Assembly (NCBI GenBank): GCA_950097015.1
Contig: CATNEN010000025.1
Coordinates: 9,641,800 to 9,705,799, forward strand
DNA length: 64,000 nucleotides
Direction: 5' to 3'
Origin: Macrostomum hystrix
Lineage: Eukaryota; Animalia; Platyhelminthes
The position numbers and the translations under genes are program-made. The notes below the pieces were generated by a model, which was given only the letters and a program-made list of their open reading frames with translations, was not told the origin of the DNA and searched no databases. Shown piece by piece: positions 1 to 64,000 of this stretch. The stretch's first letter is position 1, and every line of letters begins with the position of its first letter.

Positions 1-450
1 ATGCTGGTATCAGTATCAGACAGGCTGATCATCTAGGCAGAATAGCTGCAGCTGGACACTGCAGCATGACAGTCTGGCCCTGGCAAAGCTGAGCAAACTG
101 CCACCCCAAGTCTGCCAATCTTTGTCACATTCCATGGAGTCCATGGGTGGCAGTAATGTGTTAATTTGTGAGAGTGAGAAAAAGGGATTTGTGTGCAAAT
201 TTTTAAGTAAATGTTCAATTCTTTATATTCAAGCAAGTGTATAGAAATGACGCCCAAGTGCAGGTCAGCAATCTCCACAGACTGTAGTTACATGGCCACA
301 ATACTTGTGGGAATATATGTTGAATATAAGTGCTATGATTTCATTATAGAATATATAAAACTTTATAGTATTAAATAGAAAACAGTTGTCTGTCTACAAT
401 ATTAAATACTGTAAACCAATGATTATAAATTACTTTCTCATTTCCAGACA

Positions 451-2898
451 ATGTATCGCGGCATCGAACTGAAGCGTGTTGTCAAAGCTACACTGCAAAC
501 TGGCTGTCGTGGGCGACCCAGAAAGATTAAGACAATCATTAGCGGCCGAAATCGAGGCTCAACATCTCGGCGTCCTGTGTCTGAAACTACTCCTGTTCCA
601 GTGGAAGCTAGCACCGAGAATGATGTCGGTATGCCTGAGTCTTTTGCTCCTACAGTAGAAGATGTTGAATGGGTAGATTTTGACAGCTTTGCTGAGAAAT
701 ACAGAGGTAGTTACGAGAAGCATTTTCTCTTAAATCTGTGTTCCTCTTGCTATGAGCACGAAGGTGTATATCGATGTGTTACTTGTCGACTTAGCTTATG
801 TGCCAGCTGTAAGAATGAGACGCATAAAAAGTTTTCAGCCCACAAGTTTCTCATATGGAATAAGGAGAGTCTAATGTTTCAGGAACTGGATGCTACTCAC
901 GATGCTTTTGAAATGTTTTGCTGCGCTTCTAGTAAATTGAATCTGAATGTCTGTGCGGCTACAAAAGTTGACCTTATAGATCTGGCTGGAAGCGTAAAGG
1001 TCATTTTTATTACCTGCGACTCCTGTGATCTTATTGGTGCACTCCTTTCTCAAGGGTTCTTCCCTTGTTGCGAAGGGTCAAAGCCTGATTCAGATGGGTA
1101 TGCATTCTTTTCTTTTACCTTTTTGTCCCTGCTAGACAGTTTGTGTATGACTGGGCAGTTGCCTGTTCACAGAGCGGTCAGTACACTGCTCATTGGGCCA
1201 ACTCTGGGACAAGGTACATATAATTTGGCTCTTGTAAAAAGCACTTATCAACGCATTCAACGACATGATGTTTTGCTGCGGTTTCGCCACCTGCAAATGG
1301 CCTCAGCAAAATGGCCAAATAATTGTCTTCTCTGTCCAGATAATCACGCTGTGCGCAAAACTGTTGTCTGTGCAGATGCTCTATTTGGTTGGCAGCGCTT
1401 TAAAGCCAGGGGGCGTACACAACTGGAAATACCATCAGATGGTCGTCCATTACCTACGCCGCTTGTCTATGTAGATATTAAAGCGGATGTGCCAAAAAAT
1501 CGAGCAGAGGAACAGAATTGTCCTAATTGGAAGGCCGGTGCTCATGAACCATTAAGCCGTGAGCAGAGACATGATGTCACGGGTTTCTTTGGATTATTCT
1601 GTCGTCACAATCGCCTTTTGTGTGGCTCAAATATCACAACTGGTGGAGAAAAGTTTTGCTACCTGGAACAGTGCCTTGAACACTTTCTGCGAAACGTCAA
1701 AGTGTCTAAGGAATTACTTGTCGTATATGACGTGGGTAAGTTTATTATTATTTTATAAAATGCATACAATCTATGAAATACTGTTGCTTGTGTACAGTTA
1801 TATGACAACATGACTTACTCTTTATCCCAATTCACAGGCTGTCGCGTATCCAGCCGGGTTAAATCCGCTATTGCGAAGTCTGGTGCCAACATTCAAGCGA
1901 GTAGCTGTGCAATAAACGCTTTTCATGCTCTTGGTCACCTGCCCAGTTGTCAAAAAAAGTTTTCTGTTCGCGTTACTCCAGGCGCAGGTCTATGCGATGG
2001 AGAGAATACTGAGCGAGCCTGGTCTCAACTCAGGCCGTTCGGTAAGTTTTTAAAGTACATGCGGAAAGACCGACGAGCACAATACATGGCGCATATTCTA
2101 TACTTCTTTAATGCACAACAGCTTCTTAGCGCTTCTGGGTGGTTTACACAACGTATTAAGCTTATGGTAGGTGCGGGAAAAAGCATTCTAAGTGAACTAA
2201 AAGAGCTACAAAGCCAGTCTGCGATTTTGCAGCACTCGGGGGTCCGAAATGACAGTCTGGTCATCTCTGAGGATGAAATTTTGGATTTAGGCTCCCAATG
2301 GTATGAAGATTCCCTCCGAGTAGCTGTACACAACTCGGAAGATGATATCCTATGTGAGCTACGCGCTCTTGCAGTGCACAGAGATCATTGGAGTAAACAG
2401 GTTGGTAAGTCAGTTGGCCAAAGTCAAACCAGAATGTGCTTGCGAAAGGTTAAAAGTTATGCATCCGACATGAAAAAACTCTACGCTCGTCTTCCAATTG
2501 AAGACAGAGCTTCTTTCGATGAATATAAAAAACCGCGTAGTGCGAAATATGAACATTTGTCTGGAACCGACCTTTCCATCCGATTTCGTCAGCGGGCTAT
2601 AGACGTCAGTAACAAATATAAACGCCTAAAAGAAGAAGCGCATATTATTTCAGATGAGTGGGTTGACCTTCAGGTTAATTTGCAGAGCCTCTGTGATGAC
2701 TTAGCGAATCAGCCGGGCTTAGCCGCTCAATTTCGGGAATTGTTTAGAAGACTGCTTGAAGATGTTGCAAGTAAAAGCGTGACTGATGCTGTAAAATATC
2801 TTCTTGCGAATAAATTCTCCCTCAGCACACTGAGTCAGAGCGCTAATGAAGCGGTTGCTTCAGAAGATTCGGAGTCTTCTGATAGCGACTCCGATTAA
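451..2898 (+). CDS. KDZ (Kyakuja-Dileera-Zisupton) family transposase with N-terminal CxC cysteine cluster; exons 451-1735 and 1838-2898, 781 aa if the ATG at 451 is the start
   Basis: Intron 1736-1837 (GTAAG...ttcacAG, phase 1) joins the two ORFs in frame, giving YDVG|CRV; 1285+1061=2346 nt. KDZ-like motifs: CADALFG, VTGFFGLFCRH, GEKFCY, YDVGC, FHALGHLPSCQ, GLCDGENTERAWS. N-terminal Cys/His cluster CSSC..YRCVTC..CASC..H..H..W and LLSQGFFP. An acceptor-like tttccAG at 446-447 suggests a further upstream exon or a spliced leader. Confidence 0.85.
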
Positions 2899-2970
2899 GT
2901 ATCCAACCAGTGTACTGATGATTCCACCGTTACTTGTGTTTTTAATTGAAGTCAAGCGCTGCCTTGTAAA

Positions 2971-3648
2971 GTCACTCTGCACCTACTTTTGTGTGGGTGC
3001 TGTGAAGCGTTAAGTTTAAGATCGCTAAAATTAATACCATTAAGCCCAAAATTTGGACACATTTCTTTCAACTAGCAAATTTTTTGCAGGTCACTTTGCA
3101 CATGCAATACAATGTGCTGTGAAGCGTTAAGTTTAAGAACGCTAAAATTAATACCAGTAAGCCCAAAGTTTGGACACATATTTCTTTCAACTAGCAAAAT
3201 ATTTACAGGTCACTTTGCACATGCAATTCAATGTGCTGTGAAGCGCTACATTTTAAAGCGCTATGAGCCCATGTGTCAGCCTTCTCGCGGCGGACTCGTT
3301 GAGCGCGAATAAAATCTGCTAATTACCGTGCGCTGCCAATCTTACCGTGCATGTTTGCACTATCCAGCGGACTGGCAGTGTACTTACGTTAGCTGTTTTT
3401 ATTCGTGGGACTAATGACACTATTAAATTCGTTCATTTATCAGCTTTTCCGTTCAATTCCGTTTTATTATTATTATATAGCTCACAGTTTCATTGTCTGT
3501 CAAATAAATGGAGGGGCTCCTAAACAGTGTTTCTCGTTCTTATTTTTTCATTGCTTGCCGTGCCTGATAAACATGTTTTCCTTTTTTAGCATTTACATAC
3601 TTGCGCCTATATACGTCACCGATTTCAGCGAAACGCAGGCAACTTAAA
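2971..3648 (+). repeat. Intergenic direct repeat copy A (~680 bp, with one extra ~117-bp subunit)
   Basis: Starts gtcactctgcacctac and ends gcaggcaacttaaa. Near-identical to 4815-5375 and to 6232-6675; the ORF track shows the same spurious peptides in each copy. Confidence 0.95.
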
Positions 3649-3696
3649 TAAACTCTTTAAAAAATCAAAATTCAGATTTCAAATTCAAAAGACAGC

Positions 3697-4709
3697 ATGC
3701 CCACTGATAAGCTCGATTGTCCGTTATGTCTTCCTGGTTTATCTGCCTATTCGGCCAGACCTGACAGGCTCGCTCTGCATATTGAAACGCATCATCCAAA
3801 CGCGAAAGGGAAGACGGAATGCATCATTCAATATCTACGTTGGTCGAAGAAGGCCGATGCAAAATTGTGCCAGCTATGCGATACATTCTATGTACATTTG
3901 CGGCAGCACTATAAGCTGATTCACACCATCGAATTCCGGCGACTTAACACTTTGCTGACAGGTCAACCAGCCATGCGACTCGCGCGAAAGCGTGGTGTTA
4001 AACGTTTTGGTGAAATATTCTGGTGGTTTACTTCCAATCAGCCGTTGCCAAACTATCCGTCCTCAGATGGCGACTGTGTTGGAAAGCTGGAAGAACAAAG
4101 GTAATTAATTTGTGAAGGGCATGTCACGATCTCATTTAAAGCTTAGTTACGTAAAATGCAAACTGCCTGTGCCATCTGTATTTTCTAAGTCTTGTCAACA
4201 CTTCCCACAGGCACTGCGAATCTTCTGCTGGCCAACGATCATGCATAGATGTCTACAGGAAAAGTTCAAATTTCGTCCCAGCCAAGGTTTTAGTGAAGCC
4301 TTCTGGTGAGAAGGGTCTCGGTATTTTTGCTGGTGAACTAATTAGAGCTGATTCATTCGTGTGCTTCTATGGTGGCACCGTAATATCTAGAAAACAAGGA
4401 CTCGCCAGAGAGCAGGAGAGGGCATCTAAAGGCGAGTCACCTTGTTTTGCGTTTTTCTTTTTTTATGGCTCCCAATCGCTTTGCGAAGATGCTACTGATA
4501 GTTTTTCCCTTGGTCGGTTTATTAATCACAGTCGGTTGACTCCAAATCTAATGCCAAGGGCGATACCACCATGTAAAGAAATCGGACGGAACGTCTGCAG
4601 GATCGCTTTTTTTGCTATTCGGGACATTCTAGAAGGGCAAGAATTGCTCTTCGATTATTCTGAAACTGACGAAGAGTGTCTAAAGAGGTTTCCCTGGCTG
4701 CAATCTTAA
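3697..4709 (+). CDS. Two C2H2-like zinc fingers plus SETD8/KMT5A (PR-Set7)-like SET lysine methyltransferase; exons 3697-4100 and 4211-4709, 300 aa
   Basis: Intron 4101-4210 (GTAATT...cccacAG, phase 2) fuses the ZnF ORF to the SET ORF with no stop; 404+499=903 nt. SET motifs: EKGLGIFA, FVCFYGG, LCEDAT, LGRFINHS, RDILEGQELLFDY, and C-terminal FPWL as in SETD8 (HPWL). Fingers: CPLC..HIETHH and CQLC..HYKLIH. Confidence 0.88.
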
Positions 4710-4814
4710 AAGTTCAAAAAATTGTACCAACTAGTCACTGCTAATCATTTTGAATTTGTTGCACATGCGTCAGACAAATTTCTTCAAAACTTGTCGCATA
4801 AAACATTACAGCAG

Positions 4815-5375
4815 GTCACTCTGCACCTACTTTTGTGTGGGTGCTGTGAAGCGTTAAGTTTAAGAACGCTAAAATTAATACCAGTAAGCCCAAAGTTTGG
4901 ACACATATTTCTTTCAACTAGCAAAATATTTACAGGTCACTTTGCACATGCAATTCAATGTGCTGTGAAGCGCTACATTTTAAAGCGCTATGAGCCCATG
5001 TGTCAGCCTTCTCGCGGCGGACTCGTTGAGCGCGAATAAAATCTGCTAATTACCGTGCTCTGCCAATCTTACCGTGCATGTTTGCACTATCCAGCGGACT
5101 GGCAGTGTACTTACGTTAGCTGTTTTTATTCGTGGGACTAATGACACTATTAAATTCGTTCATTTATCAGCTTTTCCGTTCAATTCCGTTTTATTATTAT
5201 TATATAGCTCACAGTTTCATTGTCTGTCAAATAAATGGAGGGGCTCCTAAACAGTGTTTCTCGTTCTTATTTTTTCATTGCTTGCCGTGCCTGATAAACA
5301 TGTTTTCCTTTTTTAGCATTTACATACTTGTGCCTATATACGTCACCGATTTCAGCGAAACGCAGGCAACTTAAA
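4815..5375 (+). repeat. Intergenic direct repeat copy B (561 bp)
   Basis: Same sequence as the shared part of copy A apart from a few substitutions (e.g. gtgctctg vs gtgcgctg, ttgtgcct vs ttgcgcct). Confidence 0.95.
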
Positions 5376-5416
5376 AAAAACTTTAAACTTCAAACTGTAA
5401 ACACACAAAACTCATC

Positions 5417-6151
5417 ATGCCCAACAAACACGCGAAAGTGTCCTGTCTTGTCTGTTCCAATTGGACTGGTAGATCCTACATGCTTTGGAGGCATTGCGAG
5501 AAAAGGCACCCCGCTCTGGAGGATGACAGGATTCAGGCGATGATTGACTTCGCGAAGGCGACTTCAAAAGCGAAGCCGGTGTGTCTCTGTCCGATATGCG
5601 GGGCTCTGATTTCTCACCAAAGAGCGCATTTTAAGAGATGCCACGTACCTGAATATGGCTCTACATACCGCCGCAAAGCCCTCTCGGGTCGTGCGGCTGT
5701 CCTGAAATTACGCGAATCAGGTTCGCGGCGTGTAGCAGAACTTCACAAACTTGCTACAGAAGAAAAGCATCCACTCCAATACATGGAACTTGAGTTCGCT
5801 GCTAGTCAGCTATCTATTCTGGTTGAGATGTACAAGGATATCGGCGAGGTACAAATTACATCAGCAACTAGCCAAGAGACGAGTGCGTCAACAAAACTTC
5901 CCGCAGAACAGCAGCAGCAGGAAGAGCGCTGCAACTCTTCTGAAGGTGCTCCTAAAAGTCCTAAACCTACGCCAGAAACTCATCGAGTTCCAGCTAAAAT
6001 CTGTCGAAACCCATTACCATTTGTGATTCCTCCAAGAGTCCCTTATTGCGTCAAACCCTTACCGCCTATTGTCTTGCGTAAATCTGCTACCAACTTGACC
6101 CGATATAACCCGAAAATTCCCACCTCGTCTCCCATAAAAATTGCTACCTGA
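5417..6151 (+). CDS. Two C2H2-like zinc fingers plus low-complexity S/P/K-rich tail, 244 aa; paralog of the ZnF-SET N-terminus
   Basis: Open ATG-to-stop ORF with CLVC-x12-H-x4-H and CPIC-x9-H-x4-H. It sits at the same position relative to the repeat as the ZnF-SET gene. An internal intron cannot be excluded. Confidence 0.7.
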   Translation: MPNKHAKVSCLVCSNWTGRSYMLWRHCEKRHPALEDDRIQAMIDFAKATSKAKPVCLCPICGALISHQRAHFKRCHVPEYGSTYRRKALSGRAAVLKLRESGSRRVAELHKLATEEKHPLQYMELEFAASQLSILVEMYKDIGEVQITSATSQETSASTKLPAEQQQQEERCNSSEGAPKSPKPTPETHRVPAKICRNPLPFVIPPRVPYCVKPLPPIVLRKSATNLTRYNPKIPTSSPIKIAT

Positions 6152-6231
6152 GGTCTTCCTGTTGGAACAAAATACCATACCACCCCTATCCCATGGAAAA
6201 ATTGGTATATCGACAGAGCCAATTACAGCAA

Positions 6232-6675
6232 GTCACTCTGCACCTACTTTTGTGTGGGTGCTGTGAAGCGTTAAGTTTAAGAGCGCTAAAATGAATACCA
6301 GTGAGGCCAAATTTTGGATACAATTCATTCAACTAGCAAAATATTTACAGGTCACTTTGCACATGCAATTCAATGTGCTGTGAAGCGCTACGTTTTAAAG
6401 CGCTATGAGCCCATGTGTCAGCCTTCTCGCGGCGGACTCGTTGAGCGCGAATAAAATCTGCTAATTACCGTGCGCTGCCAATCTTACCGTGCATGTTTGC
6501 ACTATCCAGCGGACTGGCAGTGTACTTACGTTAGCTGTTTTTATTCGTGGGACTAATGACACTATTAAATTCGTTCATTTATCAGCTTTTCCGTTCAATT
6601 CCGTTTTATTATTATTATATAGCTCACAGTTTCATTGTCTGTCAAATAAATGGAGGGGCTCCTAAACAGTGTTTC
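6232..6675 (+). repeat. Intergenic direct repeat copy C (3'-truncated or diverged)
   Basis: Matches copies A/B from gtcactctgcac to cctaaacagtgtttc, then diverges. Confidence 0.92.
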
Positions 6676-6944
6676 GCGTTTTCGTTTTTTAATTGCTTGT
6701 TTTTTAGATGCGCTTTCTTTCTGCTCATTAGTTGGCTGTGCAGGGAACAACTAGGACAAATGGAGATAGATGTGCATTTGAGAATAGACTGCCTGCTTTA
6801 TACAATTATATGCATGGCAGATCAATGTCCTTATTAGCGTTTATATATTAGCGTTCACGCCTTCATTTAGGGTCTAGCTTTAATTGTCAACGTTTCAAAC
6901 TTCAATCTCGAATAAATTTCAGGCCAGCATCACTTCCATTGAAA

Positions 6945-6989
6945 GTTGATGACACCTCCCAACATTGGGAGTTGGGAGGTGTCATCAAC
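6945..6989. other. Perfect 19-bp inverted repeat with 7-nt loop
   Basis: gttgatgacacctcccaac - attggga - gttgggaggtgtcatcaac. Confidence 0.95.
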
Positions 6990-7438
6990 ATTGGGATGAC
7001 GTGCGCGATGTCAACATGATGACGTGCGCGAGCATTCAACACAATGGAAATGACGATCCATACAATTTTTTAGGCGGTGTTTCTGGTCTTTCAACCGTTG
7101 TGACCAATATTTGAAGAAGCATCTTGCTAACGATATTTTAGCTTTTATAACTATTTGCACAATTAAAGGTACGTGGCTACGCACTTCTACGCCTTTAGCC
7201 TTGTCTAATGTCATTTTTCAATTCCCTCCAGTCGTCCAAGGCGTTTTGTTGTTATGCGAACTCGGCCAATCTGACTTCATAATTGCTTCATATGCGTTCA
7301 TATGCATACAAGTGTGAATGCTCATATGCGTGTGTACACCTTTCGTGTCTGCTTGCCTGCAATCCTACTTGTGCATGTATTTGACTTACCTATAGTCATT
7401 ACACTTAGCTAGAGTAATTTAGCCCAGGTGTGGCAACA

Positions 7439-8080
7439 ATGGTCAGAGGAGAGCTAGAGTCAAACTGTTCAGAATATGTTCCGATGACTAAATTATTCAG
7501 TTTTCCCTGGTAGTCATGCAATTTCTTGGATGGTCAGAGGAGAGCTAGAGTCAAACTGTTCAGAATATGTTCCGATGACTAAATTATTCAGTTTTCCCTG
7601 GTAGTCATGCAATTTCTTCAATGGTCAGAGGAGAGCTAGAGTCAAACTGTTCAGAATATGTTCCGATGACTAAATTATTCAGTTTTCCCTGGTAGTCATG
7701 CAATTTCTTGGATGGTCAGAGGAGAGCTAGAGTCAAACTGTTCAGAATATGTTCCGATGACTAAATTATTCAGTTTTCCCTGGTAGTCATGCAATTTCTT
7801 CAATGGTCAGAGGAGGGCTAGAGTCAAACTGTTCAGAATATGTTCCGATGACTAAATTATTCAGTTTTCCCTGGTAGTCATGCAATTTCTTGGATGGTCA
7901 GAGGAGAGCTAGAGTCAAACTGTTCAGAATATGTTCCGATGACTAAATTATTCAGTTTTCCCTGGTAGTCATGCAATTTCTTGGATGGTCAGAGGAGAGC
8001 TAGAGTCAAACTGTTCAGAATATGTTCCGATGACTAAATTATTCAGTTTTCCCTGGTAGTCATGCAATTTCTTCAATGGT
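7439..8080. repeat. Tandem repeat, 91-bp unit, 7 copies
   Basis: ggtcagagga... recurs at 7441, 7532, 7623, 7714, 7805, 7896 and 7987; a partial copy starts at 8078. Confidence 0.97.
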
Positions 8081-8447
8081 CGTGCTCCCTTGCAAACGAG
8101 CAGCGGAGTGAGAGGAGAGAGTTCTGAAGTTCTGAACGCGTTTGACAATGATAAAATATCAAACTCTAATACCTGCTTTCTTTATGCTCACTGTGCATGC
8201 ACTGTATGTGTTTTTACGTGAGGGTCTGTACTTTGTTCAATTAATGTTTCTGTCTAACTAGGACTTTTCACCAATTCTTTTCCGTGTCAATCTTCAGGGA
8301 AAATACATAAGCTAATTTATCAAAACATATCAGCGCATCTCATTGGCAAAAATTGTGCCGCACAGGCACGGCATAGGTGACCTGCTGCAAGGTATACTGA
8401 CTAAAATTATTATTATGTTATTATTATTACTTCTTTCTTGGAATCAC

Positions 8448-8720
8448 AGGGTGAGGTGACAGAGAAGAGGGTGAGGTGACAGAGGAGAGAGTGGGGTGAC
8501 AGAGAGGAGAGAGTGAGGGCACAGAGGAGAAAGTGAGGGCACAGAGGAGAAAGTGAGGGCACAGAGGAGAAAGTGAGGGCACAGAGGAGAAAGTGAGGGC
8601 ACAGAGGAGAAAGTGAGGGCACAGAGGAGAAAGTGAGGGCACAGAGTGGAGAAAGTGAGGGCACAAAGGAGAAAGTGAGGGCACAGAGTGGAGAAAGTGA
8701 GGGCACAGAGAGGAGAAAGT
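8448..8720. repeat. Purine-rich minisatellite, ~20-bp unit (gaggagaaagtgagggcaca)
   Basis: Direct reading of about 13 units. Confidence 0.95.
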
Positions 8721-8831
8721 TAACTTTGATGAATTTCGATGGGATTTGATTCCCCGTATTCTGGGATAGACGTAGAAGCGATCCCTGTCGAAATCCGGGG
8801 TCAATAAGTAAGCCTGCGGCGTCGCATCACA

Positions 8832-11800
8832 CAGACTATACTTAATTATTACTATTGTAGCCAGATTTATAAACTTGAACTGGAGCTTGTGGGCACCTAT
8901 TGCCGTTTAGGAAAATTCAAGAAACCAACAATTGCAGTGCCACGCTTGGCCTCAACTACATGATTTTCGCACTACAAAGACTATACTTAATTACTATTGT
9001 AGCCCGATTTATAAACTTGAACTGGAGCTTGTGGGCACCTATTGCCGTTTAGGAAAATTCAAGAAACCAACAATTGCAGTGCCACGCTTGGCCTCAACTA
9101 CATGATTTTCGCACTACAAAGACTATACTTAATTACTATTGTAGCCAGATTTATAAACTTGAACTGGAGCTTGTGGGCACCTATTGCCGTTTAGGAAAAT
9201 TCAAGAAACCAACAATTGCAGTGCCACGCTTGGCCTCAACTACATGATTTTCGCACTACAAAGACTATACTTAATTACTATTGTAGCCAGATTTATAAAC
9301 TTGAACTGGAGCTTGTGGGCACCTATTGCCGTTTAGGAAAATTCAAGAAACCAACAATTGCAGTGCCACGCTTGGCCTCAACTACATGATTTTCGCACTA
9401 CAAAGACTATACTTAATTACTATTGTAGCCAGATTTATAAACTTGAACTGGAGCTTGTGGGCACCTATTGCCGTTTAGGAAAATTCAAGAAACCAACAAT
9501 TGCAGTGCCACGCTTGGCCTCAACTACATGATTTTCGCACTACAAAGACTATACTTAATTACTATTGTAGCCAGATTTATAAACTTGAACTGGAGCTTGT
9601 GGGCACCTATTGCCGTTTAGGAAAATTCAAGAAACCAACAATTGCAGTGCCACGCTTGGCCTCAACTACATGATTTTCGCACTACAAAGACTATACTTAA
9701 TTACTATTGTAGCCAGATTTATAAACTTGAACTGGAGCTTGTGGGCACCTATTGCCGTTTAGGAAAATTCAAGAAACCAACAATTGCAGTGCCACGCTTG
9801 GCCTCAACTACATGATTTTCGCACTACAAAGACTATACTTAATTACTATTGTAGCCAGATTTATAAACTTGAACTGGAGCTTGTGGGCACCTATTGCCGT
9901 TTAGGAAAATTCAAGAAACCAACAATTGCAGTGCCACGCTTGGCCTCAACTACATGATTTTCGCACTACAAAGACTATACTTAATTACTATTGTAGCCAG
10001 ATTTATAAACTTGAACTGGAGCTTGTGGGCACCTATTGCCGTTTAGGAAAATTCAAGAAACCAACAATTGCAGTGCCACGCTTGGCCTCAACTACATGAT
10101 TTTCGCACTACAAAGACTATACTTAATTACTATTGTAGCCAGATTTATAAACTTGAACTGGAGCTTGTGGGCACCTATTGCCGTTTAGGAAAATTCAAGA
10201 AACCAACAATTGGTGCCACGCTTGACCTCAACTACATGATTTTCGCACTTCAAAGACTATACTTAATTACTATTGTAGCCAGATTTATAAACTTGAACTG
10301 GAGCTTGTGGGCACCTATTGCCGTTTAGGAAAATTCAAGAAACCAACAATTGCAGTGCCACGCTTGGCCTCAACTACATGATTTTCGCACTACAAAGACT
10401 ATACTTAATTACTATTGTAGCCAGGTTTATAAACTTGAACTGGAGCTTGTGGGCACCTATTGCTGTTTAGGAAAATGCAAGAAACCAACAATTGGTGCCA
10501 CGCTTGACCTCAACTACATGATTTTCGCACTTCAAAGACTATACTTAATTACTATTGTAGCCAGATTTATAAACTTGAACTGGAGCTTGTGGGCACCTAT
10601 TGCTGTTTAGGAAAATGCAAGAAACCAACAATTGGTGCCACGCTTGGCCTCAACTACATGATTTTCGCACTTCAAAGACTATACTTAATTACTATTGTAG
10701 CCAGATTTATAAACTTGAACTGGAGCTTGTGGGCACCTATTGCTGTTTAGGAAAATGCAAGAAACCAACAATTGGTGCCACGCTTGACCTCAACTACATG
10801 ATTTTCGCACTTCAAAGACTATACTTAATTACTATTGTAGCCAGATTTATAAACTTGAACTGGAGCTTGTGGGCACCTATTGCCGTTTAGGAAAATTCAA
10901 GAAACCAACAATTGCAGTGCCACGCTTGGCCTCAACTACATGATTTTCGCACTACAAAGACTATACTTAATTACTATTGTAGCCAGGTTTATAAACTTGA
11001 ACTGGAGCTTGTGGGCACCTATTGCTGTTTAGGAAAATGCAAGAAACCAACAATTGGTGCCACGCTTGACCTCAACTACATGATTTTCGCACTTCAAAGA
11101 CTATACTTAATTACTATTGTAGCCAGATTTATAAACTTGAACTGGAGCTTGTGGGCACCTATTGCCGTTTAGGAAAATTCAAGAAACCAACAATTGCAGT
11201 GCCACGCTTGGCCTCAACTACATGATTTTCGCACTTCAAAGACTATACTGAATTACTATTGTAGCCAGATTTATAAACTTGAACTGGAGCTTGTGGGCAC
11301 CTATTGCTGTTTAGGAAAATGCAAGAAACCAACAATTGGTGCCACGCTTGACCTCAACTACATGATTTTCGCACTTCAAAGACTATACTTAATTACTATT
11401 GTAGCCAGATTTATAAACTTGAACTGGAGCTTGTGGGCACCTATTGCCGTTTAGGAAAATTCAAGAAACCAACAATTGCAGTGCCACGCTTGGCCTCAAC
11501 TACATGATTTTCGCACTACAAAGACTATACTTAATTACTATTGTAGCCAGGTTTATAAACTTGAACTGGAGCTTGTGGGCACCTATTGCTGTTTAGGAAA
11601 ATGCAAGAAACCAACAATTGGTGCCACGCTTGACCTCAACTACATGATTTTCGCACTTCAAAGACTATACTTAATTACTATTGTAGCCAGATTTATAAAC
11701 TTGAACTGGAGCTTGTGGGCACCTATTGCTGTTTAGGAAAATGCAAGAAACCAACAATTGGTGCCACGCTTGGCCTCAACTACATGATTTTCGCACTTCA

Positions 11801-12918
11801 AAGACTATACTTAATTACTATTGTAGCCAGATTTATAAACTTGAACTGGAGCTTGTGGGCACCTATTGCTGTTTAGGAAAATGCAAGAAACCAACAATTG
11901 GTGCCACGCTTGACCTCAACTACATGATTTTCGCACTTCAAAGACTATACTTAATTACTATTGTAGCCAGATTTATAAACTTGAACTGGAGCTTGTGGGC
12001 ACCTATTGCCGTTTAGGAAAATTCAAGAAACCAACAATTGCAGTGCCACGCTTGGCCTCAACTACATGATTTTCGCACTACAAAGACTATACTTAATTAC
12101 TATTGTAGCCAGGTTTATAAACTTGAACTGGAGCTTGTGGGCACCTATTGCTGTTTAGGAAAATGCAAGAAACCAACAATTGGTGCCACGCTTGACCTCA
12201 ACTACATGATTTTCGCACTTCAAAGACTATACTTAATTACTATTGTAGCCAGATTTATAAACTTGAACTGGAGCTTGTGGGCACCTATTGCCGTTTAGGA
12301 AAATTCAAGAAACCAACAATTGCAGTGCCACGCTTGGCCTCAACTACATGATTTTCGCACTTCAAAGACTATACTGAATTACTATTGTAGCCAGATTTAT
12401 AAACTTGAACTGGAGCTTGTGGGCACCTATTGCTGTTTAGGAAAATGCAAGAAACCAACAATTGGTGCCACGCTTGACCTCAACTACATGATTTTCGCAC
12501 TTCAAAGACTATACTTAATTACTATTGTAGCCAGATTTATAAACTTGAACTGGAGCTTGTGGGCACCTATTGCTGTTTAGGAAAATGCAAGAAACCAACA
12601 ATTGGTGCCACGCTTGACCTCAACTACATGATTTTCGCACTTCAAAGACTATACTTAATTACTATTGTAGCCAGATTTATAAACTTGAACTGGAGCTTGT
12701 GGGCACCTATTGCTGTTTAGGAAAATGCAAGAAACCAACAATTGGTGCCACGCTTGACCTCAACTACATGATTTTCGCACTTCAAAGACTATACTTAATT
12801 ACTATTGTAGCCAGATTTATAAACTTGAACTGGAGCTTGTGGGCACCTATTGCTGTTTAGGAAAATGCAAGAAACCAACAATTGGTGCCACGCTTGACCT
12901 CAACTACATGATTTTCGC
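8832..12918. repeat. Satellite array, 142/140-bp monomers (~29 copies), with 1126-bp higher-order repeat
   Basis: Period 142 (cacgcttgg at 8941, 9083, 9225). The 140-bp variant reads ttggtgcc instead of ttgcagtgcc. A diagnostic atactgaatt variant occurs at 11250 and 12376 (1126 apart). A diverged monomer lies at ~13003-13090. Confidence 0.97.
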
Positions 12919-13779
12919 AGCCAGTTTCCCAGTTTCCCCAGTTTCTCCAGTTTCCATGGAGAGACCTGGCGTATATTGTTGTTGTTGTTGTTGTTGTTTC
13001 GCAGCACACAGACTACTTAATTATTACTATTGTAGCCAGAGTTATAAACTTTAACTGGGGCTCGAGCTTGTGGGCACCTATTGCCGTTTGCATGCACTTG
13101 TCACCACTGTCTGCTGTTGTTTGTGTCTCATGCTTGGTTTGCGTGCGACTGGGTTGGGCCGTCTGTCTGGGATCCCCCAAATCCCCAGCCCTGCAGGGTC
13201 TGGAAATTAGACTGCATGAACGCATATATAAGGAGCCGCGATATCAGACTGGTTCTTTACTGTGTGTTTCAATTCTGGCCTTACTTCTGCCTTTGAGTTA
13301 TTACAACTTACTCAAGAAGCCGTTTACAAATTATCAGTAAGATATATACATGTAGCTTGTGGATGCACAGCACGATTTTGTGAATGTCACACGATATGAC
13401 ATCCCTCAGAGAAACGGAAATTAAAGGGAAGCATTCTTCATGAACTTATACTCATCTATGAGCAAAATGAGGTGTGCAACGAAGCCAATAATGAGGTAAG
13501 TCAGAGTTTAACAAACACTAGCCCATATCAAAATAATAAATATATATGTGTGTGTATCTGGCTTAACCTAAAGTCAGTACAACTACTGTACCGTACTTTA
13601 TGTTTGTCAGTAGATGAATCGGAGATAATCCGAGAATCCATCAATAAATTATTTTTATGAGGCCTATAAACCAATATCAAGAGCAATGTTTCAAAATACG
13701 GATATATGACTTAGTATTTATTTTTTAAGTTAGTAATCAGCACCAACAGCTTGGAACTTGAAAGTTCATTCAGTCCATT

Positions 13780-14530
13780 GTGCTAAGCTGTTTTCAAAAA
13801 GAAATGACGAAGCAAAACCAGCCTAGACAGTGTCTCGTCAGAAAGGATCGTGAACGAACTTTGGTCAGAAAAGTTCCACTGACCGAAAAGGCGCGCTCAG
13901 CTTCAACACTTGTCGGAGGGATGAGCATCACAGCTTCACGCTGCTGTGCAATGCGAAGAATCTCTCGACCAATGCGACTCTCCAGTGACATGCAGTGTGT
14001 TTTAGGCTTAGAGCTCTTCTCTAGGAATGACTTCACTTGATCAGCCAGACCGCTTTCATCTGCCACATCATCATTGTCGTCACCATAATGGGCATTTGTG
14101 GCTGAACTCAAATCAATGGAAGCTGAACTGGTGTCTTTATCAGTAGCAACTTGGGCAGCATCTTCAGCTGCATATAGGTTTAACTTACTAGCCAGTGTGA
14201 TCAGTGAATACTTCACAGCATTTAACTCACTTTGTGAGTCAGTGATTCCATACCGAGATAAAAATCAGGCGAATCGCGATTCGAGACTAGAAGCAATCTG
14301 AATTAAACAAAGCATCTCAAAATTTTCTCATTTACACGTTGCATGAGCAGTTGCTTAACTTTATACTCGCAATCAGGCATGAGTCGCTTTCTGTTATTTT
14401 TGTAATTAAAAAACACAAAAACAATAAAAAGCACAGCTAAGCAAGAGTGAGAAGATAAGCAAAAAAGGCGTTCGACAGGGTGACGGAAAAAAATCTCGTT
14501 TATAAGGTGAGCGGCATGTTGAATCAAAGG
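13780..14530 (-). pseudogene. hAT transposase relic (C-terminal dimerisation region)
   Basis: LIPPTSVEAERAFSVSGTFLTKVRSR, continuing after a frameshift as SDETLSRLVLLRHFF. Confidence 0.8.
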
Positions 14531-15439
14531 CTCATAGGCTCATAGATTCGTAGCAAAAGCCGTAGCAGGAATCGTTGCCAGAATCGCAGCACAGCAGTAC
14601 AAGATTGAGCACAGAGAAGCAATAATGAGCACATAAGCAATAATGAGCACAAATAAGCAATAATGAGCACAGATTAAGCAGGAGCACATACAAAAGCGGG
14701 CGCAACAGGAGAAAGATTCAGTCTTTAAAATTTCATCAACTTTCGGCGGACAAACCGTTACTGTTGATTGCGACTGATTACATTTGACTACTGTGCATGG
14801 GTCTGTGCAAAGTCTGCAAAATACCTTATTTCTGTAAATGTATTAATTTTGGACTGCTCCTGCACAGCCCTCTGTTATGTATATTTGTATTATTGCATCC
14901 CATGCTTGGCTTGGATCAGTGATGCATCCTACATGTGGAAGTCAGTCACGAATTTCCCCTCTCAATCGGCAAGTAATCGGCGAGACAGCTTGCCACCTGT
15001 CTCACTGAGGTCAGTCCAGGGTTTGCACTTTCTCAACACGCAAGTCAGGCGTCGGTGAGGCAGGTCTGCGGATCCAATATCGGCAGCACGGGTGTCACCT
15101 GGCCTTGCTTCCGTCTGCCGGTGGCGCCACCGCCGCTTCCGCCGCGACGCCGCCTCCGCCACCGAAGCCGCCAACCCAGGCAGCAGACGTCCAGGCCCAT
15201 TCGCTTGACCTCCGGTTTCGAGCGCAGCTCCGTGATCAGGTTGGTCTGCAGCAGCTCCTGTAGAAGGTCCTGGCGGGACAAGCCTGGAGCTGATGGATTG
15301 TCCAAGTTGACAACCAAGTTTGAGAGCCCGTTGATGCGTCTGATGAAGACTATACGTGTCGGTAGGCCTGTTTGAGTAGTGCAGGTGAGTACGGGCTTGA
15401 TGTCTAACAGGTACCATGCCAAGCAGAACAGGTGAACAC

Positions 15440-15635
15440 TGTGTCTAACAGAACAGGTGATCACAGGCTCTGTCTAACAGGTGACGCTCTCTGTCTAACA
15501 GTTGACGCTGTCGGCCTAACAAATGACGCTCTTTGTCTAACAGGTGACGCTCTTTGTCTACCAGGTGGCGCTCTCTGTCTAACAATTGACGCTGTCGGCC
15601 TAACAAATGACGCTCTTGGTCTAACAGGTATTTCT
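15440..15635. repeat. Degenerate ~21-bp minisatellite with TGTCTAACA core
   Basis: tgtctaacaggtgacgctct-type units. Confidence 0.85.
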
Positions 15636-16607
15636 AACAGAAATGAATTCCAGAATGACAGATTTAGAATGACAAATGAATTCCAGAATGACTAGTGATG
15701 GACAGATTAAAACAGGACTTGATCTTCATTCATATTCACATTAGAAAATGTCAAGTAACTTACTGGAAATGCAGGCGCATCACTGATCTAGACCACAGGT
15801 CGAAGAGAGGTAGCCACGTGGCTAGTGCACTAGGCAGAATCGCACATCAAGAGTCAGCAGCTGCCATCAGACACAAGTTAATCCTGGAATGGTGCAGGCT
15901 TTAGCACAACGTATTAATAATGTCAAATCAAAGTGAATGAAGTACTGCGATAAAATGACTCCGTGATGGCAAAGGAAAGAAGATTAAAGGCAACACAATT
16001 ATCCAAAAATAGGCTTCAGGCCATCCACCATCCACCATTCACGCGAAGCATAAAAGACTTGGCCTTTGCAGAAATATTTAATAGTATTCAGCGGTACTTG
16101 TAACTGTCTAAATAGACACTTGTACAAGCCTTCCGCACAAGTAGGAGATGCAAGTTGGGCGAATGTTTATGAGTTCGATTTTTCAGACACGGTTTACATA
16201 TTCGAGAAACAGTAATTGACTTTTGTCTAAATTTATTCTTGTCAAAAGGTGTGTTTGAGATCGACCCATTTTATTTTTAAATACAAGGCTGCTTTGCTGA
16301 TCGGGCTATTTGTATTTAGCAGAATTTAATTTGTAAGAAATTCATAAAGTACACTTTTCCTATTGTCTTAAATCATGTCATTCAATTACCATAGTGTTCG
16401 CTTTAATTATCTGTTTTTTGAGCCAAGAAAAGTTGAAAAAATTCTTTCTGAAGAAGAGAAGCTTTAGAAACAAATATTAGTTTTAAAAAATTTCACGATA
16501 AGTCGTTTATCTCTACGACTTAGAGACGAAAAACAATTATATAGGGTGCGTACGAAAACAATTATAACTATCTAATTATAATTATAACTTCCACCAATAA
16601 TTGGAGA

Positions 16608-16769
16608 GGCAATCTTCGGCTGAATATGCGGACTTTGACTATAACTATAAATCAACTATATAATCAACTGTAAATAATCAACTAATAATCAACTAATAAT
16701 CAACTATGAATATTCAACTATATATAATATTAAAATATCCTAAGTCCGCAGATTCAGCCGAAGATTGCC
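16608..16769. mobile_element. MITE-like 162-bp element with 28-bp terminal inverted repeats
   Basis: ggcaatcttcggctgaatatgcggactt / aagtccgcagattcagccgaagattgcc (1 mismatch); no TSD recognised. Confidence 0.6.
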
Positions 16770-16823
16770 CGATCTAAGGCGTCTTAGTCTTAGGCGTATT
16801 CTTCTTCTTTTTCTCTCCGCGAC

Positions 16824-16824
<1 letters not shown>

Positions 16825-16857
<33 letters not shown>
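16825..16857. repeat. (GGC)n microsatellite
   Basis: About 11 GGC units read directly. Confidence 0.95.
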
Positions 16858-16862
<5 letters not shown>

Positions 16863-19029
16863 ATCCACCATATTCTGGAATTTTGCATTAAATGCAAATT
16901 TTTTTATAAATGAGCAATAACAATAATGTGTTGTAAGGCATGCTCTGTGGAAAAGTTAGCCCATTTAAATGGGCATCAGAAAGTCAGAATTAAAATGAGA
17001 TTTTTTATGACCGAGCAACAACAGTTATGAAACGACTTGCTTTCTAGGAAATATGGTTTCTATTCTGCATGTTATGAGGGACCATTTAAATTAACGTTTC
17101 GCGGTCAATTTCTATGAAGACAAGGGTTACGTCAAGTTATAAATTGCTTGTTTCACAGTATAAAAGCGAGGCATTTTGTGAAAGCGGAGAATATTGAAAT
17201 TTAGCAGAATACAATATGAAGTAATGTGCAGAGCTGGACAAGTGTTACTGCTAATCACAGGCTTGGGGAGGCAGTATGAGTCTGCTGTTTGTTTTATGTT
17301 TGACTTGCACAGTCGAAGTGTTTGACTCAAACAATATGAATCTACTGCTCTCAACCCAGTGCCGATGTCCTAACTTGTCAGCTTGGCTCATAGCTAATAT
17401 GTGACCTGCTATGATCATCACTAAATGAATGCACCCTCATTCTATTCACGTATTAAAATGTACACCTCTAAGAGTATAAAGTTTCAGTGTATTATAAATA
17501 GTGAGCTATCCAAGCCTTTTTACATAGGCTACAGAGTTTATGCTTATCTTAATAAGTCTTAATATTAGGAAAAAAACTGTATAGTGGGTCTATACGCATA
17601 GCTTATTGGCTGGCCACTCGTCATAATTGTATAGAAACAATGCATTATTCTAAATGAAATTAGGACCCAGGAATATAAATTCTTATTAAGATTTCCAAGC
17701 AACTACTGGGATATGGGATCTATGACCTGGGAGCCTAGGATCAAGGACTAGTATTGCCATTGCAGTTTGGCCTTTTTTCTGTAGCCCTAAAAAATTCCGC
17801 AGGGCTTAATTCTATGATTGAATTGATAATTAGTGGAATATGTAATCCAAAGTAAACTAATTGACTATTGTATATCCACTTCCAAAAATGGTATTATCAG
17901 TATGGTATACTTGCCAATTTGCACCCACTTCATAGGTCACATATTTAAAAGAATTGTGCTTTTAAATGAAAGATTGAATAAAATGAGGGGAAGAAATAAG
18001 AAAATTGGAACCAAAGTCTAACATCTGTCATCTATAGGGTAATGTATCATCAACCAAACAAGAATGTGTATTTTTTAACTTCGAACCTAAGCTACAGATT
18101 TTCTATTTAAGATATGATGATAAATCAAAAGCCAAGTTATAGAAAACAGTTACATCTTTCTAAAAAGTGTCTGCTTTTGCTATTTTGTCAAATAGAAAAA
18201 AGTTATTCCTGTAACTAGGTTTCATCTAAAACCTAACAATGATTTTCATGTATCTTCAAACCAAATGGAGAAGTTGGTGTTTGGTTTTACAATTTGAGTG
18301 AGTGGTTTAATCTTATTTTGCCATATGAAGTGCTGTCAAAGTGTAGACTACAATTCTGTGTAAGCTAGAAGGATAGGAATGTGAGGGATGGGAATGTGAG
18401 TGAATAGGAATGGGAGGAAGGGAAAAGGATCCCTGTGGCCCCGTGGCACTTGGGTGCCGCAGCCCCTCATGCAGCAGCTACATGAGTTTAATACTCTGGC
18501 ACCTTCTATTTGCTGCTGAGCATAGCTCACACAGGTAGGAAACATTGGCAACTATAAAAATTTCTGCTACATATTTTTAATGCCATCCAAACAAAAATAA
18601 CTGCCTATGTCCCATAGCTACTGAACTTGAGCTCTGAGTGAGCATGGACATGGTCAGGTTTATTAAATGTTTTTAGTGGGATCACATTTTTCACATTGCT
18701 TGAATGGGGAGTAGGTTATCTAGGGAATATAAGATCTATGGACACTGACCTATTAGGACAGGGTTGGTAACCATTTTTATCTTGTAGGCCAGATAGAGAT
18801 TTGAGCACATGGGTCATGGCTTATGAACACATGGAAGAAGTGGAAGTGTAAGTAGAAGAGTAGAAGCTTAGAGGGTGGAGTGGAGAGGAGGCTGCATTGG
18901 GTGGGGTTGGGTTTGGTAGATTTGGGCTAGATTTAGTAAGCCATGCAAGTAAAGTATGGGGTAGATATCTGCTCCTGTCCTGTCTGTCTACCTGTCTGTC
19001 TGCCTACCTGCCTGCCTGCCTGCTTGCCT

Positions 19030-19345
19030 GAGGGCACTGGTCCCCTCTATAACAGGGGGGCACTGACCCCTCTCTAGCAGGGAGGGCACTGATCACTCTA
19101 GCAGGGAGGGAACTGGCCCCTCTAGCAGGGAGGGCACTGACCCCTCTCTAGCAGGGAGGGCACTGATCACTCTAGCAGGGAGGGAACTGGCCCCTCTAGC
19201 AGGGAGGGCACTGACCCCTCTCTAGCAGGGAGGGCACTGATCACTCTAGCAGGGAGGGAACTGGCCCCTCTAGCAGGGAGGGCACTGACCCCTCTCTAGC
19301 AGGGAGGGCACTGACCCCTCTCTAGCAAGGAGGGCACTGACCACT
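19030..19345. repeat. Minisatellite, 74-bp period built from three 24-26-bp subunits (ctctagcagggaggg...)
   Basis: gatcac at 19091, 19165 and 19239. Confidence 0.92.
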
Positions 19346-20831
19346 TTCCAATCCCACGATCCCCTTTCCAATCCCATGATCTCAATTCTAATCCCATGAT
19401 CTCAATTCTCTCCTCTCTGCCCCTTACTCCCTCCTGTCTGCCCGAATTAAACAATGAACAATATAAACAATCCACAATACGAAAATAGTCAATAATATAG
19501 TCAACAAAATTAGCCATTTTTAATAAAAGAAACGAAATAATGATGTTTAGTTGTTCCTTGGTCTTTAATAAAGAGGAGAGTTAGGGAGAATGCGATGAGA
19601 ATATGTTCTTCTCAGAGTTCTTCTGTTTTTCTCAATCTCAGATAGTCTTTGCAAAGCTCAACGTTATAAAAATAAAGATGGACTAAAGTTTATTAGATTC
19701 GATAAACAATTTTCTTTCTTAGTGGAATCAACAAGTCCACTGTCTAATGACAAAATAGTTTGAGAGTCGAGACTGAACGAGCGTCTTTTTCTGGTCTTGT
19801 GTTAAATAGATGGTGTGATATGCAGGACACCATAATAGGCAAGCCAGGAGCCTCAAGACAGAGAGGACACGCGATTATGGGGTTTGGGAAATGGGGTGGG
19901 TGTCATTAAATGAATCACAGCGAATCGCACGCGAATATGGGGTTTTGGGAATGGGGTGGGTGTTAAATGACTGACAAATATTTTTGGTTTGGAAGGATCG
20001 ATAAATTAAACGGCCGTTAGTTTGGCTCGGTGTGAGAAGGGTTTAGTCAAAGGACCCCTATATAGCAGCATCTGCACTGGAAGCTAAACGGAAAAGTTTA
20101 GTTTGTAGTTAAAATTAGTAGTTATTTGCAAGGACTACTAGAGTAGAAGGACGCGACACTTGAAGACTATGTAAATTTTATTAAAGGCCACTTTTCTAAG
20201 CGATGTCTTTTTTAAACGGATGCACATAGAAATTTACTTTTTTCGCTGGGACCTTCGAAATTTATTGCCCTTGAAGATAAAATACATTTGCGTCTGGATA
20301 AACATATTTTTTAAACTCGCTAATCTGATGGCCCCTGCTACCCCTGATGTGGGATAACTGCTGAAGTGGGATAACTGCTGCACTGGGAAAACTGCAGAAG
20401 TTGAATTACTGGATGAAGTTAGATAACTGCTGAAGTAAGATAACAGGTTAAGTGGGATTACTCCTGAAGTGGGCTATCTGATGAAATGGGATTTCTGCCG
20501 ATATGGGATAACTGTAGATGGGGGATAACTGGTGAAAGGGGATAGCTGCTTAAGGGGATATCTGATGAAGTGACGAATTTAGTTAGTGACGAATTTTTTA
20601 ATAACTGAATAATTCGGGGCGGCTTAATTGCTATTCACATTCTAAAATTAAAATTTGGACTGGAAGCGGAGCTGATATCTTCCTTTTTTCTAAGACTTGT
20701 GGCCAATAAAATTGCCCGATTTACACAGGGGCAGGGCAGATAGACAGGATCAGGCACACATAGACAGAAAATAGCGTATATATTTTTTGGCTGGACCGAC
20801 TTTTCCAAATTTTTGCTTCCCCAGAACTCAC

Positions 20832-21914
20832 CAAAAAGCGATGCCGCCGCCTCCTGGCGGCCCGCCCGGGCCCCAATGCCAGGGCGGCATGAATCCAAAA
20901 TTTCTGCAAAATACAAGGCCTTCTGGCAATTGAATTGATTTAGAGAATTCCATCATTAGCTGTGAATCAGACAAAAAATTAACTTACCCTCGGCAAAAGG
21001 CGGACAAGCTCCGGAGCTTTACCTGCTCCATCAGGAGCAGGTAAGCTCGCACGCTGTCTCTCTGCAAATTTATAAAACAAAAAATATAGAGCAAGGACGA
21101 AGGACGGTTGTTAGTACAATCCTGTATAACTGATAAACGGGGATAACTCATGAAATGGGATAACTAATGAACGGGGATGATTGCATGATAAAGTCAATAA
21201 CTGAAGAAGTGGGATTTTGGAGAAGGATTTGGGATCAGAGAAGGACTTTGGATCTGGGATTAAAGCTGTAAATCCCAAAACCCCGAATCAACGAATAAAT
21301 GCATATTTCTGCTATTGACTGCACTGAAGAATTAATTTATAAAGTTAGGAGGGTCACTGTCAACAGCACTATTTAAAGGCACAGAAACTCACATTCATCT
21401 TCCAATTTCGCCACTTGCGGCCTCCCCGATGATGAGGGCGGCCGCGGCGAATCTGCTGCTGGGGATGGGGGGGAGGGTGGGCTGGGCCTGGGTTGGGTTG
21501 GGGAGGGATGGGACGGGCTGGACGGGGGGGTTGGCCGACTGGGGCAGGGGTGGTAAGGGTGGGTTGTGGGCCTGGGTTGGGTTGAGGAGGGATGGGGCGG
21601 GCTGGACGGGGCGGTTGGCCGACTGGGGCAGGGGTGGTGAGGGTGGGTTGTGGGCCTGGGTTGGGTTGAGGAGGGATGGGGCGGGCTGGAAGGTTGGGTT
21701 GGGCGGGGAGAAGAGGGCGGACTGGGGCAGGGGCAGGCTGGGTCGGGATCGGGGGGGGAGCGCCGGCCACCCGGGCATATGAAGCCCTGGTGGCCGGCCT
21801 GGACGGTGGCGGCGAAGGCGGCGGCGTTGGCGGTGGCGGGGGGCGGGGCGGGGCCCGCAAGGGACGGGCGTCGGCCCGACCCTTTTTTCTGCCGGCCGAT
21901 TTTTTCTTTGATGC
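20832..21914 (-). CDS. Internal exons of an unknown proline-rich, basic protein (exons 21914-21393, 21061-21023, 20903-20832)
   Basis: Each exon is bounded by canonical AG/GT (tttcag/gtgagt, ttgcag/gtaaag, ttgcag/gtgagt). Lengths are 522, 39 and 72 nt, all phase 0 and stop-free: ASKKK...Pro-rich...RGGRKWRNWKMN-RDSVRAYLLLMEQ-KFWIHAALALGPGRAARRRRHRFL. Start and end exons were not resolved. Confidence 0.5.
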
Positions 21915-23789
21915 CTGAAATTATGTATTGCAAAACTCGTTAATCACGCAAATTATGTTTCTTGGAAATTAACAAATATGATTCAAGGAAGTGTTGTACC
22001 AGTAAACTAACGGTGAGGTAGCTATAGCAGTATATGTAAGTTATAGGTGAGTTTGTCAGTTCAAATATTACCTGGCCTCTTTGGACACATGAAAGAGTTT
22101 TTCTTTTCTAAGAAAATACCAAAACTTTGCCACTTAATAGCTTTATTGTTTAAGATAATCATACTTGATTTTCTTCATCAAATTCTTAAATTTTTTCTTT
22201 GACTTTACTAAGTTTAATTTTACTCTAAAAGTTGGGTAAAGTTTAGCACTTTAATATACCAATGATCTAATATCATGCATAGAAGGACAAATAATTTGGT
22301 TTCTGCATTAAAAAATTCGAATTTTTATATAAAAAATTAGATAGAAAGTCAGATACAACAAACAGTAGTACTAATGTAGGATCACATATATCATTTGTGT
22401 GAATTATCTATGTGAGTTTCTTGTAAACATTTGCTATAGCATAGCTATAGCTATGCCCTATGCGAATCTTTAAAAAATTAAAGTCTCTTTTGAAGAGGAC
22501 AGAACAGAAGTAGCTAGTCCTATATGAAGAAACTAATTTCTTAGCTTAAATTTAGCTATTATATGTTTTTATTGGAATAAATGTTACAGTTACAACCCTA
22601 TTTGGCTAGAGGAATTCCTTCAGTTTAAGGATGGAATAAATATTTATATTTAGACATAACTAGCTATGCCTATAATCAGTGCTGCTCTTATTTTCATAGA
22701 CCAAATTTAATAATTTAATAACTAAAAATTTCCTCTCCTTGCTATCTAATTATATCTATGTTATCTATGTTATCTATCTAATTATATCTATGTTATAACT
22801 AGGCATAAATTCAAAATTATGGCTTTTTAGTCTAAAAATGAGAACTATACACTCAATATAGTTGCCCAGGGTTTGAAAAAGAATTGAATATTTTTTCAAA
22901 GTTTTGTATTCCTTGAATGAACTTATTTAGTCTCCAAAAAGACAAAGTCTTGAGTAGACCTTCTAGTCAAATAAAAACTTTTCAATTGTTTCAGAATTCA
23001 AGTAAATGTCTTGTAACCCTTTTATTATGCAAGATAATTTCATGAATTTTGTCCACATGAAGATAACATGAATGAAATTAGAAATATCAAATAAAAAGCA
23101 AGTAGAACATGATTCAAAAGGGAAAAATAATGGCTCTAGGAATATAGTCAGGCTATAACATTGCTTTGTATCAATTTTTCTTATGTGTATATTGAACTAG
23201 CAAAGTGAAATAATAATTTAAGATCAAATAGTAGAGTAGACTATATAGCTACTTGTTTAGAAAGGGAAGCAAATAATTATTTTGTATATGTTGGTATATG
23301 TAAAACATAATATATATTGGTAATTTTTAACTGGAATTGGCTCTCTATTGTAAACATTTTTATAATGCTAGAATACAAGGTTATCACCTTGTATAGTAGC
23401 AAAATAACTGTATACAAAAGATTATCAGGCACACCAGATGGCAAATATGGATCTCAGATTTAAATAGTGAGTTGACAGCTGACCCTACCTATATTTTTAT
23501 CCATTTTTGCCAAGCGAGAAGGTTTCCAGAAGTGCCCATAGATTTAGAGTGCAAGGTATTCAGAGCTTTGGTCAATTTTTAAGACTTTAGCTTCACAGCA
23601 CTATGTTAAATGCAAGTGGTTAAAATGAATACAGCACATAATAGCTATATCAATCTACATTAAAAAGCTTTCTACTGAGGCTTACAGCACTTCTAAAGAG
23701 TGCAATGTACATTATCCTCATTGATTTTAATAGCACATCTATAAAGTGCAATATACTGAACTGTTTTATTTAACAATTTGCAGTCTAGT

Positions 23790-24911
23790 CTATCTAGGAA
23801 AAAGATGGACTGTCCTACTGTTTGGCTGTTGTGAGATAACATGTTCTTCAGCAGCACTTTGCTGTGTCATATGTGACAGGCTTGGTAATGAAAATTGTAA
23901 AGGTACCTGAGGAGGTACTTGAGACTCAGATATCTGTATTTCATCTGGCAATAACATACCTGGGTAATAATTCTGCGAAAACTGAGCAAGACGTAGGTGA
24001 CTATGTATTACTTGATTTTGAGAACTTCTAAGTTGCTGCAAATGAATGTCTTCTAAATAAGCATCTGGATTTTGGAATAAATTGTCAATACTATTGATAT
24101 TTGAAGTAGTATTGTTGAGACTGGTAATATCATTGACATTACTTTGTGATGCTTCTGCACTTTGACTACATTCTTCATTGAGGCTTATCTCAGCCTCAGC
24201 AGCATAGTCATTTTGCTGTGTAGCCACTATTGCAGAATCATTACCATTTGCACTAGTACCTTGCATGCCAACAAGCAATGCTTGATTTTGGTTTGCTAGA
24301 GTACCTTCAGTGCTAATTGTAGGTGCTACATTTCTCTCATTCCATTCTGAATGAGACCAAAATTTTACTTCACCATGATCAGAAATTGCCTGAAATTGTG
24401 CAACACATTGCTGTTGGTTAAGATTATGGGGTGAAGAGAAGTTGGGAATAAAACGTCCTGGCCCTTTCTTCTGACCTGTAGCTAAATCAGAAGCTATAAG
24501 TGCCCATTGAATTGCACCAGAGTTGCCTGCCCTTTCATAAGCGTCCTTAGCTATTTTACTAAGCTCTTTGCGCATGTAGACAACACCCTTTTTAATAATT
24601 TCTTCAAACTTTCCTTCTGTTTGAGGAAGCTGCTGCAAATTTTGAAGCCTGTGTTGCGCTTGCTTATCTGCTCTTATAAAATCAACAATAGAACTACATG
24701 CTTCTTGGACCTGTCCACTCAAAGTGCCAGTGACATCTTTAGAACAGTGATAAATGGCTCTGTCATGTTCAGTAATTCTAATAACAATGTAAGTTTCTTT
24801 ATGTTTGTCCAAGTCCTGAATGATTCTTTTAATTGGGCGAGGTCGATTTTTAGCAGCTTTTCTTAGTCGTTCTTTTTTTGCTATACTTAGACCCCTATAC
24901 TTCTCTAGCAA
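23790..24911 (-). CDS. Unknown protein, long ORF (373 codons), probably the terminal exon of a spliced gene
   Basis: Long stop-free frame in AT-rich DNA; acceptor-like tttcAG just upstream. Basic helical N-half and Q/N/S-rich tail; no family recognised. Confidence 0.6.
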   Translation of the reverse strand: MLEKYRGLSIAKKERLRKAAKNRPRPIKRIIQDLDKHKETYIVIRITEHDRAIYHCSKDVTGTLSGQVQEACSSIVDFIRADKQAQHRLQNLQQLPQTEGKFEEIIKKGVVYMRKELSKIAKDAYERAGNSGAIQWALIASDLATGQKKGPGRFIPNFSSPHNLNQQQCVAQFQAISDHGEVKFWSHSEWNERNVAPTISTEGTLANQNQALLVGMQGTSANGNDSAIVATQQNDYAAEAEISLNEECSQSAEASQSNVNDITSLNNTTSNINSIDNLFQNPDAYLEDIHLQQLRSSQNQVIHSHLRLAQFSQNYYPGMLLPDEIQISESQVPPQVPLQFSLPSLSHMTQQSAAEEHVISQQPNSRTVHLFPR

Positions 24912-27060
24912 TGCTGAAGTCCAAGCTGAAATGAAGAAGTATATGATATTAAAAATATTTAAACGAGATTTCCACTAAACTAGGCTTTTGTCCAGAACTG
25001 CAAGAATTAAAAGTGAGGCCATGCTTAAGGTAATCTCCCCTTGACCTCAGGGGAGAGAACAACACCATCACTGAATTAACTGTTTAAATATAAAATGAAA
25101 AATTAACACCCAAACCAGCATTATGCATGAAAGCATATTTACCAAGTTTTTAAGGCAGTCACCCATTTTTTAGAAACTAAGAAAGCTGCCCTTTTCCTTT
25201 TTCCAGTCAGCTGTACAATTCTGAACAAAAACCAAGTTCGTAGGTGCAGAAATGCCCAATTCCTTTAAATCTTACTGTATATAAAACACTTACTAGCACA
25301 GCCCTTCTTTCGAAGAAATTCATTGCCGCTAGTAGGTCCCATCTAAAATTAAGTTTTTAGCAATATGTAAATCAAATGTCTGTCACATGAACTATTTACC
25401 TACACTTCATTGGCAAACTATATATTTTTGGAGTCTATAGGCATGTCAAGTAATACCATATTATAGGGCCACAAAATGGTCAAGTTAGAAAATCCAAAAC
25501 TGTAACATGTCACCATTGCTATTAATAGGAAAAAGCATAAAAAATTCATGAAATACAATTTCGAATTCTTAACTTGAAAATTAGTTCTACTTTGAAACTT
25601 TTTCTTCAGGAATTATTTAGCATGGGCATGGTGAATTTTTTGGTCTTGGAACAGCTATTTAAGTATTCTATAGCTACCAGTGGGACTGATATATTCATTT
25701 CCTTGAAGGTACTCTTAACAGGCCCTAGTCAAAACACATGCTGCACACATTTCACAAGCTTTGAGTTTTTTCAACTTTTAAAGAGGTAATCACAGTTTAA
25801 TCATGGTTTTCTGTTTTTGCACTAAATATTGATACTAATACATTTTCCTCAAACATTTCCAGCCTGCCTTGCTTGCTGCCTGACTGTTCGCTTGTCAACA
25901 TTATGGACTCTAATGGACGACTAGGTCTATGCTGTCAAACTGCCATTGTCTGGTTCTAGGCAAGCCTCAAGTTACTGCAATACTTTTGCTCTCAGAGCTA
26001 GCTACTATCAGCCTGCAGCTCGACTCTTTGGACGAGCGTGAGTTAATATTGATTGCTTTTGTGAAAGTTACAGTTCAATGTGAATTCAAATGCAATGGCC
26101 CTCATTTTTTATAAACAGGTGTTTTGGCCCTATATGGTCCCATTCTATTAATGCTACATGCTAATACCAATAATTAAACGAGGACTCGATTCCATGTGAT
26201 TCTCAGATTCTCCTCTCTACATCAGCCTCGAGGAGACATGCCCGCTATGGTCAGGCATTTTCCTTATATTTAACACACTGACTTTGACAAATAGAGGCTG
26301 TTCCTGTTTCTAACTTTCAATTACATTCAAATTCTGCCGCTTTCCACAGTGCTTTTTTCATCTGCTCTCTCTCCCGATCTCTCCGTCATTCCCCTTTTCT
26401 CCTGCGCCAGATGCAGAGTAAGAACGGCTAACAGTTGATACTACTCCTCATCTAGTAGTCTGTGTCGCAACTTTTCTGTATTGGTTTGACTGAAATATTC
26501 ACTTCCTTGAAGGCACTCTTAACAGGTCATAGTCACAGGCCACAGGGCATGTTACATATTTCTCCGGGCTGCAGGTGTGGGTGCACTGATTAAGAGTTGG
26601 ACTATCTAAGATTTGACACCTTGATCTGAATGGCGTAGGCGAGGGGGTCATACTAGCTACTAGTAGCCGAACACTAGTAGTATGGGTTACCAGAAATCTG
26701 CCTAACACAGGGGAAATAGGAGAGCGTGCATTTGAATGGGAGAGGGTGGCCTATACTCTGCATATAGGATAGGTGACGCTGTGACGATCTATGTGGCTGA
26801 GGGGTTGGAGCCCCATTACAATTACTCAACAGAATTCTGAGCACCAAAAATTAGCGAAAATTATCAGCATGAGCTTGCCGTGACACCCGAGACAGTAATG
26901 ACCCCTGGAATGGATTTCTAGGCTATGTATGCCACTGTTTAGATCTGCATGAAAAGCTTGTTTAGCAGGCAGCATTAATGAGCTATTACTACTATAAATA
27001 TTGATAGTAATATTTATAATACCAGCAATTTCCAACTATGTAGATTATTATACAGCAGTA

Positions 27061-27227
27061 ACAAATATGGATTGATTTTGACATGCCACAAACTCTTACA
27101 ATACATTATTACAAATACGAAAATATTAAACTGACATGGGTCAAATAACAAATATGGATTGATTTTGACATGCCACAAACTCTTACAATACATTATTACA
27201 AATAGGAAAATATTAAACCGACATGGG
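27061..27227. repeat. Direct duplication, 87-bp period, 2 copies
   Basis: acaaatatggattgattttgacatgcc at 27061 and 27148. Confidence 0.9.
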
Positions 27228-28304
27228 CACCTAAACTTGGCTTACCTGTCAGTTCTTATTTGAGCTAATAAAAAAGGTTTCTATTTAACAATTCTAGCTA
27301 GTATAGGATATAGAATTAGATTTAAAGTTTTGACTCGACGAGCTCTTTACTATTCGAGTTTTGGTGGGAAGAGGAAAAACAGCTCGTTCCCCTTTGTCCC
27401 CCGCTCAAATAGGGATGTATGGCACCATCGTCTAGTTCGTTCCCAAGTTCGCGTAAACAACCCCTCCCAGCCAACCACGCTTCATCATGGGGTTCCCACG
27501 CTTCACGTTCCCACAGGGAGCTCATGAGCTGCACTCGTCTAGCCGGACTCATGGCACGGTGAGGTGACCTGGGCTAGCCGTCTAATTTTTACCGTGAGCT
27601 GAGGCCGGCTAGTCCACGGCCGTTAGGTGCTATAGGCGCATATTTTGGGTGGGACACACACAGAGACAAGGCAATTTAAACCGCATTTTGGGTTCTGAGC
27701 TTTTCCTGTACACTCGTCTGCACCATAAACTGGGCCAGAGAGATCTCCACACAGTGCAGACGGCGCCCCACCCCAAGAAAGGGAACTTCAGTTTTTGGGC
27801 CAGTGTACACTGTAGAGATTTCCAAGAAATCTAAGCCCTCCCTTCCACCCCAAAGTCCTATATATATGATGATGATAGCCGCCGCTACTGCCAGAAGCCA
27901 AGCCGGGGCAGTAAAGCGGGCATGTTTTAAAGAAAACTAAACGTCTTGATGATCTACTATAAGATGGTGAGTAATTGGTACATTTCTGACGTAATCGATA
28001 CAGCAATTTAACGCTGCAATCTAACACAGATTAGCGAAAACCAAGACATTGGTGTGAAGACAATGTTTCAAGCATGGTCAGGAGTTTATGGACTGAGAAG
28101 TTTTGCGAACGAAAATGAAAAAAAAGAATTGTTCAATTTTAATTTTCCGTTCACTTCGCATGAACTCCTGCCCCTGTTTGATATAGCTGCTTCACAATTC
28201 AACTGCGACCCCGACTCGATACTGAATCCCCCTGCTAGTATTAATATTGCATTTTTATCCCTAAAGTGCATCACGATTTACAATTATTCCCCGAGTCTGC
28301 ACCT

Positions 28305-29300
28305 TGTCTAACAGGTACACATTCTGTCTAACAGATATCCACTCTGTCTAACAGACGTAATTATATCTAACAGATGTAATTCTGTCTAACAGATATCCAT
28401 TCTGTCTAACAGATGTAATTATGTCTAACAGATGTAATTCTGTCTAACAGATGTAATTCTGTCTAACAGATACCCATTCTGTCTAACAGATATCCACTCT
28501 GTCTAACAGATATCCATTCTGTCTAACATATACCCATTCTGTCTAACATATACCCACTCTGTCTAACAGATATCCACTCTGTCTAACAAATGTAATTCTG
28601 TCTAACATATACCCATTCTGTCTAACATTATACCCATTCTGTCTAACATTATACCCATTCTGTCTAACATTATACCCATTCTGTCTAACATTATACCCAT
28701 TCTGTCTAACATTATACCCATTCTGTCTAACAGATATCCATTCTGTCTAACAGATATCCATTCTGTCTAACAAATGTAATTCTGTCTAACATATACCCAT
28801 TCTGTCTAACATATACCCACTCTGTCTAACAGATATCCACTCTGTCTAACAGATATCCACTCTGTCTAACAGATATCCACTCTGTCTAACAGATATCCAC
28901 TCTGTCTAACATTATACCCATTCTGTCTAACATTATACCCATTCTGTCTAACAGATATCCATTCTGTCTAACAGATATCCATTCTGTCTAACAGATGTAA
29001 TTATGTCTAACAGATATCCATTCTGTCTAACAGATGTAATTATGTCTAACAGATATCCATTCTGTCTAACAGATGTAATTCTGTCTAACAGATATCCACT
29101 CTGTCTAACAGATATCCATTCTGTCTAACATATACCCATTCTGTCTAACATATACCCACTCTGTCTAACAGATATCCACTCTGTCTAACAGATATCCACT
29201 CTGTCTAACAGATATCCACTCTGTCTAACAGATATCTAAACTGTCAAACAGATATCTAAACTGTCAAGCAGATATCTAAACTGTCTAACATCTATATTCT
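28305..29300. repeat. Minisatellite, ~19-20-bp unit (tctgtctaacagatatcca[ct])
   Basis: About 50 units with variants (gatgtaat, tataccca, ttataccca). Confidence 0.97.
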
Positions 29301-30633
29301 GTCGAACATACGCATTCTGTCCATTAGATAAAATTCAATGCAGTTTTTGCATTATTAGCTATTAAAGTCTTGTCTACTTGGATTTGAATTTCTGTTACCA
29401 AGGCAGCATGAAAGCCGTTAGACAAGCTCAAGTGGCCAAGATAAATATTTCTATTAGCTACTCTAATCTTCGTCTTGGAATGATAGAAACAAGTATTTCT
29501 ATTTGGCCTCTACAACTTGTGTTTAGTTAGGCTCCAAAATGAAATTCCTATTTCTGGGCGCCCAATTACTAATCTATTGGGCCCCGCTTGGGGTTGTTGG
29601 CCCGGATGTGAGCTGAATTTTCGACCAATCAGAGGCGGCGTGAGGTGGGGGAGTGTTGGGGCTGGGTTCACACCAACCTTCTACTGTACTTTGCAGCTAA
29701 AGGAGCTAAGTGTGAGAGAGTGAGAGAAACTCTATTTTTAGCTCTAGTATTTAATTACACCCAAGCACGCCCAAACTCGTCCGAAACTGAAAAAAGACTG
29801 CAACAACATTGCCTGATAGTGTGCGGGCCTTTTGATCGAGAGACAGAGAGAGAAATATATATAGAGAGCGGGAGAGCTGCAGATAGAAGATTTAGTGAAA
29901 ATAAAAAAACACGCTATTAGAATGCCAATATAGTGCACTAAGTTAAGTTACTTTGCGAATTATAAGGCATATGGTGCCAATAAAGTACTCGTAAGTATTT
30001 TTTAGAAAAAAATTAACAAGTCTACCCGTGCAAACCTAGCTCGACCATCTTCTCTTTGATTCGTAACGAAATGCAATCGCTGGTCAGGTATTAAGGGAAC
30101 GAAATACTAAATTTTATTTCTGAGCATGCGATTAATGCAAATGACGCCATATGTTCAACACGAATAACATTACAGTTACTGACTAACACGAGTAATCGCT
30201 TGATATTTTTTTCACCTAATTGTACACTTTTGAAAGCTGAAAATCAATTACTGTTGGAATCAAAAGTCAAATCAAAAGAATGAAACTCTCAGACAGAATT
30301 TTTATATGCAAATCATATTTTCCATTTGTTCTAAATATGCTCACCGCAATCAGTAAAAAGGGAATTTGACTTCAAACAAAAGTTAAGTTACCGTTAATTT
30401 TCGTCTAAAACACTGCATGCGCAGAAATGGCAAAGCCCCTGTTACATCCAAAAAGATGAATTTTCAGAACAGCTCTGTTTATATCGCATTTCGTCGAGTA
30501 ACTAGCTGTGCTGAGTTATGTGAAAAATACATGCGATCCTTAGATAGATGTATATATATCTGCGTTACTAGCAGTAGTAGCTATATAATGTAGTGTTATT
30601 GAGTTACTAATAAAAAAAAATATCTTTTTATAA

Positions 30634-30766
30634 TTGATTACACCTGCCCCAATCGGGTCAGATGAGCAGCCAGCAGCACAGCCGAAACTATTGCCCAGTG
30701 CATCTGAAGGCTACGTACGGCTGTTCAGTCCATGGACCGCGGGATGTCACACCCTAAATTACCAGC
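30634..30766 (-). mobile_element. SINE-like 3' fragment related to the SINE at 47780-48066
   Basis: Shares gattacac, cagcacagccg, catctgaaggc, ctgttcagtccatggacc and aattaccagct with 47790-47920. Confidence 0.6.
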
Positions 30767-31129
30767 TGGTGAATAAAATCCGCCGCCAGGCTTACGAGCC
30801 GTGCCGTAGAACACTCGCAGCACACGGTTGACTTACTCCGGCTCAGCCGTCAGCAGATCAATTTTTAAGGACGGATTCGATTCCACTAAGGCCAACAGCC
30901 TTTTGACGTACTGATCCGTCTGTCGTATGGTATTGTTACTCGCGACACTGTCTTCTAGGTCGTTGATAGTTTTTTCGAGGTCTTCAACGCTGGGAACGCA
31001 GTACTCGGACAGCACAAACTCGCCATCTCCATTTGACGGTTGCTCGACCAGACGCTCGTCCATTTGCTTTTCCACAAACCGCTCCTCAGTTTGCTGTTGA
31101 AGGAGAATGTCAATCTGTGATGATGACAT
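30766..31129 (-). pseudogene. Crypton/DUF3504-like tyrosine-recombinase N-terminal relic
   Basis: SVEDLEK..SNNTIRQTDQYVKRL..., then past a TAA in the same frame VNRVLRVFYGTARKPGGGFYSP, resembling the L..FY..ARK.DG..Y.P motif of CryptonA/ZMYM/KCTD1-type proteins. Confidence 0.6.
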
Positions 31130-31249
31130 TCCAGAAATGGCTTCTCCTGGCAGTTACTTGTAGTCTACATAGTAGACACGCTTAGCCGGTGGCTCCATGG
31201 TCAAGTTGTAGATCGCGTGATTTTGAGTCTCAATAGGGTTGAGAAGATC

Positions 31250-33120
31250 TTGAGTTTGGAAGCTCTGGATGCAGAGGCAAAGGCAGATGCGGAAGCGTGC
31301 ATAGATTTACTCGAGAGTCGAGACCAAGCTAGAAGCTATGGAAGAGGCTGACGCATAAGTCCAGGAAAAGCTGGCCGAAGAAAAGATGGAAGTGGAACAG
31401 GAAGAGAGTTATGAATATTTCGTTGTCGCAAGTACATTAAACTCTTAGAAAGCAGGTTAGCGTCAACTTGGAAATCGCCTTTGCCGGATGCCCCTTCGCA
31501 ACCTGAGTATTGCACGCAAGCTCAAGCTCAGGCCCTTCCTCAGGTCAAACTTCCCAGCGTCAGCTGCCCACATACAACGGCACAATCGCCGGTTGGCAGC
31601 CCTTTTGGGATCAATTCTCTTCTTCTGTCGATTCAAATTCGGCTCTCGCTGAGGTTGACAAGTTCAACTATCTGCTCGCATCTCTTTCCGAATCAGCAAA
31701 GACTTGCATTCGAGGCATCATTAGAGACATCATGAACCAACTTTCTGAACTTCGGCTGACAGACACTTCTCTGACCAGTCTTCAACGATTTCATGATGAT
31801 GTCTCGGCTGCGGTTCGCAGCCTTGAACCTCGAGGCATGAAAACCACCTCGTATGAAAGTCTATTGCTGCTGAAATTACTCAAGCGGTGTCCAGATGAGT
31901 TTAGACTGGAGTTTCTTAAGTCAGCAAACCAGGAAGGTGCTGCTTGTAATTCTGTGAAATAGTTCTTGCGTCTTCCGAGTGCAGACATTGAGGTTGGCAC
32001 GCTACCGCATTGGCAAAAAGGTCGTATACAAGATCGTGAACGGCTTGTCAGTCTGCCAAAGCCTTCGCTTTCGACCTTGGCAGTCCAATCTTGAAACGAT
32101 TTCTAGAAAGGGCCTGCGGGCAAGGTGTACTGCACCTACTGTGGATTAGGGCACAGGTCAGAAGCGTGCAACAAGGTTGCCACGGCTACTAGCCGCCGGA
32201 CCTTCCTGCAACAAGAGAATCGCTGTTTTCGTTGCTTGCGCACAGGCCATGGGCTTCGCATGTGCAATGACTCACGAAAGTGCAGAAACTGCGGAGGAGC
32301 TCATCACGTGAGCATTTGCATCCCTACCGCTCATAAACCTAAAACTAGCGATCGGCACATACATGTAGCTCAAAATGAAGGCGGGAAAAGGGGAAAAGAC
32401 CCATGTCACGTGACCAGTGTCTGCCGACCTCCGCAGAGCAGACAGATGCATCACTTCAAAAGACAGTCTACGTCTACGCTCAACGACTCAAATCCAGCGT
32501 CAGCTACTGGCTCCTCGGTCACGGCGTGTGCCACTCGAGATGAATGGAATGTGTCCGATTCATCGGCGAGCTTGTCCCACAGCTTTACAGCGACAATGTT
32601 TGTTAGTAGTAACCCATCTGTTGCCCTTCCTGTCGCCAAGGCTATTTCGCTCAGTACTGACGGTCAACGAGAACTTCTAGTCCGAGTCTTGTTGGACACG
32701 GCTAGCAATAGGTCATACATCAGGAAGGATGTGTGTGAACTCTGAAACATCGAGTCCGCCACAACTGAATCATTGACGGTGTCGACCTTTACAGGTATCA
32801 ATACCACAATTGCATCAGGTAGCGTCTCAGTCTCAATTCGAAAAATCGATTCACACTAAGTTCTGAAATTGCGTGCTAATTTTGTCAAAGAGATCTGCGA
32901 GCCTCAGCGCTCAGTCTTAGTGAACGAATTCCCTCACCTGAACGGCTTGGACTTAGCGGATCCGTACGACCCTCGTGATGCAAGCACCGATCTCAATCCT
33001 AATTGGCGCTGATCACTACTACGATATTGTCTGTGGTAAAGTCGTTCGTGGGTGTGAGGGACTGGCGGCTGTGTCGTCCAATCTGGGATTCGTTCTCTGT
33101 GGACCAGTGAAACTTAAAGA
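31250..33120 (+). mobile_element. Degenerate BEL/Pao LTR retrotransposon gag-protease region
   Basis: DUF1759-like LPQVKLP/TYNGTIAGWQPFWDQF..VDKFNYL; zinc knuckles CTYC..H..C and CFRC..GH..C..CRNC..HH..IC; protease VLLDTASNRSYI; ILIGADHYYDIV..NLGFVLCGP. Multiple stops and frameshifts; ends shortly before the 12-bp satellite. Confidence 0.88.
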
Positions 33121-33257
33121 GAAAATGTCTAGTCGCTCTAGTAGATTAAAAATTCATTCGCTTATCCACTCTCTTATCCGAGTTCAACTGGTATTCGTAT
33201 TAATTCATTTCGCCTTTGGTGTTGGTATATTTTTCACATAATCTCCATTACTACAAG

Positions 33258-36200
33258 TAATCTCTGCATTAATTGCATTCTCTGCATTGATCTCTGCATT
33301 AATTGCATTCTCTGCATTAATCTCTGCATTAATTGCATTCTCTGCATTCATCTCTGCATTAATATCTGCATTAATTGCATTCTTTGCATTAATCTCTGCA
33401 TTAATCTCTGCATTAATCTCTGCATTAATCTCTGCATTAATCTCTGCATTAATCTCTGCATTAATCTCTGCATTAATCTCTTCATTAATTGCATTCTTTG
33501 CATTAATCTCTGCATTAATTGCATTCTTTGCATTAATCTCTGCATTGATTGCATTCTTTGCATTAATCTCTGCATTAATTGCATTCTTTGCATTAATCTC
33601 TGCATTAATCTCTTCATTAATTGCATTCTTTGCATTAATCTCTGCATTAATCTCTGCATTAATTGCATTCTTTGCATTAATCTCTGCACTAATTGCATTC
33701 TTTGCATTAATCTCTGCACTAATTGCATTCTTTGCATTAATCTCTGCATTAATCTCTTCATTAATTGCATTCTTTGCATTAATCTCTGCATTAATCTTTT
33801 CATTAATTGCATTCTTTGCATTAATCTCTGCATTAATTGCATTCTTTGCATTAATCTCTGCATTAATCTCTTCATTAATTGCATTCTTTGCATTAATCTC
33901 TGCATTAATCTCTTCATTAATTGCATTCTTTGCATTAATCTCTGCATTAATCTTTTCATTAATTGCATTCTTTGCATTAATCTCTGCATTAATTGCATTC
34001 TTTGCATTAATCTCTGCATTAATCTCTGCATTAATTGCATTCTCTGCATTAATCTCTTCATTAATTGCATTCTCTGCATTAATCTCTGCATTAATTGCAT
34101 TCTCTGCATTAATCTCTGCATTAATCTCTGCATTAATTGCATTCTCTGCATTAATCTCTGCATTAATCTCTGCATTAATTGCATTCTCTGCATTAATCTC
34201 TGCATTAATCTCTGCATTAATTGCATTCTTTGCATTAATCTCTGCATTAATTGCATTCTTTGCATTAATCTCTGCATTAATTGCATTCTTTGCATTAATC
34301 TCTGCATTAATCTCTGCATTAATTGCATTCTTTGCATTAATCTCTGCATTAATTGCATTCTTTGCATTAATCTCTGCATTAATTGCATTCTTTGCATTAA
34401 TCTCTGCATTAATCTCTTCATTAATTGCATTCTTTGCATTAATCTCTGCATTAATCTCTGCATTAATCTCTGCATTAATCTCTGCATTAATCTCTGCATT
34501 AATCTCTGCATTAATCTCTGCATTAATCTCTGCATTAATTGCATTCTCTGCATTAATCTCTGCATTAATCTCTTCATTAATTGCATTCTCTGCATTAATC
34601 TCTGCATTAATCTCTGCATTAGTTGCATTCTCTGCATTAATCTCTGCATTAATCTCTTCATTAATTGCATTCTCTGCATTAATCTCTGCATTAATCTCTG
34701 CATTAATTGCATTCTTTGCATTAATCTCTGCATTAATTGCATTCTTTGCATTAATCTCTGCATTAATCTCTGCATTAATTGCATTCTTTGCATTAATCTC
34801 TGCATTAATTGCATTCTTTGCATTAATCTCTGCATTAATTGCATTCTTTGCATTAATCTCTGCATTAATCTCTTCATTAATTGCATTCTTTGCATTAATC
34901 TCTGCATTAATCTCTGCATTAATCTCTGCATTAATCTCTGCATTAATCTCTGCATTAATCTCTGCATTAATCTCTTCATTAATTGCATTCTTTGCATTAA
35001 TCTCTGCATTAATTGCATTCTTTGCATTAATCTCTGCATTGATTGCATTCTTTGCATTAATCTCTGCATTAATTGCATTCTTTGCATTAATCTCTGCATT
35101 AATCTCTTCATTAATTGCATTCTTTGCATTAATCTCTGCATTAATCTCTTCATTAATTGCATTCTTTGCATTAATCTCTGCACTAATTGCATTCTTTGCA
35201 TTAATCTCTGCACTAATTGCATTCTTTGCATTAATCTCTGCATTAATCTTTTCATTAATTGCATTCTTTGCATTAATCTCTGCATTAATTGCATTCTTTG
35301 CATTAATCTCTGCATTAATCTCTTCATTAATTGCATTCTTTGCATTAATCTCTGCATTAATTGCATTCTTTGCATTAATCTCTGCATTGATTGCATTCTT
35401 TGCATTAATCTCTGCATTAATTGCATTCTTTGCATTAATCTCTGCATTAATCTCTTCATTAATTGCATTCTTTGCATTAATCTCTGCATTAATCTCTGCA
35501 TTAATTGCATTCTTTGCATTAATCTCTGCATTAATTGCATTCTTTGCATTAATCTCTGCATTAATTGCATTCTTTGCATTAATCTCTGCATTAATCTCTT
35601 CATTAATTGCATTCTTTGCATTAATCTCTGCATTAATTGCATTCTTTGCATTAATCTCTGCATTAATCTCTTCATTAATTGCATTCTTTGCATTAATCTC
35701 TGCATTAATCTCTGCATTAATTGCATTCTTTGCATTAATCTCTGCATTAATCTCTGCATTAATTGCATTCTCTGCATTAATCTCTGCATTAATCTCTGCA
35801 TTAATCTCTTCATTAATTGCATTCTTTGCATTAATCTCTGCATTAATCTCTGCATTAATTGCATTCTCTGCATTAATCTCTGCATTAATCTCTGCATTAA
35901 TTGCATTCTTTGCATTAATCTCTGCATTAAACTCTTCATTAATTGCATTCTCTGCATTAATCTCTGCATTAATTGCATTCTTTGCATTAATCTCTGCATT
36001 AATCTCTTCATTAATTGCATTCTTTGCATTAATCTCTGCATTAATCTCTGCATTAATTGCATTCTCTGCATTAATCTCTGCATTAATCTCTGCATTAATT
36101 GCATTCTTTGCATTAATCTCTGCATTAAACTCTTCATTAATTGCATTCTCTGCATTAATCTCTGCATTAATCTCTGCATTAATTGCATTCTTTGCATTAA

Positions 36201-38583
36201 TCTCTGCGTTAATTGCATTCTTTGCATTAATCTCTGCATTAATCTCTGCATTAATCTCTGAATTGATTGCATTCTCTGCATTAATCTCTGCATTAATCTC
36301 TGCATTAATTGCATTCTTTGCATTAATCTCTGCATTAATTGCATTCTTTGCATTAATCTCTGCATTAATTGCATTCTTTGCATTAATCTCTGCATTAATT
36401 GCATTCTTTGCATTAATCTCTGCATTAATCTCTGCATTAATTGCATTCTTTGCATTAATCTCTGCATTAATCTCTGCATTAATTGCATTCTTTCCATTAA
36501 TCTCTGCATTAATTGCATTCTTTGCATTAATCTCTGCATTAATTGCATTCTTTGCATTAATCTCTGCATTAATCTCTGCATTAATCTCTGCATTAATTGC
36601 ATTCTTTGCATTAATCTCTGCATTAATCTCTTCATTAATCTCTGCATTAATGTCTGCATTAATCTCTGCATTAATCTCTGCATTAATCTCTGCATTAATC
36701 TCGGCATTAATCTCTGCATTAATCTCTGCATTAATTGCATTAATATCTGCATTAATCTCTTCATTAATTGCATTCTCTGCATTAATCTCTGCGTTAATTG
36801 CATTCTTTGCATTAATCTCTGCGTTAATCTCTGCATTAATCTCTGCATTAATTGCATTCTCTGCATTAATCTCTGCATAAATCTCTGCATTAATCTCTGC
36901 ATTAATCTCTGCATTAATCTCTGCATTAATTGCATTCTCTGCATTAATCTCTGCATTAATCTCTGCAGAGATCTCTGCATTCTCTGCATCTCTGCATCTC
37001 TGCAGATCTCTGCATCTCTGCATTAATCTCTGCATTAATCTCTGCATTAATTGCATTCTCTGCATTAATCTCTGCATTCATCTCTGCATTAATTGCATTC
37101 TCTGCATTAATCTCTGCATTAATCTCTGCATTAATCTCTGCATTAATCTCTGCATTAATCTCTGCATTAATCTCTGCATTAATTGCATTCTCTGCATTAA
37201 TCTCTGCATTAATCTCTGCATTAATCTCTGCATTAATATCTGCATTAATCTCTGCATTAATTGCATTCTCTGCATTAATCTCTGCATTAATCTCTGCATT
37301 AATCTCTGCATTAATCTCTGCATTAATCTCTGCATTAATCTCTGCATTAATTGCATTCTCTGCATTAATCTCTGCATTAATCTCTGCATTAATCTCTGCA
37401 TTAATCTCTGCATTAATCTCTGCATTAATCTCTGCATTAATCTCTGCATTAATCTCTGCATTAATTGCATTAATCTCTGCATTAATCTCTTCATTAATTG
37501 CATTCTCTGCATTAATCTCTGCCTTAATCTCTTCATTAATTGCATTCTCTGCATTAATCTCTGCATTAATCTCTGCATTAATCTCTGTATTAATTTCTGC
37601 ATTAATCTCTGCATTAATCTCTGCATTAATCTCTGCATTAATCTCTGCATTAATTGCATTCTCTGCATTAATCTCTGCATTAATCTCTGCATTAATCTCT
37701 TCATTAATTGCATTCTCGGCATTAATCTCTGCATTAATCTCTGCATTAATCTCTGCATTAATCTCTGCATTAATCTCTGCATTAATCTCTGCATTAATTG
37801 CATTCTCTGCATTAATCTCTGCATTAATCTCTGCATTAATCTCTGCATTAATCTCTGCATTAATCTCTGCATTAATCTCTGCATTAATCTCTGCATTAAT
37901 CTCTGCATTAATCTCTGCATTAATCTCTGCATTAATCTCTGCATTAATCTCTGCATTAATTGCATTCTCTGCATTAATCTCTGCATTAATCTCTGCATTA
38001 ATCTCTGCATTAATCTCTGCATTAATCTCTGCATTAATCTCTGCATTAATCTCTGCATTAATCTCTGCATTAATTGCATTCTCTGCATTAATCTCTGCAT
38101 TAATCTCTGCATTAATCTCTGCATTAATTGCATTCTCTGCATTAATCTCTGCATTAATCTCTGCATTAATCTCTGCATTAATCTCTGCATTAATCTCTGC
38201 ATTAATCTCTGCATTAATTGCATTCTCTGCATTAATCTCTGCATTAATCTCTGCATTAATCTCTGCATTAATCTCTGCATTAATCTCTGCATTAATTGCA
38301 TTCTCTGCATTAATCTCTGCATTAATCTCTGCATTAATCTCTGCATTAATCTCTACATTAATTGCATTCTCTGCATTAATCTCTGCATTAATCTCTGCAT
38401 TAATCTCTGCATTAATCTCTGCATTAATCTCTGCATTAATCTCTGCATTAATCTCTGCATTAATCTCTGCATTAATCTCTGCATTAATCTCTGCATTAAT
38501 CTCTGCATTAATCTCTGCATTAATCTCTGCATTAATCTCTGCATTAATCTCTGCATTAATCTCTGCATTAATCTCTGCATTAA
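33258..38583. repeat. 5.3-kb satellite of 12-bp units (atctctgcatta) mixed with 18-bp variants (attgcattct[ct]tgcatta)
   Basis: Direct reading; the long ORFs on both strands arise from stop-free repeat frames. Confidence 0.98.
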
Positions 38584-39233
38584 AAAAAACTACAATTTAT
38601 CTCTTGAAACTGTCATCCCTGTTTTTGAGCTACATCTCTTTTTTATAAATGCTTCTGAAGTTAAATTGCGTTTAGCGACTCGTAATTATCCCAATTAACT
38701 TTCCCAACCCCTGTCATGCCTTCTAAATGATTTCATAAAAAATGGCTTCCATTTTTGGGGGAGTGTCGTGAAATCGCGAGTTATTATTAACCAATCCTGC
38801 TCACTGTACACCCTTGTGGTAATCTCCTTTTCTAACCCCGGTTATTTGCCAGCTCAGCTCCACTCTTTGATCTCTATTATTGATTTTCCCCCGTGTCCCT
38901 TTACACTCTGACCCCTCCAGTCTAGCGTCTGCACCCATCATGTCTCTCCCTCTGCGCTCGTTATCGTGTGTACACCCTAGGGTTTTCATACCCTCACTAG
39001 CTTTTTTTGCCCGTTGTTTTTGGAGCAGAAATTTAAAGCAAAGCAGTAAGCAATTCACGTCTCTGTATTAACTTTATAGTGAAGGTCACCATTTATTCAT
39101 TTACTGCATTAATGAAAAGTGAAGAGTTTGTTTAAGGGCGTTTTAAGTAAAAAATAAGTGAAAAGTTTGTCCAAACAGCCCCCTCTTGATTACTTCTTTA
39201 GAAACATGTCTCTTAGCCACTCCTCTATACAGT

Positions 39234-39506
39234 CAGTGGCAGATCCAGGAATTTTGTTTTGGGGCGGTCTGTCAGGGGAGCGCCATGAGAATCACAGAGG
39301 GGGTGCCAGCAGCCGAAAAAGGGCGCCAGGAGCCAAGAAAGGGCGCCAGCGGCTGAAAAACGGGAGCCAGCGGCTGAAAAAGGGGCGCCAGCGGCCGAAA
39401 AGGGGCGCCAGTGCTGCGACTGGCGCCCCTGGTGGGGGCATCTTATTCCCATGATTAAAATTTAGGGGGGCGACTGCCCCCCCGCCCCCCCCTAAATCTG
39501 CCTCTG
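39234..39506. mobile_element. hAT-type MITE (273 bp) with 8-bp TSD tatacagt
   Basis: TSD at 39226-39233 and 39507-39514; imperfect TIRs cagtggcagatcc / aaatctgcctctg; internal ggcgcc repeats. Confidence 0.88.
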
Positions 39507-39658
39507 TATACAGTATGCATGTACACGCGTATACATAAGGAAAATAGCCATGGCATAACAATAACAATGTCAAAGAAACAAAATTAAACTGTTTCAGAGT
39601 TCAGAGTTAGACAGGTCAAGGTCATTTCGTGACTACTTTTCTATTAATTGCTTGCGAG

Positions 39659-40708
39659 TCACCTCAAGGCCTGGGGATACACCACATTCATCGTTATTCC
39701 CCTTGGTGCGAAAATGAATAGGCCAGCTGGAGTTCCAACACGGCAGCAGGCGACATAAAGCTGCCCATGCGAGAAGCAAGGAGTCTCCAGGTTGATGCCA
39801 GCCACCTTCAGCGACTGTCCCTGAGCCTTGTTAATAGTCATCGCAAAGCACACTCTCACAGGGAACTGCAGTCGCTTGAACTGAAATGGCAGGTCCGTGG
39901 GGATAATTGGAATCCGGGGAACGAACACAGACTCTCCTCTGCCAGATCCAGTCATTATCGTGGCCTCAATCACGTGTGGGAAGAGCCGCCTGACTATCAG
40001 TCTGGTGCCGTTACACAGCCTTGGCGCATTCAGGTTGCGGAGGAGCATAATTGGTGCCCCAACTTTCAGCTGCAAGTTGTGCGATGGAGTTCCAGGAGGA
40101 TCTAGAGAGTTCAGAAACTCAACAGGATACTCCACAGCGGTGTCATCAGTCAACGTTGTATCAATTGACTTGTAGGTGAAAACTGCACCTGGCAACTCCT
40201 GAAGCAGTTGGTAGTTAATTTCGTTGGCGGCATCATTTCTAGGACACAGAATTGCCCTCTCTGACAGCCAGTCAACGTCAGCATATCGAACCATCAGGTT
40301 CGGGTAAACTTTTGCCTTGAGCTCCTGCACTGACTGCACAATGGTTCCGATTGTAGCGATCGATGACTGCCCATCCTCGGTGCTAATCTCCAGCAGACCA
40401 TTGCCGATTCGCAATAGATTGGCAGAGAACTCATGAGCTGTTTCGTCTCCTTGAATTGTAGCTCTCATGTTTGTTCGTAGGTGCAACTTCACAACCGATG
40501 GCCACAGGTGAGATGATTTTAGGCAAGCATTAATCTCATCAGCAGGAGTGCCACGCGGAATCACAGGCAGCGTCTGTCTAAAGTCTCCAGACAGCAGCAG
40601 AGTGACACCACCCATCAGTTGATCGCCAGCCTCTCTCTTTCTTCTATCCCAGGCTGGCTGGAGAGAAATATAGACCGGAGAGCCCTGCGCACTGGGACGC
40701 CACCGCAC
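39659..40708 (-). pseudogene. Helitron PIF1-like helicase, C-terminal part only
   Basis: GGVTLLLSGDFRQTLPV, LKVGAPIMLLRNL..LCNGTRL, RLQFPVRVCFAMTINKAQGQSL, FSHGQLYVA. The Rep domain and motif I are absent. Confidence 0.93.
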
Positions 40709-42758
40709 TCACCGCACTCAGTCTCAGTGCTGCTTGGGGGCCAGTAGACAGTCTAGGGGTTTGGGCTGTGTACATTCACGTCTTAAAATACAATGTACAG
40801 TCTGGGGCTTCGGCGCCCGGGGAAGGGAGGGGGTGGCTGTAATAAAATTTGGCCCGCAGAGTGGCGGAGGGGAGTTGGGGTGGCTGTCCTCGGAAAACAA
40901 AAAGTGACTCACTTTGAGATGATGCAGCTTTGTTCTGGATTGAGTAGAGATGTTCAAAATTGACAGCATTGTTGGAAAACATGTAAAGTGTAAGTGGATC
41001 AAATTTGGAGAAAATCTGACAAAGTGGGGCGACGATATGTCGAATTGAGTGATTTTTTGACGATTTTTGAGCAGTTTTTTGCACTTTTGAGCAGGAAGGA
41101 AATGATTTTTCGGGAATTTGAGTAGCCTATTGCACTCAGCGTAGGTGGTTTTAGGTATGTGCAAAGTTTGGTGCGATTTGGTTGAGCGGTTTCGGCGTCT
41201 ATAAAGACAAAAGGTTGCACACACACAGACAGACACACACACACACAGACAGAGTTTTCACTTTTATATATATAGATTTGTCTCTCCTCGCTGTAGACCC
41301 CCATCTGTCGCTTGTCCTTAAATTAAATCGGTCACGGAACTCAGATCCAAGATTTATTGTGGAAAAGTTAAACGTTCTTCACTGGAATTCTTCTTCAGGA
41401 ATTCTTCGCTGGAAGAGTCCGTGGTAGTTAAAAGCGGATTTTTTTTTCCTAATGTAGTGTCAGCCTGTTTGCCCTTCCATCTCCCCGTGTTATTATTATT
41501 CAGTACTTATTTTTAGACACGTGTTTTTTTGCTAAAAGTCACCCACGCCAAGCCGGGCCGGACCAGCCGGGGGAACGGACGCCCACCACCCCGCGAGCGC
41601 TACTCCTGGGCTACAGTCCCGGCCAATCAGCGAGCGACCCGGCCTCACTACCTGTCTACCCTCGGCAAGAAGCTACCCCGGGGCTCAGAACGGCGGTCGC
41701 AAGTCTACTGTGATTTGTCGCCTTGGCTCAAGCTACAGCCAGGCATCCACCTCGCCGATCGACCTAATTTGGGGTTAAAATGACTCTATAAAAGGAAGCG
41801 TGTCCCGCAATTCGCCTCACACTGTGAGAAGCACGTGCAAACCAGTCCACTTTGTTTTGTCCCTCCCCGCCCGACCACACTCCGCTTGTTCAGTTAGGTA
41901 GCTTTCGGCGCTACGCGTCTTGAGAGTGCGCCGCTGACAAGGGTGGTCTAGATAGGCGCTTGTTGTCGAAGTCAGTACGTGCTCTCTTCGGAGACTCCGC
42001 CGTCAGACAGAAGGAGTGCCAACCGATAGGATCTGTCGGGGCAGCGCTGAAAGCAGAGACAACCGGAGCCTCTCGGGAAGAGTAGGGCGCGGATTAGGCC
42101 AGTTTAAGTAAAATTGTTATATCCATATTGTTAGACCGAACTTGCTTTTCACTGTGAGCGCGCTATAATTTATTTCCGTGTGAACATCCTTATTCTGTCA
42201 ATGGAACTTTTAAATCAAGTAAACGAGATTTAAATCAATTCCTGCTCTTATCTGGAATCTTAGCGAGTCACAGCAGATTAAATCACTCACAATCAATTTA
42301 TTCGAGTCTTCGCGTTCATACTGTGTTATTCTTTTTCATTGGGAGTTCGCCGGGCCGGAGGAACACGCGGGTCTCATCGCTTATCTATTCCGCTTCGCTC
42401 GCTACCGCAGTCTCTAACGCTATTTAATTCCAGATTCCCTTATGACGAAGTTTCGGTCCCAATGTATAGGCGTAGCGGTTCGGTCTATTTGAATAGCAGT
42501 AAAGGTAAATTATTATTCGGCAGTAAATTGGGTCTTCAAATAACGAGATCGCTTAACGGTGAATGCTGGCTATATGACTTAGAGATATGTTAGATGAATC
42601 AAGATTCACTTGAAAGCAGTTACGGCTACAGTTGAAATTAGCCAGACTTAAATAATAGCCAGCACTCAGTCGTAGAACCAGAACCAGGCACGGGGAGAGA
42701 GAGAGTCTTCCTGGAAAGGCCTAATTAGAACATTTGAATACGACTATATAGTATGCTA

Positions 42759-44740
42759 AAACAAATTCATTATAAATATTAATTTAAAACCAAAGAAATA
42801 TCTCTAACAATTATATCTAACGAAAATAATGTACATAATTCTAACTAGCATATTAAAATTACATTAAATTAGAGAGACAACGTCACACTCGCCTCCCTCT
42901 CAGAAGATTAATGGCCTACTAACAGTAGTGGCTACGAACATCGAAATGGCTTGCGAAAAAAAAACGATTTGCGATTTCAAAATTGTTGCTACGTTATTAG
43001 AGTTATTAGAATAGCTGTCTAGAAATATTTTGAAAATAAGGTTAACAATGGCAGTTTCAAGTGACACAAAAACAGGCATTAAATTTCAAAGACGAACGGC
43101 AAAAACAGAATATCGAGTGGCAAAACTGAACGACGAATGGCAAAAATTCGAACAAAAACCAAAGGCAAAATTCAGCAAGATATTGGCAAATTGGACAACG
43201 TCATCAAACCATAGAGGAAATAAAAGGGATTGAAAATATTTTTGTTTTAGCAAATGCAATGTTTTTTTATTTTTAAACAAAACTGACAACTTGACAAACA
43301 CGAGAGTCGTCTAGGACTGGCGAAAATTTCGGCGAATCGGCGGCGGAGCGAAACCCTGGACGGCCTCGACTACAGCACCAGCGGCTGCAGCCAAGCTAAG
43401 CTCCTAACTACAGGCTACAAACAATGACTACGACAAAAGCCTACTCTATGGCCAAAACCTAATCCGAAGATTCAAGGCTCGACCGCAGAGATACTAAACT
43501 AATGACAAAATGAAGAGGTTGGCGAAAGCTATTAAAGAAAAGCTAACAGGCACACAGAACACAGGCAGCATACGACACGACTACACCTTAGCTCTCGCTA
43601 CCTCTCCTGAACATATTGACCAGCGTGGAAAGGAATCTGACCGGCGGCCTTACTTGCCGGCCGGACCTCGTAACAGTGCAAGCTGGTCTCTGTGCCTGGT
43701 CTGTCTGATCGTGTTCGTGTTCTATTTGTGGTTGTGGTTCTGGTGGCAGATTTGGTATTGCTGTTGCCTGAGGATCTGGATTTGGCTCTGCTGTGACTTC
43801 AACTACTTCAGCACCGATGTCTGGCACCTGTTCATTATTGGCAATGTTTACTGCTTGTGGTGCTTGTTCAGGTTGCACCTCGGGTAATGAATCTAGTTTA
43901 GTGACTGGTTGAGCATTTGGCTGTTCCACTGGCAGTGTTTTGATTGGCAGTTGAACTGGCTGTGTGATTGGCTGTTCGACTGGCTGTGTGATTGGCTGTT
44001 GAACTGGCTGTGTGATTGGCTGTTGAACTGGCTGTGTGATTGGCTGTTCGACTGGCTGTGTGATTGATGACGATTGGCTTCTCGGAAAAGAGCGGCTCTT
44101 CTGACCCGCAGGTGGGACAGTGACCAAGTCTGGTTCGGAAGTCCAGTCAGAACTAAAGCTCAGCTGTCTGGAGCTGGAATCCAGATCTCCTTGTCCTAGC
44201 TTAGATGAGCGTGGCATCCTTGCTAAAGTGTCTAATCTAAATCCATCAACCACATCCTGATAGTTTGGCTGGCGGATGCACCTCTTCATCCGGTCTACGT
44301 TATAGATGTTGTGACTAGGATTCGGGACTCTGAACGGATTCTCTCGCGAAAACTCTGGAATCAACCTATAGTTTCTCTCAGAGACCTTCTCAATAACCTT
44401 GTACGGACCAAACCAAACAGCTGGGTCGAGGCCTTGTGGTCGGGGTTTAGAACCCACACTAGCTCTCCAACCTCGTAGCTTGACTTATAAACCGATCTGT
44501 CATAGTAACGCTTCTGCCTAGCCTGTGCCTTCTTCCTAACAGCCCGTGCGGTGGCAGAGGTTTCGACAAGAGTTCGGTGGAGTCGGTGCGCGTAACTGTT
44601 CGGGACAATGAAACAAATTCATTATAAATATTAATTTAAAACCAAAGAAATATCTCTAACAATTATATCTAACGAAAATAATGTACATAATTCTAACTAG
44701 CATATTAAAATTACATTAAATTAGAGAGACAACGTCACAC
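42759..44740 (-). mobile_element. Internally deleted Gypsy element: 130-bp LTR start (44740-44611) fused to the integrase 3' end, then PPT and 3' LTR starting at 42887
   Basis: 130-bp direct repeat 42759-42888 / 44611-44740 reading TGTGAC.. on the minus strand; PPT gagagggaggcgag; AQARQKRYYDR, then WFGPYKVIEK..YRL..NVDRMK (GPY module). The 3' LTR may extend to ~42115 (..ATAACA). Confidence 0.75.
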
Positions 44741-46784
44741 CCTGCTGCTATTGAAACCATTGGTAGGACACCGACCCCGGTGAATAGTCGCTAGCTTTAA
44801 ATTCCTCACGCTCCAGCTAGGACATTCATTTTATTACACTAACGAATTTTAAATGAATAGAGATGATAAACTTAGGGATTTGACTAAATCAATGAAGTAT
44901 GTAACAAGAAGAAAACTCTAAAGCCTGCGGACAGGTCGCTGACTAGCTATTGCAATTTGTAACAGAGTATGATGAGCTGACATTAATAATTGTATTCAGA
45001 AATGGACTACAAGTCAAAAAACTAAAAAATACCCAGCGGGAAAGCCTACCTCGAATCTAGCTGAATGTAACTCTAGTTTTTAGGATAGGCTTGAATTTTC
45101 TTTTTAGTGCACCAAAGATGCTTTTTGCATCAAAATCATGCACCAAAAAAATCGTTCAGTTTCAGAAAAATCGGCCAAACAAAAGTTTATCTTAAAATAG
45201 CAAGAATAAGTCTAGTTATATTCTAGCTACATAGTGTCGTTTTTTCGAGAAAAATATTTTTGTTTTAAATTATTTTTATAGCACAGAATAACAAAACTTT
45301 ACAATAATATTTTTGTTCTTACGCGAAACAAAGTCTGGGTTGTAAAATAGCAATCTCTTAATTAAGTATGATAATTAAAAAGAAAAAAGTGAAACGTCTT
45401 ACCATTGGTACAGTCCATTTTTTAACTTTTCTTGTGTTCTCGCGCGCCGACTAACTAGCAAGCCTACATTTTATACTATAGATTTGACTGGTTCCTAAGT
45501 CTCGCTTTTTTAGTGGAAATTACCAAGGTACGGAAATGTTAAAACCTCTATCAGAACGTTTACAACTCTTATGTGTTTCTTTCTCATTTTGAACTTTTTA
45601 TTATTACTTATTTCGATACAGCAATTATGTACAATATAATGTTGTAGGTAATGCTATTGTAGCTATTTAGCTGGTCAATCAAAGCACTTTGCTGAGTTTT
45701 TTTAATCAGAATATACATTTCAACGAGCTAAGCTAATATACAAATAAACGAAAATATACAAATCAGTTACTTTTAAAGTATTTCGAGTTAGTGGCGTGAC
45801 ATTTTTTTAAAGAAATGTTTATTTAAATTGAAATTTTTTAAGAAAATAGATTATAAATTGTATTAGGAATTTAAGGGATTTAGTTTCATTAATTTTAACT
45901 CTTCAAAAAATACACAAAGTAGAAACTCAATTTATTTTATGCATTGATCCCAGGAAGGAAGTATTAGAGCAAACAAAAAGCTGTTGCTAATATAGCTATC
46001 CAACCCTTTTCCTGAATTCAAAAGGAAATCAATAAAAAATTTGAAATCTTTGAAAGTGAAGTATCCAAACTTCTTTTGTCAAAAGTGATGACCAGAAAAA
46101 CAATTCTCTTTTAGCTTAGCATCAATTTAATATAACTGATATATGTACACTATATACATTTTTTGATAAGGTAGACTTAAAATATTTGAAATATTAAGTT
46201 AATTGAGTTGCTTTCATTTATCCATTTCTACCATTATAACAGGCCTAGGATAATAAAAAATTAATTCTTTAATAACGCTTTTATATTCATTGACGCTGAC
46301 TCGCGCTGACTCACTTTTTTATGGAAATCAAATATAATTATTCATGTACAACTTAGTAGTCTAGCCTTTTCACTAGAATTCATGATGCAATAATTATTGG
46401 AATCGGCATTCAGCCAGCCAAGAATTTAACCTTATTTGGCCTCTCATTAATGCATTAGGCAAACTCGTTTTTCGAATATTTAATACCTTTAGAATAAAGG
46501 CACATTGTCAAGACAAGACAATGTCAAGGTGTCTTGCGAGTAACATTTGGACTGTTTAGAAAAAAACACGATCAATTTTGGTTGAGGCATGCAGCCTGTA
46601 GAGCGACGTTCGACAAACAGACAGACAGACTTTAGAGATTTAGTATAGGTGGATGGATGGACTAGCAATTTTAGCCACCTCTTTAGCGGAAACCGGATTT
46701 TTGGATCTATAAATTCCCTCCTTTTTCAAGGTAGGCCTAAAGTACGCTAATAAACACATCAAAATATTTTTATGGTTTCATTTA

Positions 46785-47261
46785 GTGACACTAGATCGCA
46801 GCCAGCGAACCCGCTCGGACTCCATCATTTTTAAGTTATTAGCAGACCCAACTCTTATCTCTTATTCTAATTTTAAGCAATATTATTCAGACGATAAATA
46901 TGTAAAAGAAATGTTACCCGGAGTTGAGACGACTCTATCCTCGTTTAGACTAGGAAACCATAAGCTAGCTTGAGAAACATTGCGAGCTGCCAGACAGAAA
47001 GTTCCCTATGAGAATAGATTATTTAGTAAGTGCAAAATTAAAGTGGAAAACGAGGTCCAGTTCTTATTCAAGTGCAGTTGGAATACTCGTAGTTATAGCT
47101 CATCACGTTCGAATTTCGATAAGAAAATTTCAGGGCGTGAAACTCCTAATTTCACGTCCCTAACAGCAGAAGAAAAATCTAACCACATATTGGCGGCACA
47201 AGACGACAGGGAAACCTCTGAAGCACTGGCAAACTACATCGTCAAGAAACATGAAAAATAA
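46785..47261 (+). mobile_element. LINE ORF2 3'-end relic
   Basis: LSSFRLGNHKL*..RQKVPYENRL..KC..VENEVQFLFKC matches the C-terminal FR..H.L..E.GR..R.C..C..EDE.HF..C module. Confidence 0.75.
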
Positions 47262-47680
47262 GATAACAGCTGCCCTGAAGCAGCTAACATTTAAATGGCA
47301 ATCAGGACGATTTATGAATAGTTCTTCTTGTTCTTCGCTGAAATGGGGGCGAACCTTGCTTAAGGGGGGCATTGGTTCTATTCTTAAGAGGGGCATTGTT
47401 GGTTCTCTGCAATTGGGGGCATTGGTTTTCTGCTAAAGATAAATTATTTCTTACTAGTATCACTTACATTTACTAATTAGAGATTTAGTAAAGGTGGGTG
47501 GATGGATGGATAGGTGGGTTTTTTATTACTATTACTACTACTGTTGCGTAGTAGTATCGAAGTAATATCGAAGTAGGCTTACTAGGAGCAATACAAGATG
47601 TACTTTATGAGGCACAAACTTTTGCATCCTAACATCATAAATCTAATTTTTGAATTCTGTTTCAGAACTGAAAGCTTAAC

Positions 47681-50600
47681 ATGACTACAAAGCTGAGCTC
47701 ATTACTCGTTATTTCTCTGCTGCTGATCGGTAAGTTAAGTGGCTTGTTCGTTTAGGTTACATAATGATATTGATTATTAATTATATTCGCTGATTACACT
47801 TGCCCGTTGGAGCTACATGTGCAACACAGCACAGCCGTAGCTATTGCGCGGCTCATCTGAAGGCAGCATGCAGCTGTTCAGTCCATGGACCGGGGGCCAC
47901 ACCTACCCTCAATTACCAGCTAGTACCCGTTTAACAGCTGGGTGAACTGAAGCAATGCTGAGTGAGTTGTCCTGCTAATGGACACGAATTGTTCCAGCGA
48001 AGGCGGAATCGAACCCCCGACCTTCAAGTCGATTAGTTTGAGAAAACCACTAGGCTACAAACCCTGATTTCATATAATTTTATTTAAAATCTGTACTATT
48101 TATTCTTTATTAATCATTGTCAGATACTGCCAGGTCTAGAGAATGGCACTGCCTAAACAACGCACGGCGCGAAGACCCCGTCGAAATTGGAGACATCAAC
48201 GCGATGATGGTGAGTAGTATGTTGCAAACGGCCTTTATCGACCAGAAGATAAGAAATCCTTAGATTAAAGGATACTTATGTACTGAGTACGTAAGCGATG
48301 CCTTAAGAATAGCCAAGTAGGCGAGTTTTATTAGCACCCAGTTGTGTCAGATTTGCAGCCAATGACAATAGACTGCGCTTTCAAAGGCTGTGTGCCTGTA
48401 CGTGGACTGAGGAGGCCGCGACTCCCCACAAAAGTTTTTATCCGAGCTAATGCTGGCACTAGTTATATAGATGGCTAAATATGAAGAAAATGCTATTTAA
48501 ACGACTTGCTCAACCTCCAAGACACATTTAGCTTCTATTCGTGCGGTTCTATCCAGTCAGCTGCAAGGAGCCAGGATAAAATAAAGCTGCGTCTGCTGTT
48601 TCAGGTGATGACGTATGTCCGAGGTGATCCGGGCTATAGGAAGAACCTGGAGTGCGGGTATCTTCTGAGCGTGATCAACTATGACCAGCCCAGACAGATG
48701 TACATTGACGTGCCCGTGGTGGACTTTGACAACAATACTGACCCGTTTTGCAACAAAACGGACGTGTTCAGCTTCTGGCATAAGTACAACGAGAGTGAGT
48801 GGCTTGGCTTAAGACAAAAGTTTCCTCTAAGTTTCCTCTCAACCCTCGACAATTCAACACTCCTATCAAGGAGAAATCATTTATAGTAATTCAACTAAAA
48901 CTCCGAGTCACAGAGTAATTTCGTCGGCTTTCGATGCAAATTAAAACTCTAACGTGGAAGTACAAGCAGGCAATGTGTGACTTTTTATTAAGGAAAATGT
49001 GGTGCTTTCGTTTTGGCTTTACGAGTGTAATTTTATTACTCTATAAATATTGCGAACATCTCTAATTTTTATTGAGAGATTAATTATTATTTACAACAGC
49101 TGCTATCAGCCGACTGCACACATTTCAGCTGCTTGGCGGCGGGAGTCCTGGTGCAGTGAATCGTCCGTGTCACGCAGTTTCCGATTCTTGCCGTTCAGGC
49201 AGCAAATAATCAACTTGTGGGACTCGTGAGTAGCACTGCAGCTTTTTACTGAGCTCTCATATCAGAATGCGAGTTGAGACCCTGCTGCCTCACTTACCAC
49301 TTCACTCTGCAGGTCGTACTACCTGACTGCGCAATTCCGGTCTGACAATGAGCAAGTCCGTTCCGATGCCAAGGGATTGCAGTTGGATGCGTGGGCGCTG
49401 GACCCAAAATTTTGCCACTTGAAAATGATGGATCTCGATAACTACTGCTACCTGGTCACTCCTGAGAATGTGTCGCTAGCTCAATCCAATCAGGTTGGAA
49501 AACTCTACCTCGGCAACATTTTCACTGTCCGAAACGCCTCTTCTGGCCGGGATATCTTAGACTTTCTGCGCAGATTCTCTGAGAGAAGTACGCATTTCTT
49601 TTTTGAATTTCTGATGAGGATATTTTTGCTCAATTGTGCTCAATCTTGTCACCTCTTTGCGCTTCCCTCAGACAAAGCCAGGAAAGACGAGTATCCATAC
49701 GAGTCGCCACTGGCCCTGACTAATCTCAGAGTGTGGACCGGCTACTTTGTGAACGAATCCTCCTTCAGCGAGGAGGACCCGGTCATGTTTTACTCAGATC
49801 CGATAGACGACTGCATTGTCAAGCAAGTGAAAGTGTGAGTGCTGCTTCTCTATCCCGAGTCTAGTCTAAAGGATATTGTAAATATCAATGGTTTAGAATG
49901 TCAATTATTCGATTTCAGGACTCGTGAGATTTTGACCGGCTGTAATAAAAACCCAGCGCCTGTAGCCCTTAATTGGCTTAGCAACGGCAGCGTGCATTTT
50001 TGCTGTGTGCCAGGCAACGATTCGATGCCAGCTCTGATCCAGTTCAGCCAGATTCCTAAAACCAAGGGCGACCTGCACCCGCAGCTGTTCCGCACCTGCG
50101 ACATCGCGCCGCCAACAACGACAACTACAGCGCCGCCAACAACGACTACGACTCCGGAACCAACGACAACTACAGCGCCGCCAACAACGACTACGACTCC
50201 GGAACCAACGACAACTACAGCGCCGCCAACAACGACTACGACTCCGGAACCAACGACAACTACAGCGCCGCCAACAGCGACCACGACTCCGGAACCAACG
50301 ACAACTACAGCGCCGCCAACAACGACTACGACTCCGGAACCAACGAAAACTACAGCGCCGCAAACAACGACTACGACTCCGGAACCAACGAAAACTACAG
50401 CGCCGCCAACAACGACTACGACTCCGGAACCAACGACAACTACAGCGCCGCCAACAGCGACCACGACTCCGGAACCAACGACAACTACAGCGCCGCCAAC
50501 AACGACTACGACTCCGGAACCAACGACAACTACAGCGCCGCCAACAACGACTACGACTCCGGAACCAACGACAACTACAGCGCCGCCAACAACGACTACG

Positions 50601-51887
50601 ACTCCGGAACCAACGACAACTACAGCGCCGCCAACAACGACTACGACTCCGGAACCAACGACAACTACAGCGCCGCCAACAGCGACCACGACTCCGGAAC
50701 CAACGAAAACTACAGCGCCGCAAACAACGACTACGACTCCGGAACCAACGACAACTACAGCGCCGCAAACAACGACTACGACTCCGGAACCAACGACAAC
50801 TACAGCGCCGCCAACAACGACTACGACTCCGGAACCAACGACAACTACAGCGCCGCCAACAACGACTACGACTCCGGAACCAACGACAACTACAGCGCCG
50901 CCAACAGCGACCACGACTCCGGAACCAACGACAACTACAGCGCCGCCAACAACGACTACGACTCCGGAACCAACGACAACTACAGCGCCGCCAACAACGA
51001 CTACGACTCCGGAACCAACGACAACTACAGCGCCGCCAACAACGACTACGACTCCGGAACCAACGACAACTACAGCGCCGCCAACAACGACTACGACTCC
51101 GGAACCAACGAAAACTACAGCGCCGCCAACAACGACTACGACTCCGGAACCAACGACAACTACAGCGCCGCCAACAACGACTACGACTCCGGAACCAACG
51201 ACAACTACAGCGCCGCCAACAACGACTACGACTCCGGAACCAACGACAACTACAGCGCCGCCAACAACGACTATGACTCCGGAACCAACGACAACTACAG
51301 CGCCGCCAACAACGACTACGACTCCGGAACCAACGACAACTACAGCGCCGCCAACAACGACTACGACTCCGGAACCAACGACAACTACAGCGCCGCCAAC
51401 AACGACTACGACTCCGGAACCAACGACAACTACAGCGCCGCCAACAACGACTACGACTCCGGAACCAACGACAACTACAGCGCCGCCAACAACGACTACG
51501 ACTCCGGAACCAACGACAACTACAGCGCCGCCAACAACGACTACGACTCCGGAACCAACGACAACTACAGCGCCGCCAACAACGACTACGACTCCGGAAC
51601 CAACGAAAACTACAGCGCCGCAAACAACGACTACGACTCCGGAACCAACGACAACTACAGCGCCGCCAACAACGACTACGACTCCGGAACCAACGACAAC
51701 TACAGCGCCGCCAACAACGACTACGACTCCGGAACCAACGACAACTACAGCGCCGCCAACAACGACTACGACTCCGGAACCAACGACAACTACAGCGCCG
51801 CCACCAATCAGAGCAGTGCCGTCAGCGGCAATACTATCATTATTATTGATTTTGTTGTTGCCCTTGTTATCATCGTGGCTATTGTGA
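47681..51887 (+). CDS. Mucin-like cell-surface protein; exons 47681-47729, 48124-48209, 48605-48794, 49129-49225, 49313-49587, 49672-49834, 49919-51887; 942 aa as written
   Basis: All six introns are GT-AG with consistent phases (1,0,1,2,1,2); total 2829 nt. Signal peptide MTTKLSSLLVISLLLI, Cys-containing ectodomain, ~38 x 15-aa TTTTTPEPTTTTAPP repeats, hydrophobic C-terminus. Confidence 0.8.
47780..48066 (-). mobile_element. tRNA-derived SINE in intron 1 of the mucin-like gene
   Basis: Minus-strand A box tagcctagtgg and B box ggttcgattcc, followed by a non-tRNA body and an AT-rich tail. Confidence 0.7.
50104..51803 (+). repeat. Coding tandem repeat, 45-bp unit
   Basis: ccaacaacgactacgactccggaaccaacgacaactacagcgccg units with few variants. 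Confidence 0.98.
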
Positions 51888-53479
51888 TCGGTGTCGTTGT
51901 CTACTTTAGTCGTCAAAGAGGACAGCAGCCGCCATCAACTAATGGGGACTAGCCGCCACTGCGGGGTAATCAGAAGGTGAAAAAAAGCCAGAAGCCGCTA
52001 CTGGGGACGAACACTCGGGATTTCAAAAGCGATAGAAACGCTGTGGCTAAGAGTGTCGGCTTGACTGTGGACAATGTCGAAGGCACTTTCTGAAGTCTGT
52101 TTGGTGGGCGCTTTTACTCATAATTTTGCATTGGCTAACAGCGTTGCTTAATTTAGTTTTGTTTTTAAAGACAAAAATGTTTTTACGATCGCTTATTCAC
52201 GGTCTGCGAAGGAAGGAAAACCGAAATTGTCATTTTTCTGTTTTCATTTGAAATCTAAAATAATCGGTAATGCATGCTGAAGAAGCAGAAGTGCCCCATT
52301 GTCAGTCGACCTTTCGAACCCCCGCGCGTGCGCGTATCTAGCTTGTAATTGCGATCCCCGCGACCCAGTTCCTGTATTCCCATGTTTTATTTCTCTGTTT
52401 AGTAGTAATTGGTGATGGAGCTAATGATATATTGATAAGGTTCCGCAATTAAATTTATGTTTCCCGAACATAGAATCCTTTTCCCCGGATTCCTATGGTT
52501 CGAAATCCCCCATTCCCGGATCATTAATTGGTTAACTTGACTTGCTACATATCGAATTAAAGTAAGGATGCGAGAGGAAGCAGTCTATCTATTTGTGTGG
52601 TTATTATTATCATTAGTTAGAGGTTAGGATATAATTCTCCATCCTCAATACCGTTTTCTGATTGTTAGTTGTTAGATTGTTTCGTAATTGATTGTAGTAA
52701 TTTGTCTGCAGCAATATATTTGAAGCAATACCTGTCTTTAATTTCACTATTCTAATTATACGTTCCTTAAATATTTGGGCTTAAGTATTGCAGTGTCTGT
52801 TATTAATGCTTCAGATAACAGCTGTTGTATCTTAAATAACTGACGCAACGGAGATTCAGATTTGTTAGACTTAGAGTAATAAGGAAAACACGCCGACAGG
52901 CGGCACTCGGCAGGCAGACGAATAGGAGTGTGTATTTGATATATTATAGCAATAGCCGTACGATATACGCATGAGTGCAGAGGTCGGGGCTTTTATTTAT
53001 AGGCCCAAAGGCGTGGGGAGAGAGCATTCTAGAAAGTTACTAAAAATAGACTACGCGGGAAAGTTCTGGAACCAGTGATGGACTTAACGCCTTACGACAA
53101 AGAATAGAAATTTCTGGAAAGTTCGGCCAATCGGCAATTTAATGGCCGATTTATAATATTTGTGAAGTTAAAATAGGAGGCCGCATCAAGAAAAAGATGT
53201 AGCTAGTTTAACCTGTCCTCAGGTGACGGCAATTCTTTCGGACTGTTCTAGACCTAGTGCCATGGCCATAGTATTCGCTATACCATTATCTTAGTTCCTT
53301 TCAGTTTAGGCTCTTTAGGTTCTTTAGCTTCTCAGTGCAGCTTTTTCGAAACAATTGCAACTAGTTAGCTGATTTAAAAGTAAGCTAGTCATTTTGATCA
53401 AATCAAAATGCAAAAGTACTGAGAACACGTCTAGTCCTTTATAAAGCAGAGCTGCGGAGCATGCTCCATTTTATCTAAG

Positions 53480-53790
53480 ATTGCAATCTCTGCTTGAACA
53501 AACACATGGGCAACGTTGCGAACACGTTGTCGGGCCATTGTCATGTTCCTGTGCCGCATCGCCAAGATCACCAAACTGAGCAGCGTCACTCTCAGGATGC
53601 TGTACAGGGCCTACGGTGAGAGTGCTCTCACCTACGGCGCCCCAATCTTGACTCTGATCTGCGTCACCAACCAGATCAAGCTGCAAAAGATCTAAACCCT
53701 TGCTCTGCGCATCTGCTATGGTGTGCCTTCTTACCTGAGCACCGAATACCTTCACAAACTGGCCGACATCCCAATGCTCTCAGCCAGAGA
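53480..53790 (+). mobile_element. LINE reverse-transcriptase thumb fragment (I/Jockey-like)
   Basis: LRMLYRAYGESALTYGAPI..KLQKI*TLALRICYGVP..LHKLADIPML. Confidence 0.7.
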
Positions 53791-53870
53791 AAGCAGCTCG
53801 GTGTGGCCTGCATGCATGCCTTTTTATTTCAATTTTTAATTCAATTTTTCAATTTTTATTAGATCCCTTC

Positions 53871-56800
53871 TGTGATAGCGTGGGTCTGCTCAGTTGTTCC
53901 GCTCAAAGTAATGTACAGTGCAGGTGTACACCTGCACGCGCGCGTGTGATTGGCTGACGCTTTGTCAGACAACCTTTATTGTTGGCCAGCTATAAAGTTA
54001 AATAAAAGCCTCTGCCATTGGGGGGGGACTTACCCCCGAAGTGGAGTTTTCACAGTGGCGACTAGACTGAAACGATCCTGCGCAAATGAGTAGTGCAAGT
54101 GCACTAGAGCTTGTCGGCCCATACGAAGAAGGCTCTGAGCCGTGGCATATGTACCAAGCAAGGTTAGAACAATATTTTGTTGCCAATGACGTCACTGAGG
54201 AAGCAAAAAAACGAGCGATTCTGCTGAGTTCATGCGGCAAGAAAGTTTTCCATCTGGCCTTCAGTCTTCTGTCTCCTGAACAGCCATCAGCCAAGAGCTA
54301 CACCGAAATTTGCGATGCACTGAAGAGCCATTTTGAGCCTGAGGAGTCCGAGATCGTCCATCGTTACCGGTTCTACACCAGAAATCGCAGGGAAGGTGAG
54401 GGCGTCGCTGACTTCGTCGCAGACCTCCGAGACCTGGCTCGCGACTGCAAGTTCGGTGAAAGCCTGACTTCAATGCTTCGCGACAGGCTGGTGCTGGGAA
54501 TCAACAACGACGGTGCTCAGCGGCGGCTGCTGGCCGAGCCCGATCTCACTCTAGCGAAGGCATTGAAGCTGGCCCTGGCCCACGAGTCCGCCACCAAGGG
54601 CTGCCAACTGGTGTCGGGAGCGAGTAAGCCAGATCCATTCAGTCAGGAGTCCGTCAGCATTGTCAAGCAACAGCAGAAGTCGTCTTCGACAAGGAAGTGC
54701 TTCAGGTGCCTGTCAACGAGGCATCTCGCTAATAAGTGCCCGTTCGCCACCCAGAAGTGCTACAAGTGCTCAAAGACCGGCCACACTGCGGCTGCCTGCA
54801 AATCCCAGTCGAAGGACGATAGAAGAGAGGCTCTGCAGATGCAGGACGGCGAGGAAAAAGACAGCTGCGAGGAGGAAACAGCCCACTCTCTGTACCAGCT
54901 GTCCGGCAAGAATCGGTATCGAAGGTGCCGCCAATTACAACGATGGTGCGCATCAATGGCCGACCTGTTGTCATGGAAGTGGACACTGGAGCCTCCGTGT
55001 CCCTTGTATCCTCGAAGACCTACAGGACCGTGCTCAACTCGCAGCCAGCACTGCAGCCTGCGTCCGTGCAGCTGCGAACATACTCCGGTGAGAAAGTGCC
55101 AATTGAAGGCTGCATCTGTGTTGCGGTGGAAGCTGCTGAAGCACCGCCAAAGACACTCAGCCTCCTTGTGGTTGCCGGCTGCGGATCCGACCTGCTCGGA
55201 AGAGACTGGCTGTCCGAGTTGCGGCTCGACTGGAGATCAATCAAGCAGGTGGCAGCTGCTCTTGAGGTGTCGCCCAGACTACAGCAGCTGCTCGACAAGT
55301 ACAGCGATGTTTTTTTTGCCTGAGCTAGGGAAGTACAACGGACCGCCAGTGAGTTTGAATATGAGACCCGATGCTCAACCTCGCTTTATGAAGGCCAGGA
55401 ATCTCCCCTTTGCTTTGAAGGACAAGGTGGAGAGCCAACTGAACCGCGAGATCGAACAAGGAATCCTGGTGCCCGTGCAGCACTCCGAGTACGCATCGCC
55501 GGTGGTGCCAGTGCTCAAGTCCGACGGCTCTGTGAGGGTCTGCGCCGACTTCAAGCAGACATTCAACCCGAACGTGGAGCCCGACTCGTATCCTCTGCCG
55601 CGGATTGAAGAGCTGTTCGCGAAGCTGACTGGTGGGCGGCTCTTCACTAAGCTCGACTTGTCACAGGCGTACATGCAGCTGCCACTCGATGAGGCCTCCC
55701 AGAGGGTGTGCACAATCAACACTCACAAAGGGCTGCTTAGGTATACGCGGCTGCCCTTCGGTGTCTCGCCAGCGGTCGGAATTTTTCAGCGCCGGATGGA
55801 CTGCTTGCTGCAAGGAATCACCAACACCGCCTGCTTCATCGATGACCTCATCATCACCGGGAAGGACGACAGCAGTCATCTGAACTCCCTGGAGCAGGTT
55901 CTGGAGAAGCTGAGCCAGAGCGGCCTCCGGTGCAAGCTGGAGAAGTGCCAGTTCATGCAGACGAGCATCAGTTATCTCGGTCACCGCATCGATGCCGACG
56001 GCCTGCACCCGATCAAAGACAAGGTCGAGGCAATCGTCAGCGCTCCAGCTCCCAAGGACGCAACTCAGCTGCGCAGTTTCCTAGGCATGGTGAACTACTA
56101 TGGCAAGTTTCTGCCTAAATTGTCTCAAGTCCTGGCTCCGCTGCACCTGCTGCTGCGCGAGCAACACCGCTGGAACTGGGGCGCTGCTCAGAACGCCGCT
56201 TTCGAGAAGTGCAAGACACTGCTGTCCTCGGCTCCGGTATTGGCGCACTTTGACCCGAGCAAAGACCTGCTGCTCGAGTGCGACGCGTCCCCCTACGGTC
56301 TGGGGGCGGTCATCAGCCACAGGATCGATGGAGCTATCCGGCCTGTGGCCTTTGCCTCGCGTACGTTGCACGACGCTGAGAAAAACTACTCACAGCTCGA
56401 GAAGGAAGCCCTCGCGATAGTGTTTGCGGTTAAGAAGTTCAACGCGTACCTGTTCGGCCGCCATTTCTGCTGGTGAGTGACCACAAACCTCTGCTGGCTG
56501 AGAACAAGGCCGTGCCGACCCTGGCATCCGGAAGAATTCAGAGGTGGGCTCTGCTGCTGTCTGGCTATAACTACCGCATGGTTCACCGAGCCGGAGCCTC
56601 ACTGCTGTGCGCCGATGCCTTGAGTCGCCTGCCGCTGCCCGACAAGCCGGCGACTGTCCCGAAGCTGGCAGAGCTGGTCATGCTGATGGACCACCTGGAT
56701 GATGGACCTGTCACGGCAGCTCAGATACGCGGCCTGACTCGAAGGGATCCTACGCTTGCCCGAGCTCTGCACTTCACGCAGATTGGCTGGCCAGAGCGGG

Positions 56801-58455
56801 TCAGTGACGATCTGCTGCCATACTCCAAGAGAGCGGCTGAGCTCAGTGCGCAAGACGGCTGTCTCCTGTGGGGCGCTCGAGTGGTGGTCCCGGTTGGAGC
56901 GCGAGCTGCTCTGCTCCAGGTGCTGCATCAAGGTCATGCGGGGGCGTCTCGCATGAAGACGTTAGCCCGGGGTTATTTCTGGTGGCCAGGATTAGACTCG
57001 GAGATTGAAAACCTGTCCAAGGCCTGCGCTGACTGTCAGGAGTTGCAGAACGCCCCGGCGCCTTCGCCAATGTTGTCGTGGCCGTGGCCTGACCGACCGT
57101 GGTCTCGAGTGCATATCGAGTCATCGACTATGCGGGTCCGGTGTCTGGCAGGATGCTGCTGGTCGTCGTCGATGCCCACTCAAAGTGGCTGGATGTGCAT
57201 GTGGTGTCGTCAGCGACCTCAGCTGTCACCATCCAGAAACTCCGCTCCAGCTTCGCGACGCACGGGTTGCCAGATGTGCTGGTGTCGGACAATGGGCCCA
57301 ACTTGGTCAGCGAGGAGATGTCCGACTTTCTGCGGAAGAACGGCATTCAACACGTGCGCGTTGCCCCCTACCATCCGGCGTCCAACGGCCTGGCGGAACG
57401 AGCTGTCCAGACGCTGAAGCGGTCCCTGGAGAAGCAGCGCGAAGGCTCCTTGGAGGATAAGGTCGCCCGGTTCCTGCTGAGCTATCGGGTCACTCCGCAT
57501 GCGACAACTGGTGTGGCTCCCTGCGAACTCCTGATGGGACGGCGACTGTGTACGTTGCTAGATCGAGCTCGGCCAGACCTGGGAGCAAGAGTACAGCGTA
57601 AGCAAAGTCTGCAAAAAGAGCACCACGACTGCAAAGCTCGATCCCGGACTTTCGAGACTGGGGACGCTGTACTGGCCAGAGACTTTGGAGCCAACGGAGG
57701 TCGGTGGAAGCCGGCGCGAGTTGTCGGTGCCGCCGGTCCGGCCTCCTACCTGTGCGGCTTCGATGGCGACGACCGAGTGGTGCGGCGGCACGTCGACCAT
57801 GTCCGCGGTGGTCTTGAGCAGCCGCGGCCTACCGGAGCTGGCGTGACAGACGGTGCTGCCGACGCCAAGGCCGCACCTGAGCCTGAAGCTGCGATGCCGG
57901 CCGTGGACGAGCCGCCTGATCTGGCTGCTCCTGGAGACCCTGAGATCGACGGGTCTCTGCGCCGATCGTCGCGAGTTCGACGTCCCCCGGAGCGCCTGAG
58001 CTACGGGTGACGTCATCTGTGGAAGAGACTGTTTTGATTGACTGTAGTGTTCGGACGATTAATTTCAGATTTGGTACTTGTTATGGTTATGGGTTATTTT
58101 CCATTATATGGTTGTGTCGTTGCTTTTCTGTCTTGCGTTGCGTAGTTTTTGGTGCTGGTTAATTAGTATTTGTTATTAGGTTAATTATTGTGTTATTGTG
58201 CCTCACTATAAAATGCGTTGTTCTATTGTATTCTCTTGCGATCCCTGATCCTCATGTAGATGGGGAGGGATGTGATAGCGTGGGTCTGCTCAGTTGTTCC
58301 GCTCAGAGTAATGTACAGTGCAGGTGTACACCTGCACGCGCGCGTGTGATTGGCTGACGCTTTGTCAGACAACCTTTATTGTTGGCCAGCTATAAAGTTA
58401 AATAAAAGCCTCTGCCATTGGGGAGGGGACTTACCCCCGAAGTGGAGTTTTCACA
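53871..58455 (+). mobile_element. Full-length Ty3/Gypsy LTR retrotransposon (4585 bp)
   Basis: LTRs 53871-54054 and 58271-58455 (TG..CA; differ by one substitution and one 1-nt indel); 5-bp TSD ccttc; PBS tggcgactag; PPT ggggaggga; domain order gag-PR-RT-RH-IN. Confidence 0.97.
54086..58010 (+). pseudogene. Gypsy gag-pol polyprotein with four frameshifts
   Basis: gag LRDRLVLG plus two CCHC knuckles; PR VDTGAS; RT KLDLSQAY, RLPFG, FIDDL; RNase H LECDAS, NYSQLEKE; IN H..H..C..C, IDYAGP, VSDNGP, NGLAER. Frame changes near 54910, 55315, 56465 and 57118. Confidence 0.92.
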
Positions 58456-58722
58456 CCTTCTTTGAGCGGGATTTCCCCTGTATATTTCTGCCTTTTTTAT
58501 AGCTCCCAATGCGTGCCTAAATATAGCCAAATATTGAATATTTTTTTGTTTCAATATTCAATAAGGCTCAATATTCGCATAAAATAACCCAAATCAAATC
58601 GAGTGTATATATATTATGAATTTCGATTAAATCCAATAATAGTCTGCGGCAGAGTTTTTCGAAACTGATCAGCAGCCCCAGTCAAATAGGGAATTCGTTT
58701 TAACAACAACCTAGCTATTATA

Positions 58723-58800
58723 CCCTTACCTAAACCATAACCCTAAACCTAAACCTAAACCTAACCCTAAACCAAACCGTAACCCTAAACCTAACCTTAA
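58723..58800. repeat. Degenerate telomere-like (CCCTAA/CCTAAA)n tract
   Basis: taaccctaaacctaaacctaaacctaaccctaaa... Confidence 0.75.
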
Positions 58801-59814
58801 TGTTGTGACTGATTGTGTGAGTACACTTGCCCTGCGAGCAAACCTAGCGTGAGTCACCTTATACACAAAATACAAGATACTAAATTGTGTATTTTGTATC
58901 TCCGTAATTAACCCACCCAGTTTAACTAATCTTTAGCGGTATTCTTTAATTATTCGCGCGAATTCACTGAACAAGTTTCCAAGAAATTCGACTACTTGCT
59001 TAATTCGACTTCTTTTTCTATTCCGGTATCACGCCGTATGCTACTATGGACTATGCTACTGTAAATATTTACTGCTTTGCTTTTATCACTTATTAGACTG
59101 ATGTAATATTTTATTCCTATGTTACAGTTCTTTTCATTATGACGTATTTAAATGATGTGCTTTGTGGCTGCTATCTGCAATTAAAATAGGCCTACTTTGT
59201 CTATAGTCGCCTAGCTAGCTAACGATTAAATGATGAACAGCGAATTATATAACTATTTGACAAGCTCCTATGATTTGGCATTGCAAGCATACGATCGTAT
59301 ATGGAGCTATGCAGTAAATAAAAAACAGGCTAGACCTATTTCAGTTCTTATTGATTGAACAAAACTTGAGAGTGATTTAGCAAGTTTAGCTTAATGATTG
59401 CATCTGAAATAAAAAGCAGTGAGCTAGGCCAATGAACCATAATACCGCAACCACAAGCATATTCACTGGCCACTATAGATGGTATTTTTGTGTCATTGGG
59501 CTCTTTCTATATTATTATACAGCCATACTCAGTTTAACTTCATAAGTTAAATTAGCCTATCATATTTATTACTTTGTCCACAGATCTAGTACTGCTTCAT
59601 AGACTAGCTATATTAATTATTGGCAATAGTGCACTTTTGTTTGCGAAATTATTTTTTGTTTAAAATTGAAAGTTCAAAACCAGAAAAATATAACAACAAA
59701 AAAATTGATGTCTTTAAACAATTATAACAATTGTGGCAGAGCACAGTCTCTCTTTTTAGCTCCCTGGTTGCCGAACTTGCCAACTCATCATTGTGTTCTA
59801 GTGGCGGATACAGA

Positions 59815-60030
59815 GCTTGTCACTGGGCACTGTAGTAGTGGCAAATCTAGAAAAGCATGTTTCCGAAAGCCCTGTTTGCTCTGAACAGTCGGCGCCACAT
59901 AAACTTGTGGATGTGGCCCTCGAAGAGGGCATCCCTTGTTCCATGCATAGCCCTGAATTGGCCTTGCAATGCACCCACATTCCCTCGATTGTGTTGGTGA
60001 GAGTTGCTTAAACTTATGAGTTTATGTGGC
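59815..60030 (-). pseudogene. Merlin/IS1595-like DDE transposase C-terminal relic
   Basis: LTNTIEGMWVHCK, then after a frameshift QFRAMHGT..HIHKFMWRRLF..AFGNML*ICHYY, resembling HTNTIEG.W..K..G....EFMWRR...F..I...Y. Confidence 0.6.
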
Positions 60031-60489
60031 ACAAACAGCGACTAGTGTTACATTCCGTGGCTTGGTGACAAGTTCCGTGACCAGTGAGCTCTGGCACAGT
60101 TGCTAGAATTGTTTAAAACAAAAGTGCACTATTGCCTAATTATTTCTTTTTATGCTATCAGTGCTAGGCACTTCCGGTACTTTGTTACTTAGGAATTTAC
60201 TTTTTTCTTAAAGTGTTACTTTTTTAGTTACTTTTTTCAACTGCTTTGAACAGTACTGGGTAATGGAGTAGCAACTGGGTCACTATTGGGTAATGGAGTA
60301 GCAATAACAGAGGCTTTTTTCTGTAGTCTGGTCCTCGGGTCCTCTTTTAATAGCCAAAAGCCATTAGAAACTGCTACAACACTGCTCTCCTAGCTAGTGC
60401 TGCAGTTGAGTGTGCATTCTCTGTAGCCAAGGATGTCCTATGCGGTAAACATGTGTCCTGAGCAATAGCATGCTCACAATGCTCACAAG

Positions 60490-60850
60490 GAATTCATTTA
60501 TGCAGAATTCATTTATGCAGAATTCATTTATGCAGAATTCATTTATGCAGAATTCATTTATGCAGAATTCATTTATGCAGAATTCATTTATGCAGAATTC
60601 ATTTATGCAGAATTCATTTATGCAGAATTCATTTATGCAGAATTCATTTATGCAGAATTCATTTATGCAGAATTCATTTATGCAGAATTCATTTATGCAG
60701 AATTCATTTATGCAGAATTCATTTATGCAGAATTCATTTATGCAGAATTCATTTATGCAGAATTCATTTATGCAGAATTCATTTATGCAGAATTCATTTA
60801 TGCAGAATTCATTTATGCAGAATTCATTTATGCAGAATTCATTTATGCAG
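60490..60850. repeat. Perfect 15-bp tandem repeat (gaattcatttatgca) x24
   Basis: 24 identical units (NSFMQ x24 in the ORF track). Confidence 0.98.
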
Positions 60851-61924
60851 ATATAATTAAAAATTATTTTTTAAATAAAGTATTTTACAGCAAATTAAAA
60901 AAAATGGTTAGAAATTTACAATAAATTATACATTTTACTTCTTAAACACAATTTAACTTCCCTATTTACAATCCCAGCTTCATTCCATTCCAGTCTAACT
61001 CTTGTCCATTGTCAGTTGCCCATTGTTGTTCATTGTCATGTCACGACTCATGTCAATTCTCTTCCTCTACATCCCTCTTCAACTCTTTTCAGTTGTCCAT
61101 TTTCTAGTTGTTTCCATCCTTCTATCCCTTCTCTCCATGCCTCTCCTTTCTCCTCTCCTTTCTCCTCTCTTTCTCCATTCATCTCATTCATTCTTCTCAC
61201 ACCAAAAATTGAAAATGGAAAAGTTCCCAAAGGTTGCAAACCTGTTTGTTTATGTTTTTGCATGTTTACTGTTTATGCATCAGTGGTCACACTGGCTATC
61301 AATCTATCATATCATAATGCATATTCTAATATTCTATTCATTCATATTCACATATTGTATTGAAATTGACAATAAAATAGCAACTGACATCCTATGCCGA
61401 GAACATTTTTTTTAAGTTTATAATATTTCAACTAACCTGTCCTGTCTAACCGCTAGGGCTGCAACTTTCACACCTAGCTTTTAGAAAATGAATGAAATGA
61501 ATGAATGAATGAATGGAATGAAATTCGCCATTTGGTCCTGGCAAATTTAAGTAATTTAAATAAATTGTTTTTAAATAATTTAAAATCTGAAAATCCAAAA
61601 ATCTGAAAAAATGACATTAGTAAAAAAGTAACAGACTTAGTAATGGAAGTTACCTAAAAATCCAAAAGTACCAGTTACAAGTAACTAATGAAAATCATTT
61701 TTGGAGAATTTTTTAACTAAAAAGTACCCTTAAAGTAACATTGCCCAGCACTGTATGCTATATTTATGCCAGTTAGGCTTCTCCCTTTCCACTTTAGGGT
61801 AGCATTCATTAACAGTAGGCAATGTTATACATTGTTTTGCTCAATTATTTTTTAACCTGATTCGAACTCATGTGACCACATTAGTGTGTAGTATGATGTG
61901 GCAAGGGTCACTCACATGCTGATA

Positions 61925-63748
61925 TAGCTTTTGCGCCTTTGCGACCGCCCTGGGATCAGCGCAGGCACCGGACTACAGCAGAATCAGCTCAGCCATCGCC
62001 ACTGCCGCTGCCAAGACTCTGCCGCTTATGGAACCCGCGTCACGGCAATTTCCAGTTTGGGGCGAGCGACCGGAGGTCCGTGAGGCCCGCCGCACTGTCG
62101 AGCAGCTGCGGCGAGCCAGGCGACCGATATCCGATGCCGAGAAGGCCCTGGCAGACGCCTACGCAAGTCGACAGAAAGCCGCTGTTGACGACGCGATCCG
62201 GGCTGTCACCTCTGTCGGGCCTGAACGGCAGAGCAGGGTCGTCTGGCCGGTCGTGAACGCCCTCACCGGTCGCAAAAAGAAGGTGGCGCTCAACCCGGCT
62301 GGCGACACTGCCGAGGAGCGCAGAAACGAGCTGCATACCTTCTTCGCCGCCGTCGACTCTGCCGAACGAGATGCCGCTGCCCCCCGTGGTGGCGCTACCG
62401 CGGCAGGAGGACTTCGACACCAGTCCAGTGACCAGCACGGACATCGTGGAGTTCGCCCGCAGGGCACCGCGCCCCCGGTCCGGATGAGGTCCCGTCGAGG
62501 CGCTGCGGGTCACAAGGGTTGCCACCGAGGTGGCCCGCGTGATGAACGGCGTCCTGGCGGGAGGCCCTGCGCCCGCGCGAGTGGAACCCAGGCCACCATC
62601 GTCGGCATCCCGAAGAAGCCCGGCACTACGCGGAATGAGGAGCATCGCGGGATTCTCGCTCATGTCCTGTGCCGCGAAGCTGTTCAACCGGGTGCTGTTA
62701 GCACGGTTACAGCCTGTGCTGGACTCGTTTCTGCGGTACGAGCAGAACGGGTTCCGGCACGGTGACTCAGATCCTGGCCCTCGCCGCATCATCGAGGAGG
62801 CGCGCATCACCCAGTCAAGCCTTGTCGTCATCTTTGTTGACTTCCTTCAAGGCTTTCGACTCGGTGGCCCGCGGCGCGCTGTCGCAAAAAGAAGGCGGGG
62901 CGCTCAACCCGGCTGGCGACACTGCCGAGAGCGCAGAAACGAGCTGCATACCTTCTCTTCGCCGCCGTCGACTCTGTCTGTTCCGGAGAAGAAGCTGTCT
63001 GTCCTCAGCTACGCGGACGACCTGCCCTGCTGTCTACGACGGCCGAAGGCGCCCAACGGCTGCTGGATGGCCTGACTGCGGCGGCGGCGAGGGGTCGGCC
63101 TCGCTTTCAACGCCATGAACACCGAGGTGCTGACGGTGCCGGCATAACCTACCTGCCGAGATTCGACTACAAGACGGTGACGAGGCTAGGGGCCCTACGG
63201 GACCGGGCTCACCGAAGTGCCGTCAGTTCGTCTACCTCGGCGGACTGGTGCCTGACGTGGGCGACGACCTGGCGAGACGGGCGCGGCAAGGCCTGGGCCG
63301 CCTTCCGTTCTGTGCGGGCGGTGCTGCTCTCCGAGGCCCTGTCGAACGGCGCCAGGTCCCAGCTGTTCCAGGCGGTTGTCGAGACCGCCCTGTTGTAGCA
63401 ATGCTGAGACCTGGACGATGACCGGGGCGCTCGAGGGCGCAGCTCGACGCGGCGCATGCGGCCCTAGTTCGCGCCGCTTTCGGTGCCCGACGCGGCCCTG
63501 GCAGCGAGACAATCCGATTCCCTCCCTGCTGGCGGACATCGCAGGGACCGCGCAGGGCGCGGCCTGGGTCAATCAGCCCGCCTATGTCGACCGTCTTTTT
63601 GAAGACGCCCGAGCACCCAGCCAGGCGGGCCGGCGTGAAGTATGTCAGAGACCTGGCTCTGAAAACGCGCGATTTGACGCTCCCCCCTCTTGGCCACTTT
63701 GTGTGTTCGGCTTGGGCGTAACTATTATTATTATTATTATTATTATAG
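61925..63748 (+). mobile_element. Degraded, rearranged RTE-like LINE with (TTA)n tail
   Basis: IVGIPKKP, SLMSCAAKLFNRVLL.RL..LRYEQNGFR, FVDF.KAFDSV, LSYADDL; many frameshifts; ends in (tta)n at ~63723-63748. Confidence 0.88.
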
Positions 63749-64000
63749 CTTTGCAAGGTTTTAAGTGGCTGATGTGGATTTATTGGGCTTAAATGCCATA
63801 GACATGTGGGCTTTGTGTGCTGTTGCTGGGGATGACTAGTGGCAAAATATTAAGAAGTGCATCTTGATTCTCCTAACAGCTAATATTTCTATGCCATGGC
63901 TGATTGGCCAGCTGCTCCATCTTGGATTGTGCCACCAAATGAGGTATGAGGTGCAGCAGAGTTACTGGATTTGTCATGTCAACAATTACCTTTCGGGACA

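What the first reader, a model, noticed from the sequence alone, without database searches (positions are those of the whole stretch)
451..6990. KDZ transposase linked to a zinc-finger/SETD8-like histone methyltransferase: candidate transposon carrying its own chromatin writer
Seen: an apparently intact spliced KDZ transposase (candidate catalytic D, D and E in CADAL, YDVG and GENTER) is followed, co-oriented and within 1 kb, by an intact spliced ZnF-SET gene and a ZnF paralog, tied together by shared spacers. All three frames are open in a window where nearly every other element is decayed. Established: KDZ elements carry chromatin-related cargo (TET/JBP linkage in basidiomycetes, SWIM/SAP in fish Zisupton), and SETD8 methylates H4K20. 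Inference: this is one mobile unit whose ZnF-targeted methyltransferase marks its own or host chromatin (anti-silencing, self-regulation or target-site priming). I do not know of this combination being described, but I could not search.
Basis: partly seen in the sequence, partly recalled or inferred. Interest (0 to 1): 0.88.

Follow-up and report, generated by a model that had tools for sequence, protein, structure and literature searches.

The report
KDZ transposase with SET-enzyme gene module
In Macrostomum flatworms a KDZ "cut-and-paste" transposase gene has stayed joined, over a very long time, to a gene for a zinc-finger histone-methyltransferase-like enzyme and a zinc-finger-only partner, which looks like a jumping gene carrying its own chromatin enzyme, although its ends and its mobility are not yet shown.

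Summary
Window 451-6151 carries three intact, co-oriented genes:
- a two-exon KDZ transposase of 781 aa;
- a two-exon gene of 300 aa, with two C2H2-type zinc fingers and a SETD8/PR-Set7-like SET domain;
- a 244-aa paralog with the zinc fingers only.

About 580-bp direct repeats, 96-97% identical, separate them.

The same three genes also sit together at two deeply diverged loci of Macrostomum lignano. One has the same gene order and the other has the two accessory genes swapped. A fourth lineage occurs in another sequencing sample. All genes are open although silent sites are saturated, and all three give the same relative distances between lineages. In M. lignano the transposase and the ZnF-SET gene share one transcriptional-unit name. 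So "one unit" is well supported.

Mobility is not shown. I found no terminal repeats, no target-site duplications and no multi-copy spread, and a domesticated host locus remains a real rival. The chromatin-marking role is inference.

SET cargo is already known in Harbinger, MuDR, Helitron and Plavaka elements of oomycetes and a red alga. I found no paper on KDZ plus SET or in animals.

This scan had already met the combination on other DNA of this genome (s1-253522).

Verdict: new variant of a known kind, moderately interesting.

The parts
451..1735 (+). KDZ transposase exon 1. It holds an RGRPRK AT-hook-like motif, a B-box-like Cys cluster, a weak CxC1-like cluster, and the first half of the KDZ domain with the CADAL motif.
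   Evidence: Pfam KDZ 38.6 bits, profile positions 3-125; B-box and CxC1 matches are below their cut-offs. Motifs located.
1736..1837 (+). KDZ intron of 102 nt, GT..AG, phase 1.
   Evidence: The YDVG|C junction is the same in M. lignano P0160. An intron sits at the same place in L006.
1838..2898 (+). KDZ transposase exon 2. It holds the second half of the KDZ domain, the DGENTER motif and an acidic Ser/Asp tail, and ends with the stop codon.
   Evidence: Pfam KDZ 59.9 bits, profile positions 125-214. It is 54% identical to lineage A.
2969..3144 (+). Partial duplicate of the first ~176 bp of spacer repeat R. It overlaps R copy 1, whose first part holds an array of ~119-bp units at 2997-3245.
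3086..3661 (+). Spacer repeat R, copy 1. It ends 36 nt before the ZnF-SET ATG.
   Evidence: 97.2% identical to copy 2 over 578 columns.
3697..4100 (+). ZnF-SET exon 1, with two C2H2-type zinc fingers (C8, C11, H28, H33 and C58, C61, H71, H76).
   Evidence: These Cys/His positions are invariant in 7 family sequences. It is 62% identical to lineage A.
4101..4210 (+). ZnF-SET intron of 110 nt, GT..AG.
   Evidence: The spliced product aligns to P0002 without gaps.
4211..4709 (+). ZnF-SET exon 2, a SETD8/PR-Set7-like SET domain that runs to the C-terminal FPWLQS and the stop codon.
   Evidence: Pfam SET 6.6e-16. PDB sequence hits to SETD8 at about 1e-14. The model has pLDDT 85, and its top 15 fold matches are all human SET8, with TM-scores 0.73-0.85.
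4811..5387 (+). Spacer repeat R, copy 2. It starts about 100 nt after the ZnF-SET stop and ends 30 nt before the ZnF-only ATG.
5417..6151 (+). ZnF-only gene of 244 aa. It has the same two-finger module, then a low-complexity tail.
   Evidence: 27% identical to ZnF exon 1, E 5e-9. Counterparts lie in M. lignano locus A (45% identity) and locus B (33%).
6222..6699 (+). Spacer repeat R, copy 3. Its 3' side is truncated and no gene follows it.
   Evidence: About 96% identical to copies 1 and 2.

Best explanation
This is one copy of an old, low-copy, three-gene KDZ-class DNA element of Macrostomum flatworms.

Its genes are:
- a KDZ transposase;
- an accessory gene that joins two C2H2-type zinc fingers to a SETD8/PR-Set7-like lysine methyltransferase domain;
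- a paralogous accessory protein with the zinc fingers only.

Shown:
- All three genes are intact and spliced.
- The trio is kept together in at least three deeply diverged lineages.
- All three genes have stayed open although silent sites are saturated.
- The SET domain has the SET8 fold and keeps the residues that are invariant in the family alignment.

Inferred from the M. lignano annotation's naming rule: the transposase and the ZnF-SET gene are read from one transcriptional unit, which is then cut into separate mRNAs.

Inferred without a test:
- The unit moves, or moved, by its own transposase.
- The zinc fingers bring the methyltransferase to particular DNA, either the element itself or its satellite-rich surroundings. 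There it would lay down an H4K20-type methyl mark that serves the element, for example by self-regulation, by shielding from or hiding in heterochromatin, or by helping break repair at excision or insertion.
- The finger-only paralog acts as partner or competitor at the same sites.
- The near-identical spacers are kept alike by gene conversion or recombination within the unit.
For: Anatomy and domains.

SET classification: sequence hits to SETD8. The model's top 15 fold hits are all human SET8, with TM-scores 0.73-0.85. G35, Y53, G55, C91, D93, H106, N112, E144 and Y149 are invariant in a 26-sequence family alignment.

Linkage:
- An exhaustive search of 1.84 billion representatives gave the closest relatives P0002 (61%) and P0006 (41%), both from M. 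lignano.
- Both carry the same zinc fingers.
- Both lie just downstream of a co-oriented KDZ gene.
- A ZnF-only gene sits beside each.
- The window is colinear with locus A in coding parts only.

Co-divergence:
- Window-to-A identity is 0.55, 0.54, 0.62, 0.61 and 0.45 for the five gene segments, always higher than window-to-B or A-to-B.
- dS is saturated and dN is 0.27-0.70.

Fourth lineage: KDZ and ZnF-SET also occur in sample SRR19430222.

The CADAL, YD[VI]G and DGExTER motifs are kept in all four lineages.

Co-transcription:
- The KDZ gene is BOX15_Mlig001681g7 and the ZnF-SET gene is BOX15_Mlig001681g4.
- By the annotation's rule a shared prefix means one cluster of transcriptional units, and such units often hold several trans-spliced genes (PMC5730564).

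The lack of TIRs is not disqualifying. Kyakuja-type KDZ elements have 7-bp TSDs and no TIRs (PMC12730594).
Against: - No TIR, TSD or shared terminus was found in the window or in about 20 kb around either M. lignano locus.
- Copy number looks low. The four lineage-A contigs are 98.5-99.8% identical including their flanks, so they are one locus in a redundant assembly (PMC5730564). Lineage B was seen on one contig.
- The genes survived a GenBank filter that removed transcripts overlapping annotated repeats.
- Long persistence of intact genes at low copy number also fits a host-kept locus.
- The window holds only 450 bp upstream of the transposase, so a left end could not be looked for.
- The SET tree does not resolve whether the four ZnF-SET proteins form one clade, and I did not identify the host's own SETD8 ortholog.
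- Substrate, target and biological role are untested.
Confidence: 0.58

Rival explanations
1. Domesticated locus. A KDZ-derived gene, the ZnF-SET gene and the ZnF-only gene form a fixed, co-transcribed host gene cluster that no longer transposes. The host keeps it for some chromatin or genome-maintenance job in satellite-rich regions. The two M. lignano loci and the window would then be old segmental paralogs or orthologs.
For: - All three genes are intact after saturating silent divergence.
- Copy number is low, and each lineage sits at one locus.
- No TIRs or TSDs were found.
- The genes are annotated as ordinary genes that do not overlap called repeats.
- The window and locus A have the same gene order.
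Against: - The candidate catalytic motifs of the transposase are fully kept in four lineages. A host could also use them, but this is what an active element needs.
- The loci lie among satellites and decayed mobile elements, not among host genes.
- No flanking similarity was seen between the window and locus A.
- Gene order differs in locus B.
- Earlier notes of this scan report further copies in this genome, in other settings. I did not check them.
Confidence: 0.3
2. Cassette array. The near-identical spacers are recombination sites at which accessory genes are gained, lost or reshuffled behind the transposase. The unit would then be a modular array rather than a fixed three-gene element. This can hold together with either reading above.
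For: - In every lineage the DNA after the KDZ gene recurs after the accessory gene or genes: 96-97% identity in the window, 97% in locus A and 99.7% in locus B.
- The spacer sequences are unrelated between lineages.
- The two kinds of accessory gene (ZnF-SET and ZnF-only) that the spacers separate share only 27% protein identity in their finger modules.
- The accessory genes are in swapped order in locus B.
Against: - Only the same two accessory genes are ever seen.
- There is no evidence of any site-specific recombinase step.
- Gene conversion among repeated regulatory or processing regions of one transcriptional unit would give the same picture.
- No copies of R were found elsewhere in the window or the fetched loci.
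Confidence: 0.1
3. Chance neighbours. An ordinary host ZnF-SET gene family happens to lie next to an unrelated KDZ transposon in this window.
For: The region is rich in mobile elements, so chance adjacency is possible at a single locus.
Against: - The same adjacency, the same orientation and the same third gene recur at two diverged M. lignano loci.
- Divergence is congruent for all three genes.
- The KDZ and ZnF-SET genes share one transcriptional-unit name.
Confidence: 0.02

Closest known systems
KDZ (Kyakuja-Dileera-Zisupton) DNA transposons carrying TET/JBP dioxygenase genes in fungi (Iyer et al. 2014 as cited in PMC12730594; Kojima 2025, PMC12730594)
   Same: - The same transposase superfamily (Pfam KDZ, with a weak CxC1 match).
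- A transposase gene closely linked to a gene for an enzyme that writes or edits an epigenetic mark.
- The linkage is the main argument for co-mobilisation.
- Kyakuja-type members lack TIRs.
   Different: - The cargo here is a histone-type lysine methyltransferase (SET), not a DNA-base dioxygenase.
- The host is an animal.
- There is a second, zinc-finger-only accessory gene.
- Ends and TSDs are defined for the fungal elements but not here.
DNA transposons with SET-domain accessory genes: HarbingerS and MuDR of Phytophthora, Helitrons, and Plavaka PAG2 of the red alga Bostrychia (PMC12730594 introduction; bioRxiv 10.1101/2025.02.11.637652)
   Same: A cut-and-paste or rolling-circle element that carries a SET-domain gene next to its transposase. 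In Bostrychia there are several accessory genes and tandem repeat arrays next to them.
   Different: - They belong to other transposase superfamilies. Plavaka belongs with EnSpm-like elements, not KDZ.
- Their hosts are oomycetes and algae.
- PAG2 joins SET to a DNA methylase domain. Here SET is joined to C2H2 fingers and is specifically SETD8-like.
SETD8 / PR-Set7 / KMT5A, the H4K20 monomethyltransferase
   Same: - It is the best sequence and fold match over the whole catalytic domain, including the N-flanking helix and the C-terminal ..PWL.. end.
- The NHS motif and the ELL(F/Y)DY motif are present.
   Different: - The protein is short (300 aa).
- Its N-terminus is a two-finger C2H2 module, where the solved human SETD8 chains show no matching segment.
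- Several Tyr of the lysine channel are Phe in the window copy.
- The gene is always next to a KDZ transposase gene.
- The substrate is untested.
SETMAR (Metnase), the primate SET-mariner fusion
   Same: A SET methyltransferase and a DNA transposase are functionally tied together.
   Different: - SETMAR is one fused host protein, made from a host SET gene and a captured mariner transposase.
- Here there are separate genes, a different transposase class and a different SET subfamily. SETMAR is only a weak PDB hit at 3.4e-7.
VANDAL (MuDR) elements of Arabidopsis with the VANC anti-silencing protein (cited in PMC12730594 and in the Bostrychia preprint)
   Same: An accessory protein encoded by the element acts on the element's own chromatin in a sequence-specific way. 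This is the functional model proposed here.
   Different: VANC is not an enzyme of the SET class. The action of the flatworm proteins is only inferred.

Membership tests
KDZ transposase superfamily | Match to the KDZ transposase domain (Pfam PF18758) above the curated cut-off | tested here: met
   The two exons score 38.6 and 59.9 bits against a cut-off of 26.6. Together they cover profile positions 3-214 of 217.
KDZ transposase superfamily | Associated CxC cysteine cluster upstream of the catalytic domain | tested here: inconclusive
   CxC1 scores 14.7 bits, below its cut-off of 26.9. A B-box-like cluster scores 21.4 bits, below its cut-off of 27.
KDZ transposase superfamily | Conserved acidic catalytic candidates | tested here: met
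CADAL, YD[VI]G and DGExTER are kept in the window, in M. lignano loci A and B, and in the SRR19430222 copy.
KDZ DNA transposon (a mobile element, not just the gene) | Defined termini (TIRs, or CA..TG ends) and 7-8-bp target-site duplications | tested here: inconclusive
   No inverted repeats flank the unit in the window or in the M. lignano loci. Only 450 bp lie upstream of the gene in the window. Kyakuja-type elements have no TIRs.
KDZ DNA transposon (a mobile element, not just the gene) | Several non-allelic copies with shared ends and different flanks | tested here: inconclusive
   Three to four diverged lineages exist at different loci. Within a lineage, however, I saw only one locus. Whole genomes could not be searched.
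Transposon with a captured accessory gene | The accessory gene co-occurs with the transposase in independent copies | tested here: met
   KDZ, ZnF-SET and ZnF-only lie together in the window and in loci A and B. Divergence of the three genes is congruent.
SET-domain lysine methyltransferases | SET domain match and conserved cofactor and catalytic motifs | tested here: met
   Pfam SET 59.1 bits against a cut-off of 22.4. The NHS and ELLFDY motifs are aligned to SETD8. The family-invariant residues are present.
SETD8/PR-Set7 subfamily | Closest by sequence and by fold to SETD8 over the whole catalytic domain, with no pre-SET or post-SET Cys clusters | tested here: met
   The best named PDB sequence hits are SET8/SETD8. 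The top 15 fold hits are human SET8, with TM-scores 0.73-0.85. The protein ends at ..FPWLQS, as SETD8 ends at ..PWLKH in the alignment.
SETD8/PR-Set7 subfamily | Being the host's orthologous SETD8 gene | tested here: inconclusive
   The added zinc fingers, the several diverged paralogs and the KDZ linkage argue that it is an extra copy. The domain tree is unresolved, and the host ortholog was not identified.
SETD8/PR-Set7 subfamily | Monomethylation of histone H4 Lys20 | not testable with these tools
   This needs an enzyme assay.
C2H2 zinc fingers | Cys-x2-Cys ... His-x3-5-His spacing and a match to C2H2 profiles | tested here: inconclusive
   Two C-x2-C...H-x4-H units are invariant in 7 sequences. 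In P0006 the Pfam zf-C2H2 and zf-H2C2_5 matches are below their cut-offs. The model is of middling confidence and has no fold match.

The most novel reading that the evidence does not exclude
A family of animal KDZ transposons encodes its own zinc-finger-guided H4K20-type methyltransferase and a finger-only partner. It expresses them with the transposase from one precursor transcript, and it uses them to write chromatin at its own DNA or at its satellite targets. The spacers between the genes are kept identical by recombination, which also reshuffles the cassettes.
Probability: 0.3. Interest if true: 0.8.

Novelty: new variant of a known kind. Interest (0 to 1): 0.6.

Why it matters
- Mobile elements that bring their own epigenetic enzymes are rare. 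So far they are described mainly in fungi, oomycetes, plants and algae.
- If this is such an element, it would be an animal example with a histone-type writer. It would allow a direct test of whether a transposon can set its own chromatin state or choose heterochromatic targets.
- It sits in Macrostomum lignano's genus. For that species, transgenesis and a transcript-based genome annotation are reported (PMC5730564), so the proposed expression and localisation experiments look feasible there.
- If it turns out to be a domesticated locus, it would be a case of a transposase kept together with a chromatin enzyme for a host function, which is also of interest.

Tried and rejected
- **Word-indexed protein search with the 165-aa SET piece:** nothing found. 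Full-length relatives are 300 aa or more, outside the length filter. The exhaustive search solved this.
- **Exact look-ups of the window's ORFs:** not in the collection.
- **TIR searches:** nothing found in any of these.
  - Long inverted repeats in 10 kb and in the whole window.
  - Exact inverted words of 11-14 nt between 1-450 and 2899-12000.
  - Inverted matches around loci A and B.
- **Rfam on the whole window:** no RNA family, so the spacer is not a known RNA gene.
- **Zinc-finger region:** no PDB sequence match. The model has pLDDT 67 and no fold match.
- **SET-domain tree of 156 sequences:** only the pair window + P0002 is supported (99). Monophyly of the ZnF-SET proteins is neither shown nor excluded.
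- **dN/dS:** silent sites are saturated, so most ratios could not be computed. Only dN and protein identity are given.
- **Long multi-domain SET hits from other animals:** scanned for KDZ domains, none found.
- **Literature:** no paper names Mlig001681, Mlig022522 or SRR19430222. None joins KDZ with Macrostomum.
- **20-bp satellite shared by loci A and B:** absent from the window.


Full report
**What is in the window**

Positions 451-6151 hold three co-oriented, intact genes on the + strand.

- **Gene 1, the KDZ transposase.**
  - Its two ORFs match the two halves of Pfam KDZ, both above the curated cut-off.
  - A 102-nt GT..AG intron (1736-1837) joins them into a 781-aa protein.
  - It starts with an RGRPRK motif and a B-box-like Cys cluster.
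  - It keeps the motifs CADAL, YDVG and DGENTER.
- **Gene 2, the ZnF-SET gene.**
  - Exon 1 is 3697-4100 and exon 2 is 4211-4709, with a 110-nt GT..AG intron.
  - The product is 300 aa: two C2H2-type fingers followed by a SET domain.
- **Gene 3, the ZnF-only gene** (5417-6151, 244 aa).
  - It has the same two fingers, with 27% identity to exon 1 (E 5e-9) and eight invariant Cys/His positions.
  - A low-complexity tail follows the fingers.
- **Spacer repeat R.**
  - A repeat of about 580 bp follows each gene: 3086-3661, 4811-5387 and a truncated 6222-6699.
  - The copies are 96-97% identical.
  - The first two copies run to within 30-36 nt of the next ATG.
  - R occurs nowhere else in the 64 kb and matches no Rfam family.

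**What the SET domain is**

- By sequence, the best solved relatives are Cryptosporidium SET8 (2.8e-19) and human SETD8 (about 1e-14). Other SET classes are far behind.
- A model of the exon-2 product has pLDDT 85. Its 15 best fold matches are all human SET8, with TM-scores of 0.73-0.85. The match covers the N-flanking helix and the C-terminal end.
- The residues invariant in a 26-sequence family alignment are all present.
- The Phe at the Phe/Tyr switch (ELLFDY) is found in the window copy and in one other lineage. Both M. lignano copies have Tyr there.
- The zinc-finger part gave no sequence or fold match to a solved structure.

**Does the SET gene travel with the transposase?**

An exhaustive HMMER search of 1.84 billion representative proteins used the SET piece as query.

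- The two closest relatives are M. lignano proteins. P0002 is 300 aa and 61% identical. P0006 is 409 aa and 41% identical.
- P0009, from sequencing run SRR19430222, also ranks near the top.
- Only these three, plus the fragment P0151 that overlaps P0002, carry the same zinc fingers.

**Locus A (P0002).**
- P0002 lies on four contigs of the M. lignano assembly. In the two loci that extend far enough upstream (L001, L002), a co-oriented KDZ gene of 808-809 aa sits about 720 bp upstream.
- The three loci fetched from these contigs are 98.5-99.8% identical over up to 18 kb, flanks included. They are therefore one locus in an assembly known to be redundant (PMC5730564).
- A ZnF-only gene that starts MPNKHAK, like the window's, follows at L002 12005-12823.
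- The window is colinear with this locus in all three coding regions, at about 67% nucleotide identity. Nothing else aligns.

**Locus B (P0006).**
- P0006 lies on another contig, with a KDZ gene of 830 aa upstream.
- Here the ZnF-only gene sits between the transposase and the ZnF-SET gene, so the two accessory genes are in swapped order.

**Further lineage.** Run SRR19430222 also holds a KDZ contig with an intron at the same YD(V/I)G position.

**Divergence and splicing.**
- Protein identity between the window and A is 0.45-0.62 across the five segments. It is always higher than window-to-B or A-to-B (0.33-0.52).
- Silent sites are saturated.
- All three genes have therefore stayed open, and diverged in step, for a long time.
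- The spliced window proteins align with the M. lignano gene models across both splice junctions. The ZnF-SET alignment has no gaps at all.

**Expression as one unit**

- The lineage-A transposase is named BOX15_Mlig001681g7. The ZnF-SET gene is BOX15_Mlig001681g4.
- In that annotation, the prefix is given to clusters of "transcriptional units".
- These units were often precursor RNAs holding several genes. They were cut into genes at trans-splice and poly(A) sites (PMC5730564).
- The shared prefix thus points to one transcriptional unit for both genes. This is an inference from the naming rule, not something I saw in reads.
So these genes were not recognised as a repeat family, which fits a low copy number.

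**Is it mobile?**

- I found no terminal inverted repeats and no target-site duplications, in the window or around the M. lignano loci.
- The window gives only 450 bp upstream of the transposase gene.
- The lack of TIRs is not decisive. Kyakuja-type KDZ elements have 7-bp duplications and CA..TG ends without TIRs (PMC12730594).
- All loci lie among satellites and decayed mobile elements.
- The whole trio exists at two or more unrelated positions. This means it was copied as a unit, by transposition or by segmental duplication.
- I rate "old, low-copy KDZ element with two accessory genes" at about 0.58 and "domesticated, immobile host locus" at about 0.3.
- Chance adjacency is excluded for practical purposes.

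**Two unexplained features**

*The spacers.*
- In each lineage, the DNA behind the transposase gene recurs almost unchanged behind the accessory gene or genes.
- In locus A the copies are at L002 9232-9808, 11065-11655 and 12966-13211, 97% identical. In locus B they are at L004 8092-8386 and 12070-12364, 99.7% identical.
- Yet the spacers of different lineages are unrelated.
- The two kinds of accessory gene (ZnF-SET and ZnF-only) that the spacers separate share only 27% protein identity in their finger modules.
- This needs continuing gene conversion or recombination confined to the spacers.
- Together with the swapped order in B, it leaves room for a "cassette" reading.

*The upstream block and satellite.*
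- Loci A and B share a block of about 290 bp, 92% identical. It lies 2.7-2.8 kb upstream of the transposase ATG, in the same orientation in both.
- The block runs into a satellite of 20-bp units, about 79% identical between the loci.
- This is far more alike than the genes are.
- Either it is an arm of the element that is kept alike, or it is a separate repeat next to which both units sit.
- It is absent from the window, but its expected place lies outside the window.

**Comparison with what is known**

- KDZ elements linked to TET/JBP dioxygenase genes are known in fungi (PMC12730594).
- SET-domain accessory genes are reported in several other elements:
  - HarbingerS and MuDR of Phytophthora;
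  - Helitrons;
  - Plavaka elements of the red alga Bostrychia, where the SET domain is joined to a DNA methylase.
- Plavaka is not a KDZ relative.
- I found no paper that joins KDZ with a SET gene, and none on KDZ in Macrostomum.
- This is therefore a new variant of a known kind:
  - an animal host and a KDZ transposase;
  - a SETD8-like writer with its own zinc fingers;
  - a finger-only partner.

**Earlier notes of this scan**

- The same combination was already noted on other DNA of this genome (s1-253522, s1-253534, s1-410596, s1-332685).
- One follow-up (s1-253522) says that two elements in a related species carry it too.
- I reached the two M. lignano loci independently. I could not inspect the other copies in this genome.

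**Verdict**

- Interest is 0.6.

Noticed in passing
L007:517-7319 and L004:319-2314 (M. lignano): A block of about 290 bp (92% identical) followed by a satellite of 20-bp units (GGCGCCAATTTGAGCTTTCC; 6.4 kb and about 1.7 kb long). It lies 2.7-2.8 kb upstream of the KDZ start in both diverged loci, in the same orientation. It is far better conserved than the genes.
   Followed up: partly
window 8833-12919: A 4-kb array of a 142-bp satellite. Sixteen of its roughly 29 units carry a heat-shock-element-like motif (GAAAATTCAAGAA). Sixteen of the window's 19 matches to this pattern lie in this array, where about 1 match is expected by chance for the whole window.
   Followed up: no
window 7439-8081 and 8451-8720: A 91-bp satellite (7 copies, 97% matches) and a 20-bp repeat lie directly after the third spacer copy. 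The three-gene unit is bordered by tandem repeats here, as it is in M. lignano.
   Followed up: no
window 39659-41242 (-) and 54086-58010 (+): Fragments of a Helitron-type PIF1 helicase, and an LTR-retroelement pol (RT, RNase H, integrase zinc domain). Both are split over several ORFs, so they are probably decayed.
   Followed up: partly
window 33205-37077 and 49839-51916: Stretches with extreme strand skew (GC skew down to -0.43, AT skew up to +0.58) and long ORFs open in several frames. These are low-complexity repeats, not genes.
   Followed up: no
L005 and L006 (Logan assembly of SRR19430222): Short genomic contigs from an unnamed sample encode a fourth lineage of the ZnF-SET protein (P0009, 349 aa) and of the KDZ transposase (P0161). 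The transposase has its intron at the same YD(V/I)G position. The organism could not be identified.
   Followed up: partly
P0001 (Holothuria leucospilota) and P0003 (Phyllopteryx taeniolatus): Annotated proteins with 8 and 5 tandem SETD8-like SET segments rank among the best hits. This suggests that SETD8-like domains are amplified as repeats in other animals too. No KDZ domain was found in P0003; P0001 was not scanned.
   Followed up: partly
window 2997-3245: Spacer R begins with about 2 tandem copies of a 119-bp unit. Copy 1 of R carries one extra unit compared with copies 2 and 3.
   Followed up: partly

Follow-up and report, generated by a model that had tools for sequence, protein, structure and literature searches.

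Near-identical spacers as internal direct repeats of a giant KDZ transposon of the flatworm Macrostomum hystrix and their probable role as a shared gene-boundary module

Three near-identical spacers that alternate with a transposase gene and two ZnF genes in Macrostomum hystrix form the interior of a ~31.6-kb KDZ DNA transposon rather than a free-standing locus. They were found in a stretch of 64,000 nucleotides (GenBank assembly GCA_950097015.1, contig CATNEN010000025.1, positions 9,641,800 to 9,705,799), hereafter called the window (Table 1). We propose that the spacers are internal direct repeats of a giant, recently active cut-and-paste transposon of the Kyakuja/Dileera/Zisupton type and that they probably serve as a shared gene-boundary module. 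Such a module would end the upstream transcript via a shared poly(A)/3' end and would start the downstream transcript, either by a promoter or by a spliced-leader acceptor. The two paralogous ZnF-adaptor genes would thereby come under the same expression control. Gene conversion keeps the repeats alike, and homologous recombination between them has repeatedly removed one or both accessory genes, with one hybrid repeat left behind.

Table 1. Features of the KDZ transposon copy in the window (window positions; L031 coordinates are given for features before the window start).
Feature	Position	Strand	Remarks
KDZ transposon, in-window part	1..27630	+	~31.6 kb as a whole; left end 4007 bp before window start, L031:4993
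KDZ transposase gene	451..2898	+	exons 451-1735 and 1838-2898; 102-nt GT..AG intron
Spacer A	2969..3661	+	2.x subunits of 119 bp, shared core, ATG-proximal part 3558-3661
Imperfect hairpin, ~105 nt	3304..3408	+	in every spacer (others at ~5031-5135 and ~6446-6550); 36-nt arms; 5' arm carries AATAAA
TATATA and TTTCAG (A)	3608..3628	+	TATATA 3608-3613, TTTCAG 3623-3628; in B 5335-5340 and 5350-5355; both absent in C
ZnF-SET gene	3697..4709	+	exons 3697-4100 and 4211-4709; 300 aa; SET PF00856 E 1.1e-15
Spacer B	4805..5387	+	99.1% identical to A over 548 bp
ZnF2 gene	5417..6151	+	244 aa; N-terminal two-finger module as in ZnF-SET and low-complexity tail
Spacer C	6222..6699	+	3' module only; 96.6% to A/B over 444 bp
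Right terminal inverted repeat	27520..27630	+	imperfect, ~74-80% to left end; element terminates ...GTG
8-bp target-site duplication CTATAGGC	27631..27638	.	second occurrence L031:4985-4992

The boundaries of the element are defined by comparison of its copies. Copies on C26, C7 and C1 align at 99.9-100% from the identical left base, and this left end is common to four loci with unrelated flanks. The right end falls at window position 27629/27630 in at least 15 copies, and a genome search recovered the exact right-end motif in 17. The element has 5'-CAG..GTG-3' termini and imperfect terminal inverted repeats of ~100 bp, and the left ends of other copies match the right repeat in reverse at 74%. 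Besides the duplication that flanks the window copy, the C7 copy has its own distinct 8-bp target-site duplication, AAATTTTA; those predicted for the C26 and C1:3.46M copies were looked for and not found, in a check for which both flanks were readable in one copy only. Several element copies are 99.9-100% identical, and the transposon is recently active in this Macrostomum-type flatworm. The 31.6-kb element also carries satellites. ARAGORN detected no tRNA genes in its tRNA-like left part, and five further ORFs of the element had no Pfam match.

Coordinates and Pfam assignments confirm the order that a preliminary description had given for the array, namely KDZ transposase, spacer A, ZnF-SET, spacer B, ZnF2 and spacer C. 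The two exons of the transposase gene match adjoining halves of Pfam PF18758, with 38.4 bits (E 1.4e-9, profile positions 3-125) for exon 1 and 58.1 bits (E 1.3e-15, positions 126-214) for exon 2 at a cut-off of 26.6. For the N-terminal CxC cysteine cluster of KDZ transposases, CxC1 (PF18802) gave E 0.034 and 14.7 bits, under the cut-off of 26.9, and a B-box-like match was also under its cut-off. The genome holds at least 19 copies of this transposase at 92% amino acid identity or more, as well as a second KDZ family (45% identity).

The first accessory gene encodes a protein with an N-terminal two-finger module and a SETD8/KMT5A-like SET domain, for which SETD8/KMT5A are the closest solved structures. 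Spliced proteins were searched exon by exon, and the splice model of this gene is supported by the 300-aa protein P0002 of the related species M. lignano, which matches both exons at 61-62%. The frame of ZnF2 is open in all copies seen, and its product had no Pfam match. The two ZnF genes had been described as sharing only motif-level similarity. They are indeed strongly diverged, and no similarity was detected between them at the DNA level, but ZnF2 is 26-31% identical to the N-terminus of ZnF-SET across ~115 aa (E 6e-9 for the pair), which is more than a motif. Judged by this protein similarity, the two genes are true but distant paralogues. Other ZnF paralogues are located at C3:11613651, C1:17488657 and C7:1433472. 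A comparison of the ZnF module with solved structures yielded only a marginal match to a BED finger (E 0.024). In M. lignano, whose homologues include PAA66912.1, PAA68010.1, PAA77514.1 and PAA90834.1, the ZnF module is joined to different effector domains (SET, PIAS-like SUMO ligase).

The spacers range from 480 to 690 bp in length. Their homology begins 71-96 bp past each stop codon and ends 36 bp before the ATG of ZnF-SET and 30 bp before that of ZnF2, within stop-to-ATG gaps of 799 and 708 bp. Two parts can be distinguished: a 3' module of ~440-590 bp, in which the 119-bp subunits are followed by the ~105-nt hairpin, stands after all three genes, and a 5' module of ~105 bp, which holds TATATA and TTTCAG, is present only ahead of the two accessory genes. 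Much of the anatomy first reported for the spacers holds. The subunits, originally put at ~117 bp, are real and measure 119 bp (2.1 copies at 2997-3245, one extra in A); alignment bears out the near-identity of A and B (Table 1); and AATAAA, CCAAT, the paired TTACCGTGC and TTNCAG motifs occupy corresponding positions in A, B and C. Spacer C does lack the ATG-proximal part, as had been observed. Its last position, 6699, is equivalent to 3557 in A; the ~105 bp that include TATATA are absent and only degenerate traces of them are retained. That no gene follows spacer C was likewise correct, as a further ZnF match was sought in that stretch and none was found. The hairpin folds with -46.3 kcal/mol (z -5.3), and 0 of 200 shuffled sequences were as stable; the spacers are too alike for covariation. 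It had no match in Rfam, and no RNA families were found in the spacers at E values up to 1.

The placement of these parts suggests what the spacers may do. Downstream of each of the three stop codons, the first AATAAA is found inside the module, and TATATA stands 82-89 bp before each accessory ATG. This is consistent, at the level of motifs, with the earlier proposal of a terminator-plus-promoter module. The portability that had been part of this proposal is not supported: in a genome search, all spacer matches (57/57) lay within element copies, adjoining transposase or right-end sequences, and never outside copies of this KDZ element. Terminator, promoter and acceptor functions are putative, and the motifs that point to them are short and common. 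TTTCAG, 62-69 bp ahead of either accessory ATG, fits the acceptor motif [T/C]TNCAG described for M. lignano (PMC8629364). The exact 35-nt spliced leader of M. lignano, taken from the same source, occurs 23 times in the genome, which indicates that the host uses spliced-leader trans-splicing.

These observations would also suit an operon, in which one polycistronic RNA would start upstream of the transposase and the module would supply an intercistronic poly(A) signal and a spliced-leader acceptor, with no role as promoter. We consider this possible but rather unlikely. Trans-splicing affects 30% of the genes in M. lignano, where neighbours on the same strand were counted as operons if less than 1 kb separated them (PMC8629364). 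The leader is present in the host genome, both same-strand gaps of the array are below 1 kb, and TTTCAG occurs at 3623 and 5350 and is missing from spacer C, after which no gene follows; in addition, TTCCAG is found 4 nt ahead of the ATG of the transposase itself. However, TATATA lies 15 bp upstream of the acceptor in both A and B, so that a promoter for each accessory gene is equally possible, and intercistronic distances in M. lignano are typically only ~100 bp (PMC8629364).

The preliminary description had ascribed the uniformity of the spacers to conversion. This view is supported. Spacers within one element copy differ at 1-5 sites, compared to 5-14 sites between spacers at the same position of different copies. 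In copy C1:3.57M, for example, A and B differ at 2 sites, B and C at 3 and A and C at 5, while the distances to the same positions of the window copy are 8, 7 and 12, and six copy-specific variants are common to its A and B. Spacer C of copy C1:17.6M is 1 site away from its own A and 14 from C of the window. The sharing of copy-specific variants among the spacers of one copy indicates gene conversion, through which the repeats exchange sequence within and between copies. Between copies, spacers are ~1.5% diverged and unique segments ~0.6-0.7%. The higher divergence of the spacers fits exchange and not strong purifying selection.

Alternatively, the spacers might have no regulatory role. They could be what remains of an old tandem duplication in which a ZnF gene was duplicated together with a flank on either side, with conversion keeping the flanks alike where homology persists and deletions as a side effect. 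Such a duplication did happen, given that the ZnF genes are paralogous. Between copies, unique DNA has diverged less than the spacers, which gives no sign of strong constraint, and the traces in spacer C could be remnants of a duplicated flank. Nevertheless, this explanation is unlikely. The repeat starts shortly after each stop codon and ends near the expected start of transcription, the first AATAAA downstream of every gene belongs to it, and the transposase has the same 3' module without being a ZnF paralogue.

Our preferred interpretation, a shared gene-boundary module, also includes the loss of accessory genes through the repeats. Element copies fall into structural classes: six are full, one is without ZnF-SET, one without ZnF2 and at least four are without both (four read in sequence; three more inferred from coordinates). 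Irregular deletions occur among the copies as well. Each deletion of a cassette leaves one hybrid spacer of the A/B, B/C or A/C type, with A-type sites at the 5' side and B- or C-type sites at the 3' side. In the no-cassette copy C1:18.68M, for instance, the spacer matches spacer A with 0 differences as far as 3530, beyond which its 3' end is C-type. The crossovers can be located only to identity tracts of 120-325 bp. In a tree based on 1355 bp of the transposase, copies with deletions are interspersed with full ones and cassette-less forms fall in at least three places; over these 1355 bp, four full copies show 100% identity to one no-cassette copy and to the copy without ZnF-SET, and further no-cassette copies cluster with different full lineages. 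The tree and the patterns of the hybrid spacers argue for loss rather than gain. On this evidence, one or both accessory genes have been deleted repeatedly by ordinary homologous recombination between spacers. Of the original suggestion that recombination between spacers lets cassettes be gained and lost, the loss is borne out and no gain was seen.

A bolder view would hold that the module is a functional exchange-and-expression unit by which the KDZ family adds, drops and swaps genes of a ZnF adaptor plus an effector between element lineages, SET in the present case and a PIAS-like SUMO ligase in M. lignano. This would amount to a eukaryotic transposon-borne cassette system, in which the hairpin perhaps acts as a recombination site or as a source of small RNAs for self-regulation. 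We regard this scenario as improbable. Even less credence can be given to an array of the integron kind, which had been suggested by analogy and in which an element-encoded enzyme would insert, excise and circularise cassettes at the spacers, for example at the hairpins. A stable imperfect hairpin in each spacer, a cassette number that varies between copies exactly at the spacers and the different effectors joined to the ZnF module in M. lignano could be cited in its favour. Yet only two cassettes, always in the same order, were seen between spacers, all variants are deletions, the distances from spacer to spacer in the genome fit only these cassettes or deletions of them, and the crossovers may lie anywhere within long identity tracts, as would be expected of homologous recombination. 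The only recombinase among the scanned ORFs (Pfam) is the DDE-type KDZ transposase, with no site-specific recombinase among them, and the spacers show no similarity to the element ends that would make them internal pseudo-ends. Repeat-mediated deletion by ordinary homologous recombination therefore speaks for transposon anatomy and not for an integron-like system. That the spacer is a small independent mobile element (SINE, MITE or solo LTR) inserted three times, as its tandem subunits and inverted repeat might suggest, or an assembly artefact can be dismissed with near certainty, as it never occurs away from this transposon family, has neither its own target-site duplications nor its own terminal repeats, and recurs in the same triple layout, with spacings of 1727 and 1415-1417 bp, at six loci that differ in their flanks, two of which have distinct target-site duplications.

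Comparing the copies one by one reveals the organisation of a very large animal DNA transposon with recent activity. One flanking module is common to its accessory chromatin genes; conversion keeps the copies of this module alike, and because of the same repeats the cargo is easily lost. The element offers a concrete and testable case for studying how transposons with several genes might co-regulate their cargo and shed it. As transgenesis has been reported for M. lignano (PMC8629364), a reporter test of the module looks feasible.

The element resembles known KDZ elements in its transposase domain and its 5'-CA..TG-3' termini, which are found in Kyakuja together with 7-bp target-site duplications, and in its own 8-bp duplication, the length seen in Zisupton and Dileera (PMC12730594). 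Fungal KDZ elements carry a gene for a TET/JBP dioxygenase (PMC12730594), and the present element likewise has a gene for an epigenetic enzyme beside its transposase. In contrast to the fungal elements, it resides in an animal, a flatworm, is 31.6 kb long with satellites, and has a predicted ZnF-SET lysine methyltransferase and a second ZnF gene as cargo. The account of KDZ elements in PMC12730594 makes no mention of internal repeats that flank each gene. SET-carrying DNA transposons are represented by the HarbingerS and MuDR families of Phytophthora, as far as these are covered by a citation in PMC12730594. They, too, are cut-and-paste transposons that encode their own SET-domain histone methyltransferase, but they differ in transposase superfamily and host, and the SET domain of the flatworm element is fused to a rare two-finger module, which a second gene of the element also encodes.

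The deletions are reminiscent of the formation of solo LTRs, where repeats of several hundred base pairs recombine and leave one hybrid, recurrently in independent copies. Here, however, the recombining repeats are not LTRs but lie between the genes inside a DNA transposon, and three of them give rise to three different deletion products. As in the concerted evolution of rDNA intergenic spacers or the flanks of duplicated genes, repeats within a unit are closer to each other than repeats between units, and variants are mosaic. Unlike those cases, the converted tracts flank genes that have diverged beyond recognition at the DNA level, and the units are transposon copies. Each of the two MuDR genes is driven from its own terminal inverted repeat, and the two repeats are near-identical. 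The flatworm element would similarly use one repeated sequence in a DNA transposon as regulatory flank of different genes, though its repeats are internal and direct rather than inverted termini, and their role as promoter is putative. With bacterial integron arrays the element shares repeated, hairpin-containing sites between genes and a cassette number that varies by copy. It differs from them in having no site-specific recombinase among the scanned ORFs, a fixed cargo and order, crossovers that appear to depend on homology, and cassettes that each appear to have their own upstream module. The integron analogy is corrected accordingly: ordinary homologous recombination accounts for the variation in cassette number.

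The preliminary description of this array is real and well documented. Its order, transposase-A-ZnF-SET-B-ZnF2-C, is borne out by the gene coordinates and by Pfam domains PF18758 and PF00856, with the spliced gene models searched exon by exon (see table). As described there, spacers A and B are nearly identical (99.1% across 548 bp), whereas C, which is 96.6% identical to A/B across 444 bp, is missing the ~105 bp closest to the ATG. The reported subunits measure 119 bp, and AATAAA, CCAAT, TTACCGTGC and TTNCAG motifs occupy equivalent positions in the spacers. The ZnF proteins of the two accessory genes are distant paralogues (26–31% identity over ~115 aa); no similarity is detectable between the DNA of the two genes.

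Features of the array and of the enclosing element (window positions)
Feature	Position	Remark
KDZ transposase gene	exons 451-1735, 1838-2898	Pfam PF18758 on adjoining profile halves, one per exon
Spacer A	2969-3661	after transposase gene
ZnF-SET gene	3697-4100, 4211-4709	SET, PF00856
Spacer B	4805-5387	between ZnF-SET and second ZnF gene
Second ZnF gene (ZnF2)	5417-6151	zero matches in Pfam search
Spacer C	6222-6699	last member of array
Imperfect hairpin, ~105 nt	3304-3408, 5031-5135, 6446-6550	one per spacer; -46.3 kcal/mol, z -5.3
Satellite, 91 bp x7	7439-8081	inside transposon
Satellite, 20 bp x13	8451-8720	inside transposon
Satellite, 142 bp x29	8833-12919	inside transposon

The array forms the interior of a far larger repeat. 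The window forms the end of a contig of 9.7 Mb in a eukaryotic assembly of 220 Mb, and copies on contigs C26, C7 and C1 match it at 99.9–100% from a common base 4007 bp upstream (position 4993 of L031, the sequence reaching upstream of the window), outside which their flanks are unrelated. The right end lies at window 27629/27630 in at least 15 copies, and exact matches to the right-end motif are present in 17. At the two termini stand imperfect inverted repeats ~100 bp long (5'-CAG..GTG-3'). The window copy is bounded by the 8-bp duplication CTATAGGC and the C7 copy by the duplication AAATTTTA; the duplications predicted for two further copies (C26 and C1:3.46M) were looked for and not found. 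Since 8-bp duplications with CA..TG termini fit KDZ elements as described (PMC12730594), the array-bearing element is a KDZ transposon of ~31.4–31.9 kb that moved very recently; for the C26 copy a length of 31,350 nt was derived. Its three satellite arrays vary in length among copies.

The element's left part contains three tandem ~320-bp units, each with a tRNA-like stretch (L031:5470-6430, window -3529 to -2566), and a further such stretch near the left end (L031:5198-5270); ARAGORN called no tRNA in these stretches. A 373-aa open frame on the minus strand (23790-24911) gave no Pfam match. Most copies cluster on contig C1 at about 14–19.7 Mb and 3.4–4.0 Mb. The C26 copy is preceded on its left by 25 nt (L032:968-992) that are the reverse complement of the 25 nt on the left side of the C7 copy (L034:968-992), and the sequence flanking copy C1:3.46M on the left (L036:930-991) resembles the element's own bases ~91–150; copies thus seem to insert into related repeats or into one another. 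A second KDZ transposase family shows 45–46% identity in exon 2 and is present in at least 12 copies (C34:1199948, C11:6071959, C33:1988278, C7:1402008 and others).

When the genome was searched with spacer A, all 57 matches fell in element copies or fragments, adjoining the transposase or within reach of the right end, which rules out that the spacer is an abundant independent repeat. Landmarks mapped on 16 loci classed six copies as full. One copy (C1:19.18M) reads transposase-spacer-ZnF2-spacer without ZnF-SET, another (C1:19.42M) transposase-spacer-ZnF-SET-spacer without ZnF2, four have a single spacer and no cassettes, and several carry irregular deletions; coordinates suggest three additional single-spacer copies. 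Cassette number differs in every case at spacers. The single spacers are hybrids: that of C1:18.68M shows 0 differences from A up to 3530 and C-type 3' sites thereafter. Crossovers are resolvable only to tracts of 120–325 identical bases. In a tree built on 1355 bp of transposase, four full copies match one no-cassette copy and the copy without ZnF-SET at 100% identity. A further no-cassette copy clusters with another full lineage, and two more are placed elsewhere. Copies with cassettes are spread over the whole tree, and recurrent loss through recombination between direct repeats is the simplest reading. Homologous recombination between spacers deletes the intervening cassettes and leaves a hybrid spacer, and the cassette loss proposed earlier is supported by hybrid spacers, structural classes and tree.

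Over 417 shared bp, A and B of the window copy differ at 1 position and A and C at 10. Within the C1:3.57M copy the differences are 2 (A-B), 3 (B-C) and 5 (A-C), against 8, 7 and 12 between its A, B and C and those of the window; within the C1:17.6M copy they are 1 (A-C), 6 (A-B) and 7 (B-C), against 5, 6 and 14. Six variants common to A and B of C1:3.57M do not occur in A and B of the window copy, and the location of a 6-bp insertion haplotype varies from copy to copy: at A, at B, at C or in a hybrid spacer. Between copies, spacers diverge by about 1.5% and unique segments by about 0.6–0.7%, which does not fit unusually strong constraint as the cause of the likeness. The within-copy distances and copy-specific variants thus support the proposed conversion, in that exchange within the element keeps the spacers alike.

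A likely function of the module is suggested by its signals. In all three cases it starts 71–96 bp beyond the stop codon and contains the first AATAAA that follows (3308, 5035, 6450), located in the 5' arm of the hairpin; an Rfam search of the spacers, hairpin included, matched no family, and the hairpin copies vary too little for a covariation signal. Its last ~105 bp occur only in front of the two accessory genes and hold TATATA 82–89 bp and TTTCAG 62–69 bp before their ATGs, the latter agreeing with the M. lignano trans-splice acceptor motif (PMC8629364). A/B homology stops 30–36 bp before the ATG, near the start site expected downstream of a TATA box. Together, AATAAA and the two upstream motifs suggest a putative shared 3'-end and start signal, the start part of which could equally be a promoter or a spliced-leader acceptor in a polycistronic RNA. 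Exact matches to the 35-nt M. lignano spliced leader (PMC8629364) number 23 in the genome; together with the M. lignano matches of the ZnF module (below), this marks the host as a Macrostomum-type flatworm with spliced-leader trans-splicing. Exact copies stand in tandem arrays spaced ~11.6 kb (C39:12667884-12685526; C17, C15, C42), a variant with 3 mismatches makes up an array of its own with a period of 927 bp, and many copies with 1–3 mismatches are scattered through the genome.

Among 1.8 billion representative proteins the rare ZnF module has 13 matches, of which the specific ones are M. lignano proteins. P0002, a 300-aa ZnF-SET protein encoded at four loci, is 61–62% identical to both exons of the window's ZnF-SET gene and so supports its splice model; the closest solved structures to the SET domain of this gene are SETD8/KMT5A. 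Since P0004 joins the ZnF to SET and P0013 to PINIT and SP-RING (a PIAS-like SUMO ligase), the ~115-aa two-finger module that the two accessory genes share looks like an adaptor for different chromatin effectors. Additional ZnF or ZnF-SET paralogues occur at C1:17488657/17489713, C7:1432689-1433738, C3:11613651 and C2:2961393, and a SET-only open frame of ~190 aa, 31–34% identical to the SET domain of ZnF-SET, has about 20 copies clustered in the two C1 stretches where most element copies lie.

Conversion and cassette loss therefore stand from the preliminary interpretation, and its integron analogy does not. Apart from the KDZ transposase, the scanned ORFs yielded no recombinase, spacer and element ends show no resemblance, no copy has other genes between spacers, and none of the spacings among the 57 matches fits anything beyond the ZnF-SET and ZnF2 cassettes. 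The setting of the array is a giant KDZ transposon and its mechanism is ordinary homologous recombination; the likeness of this flatworm spacer array to integron arrays is one of appearance only.
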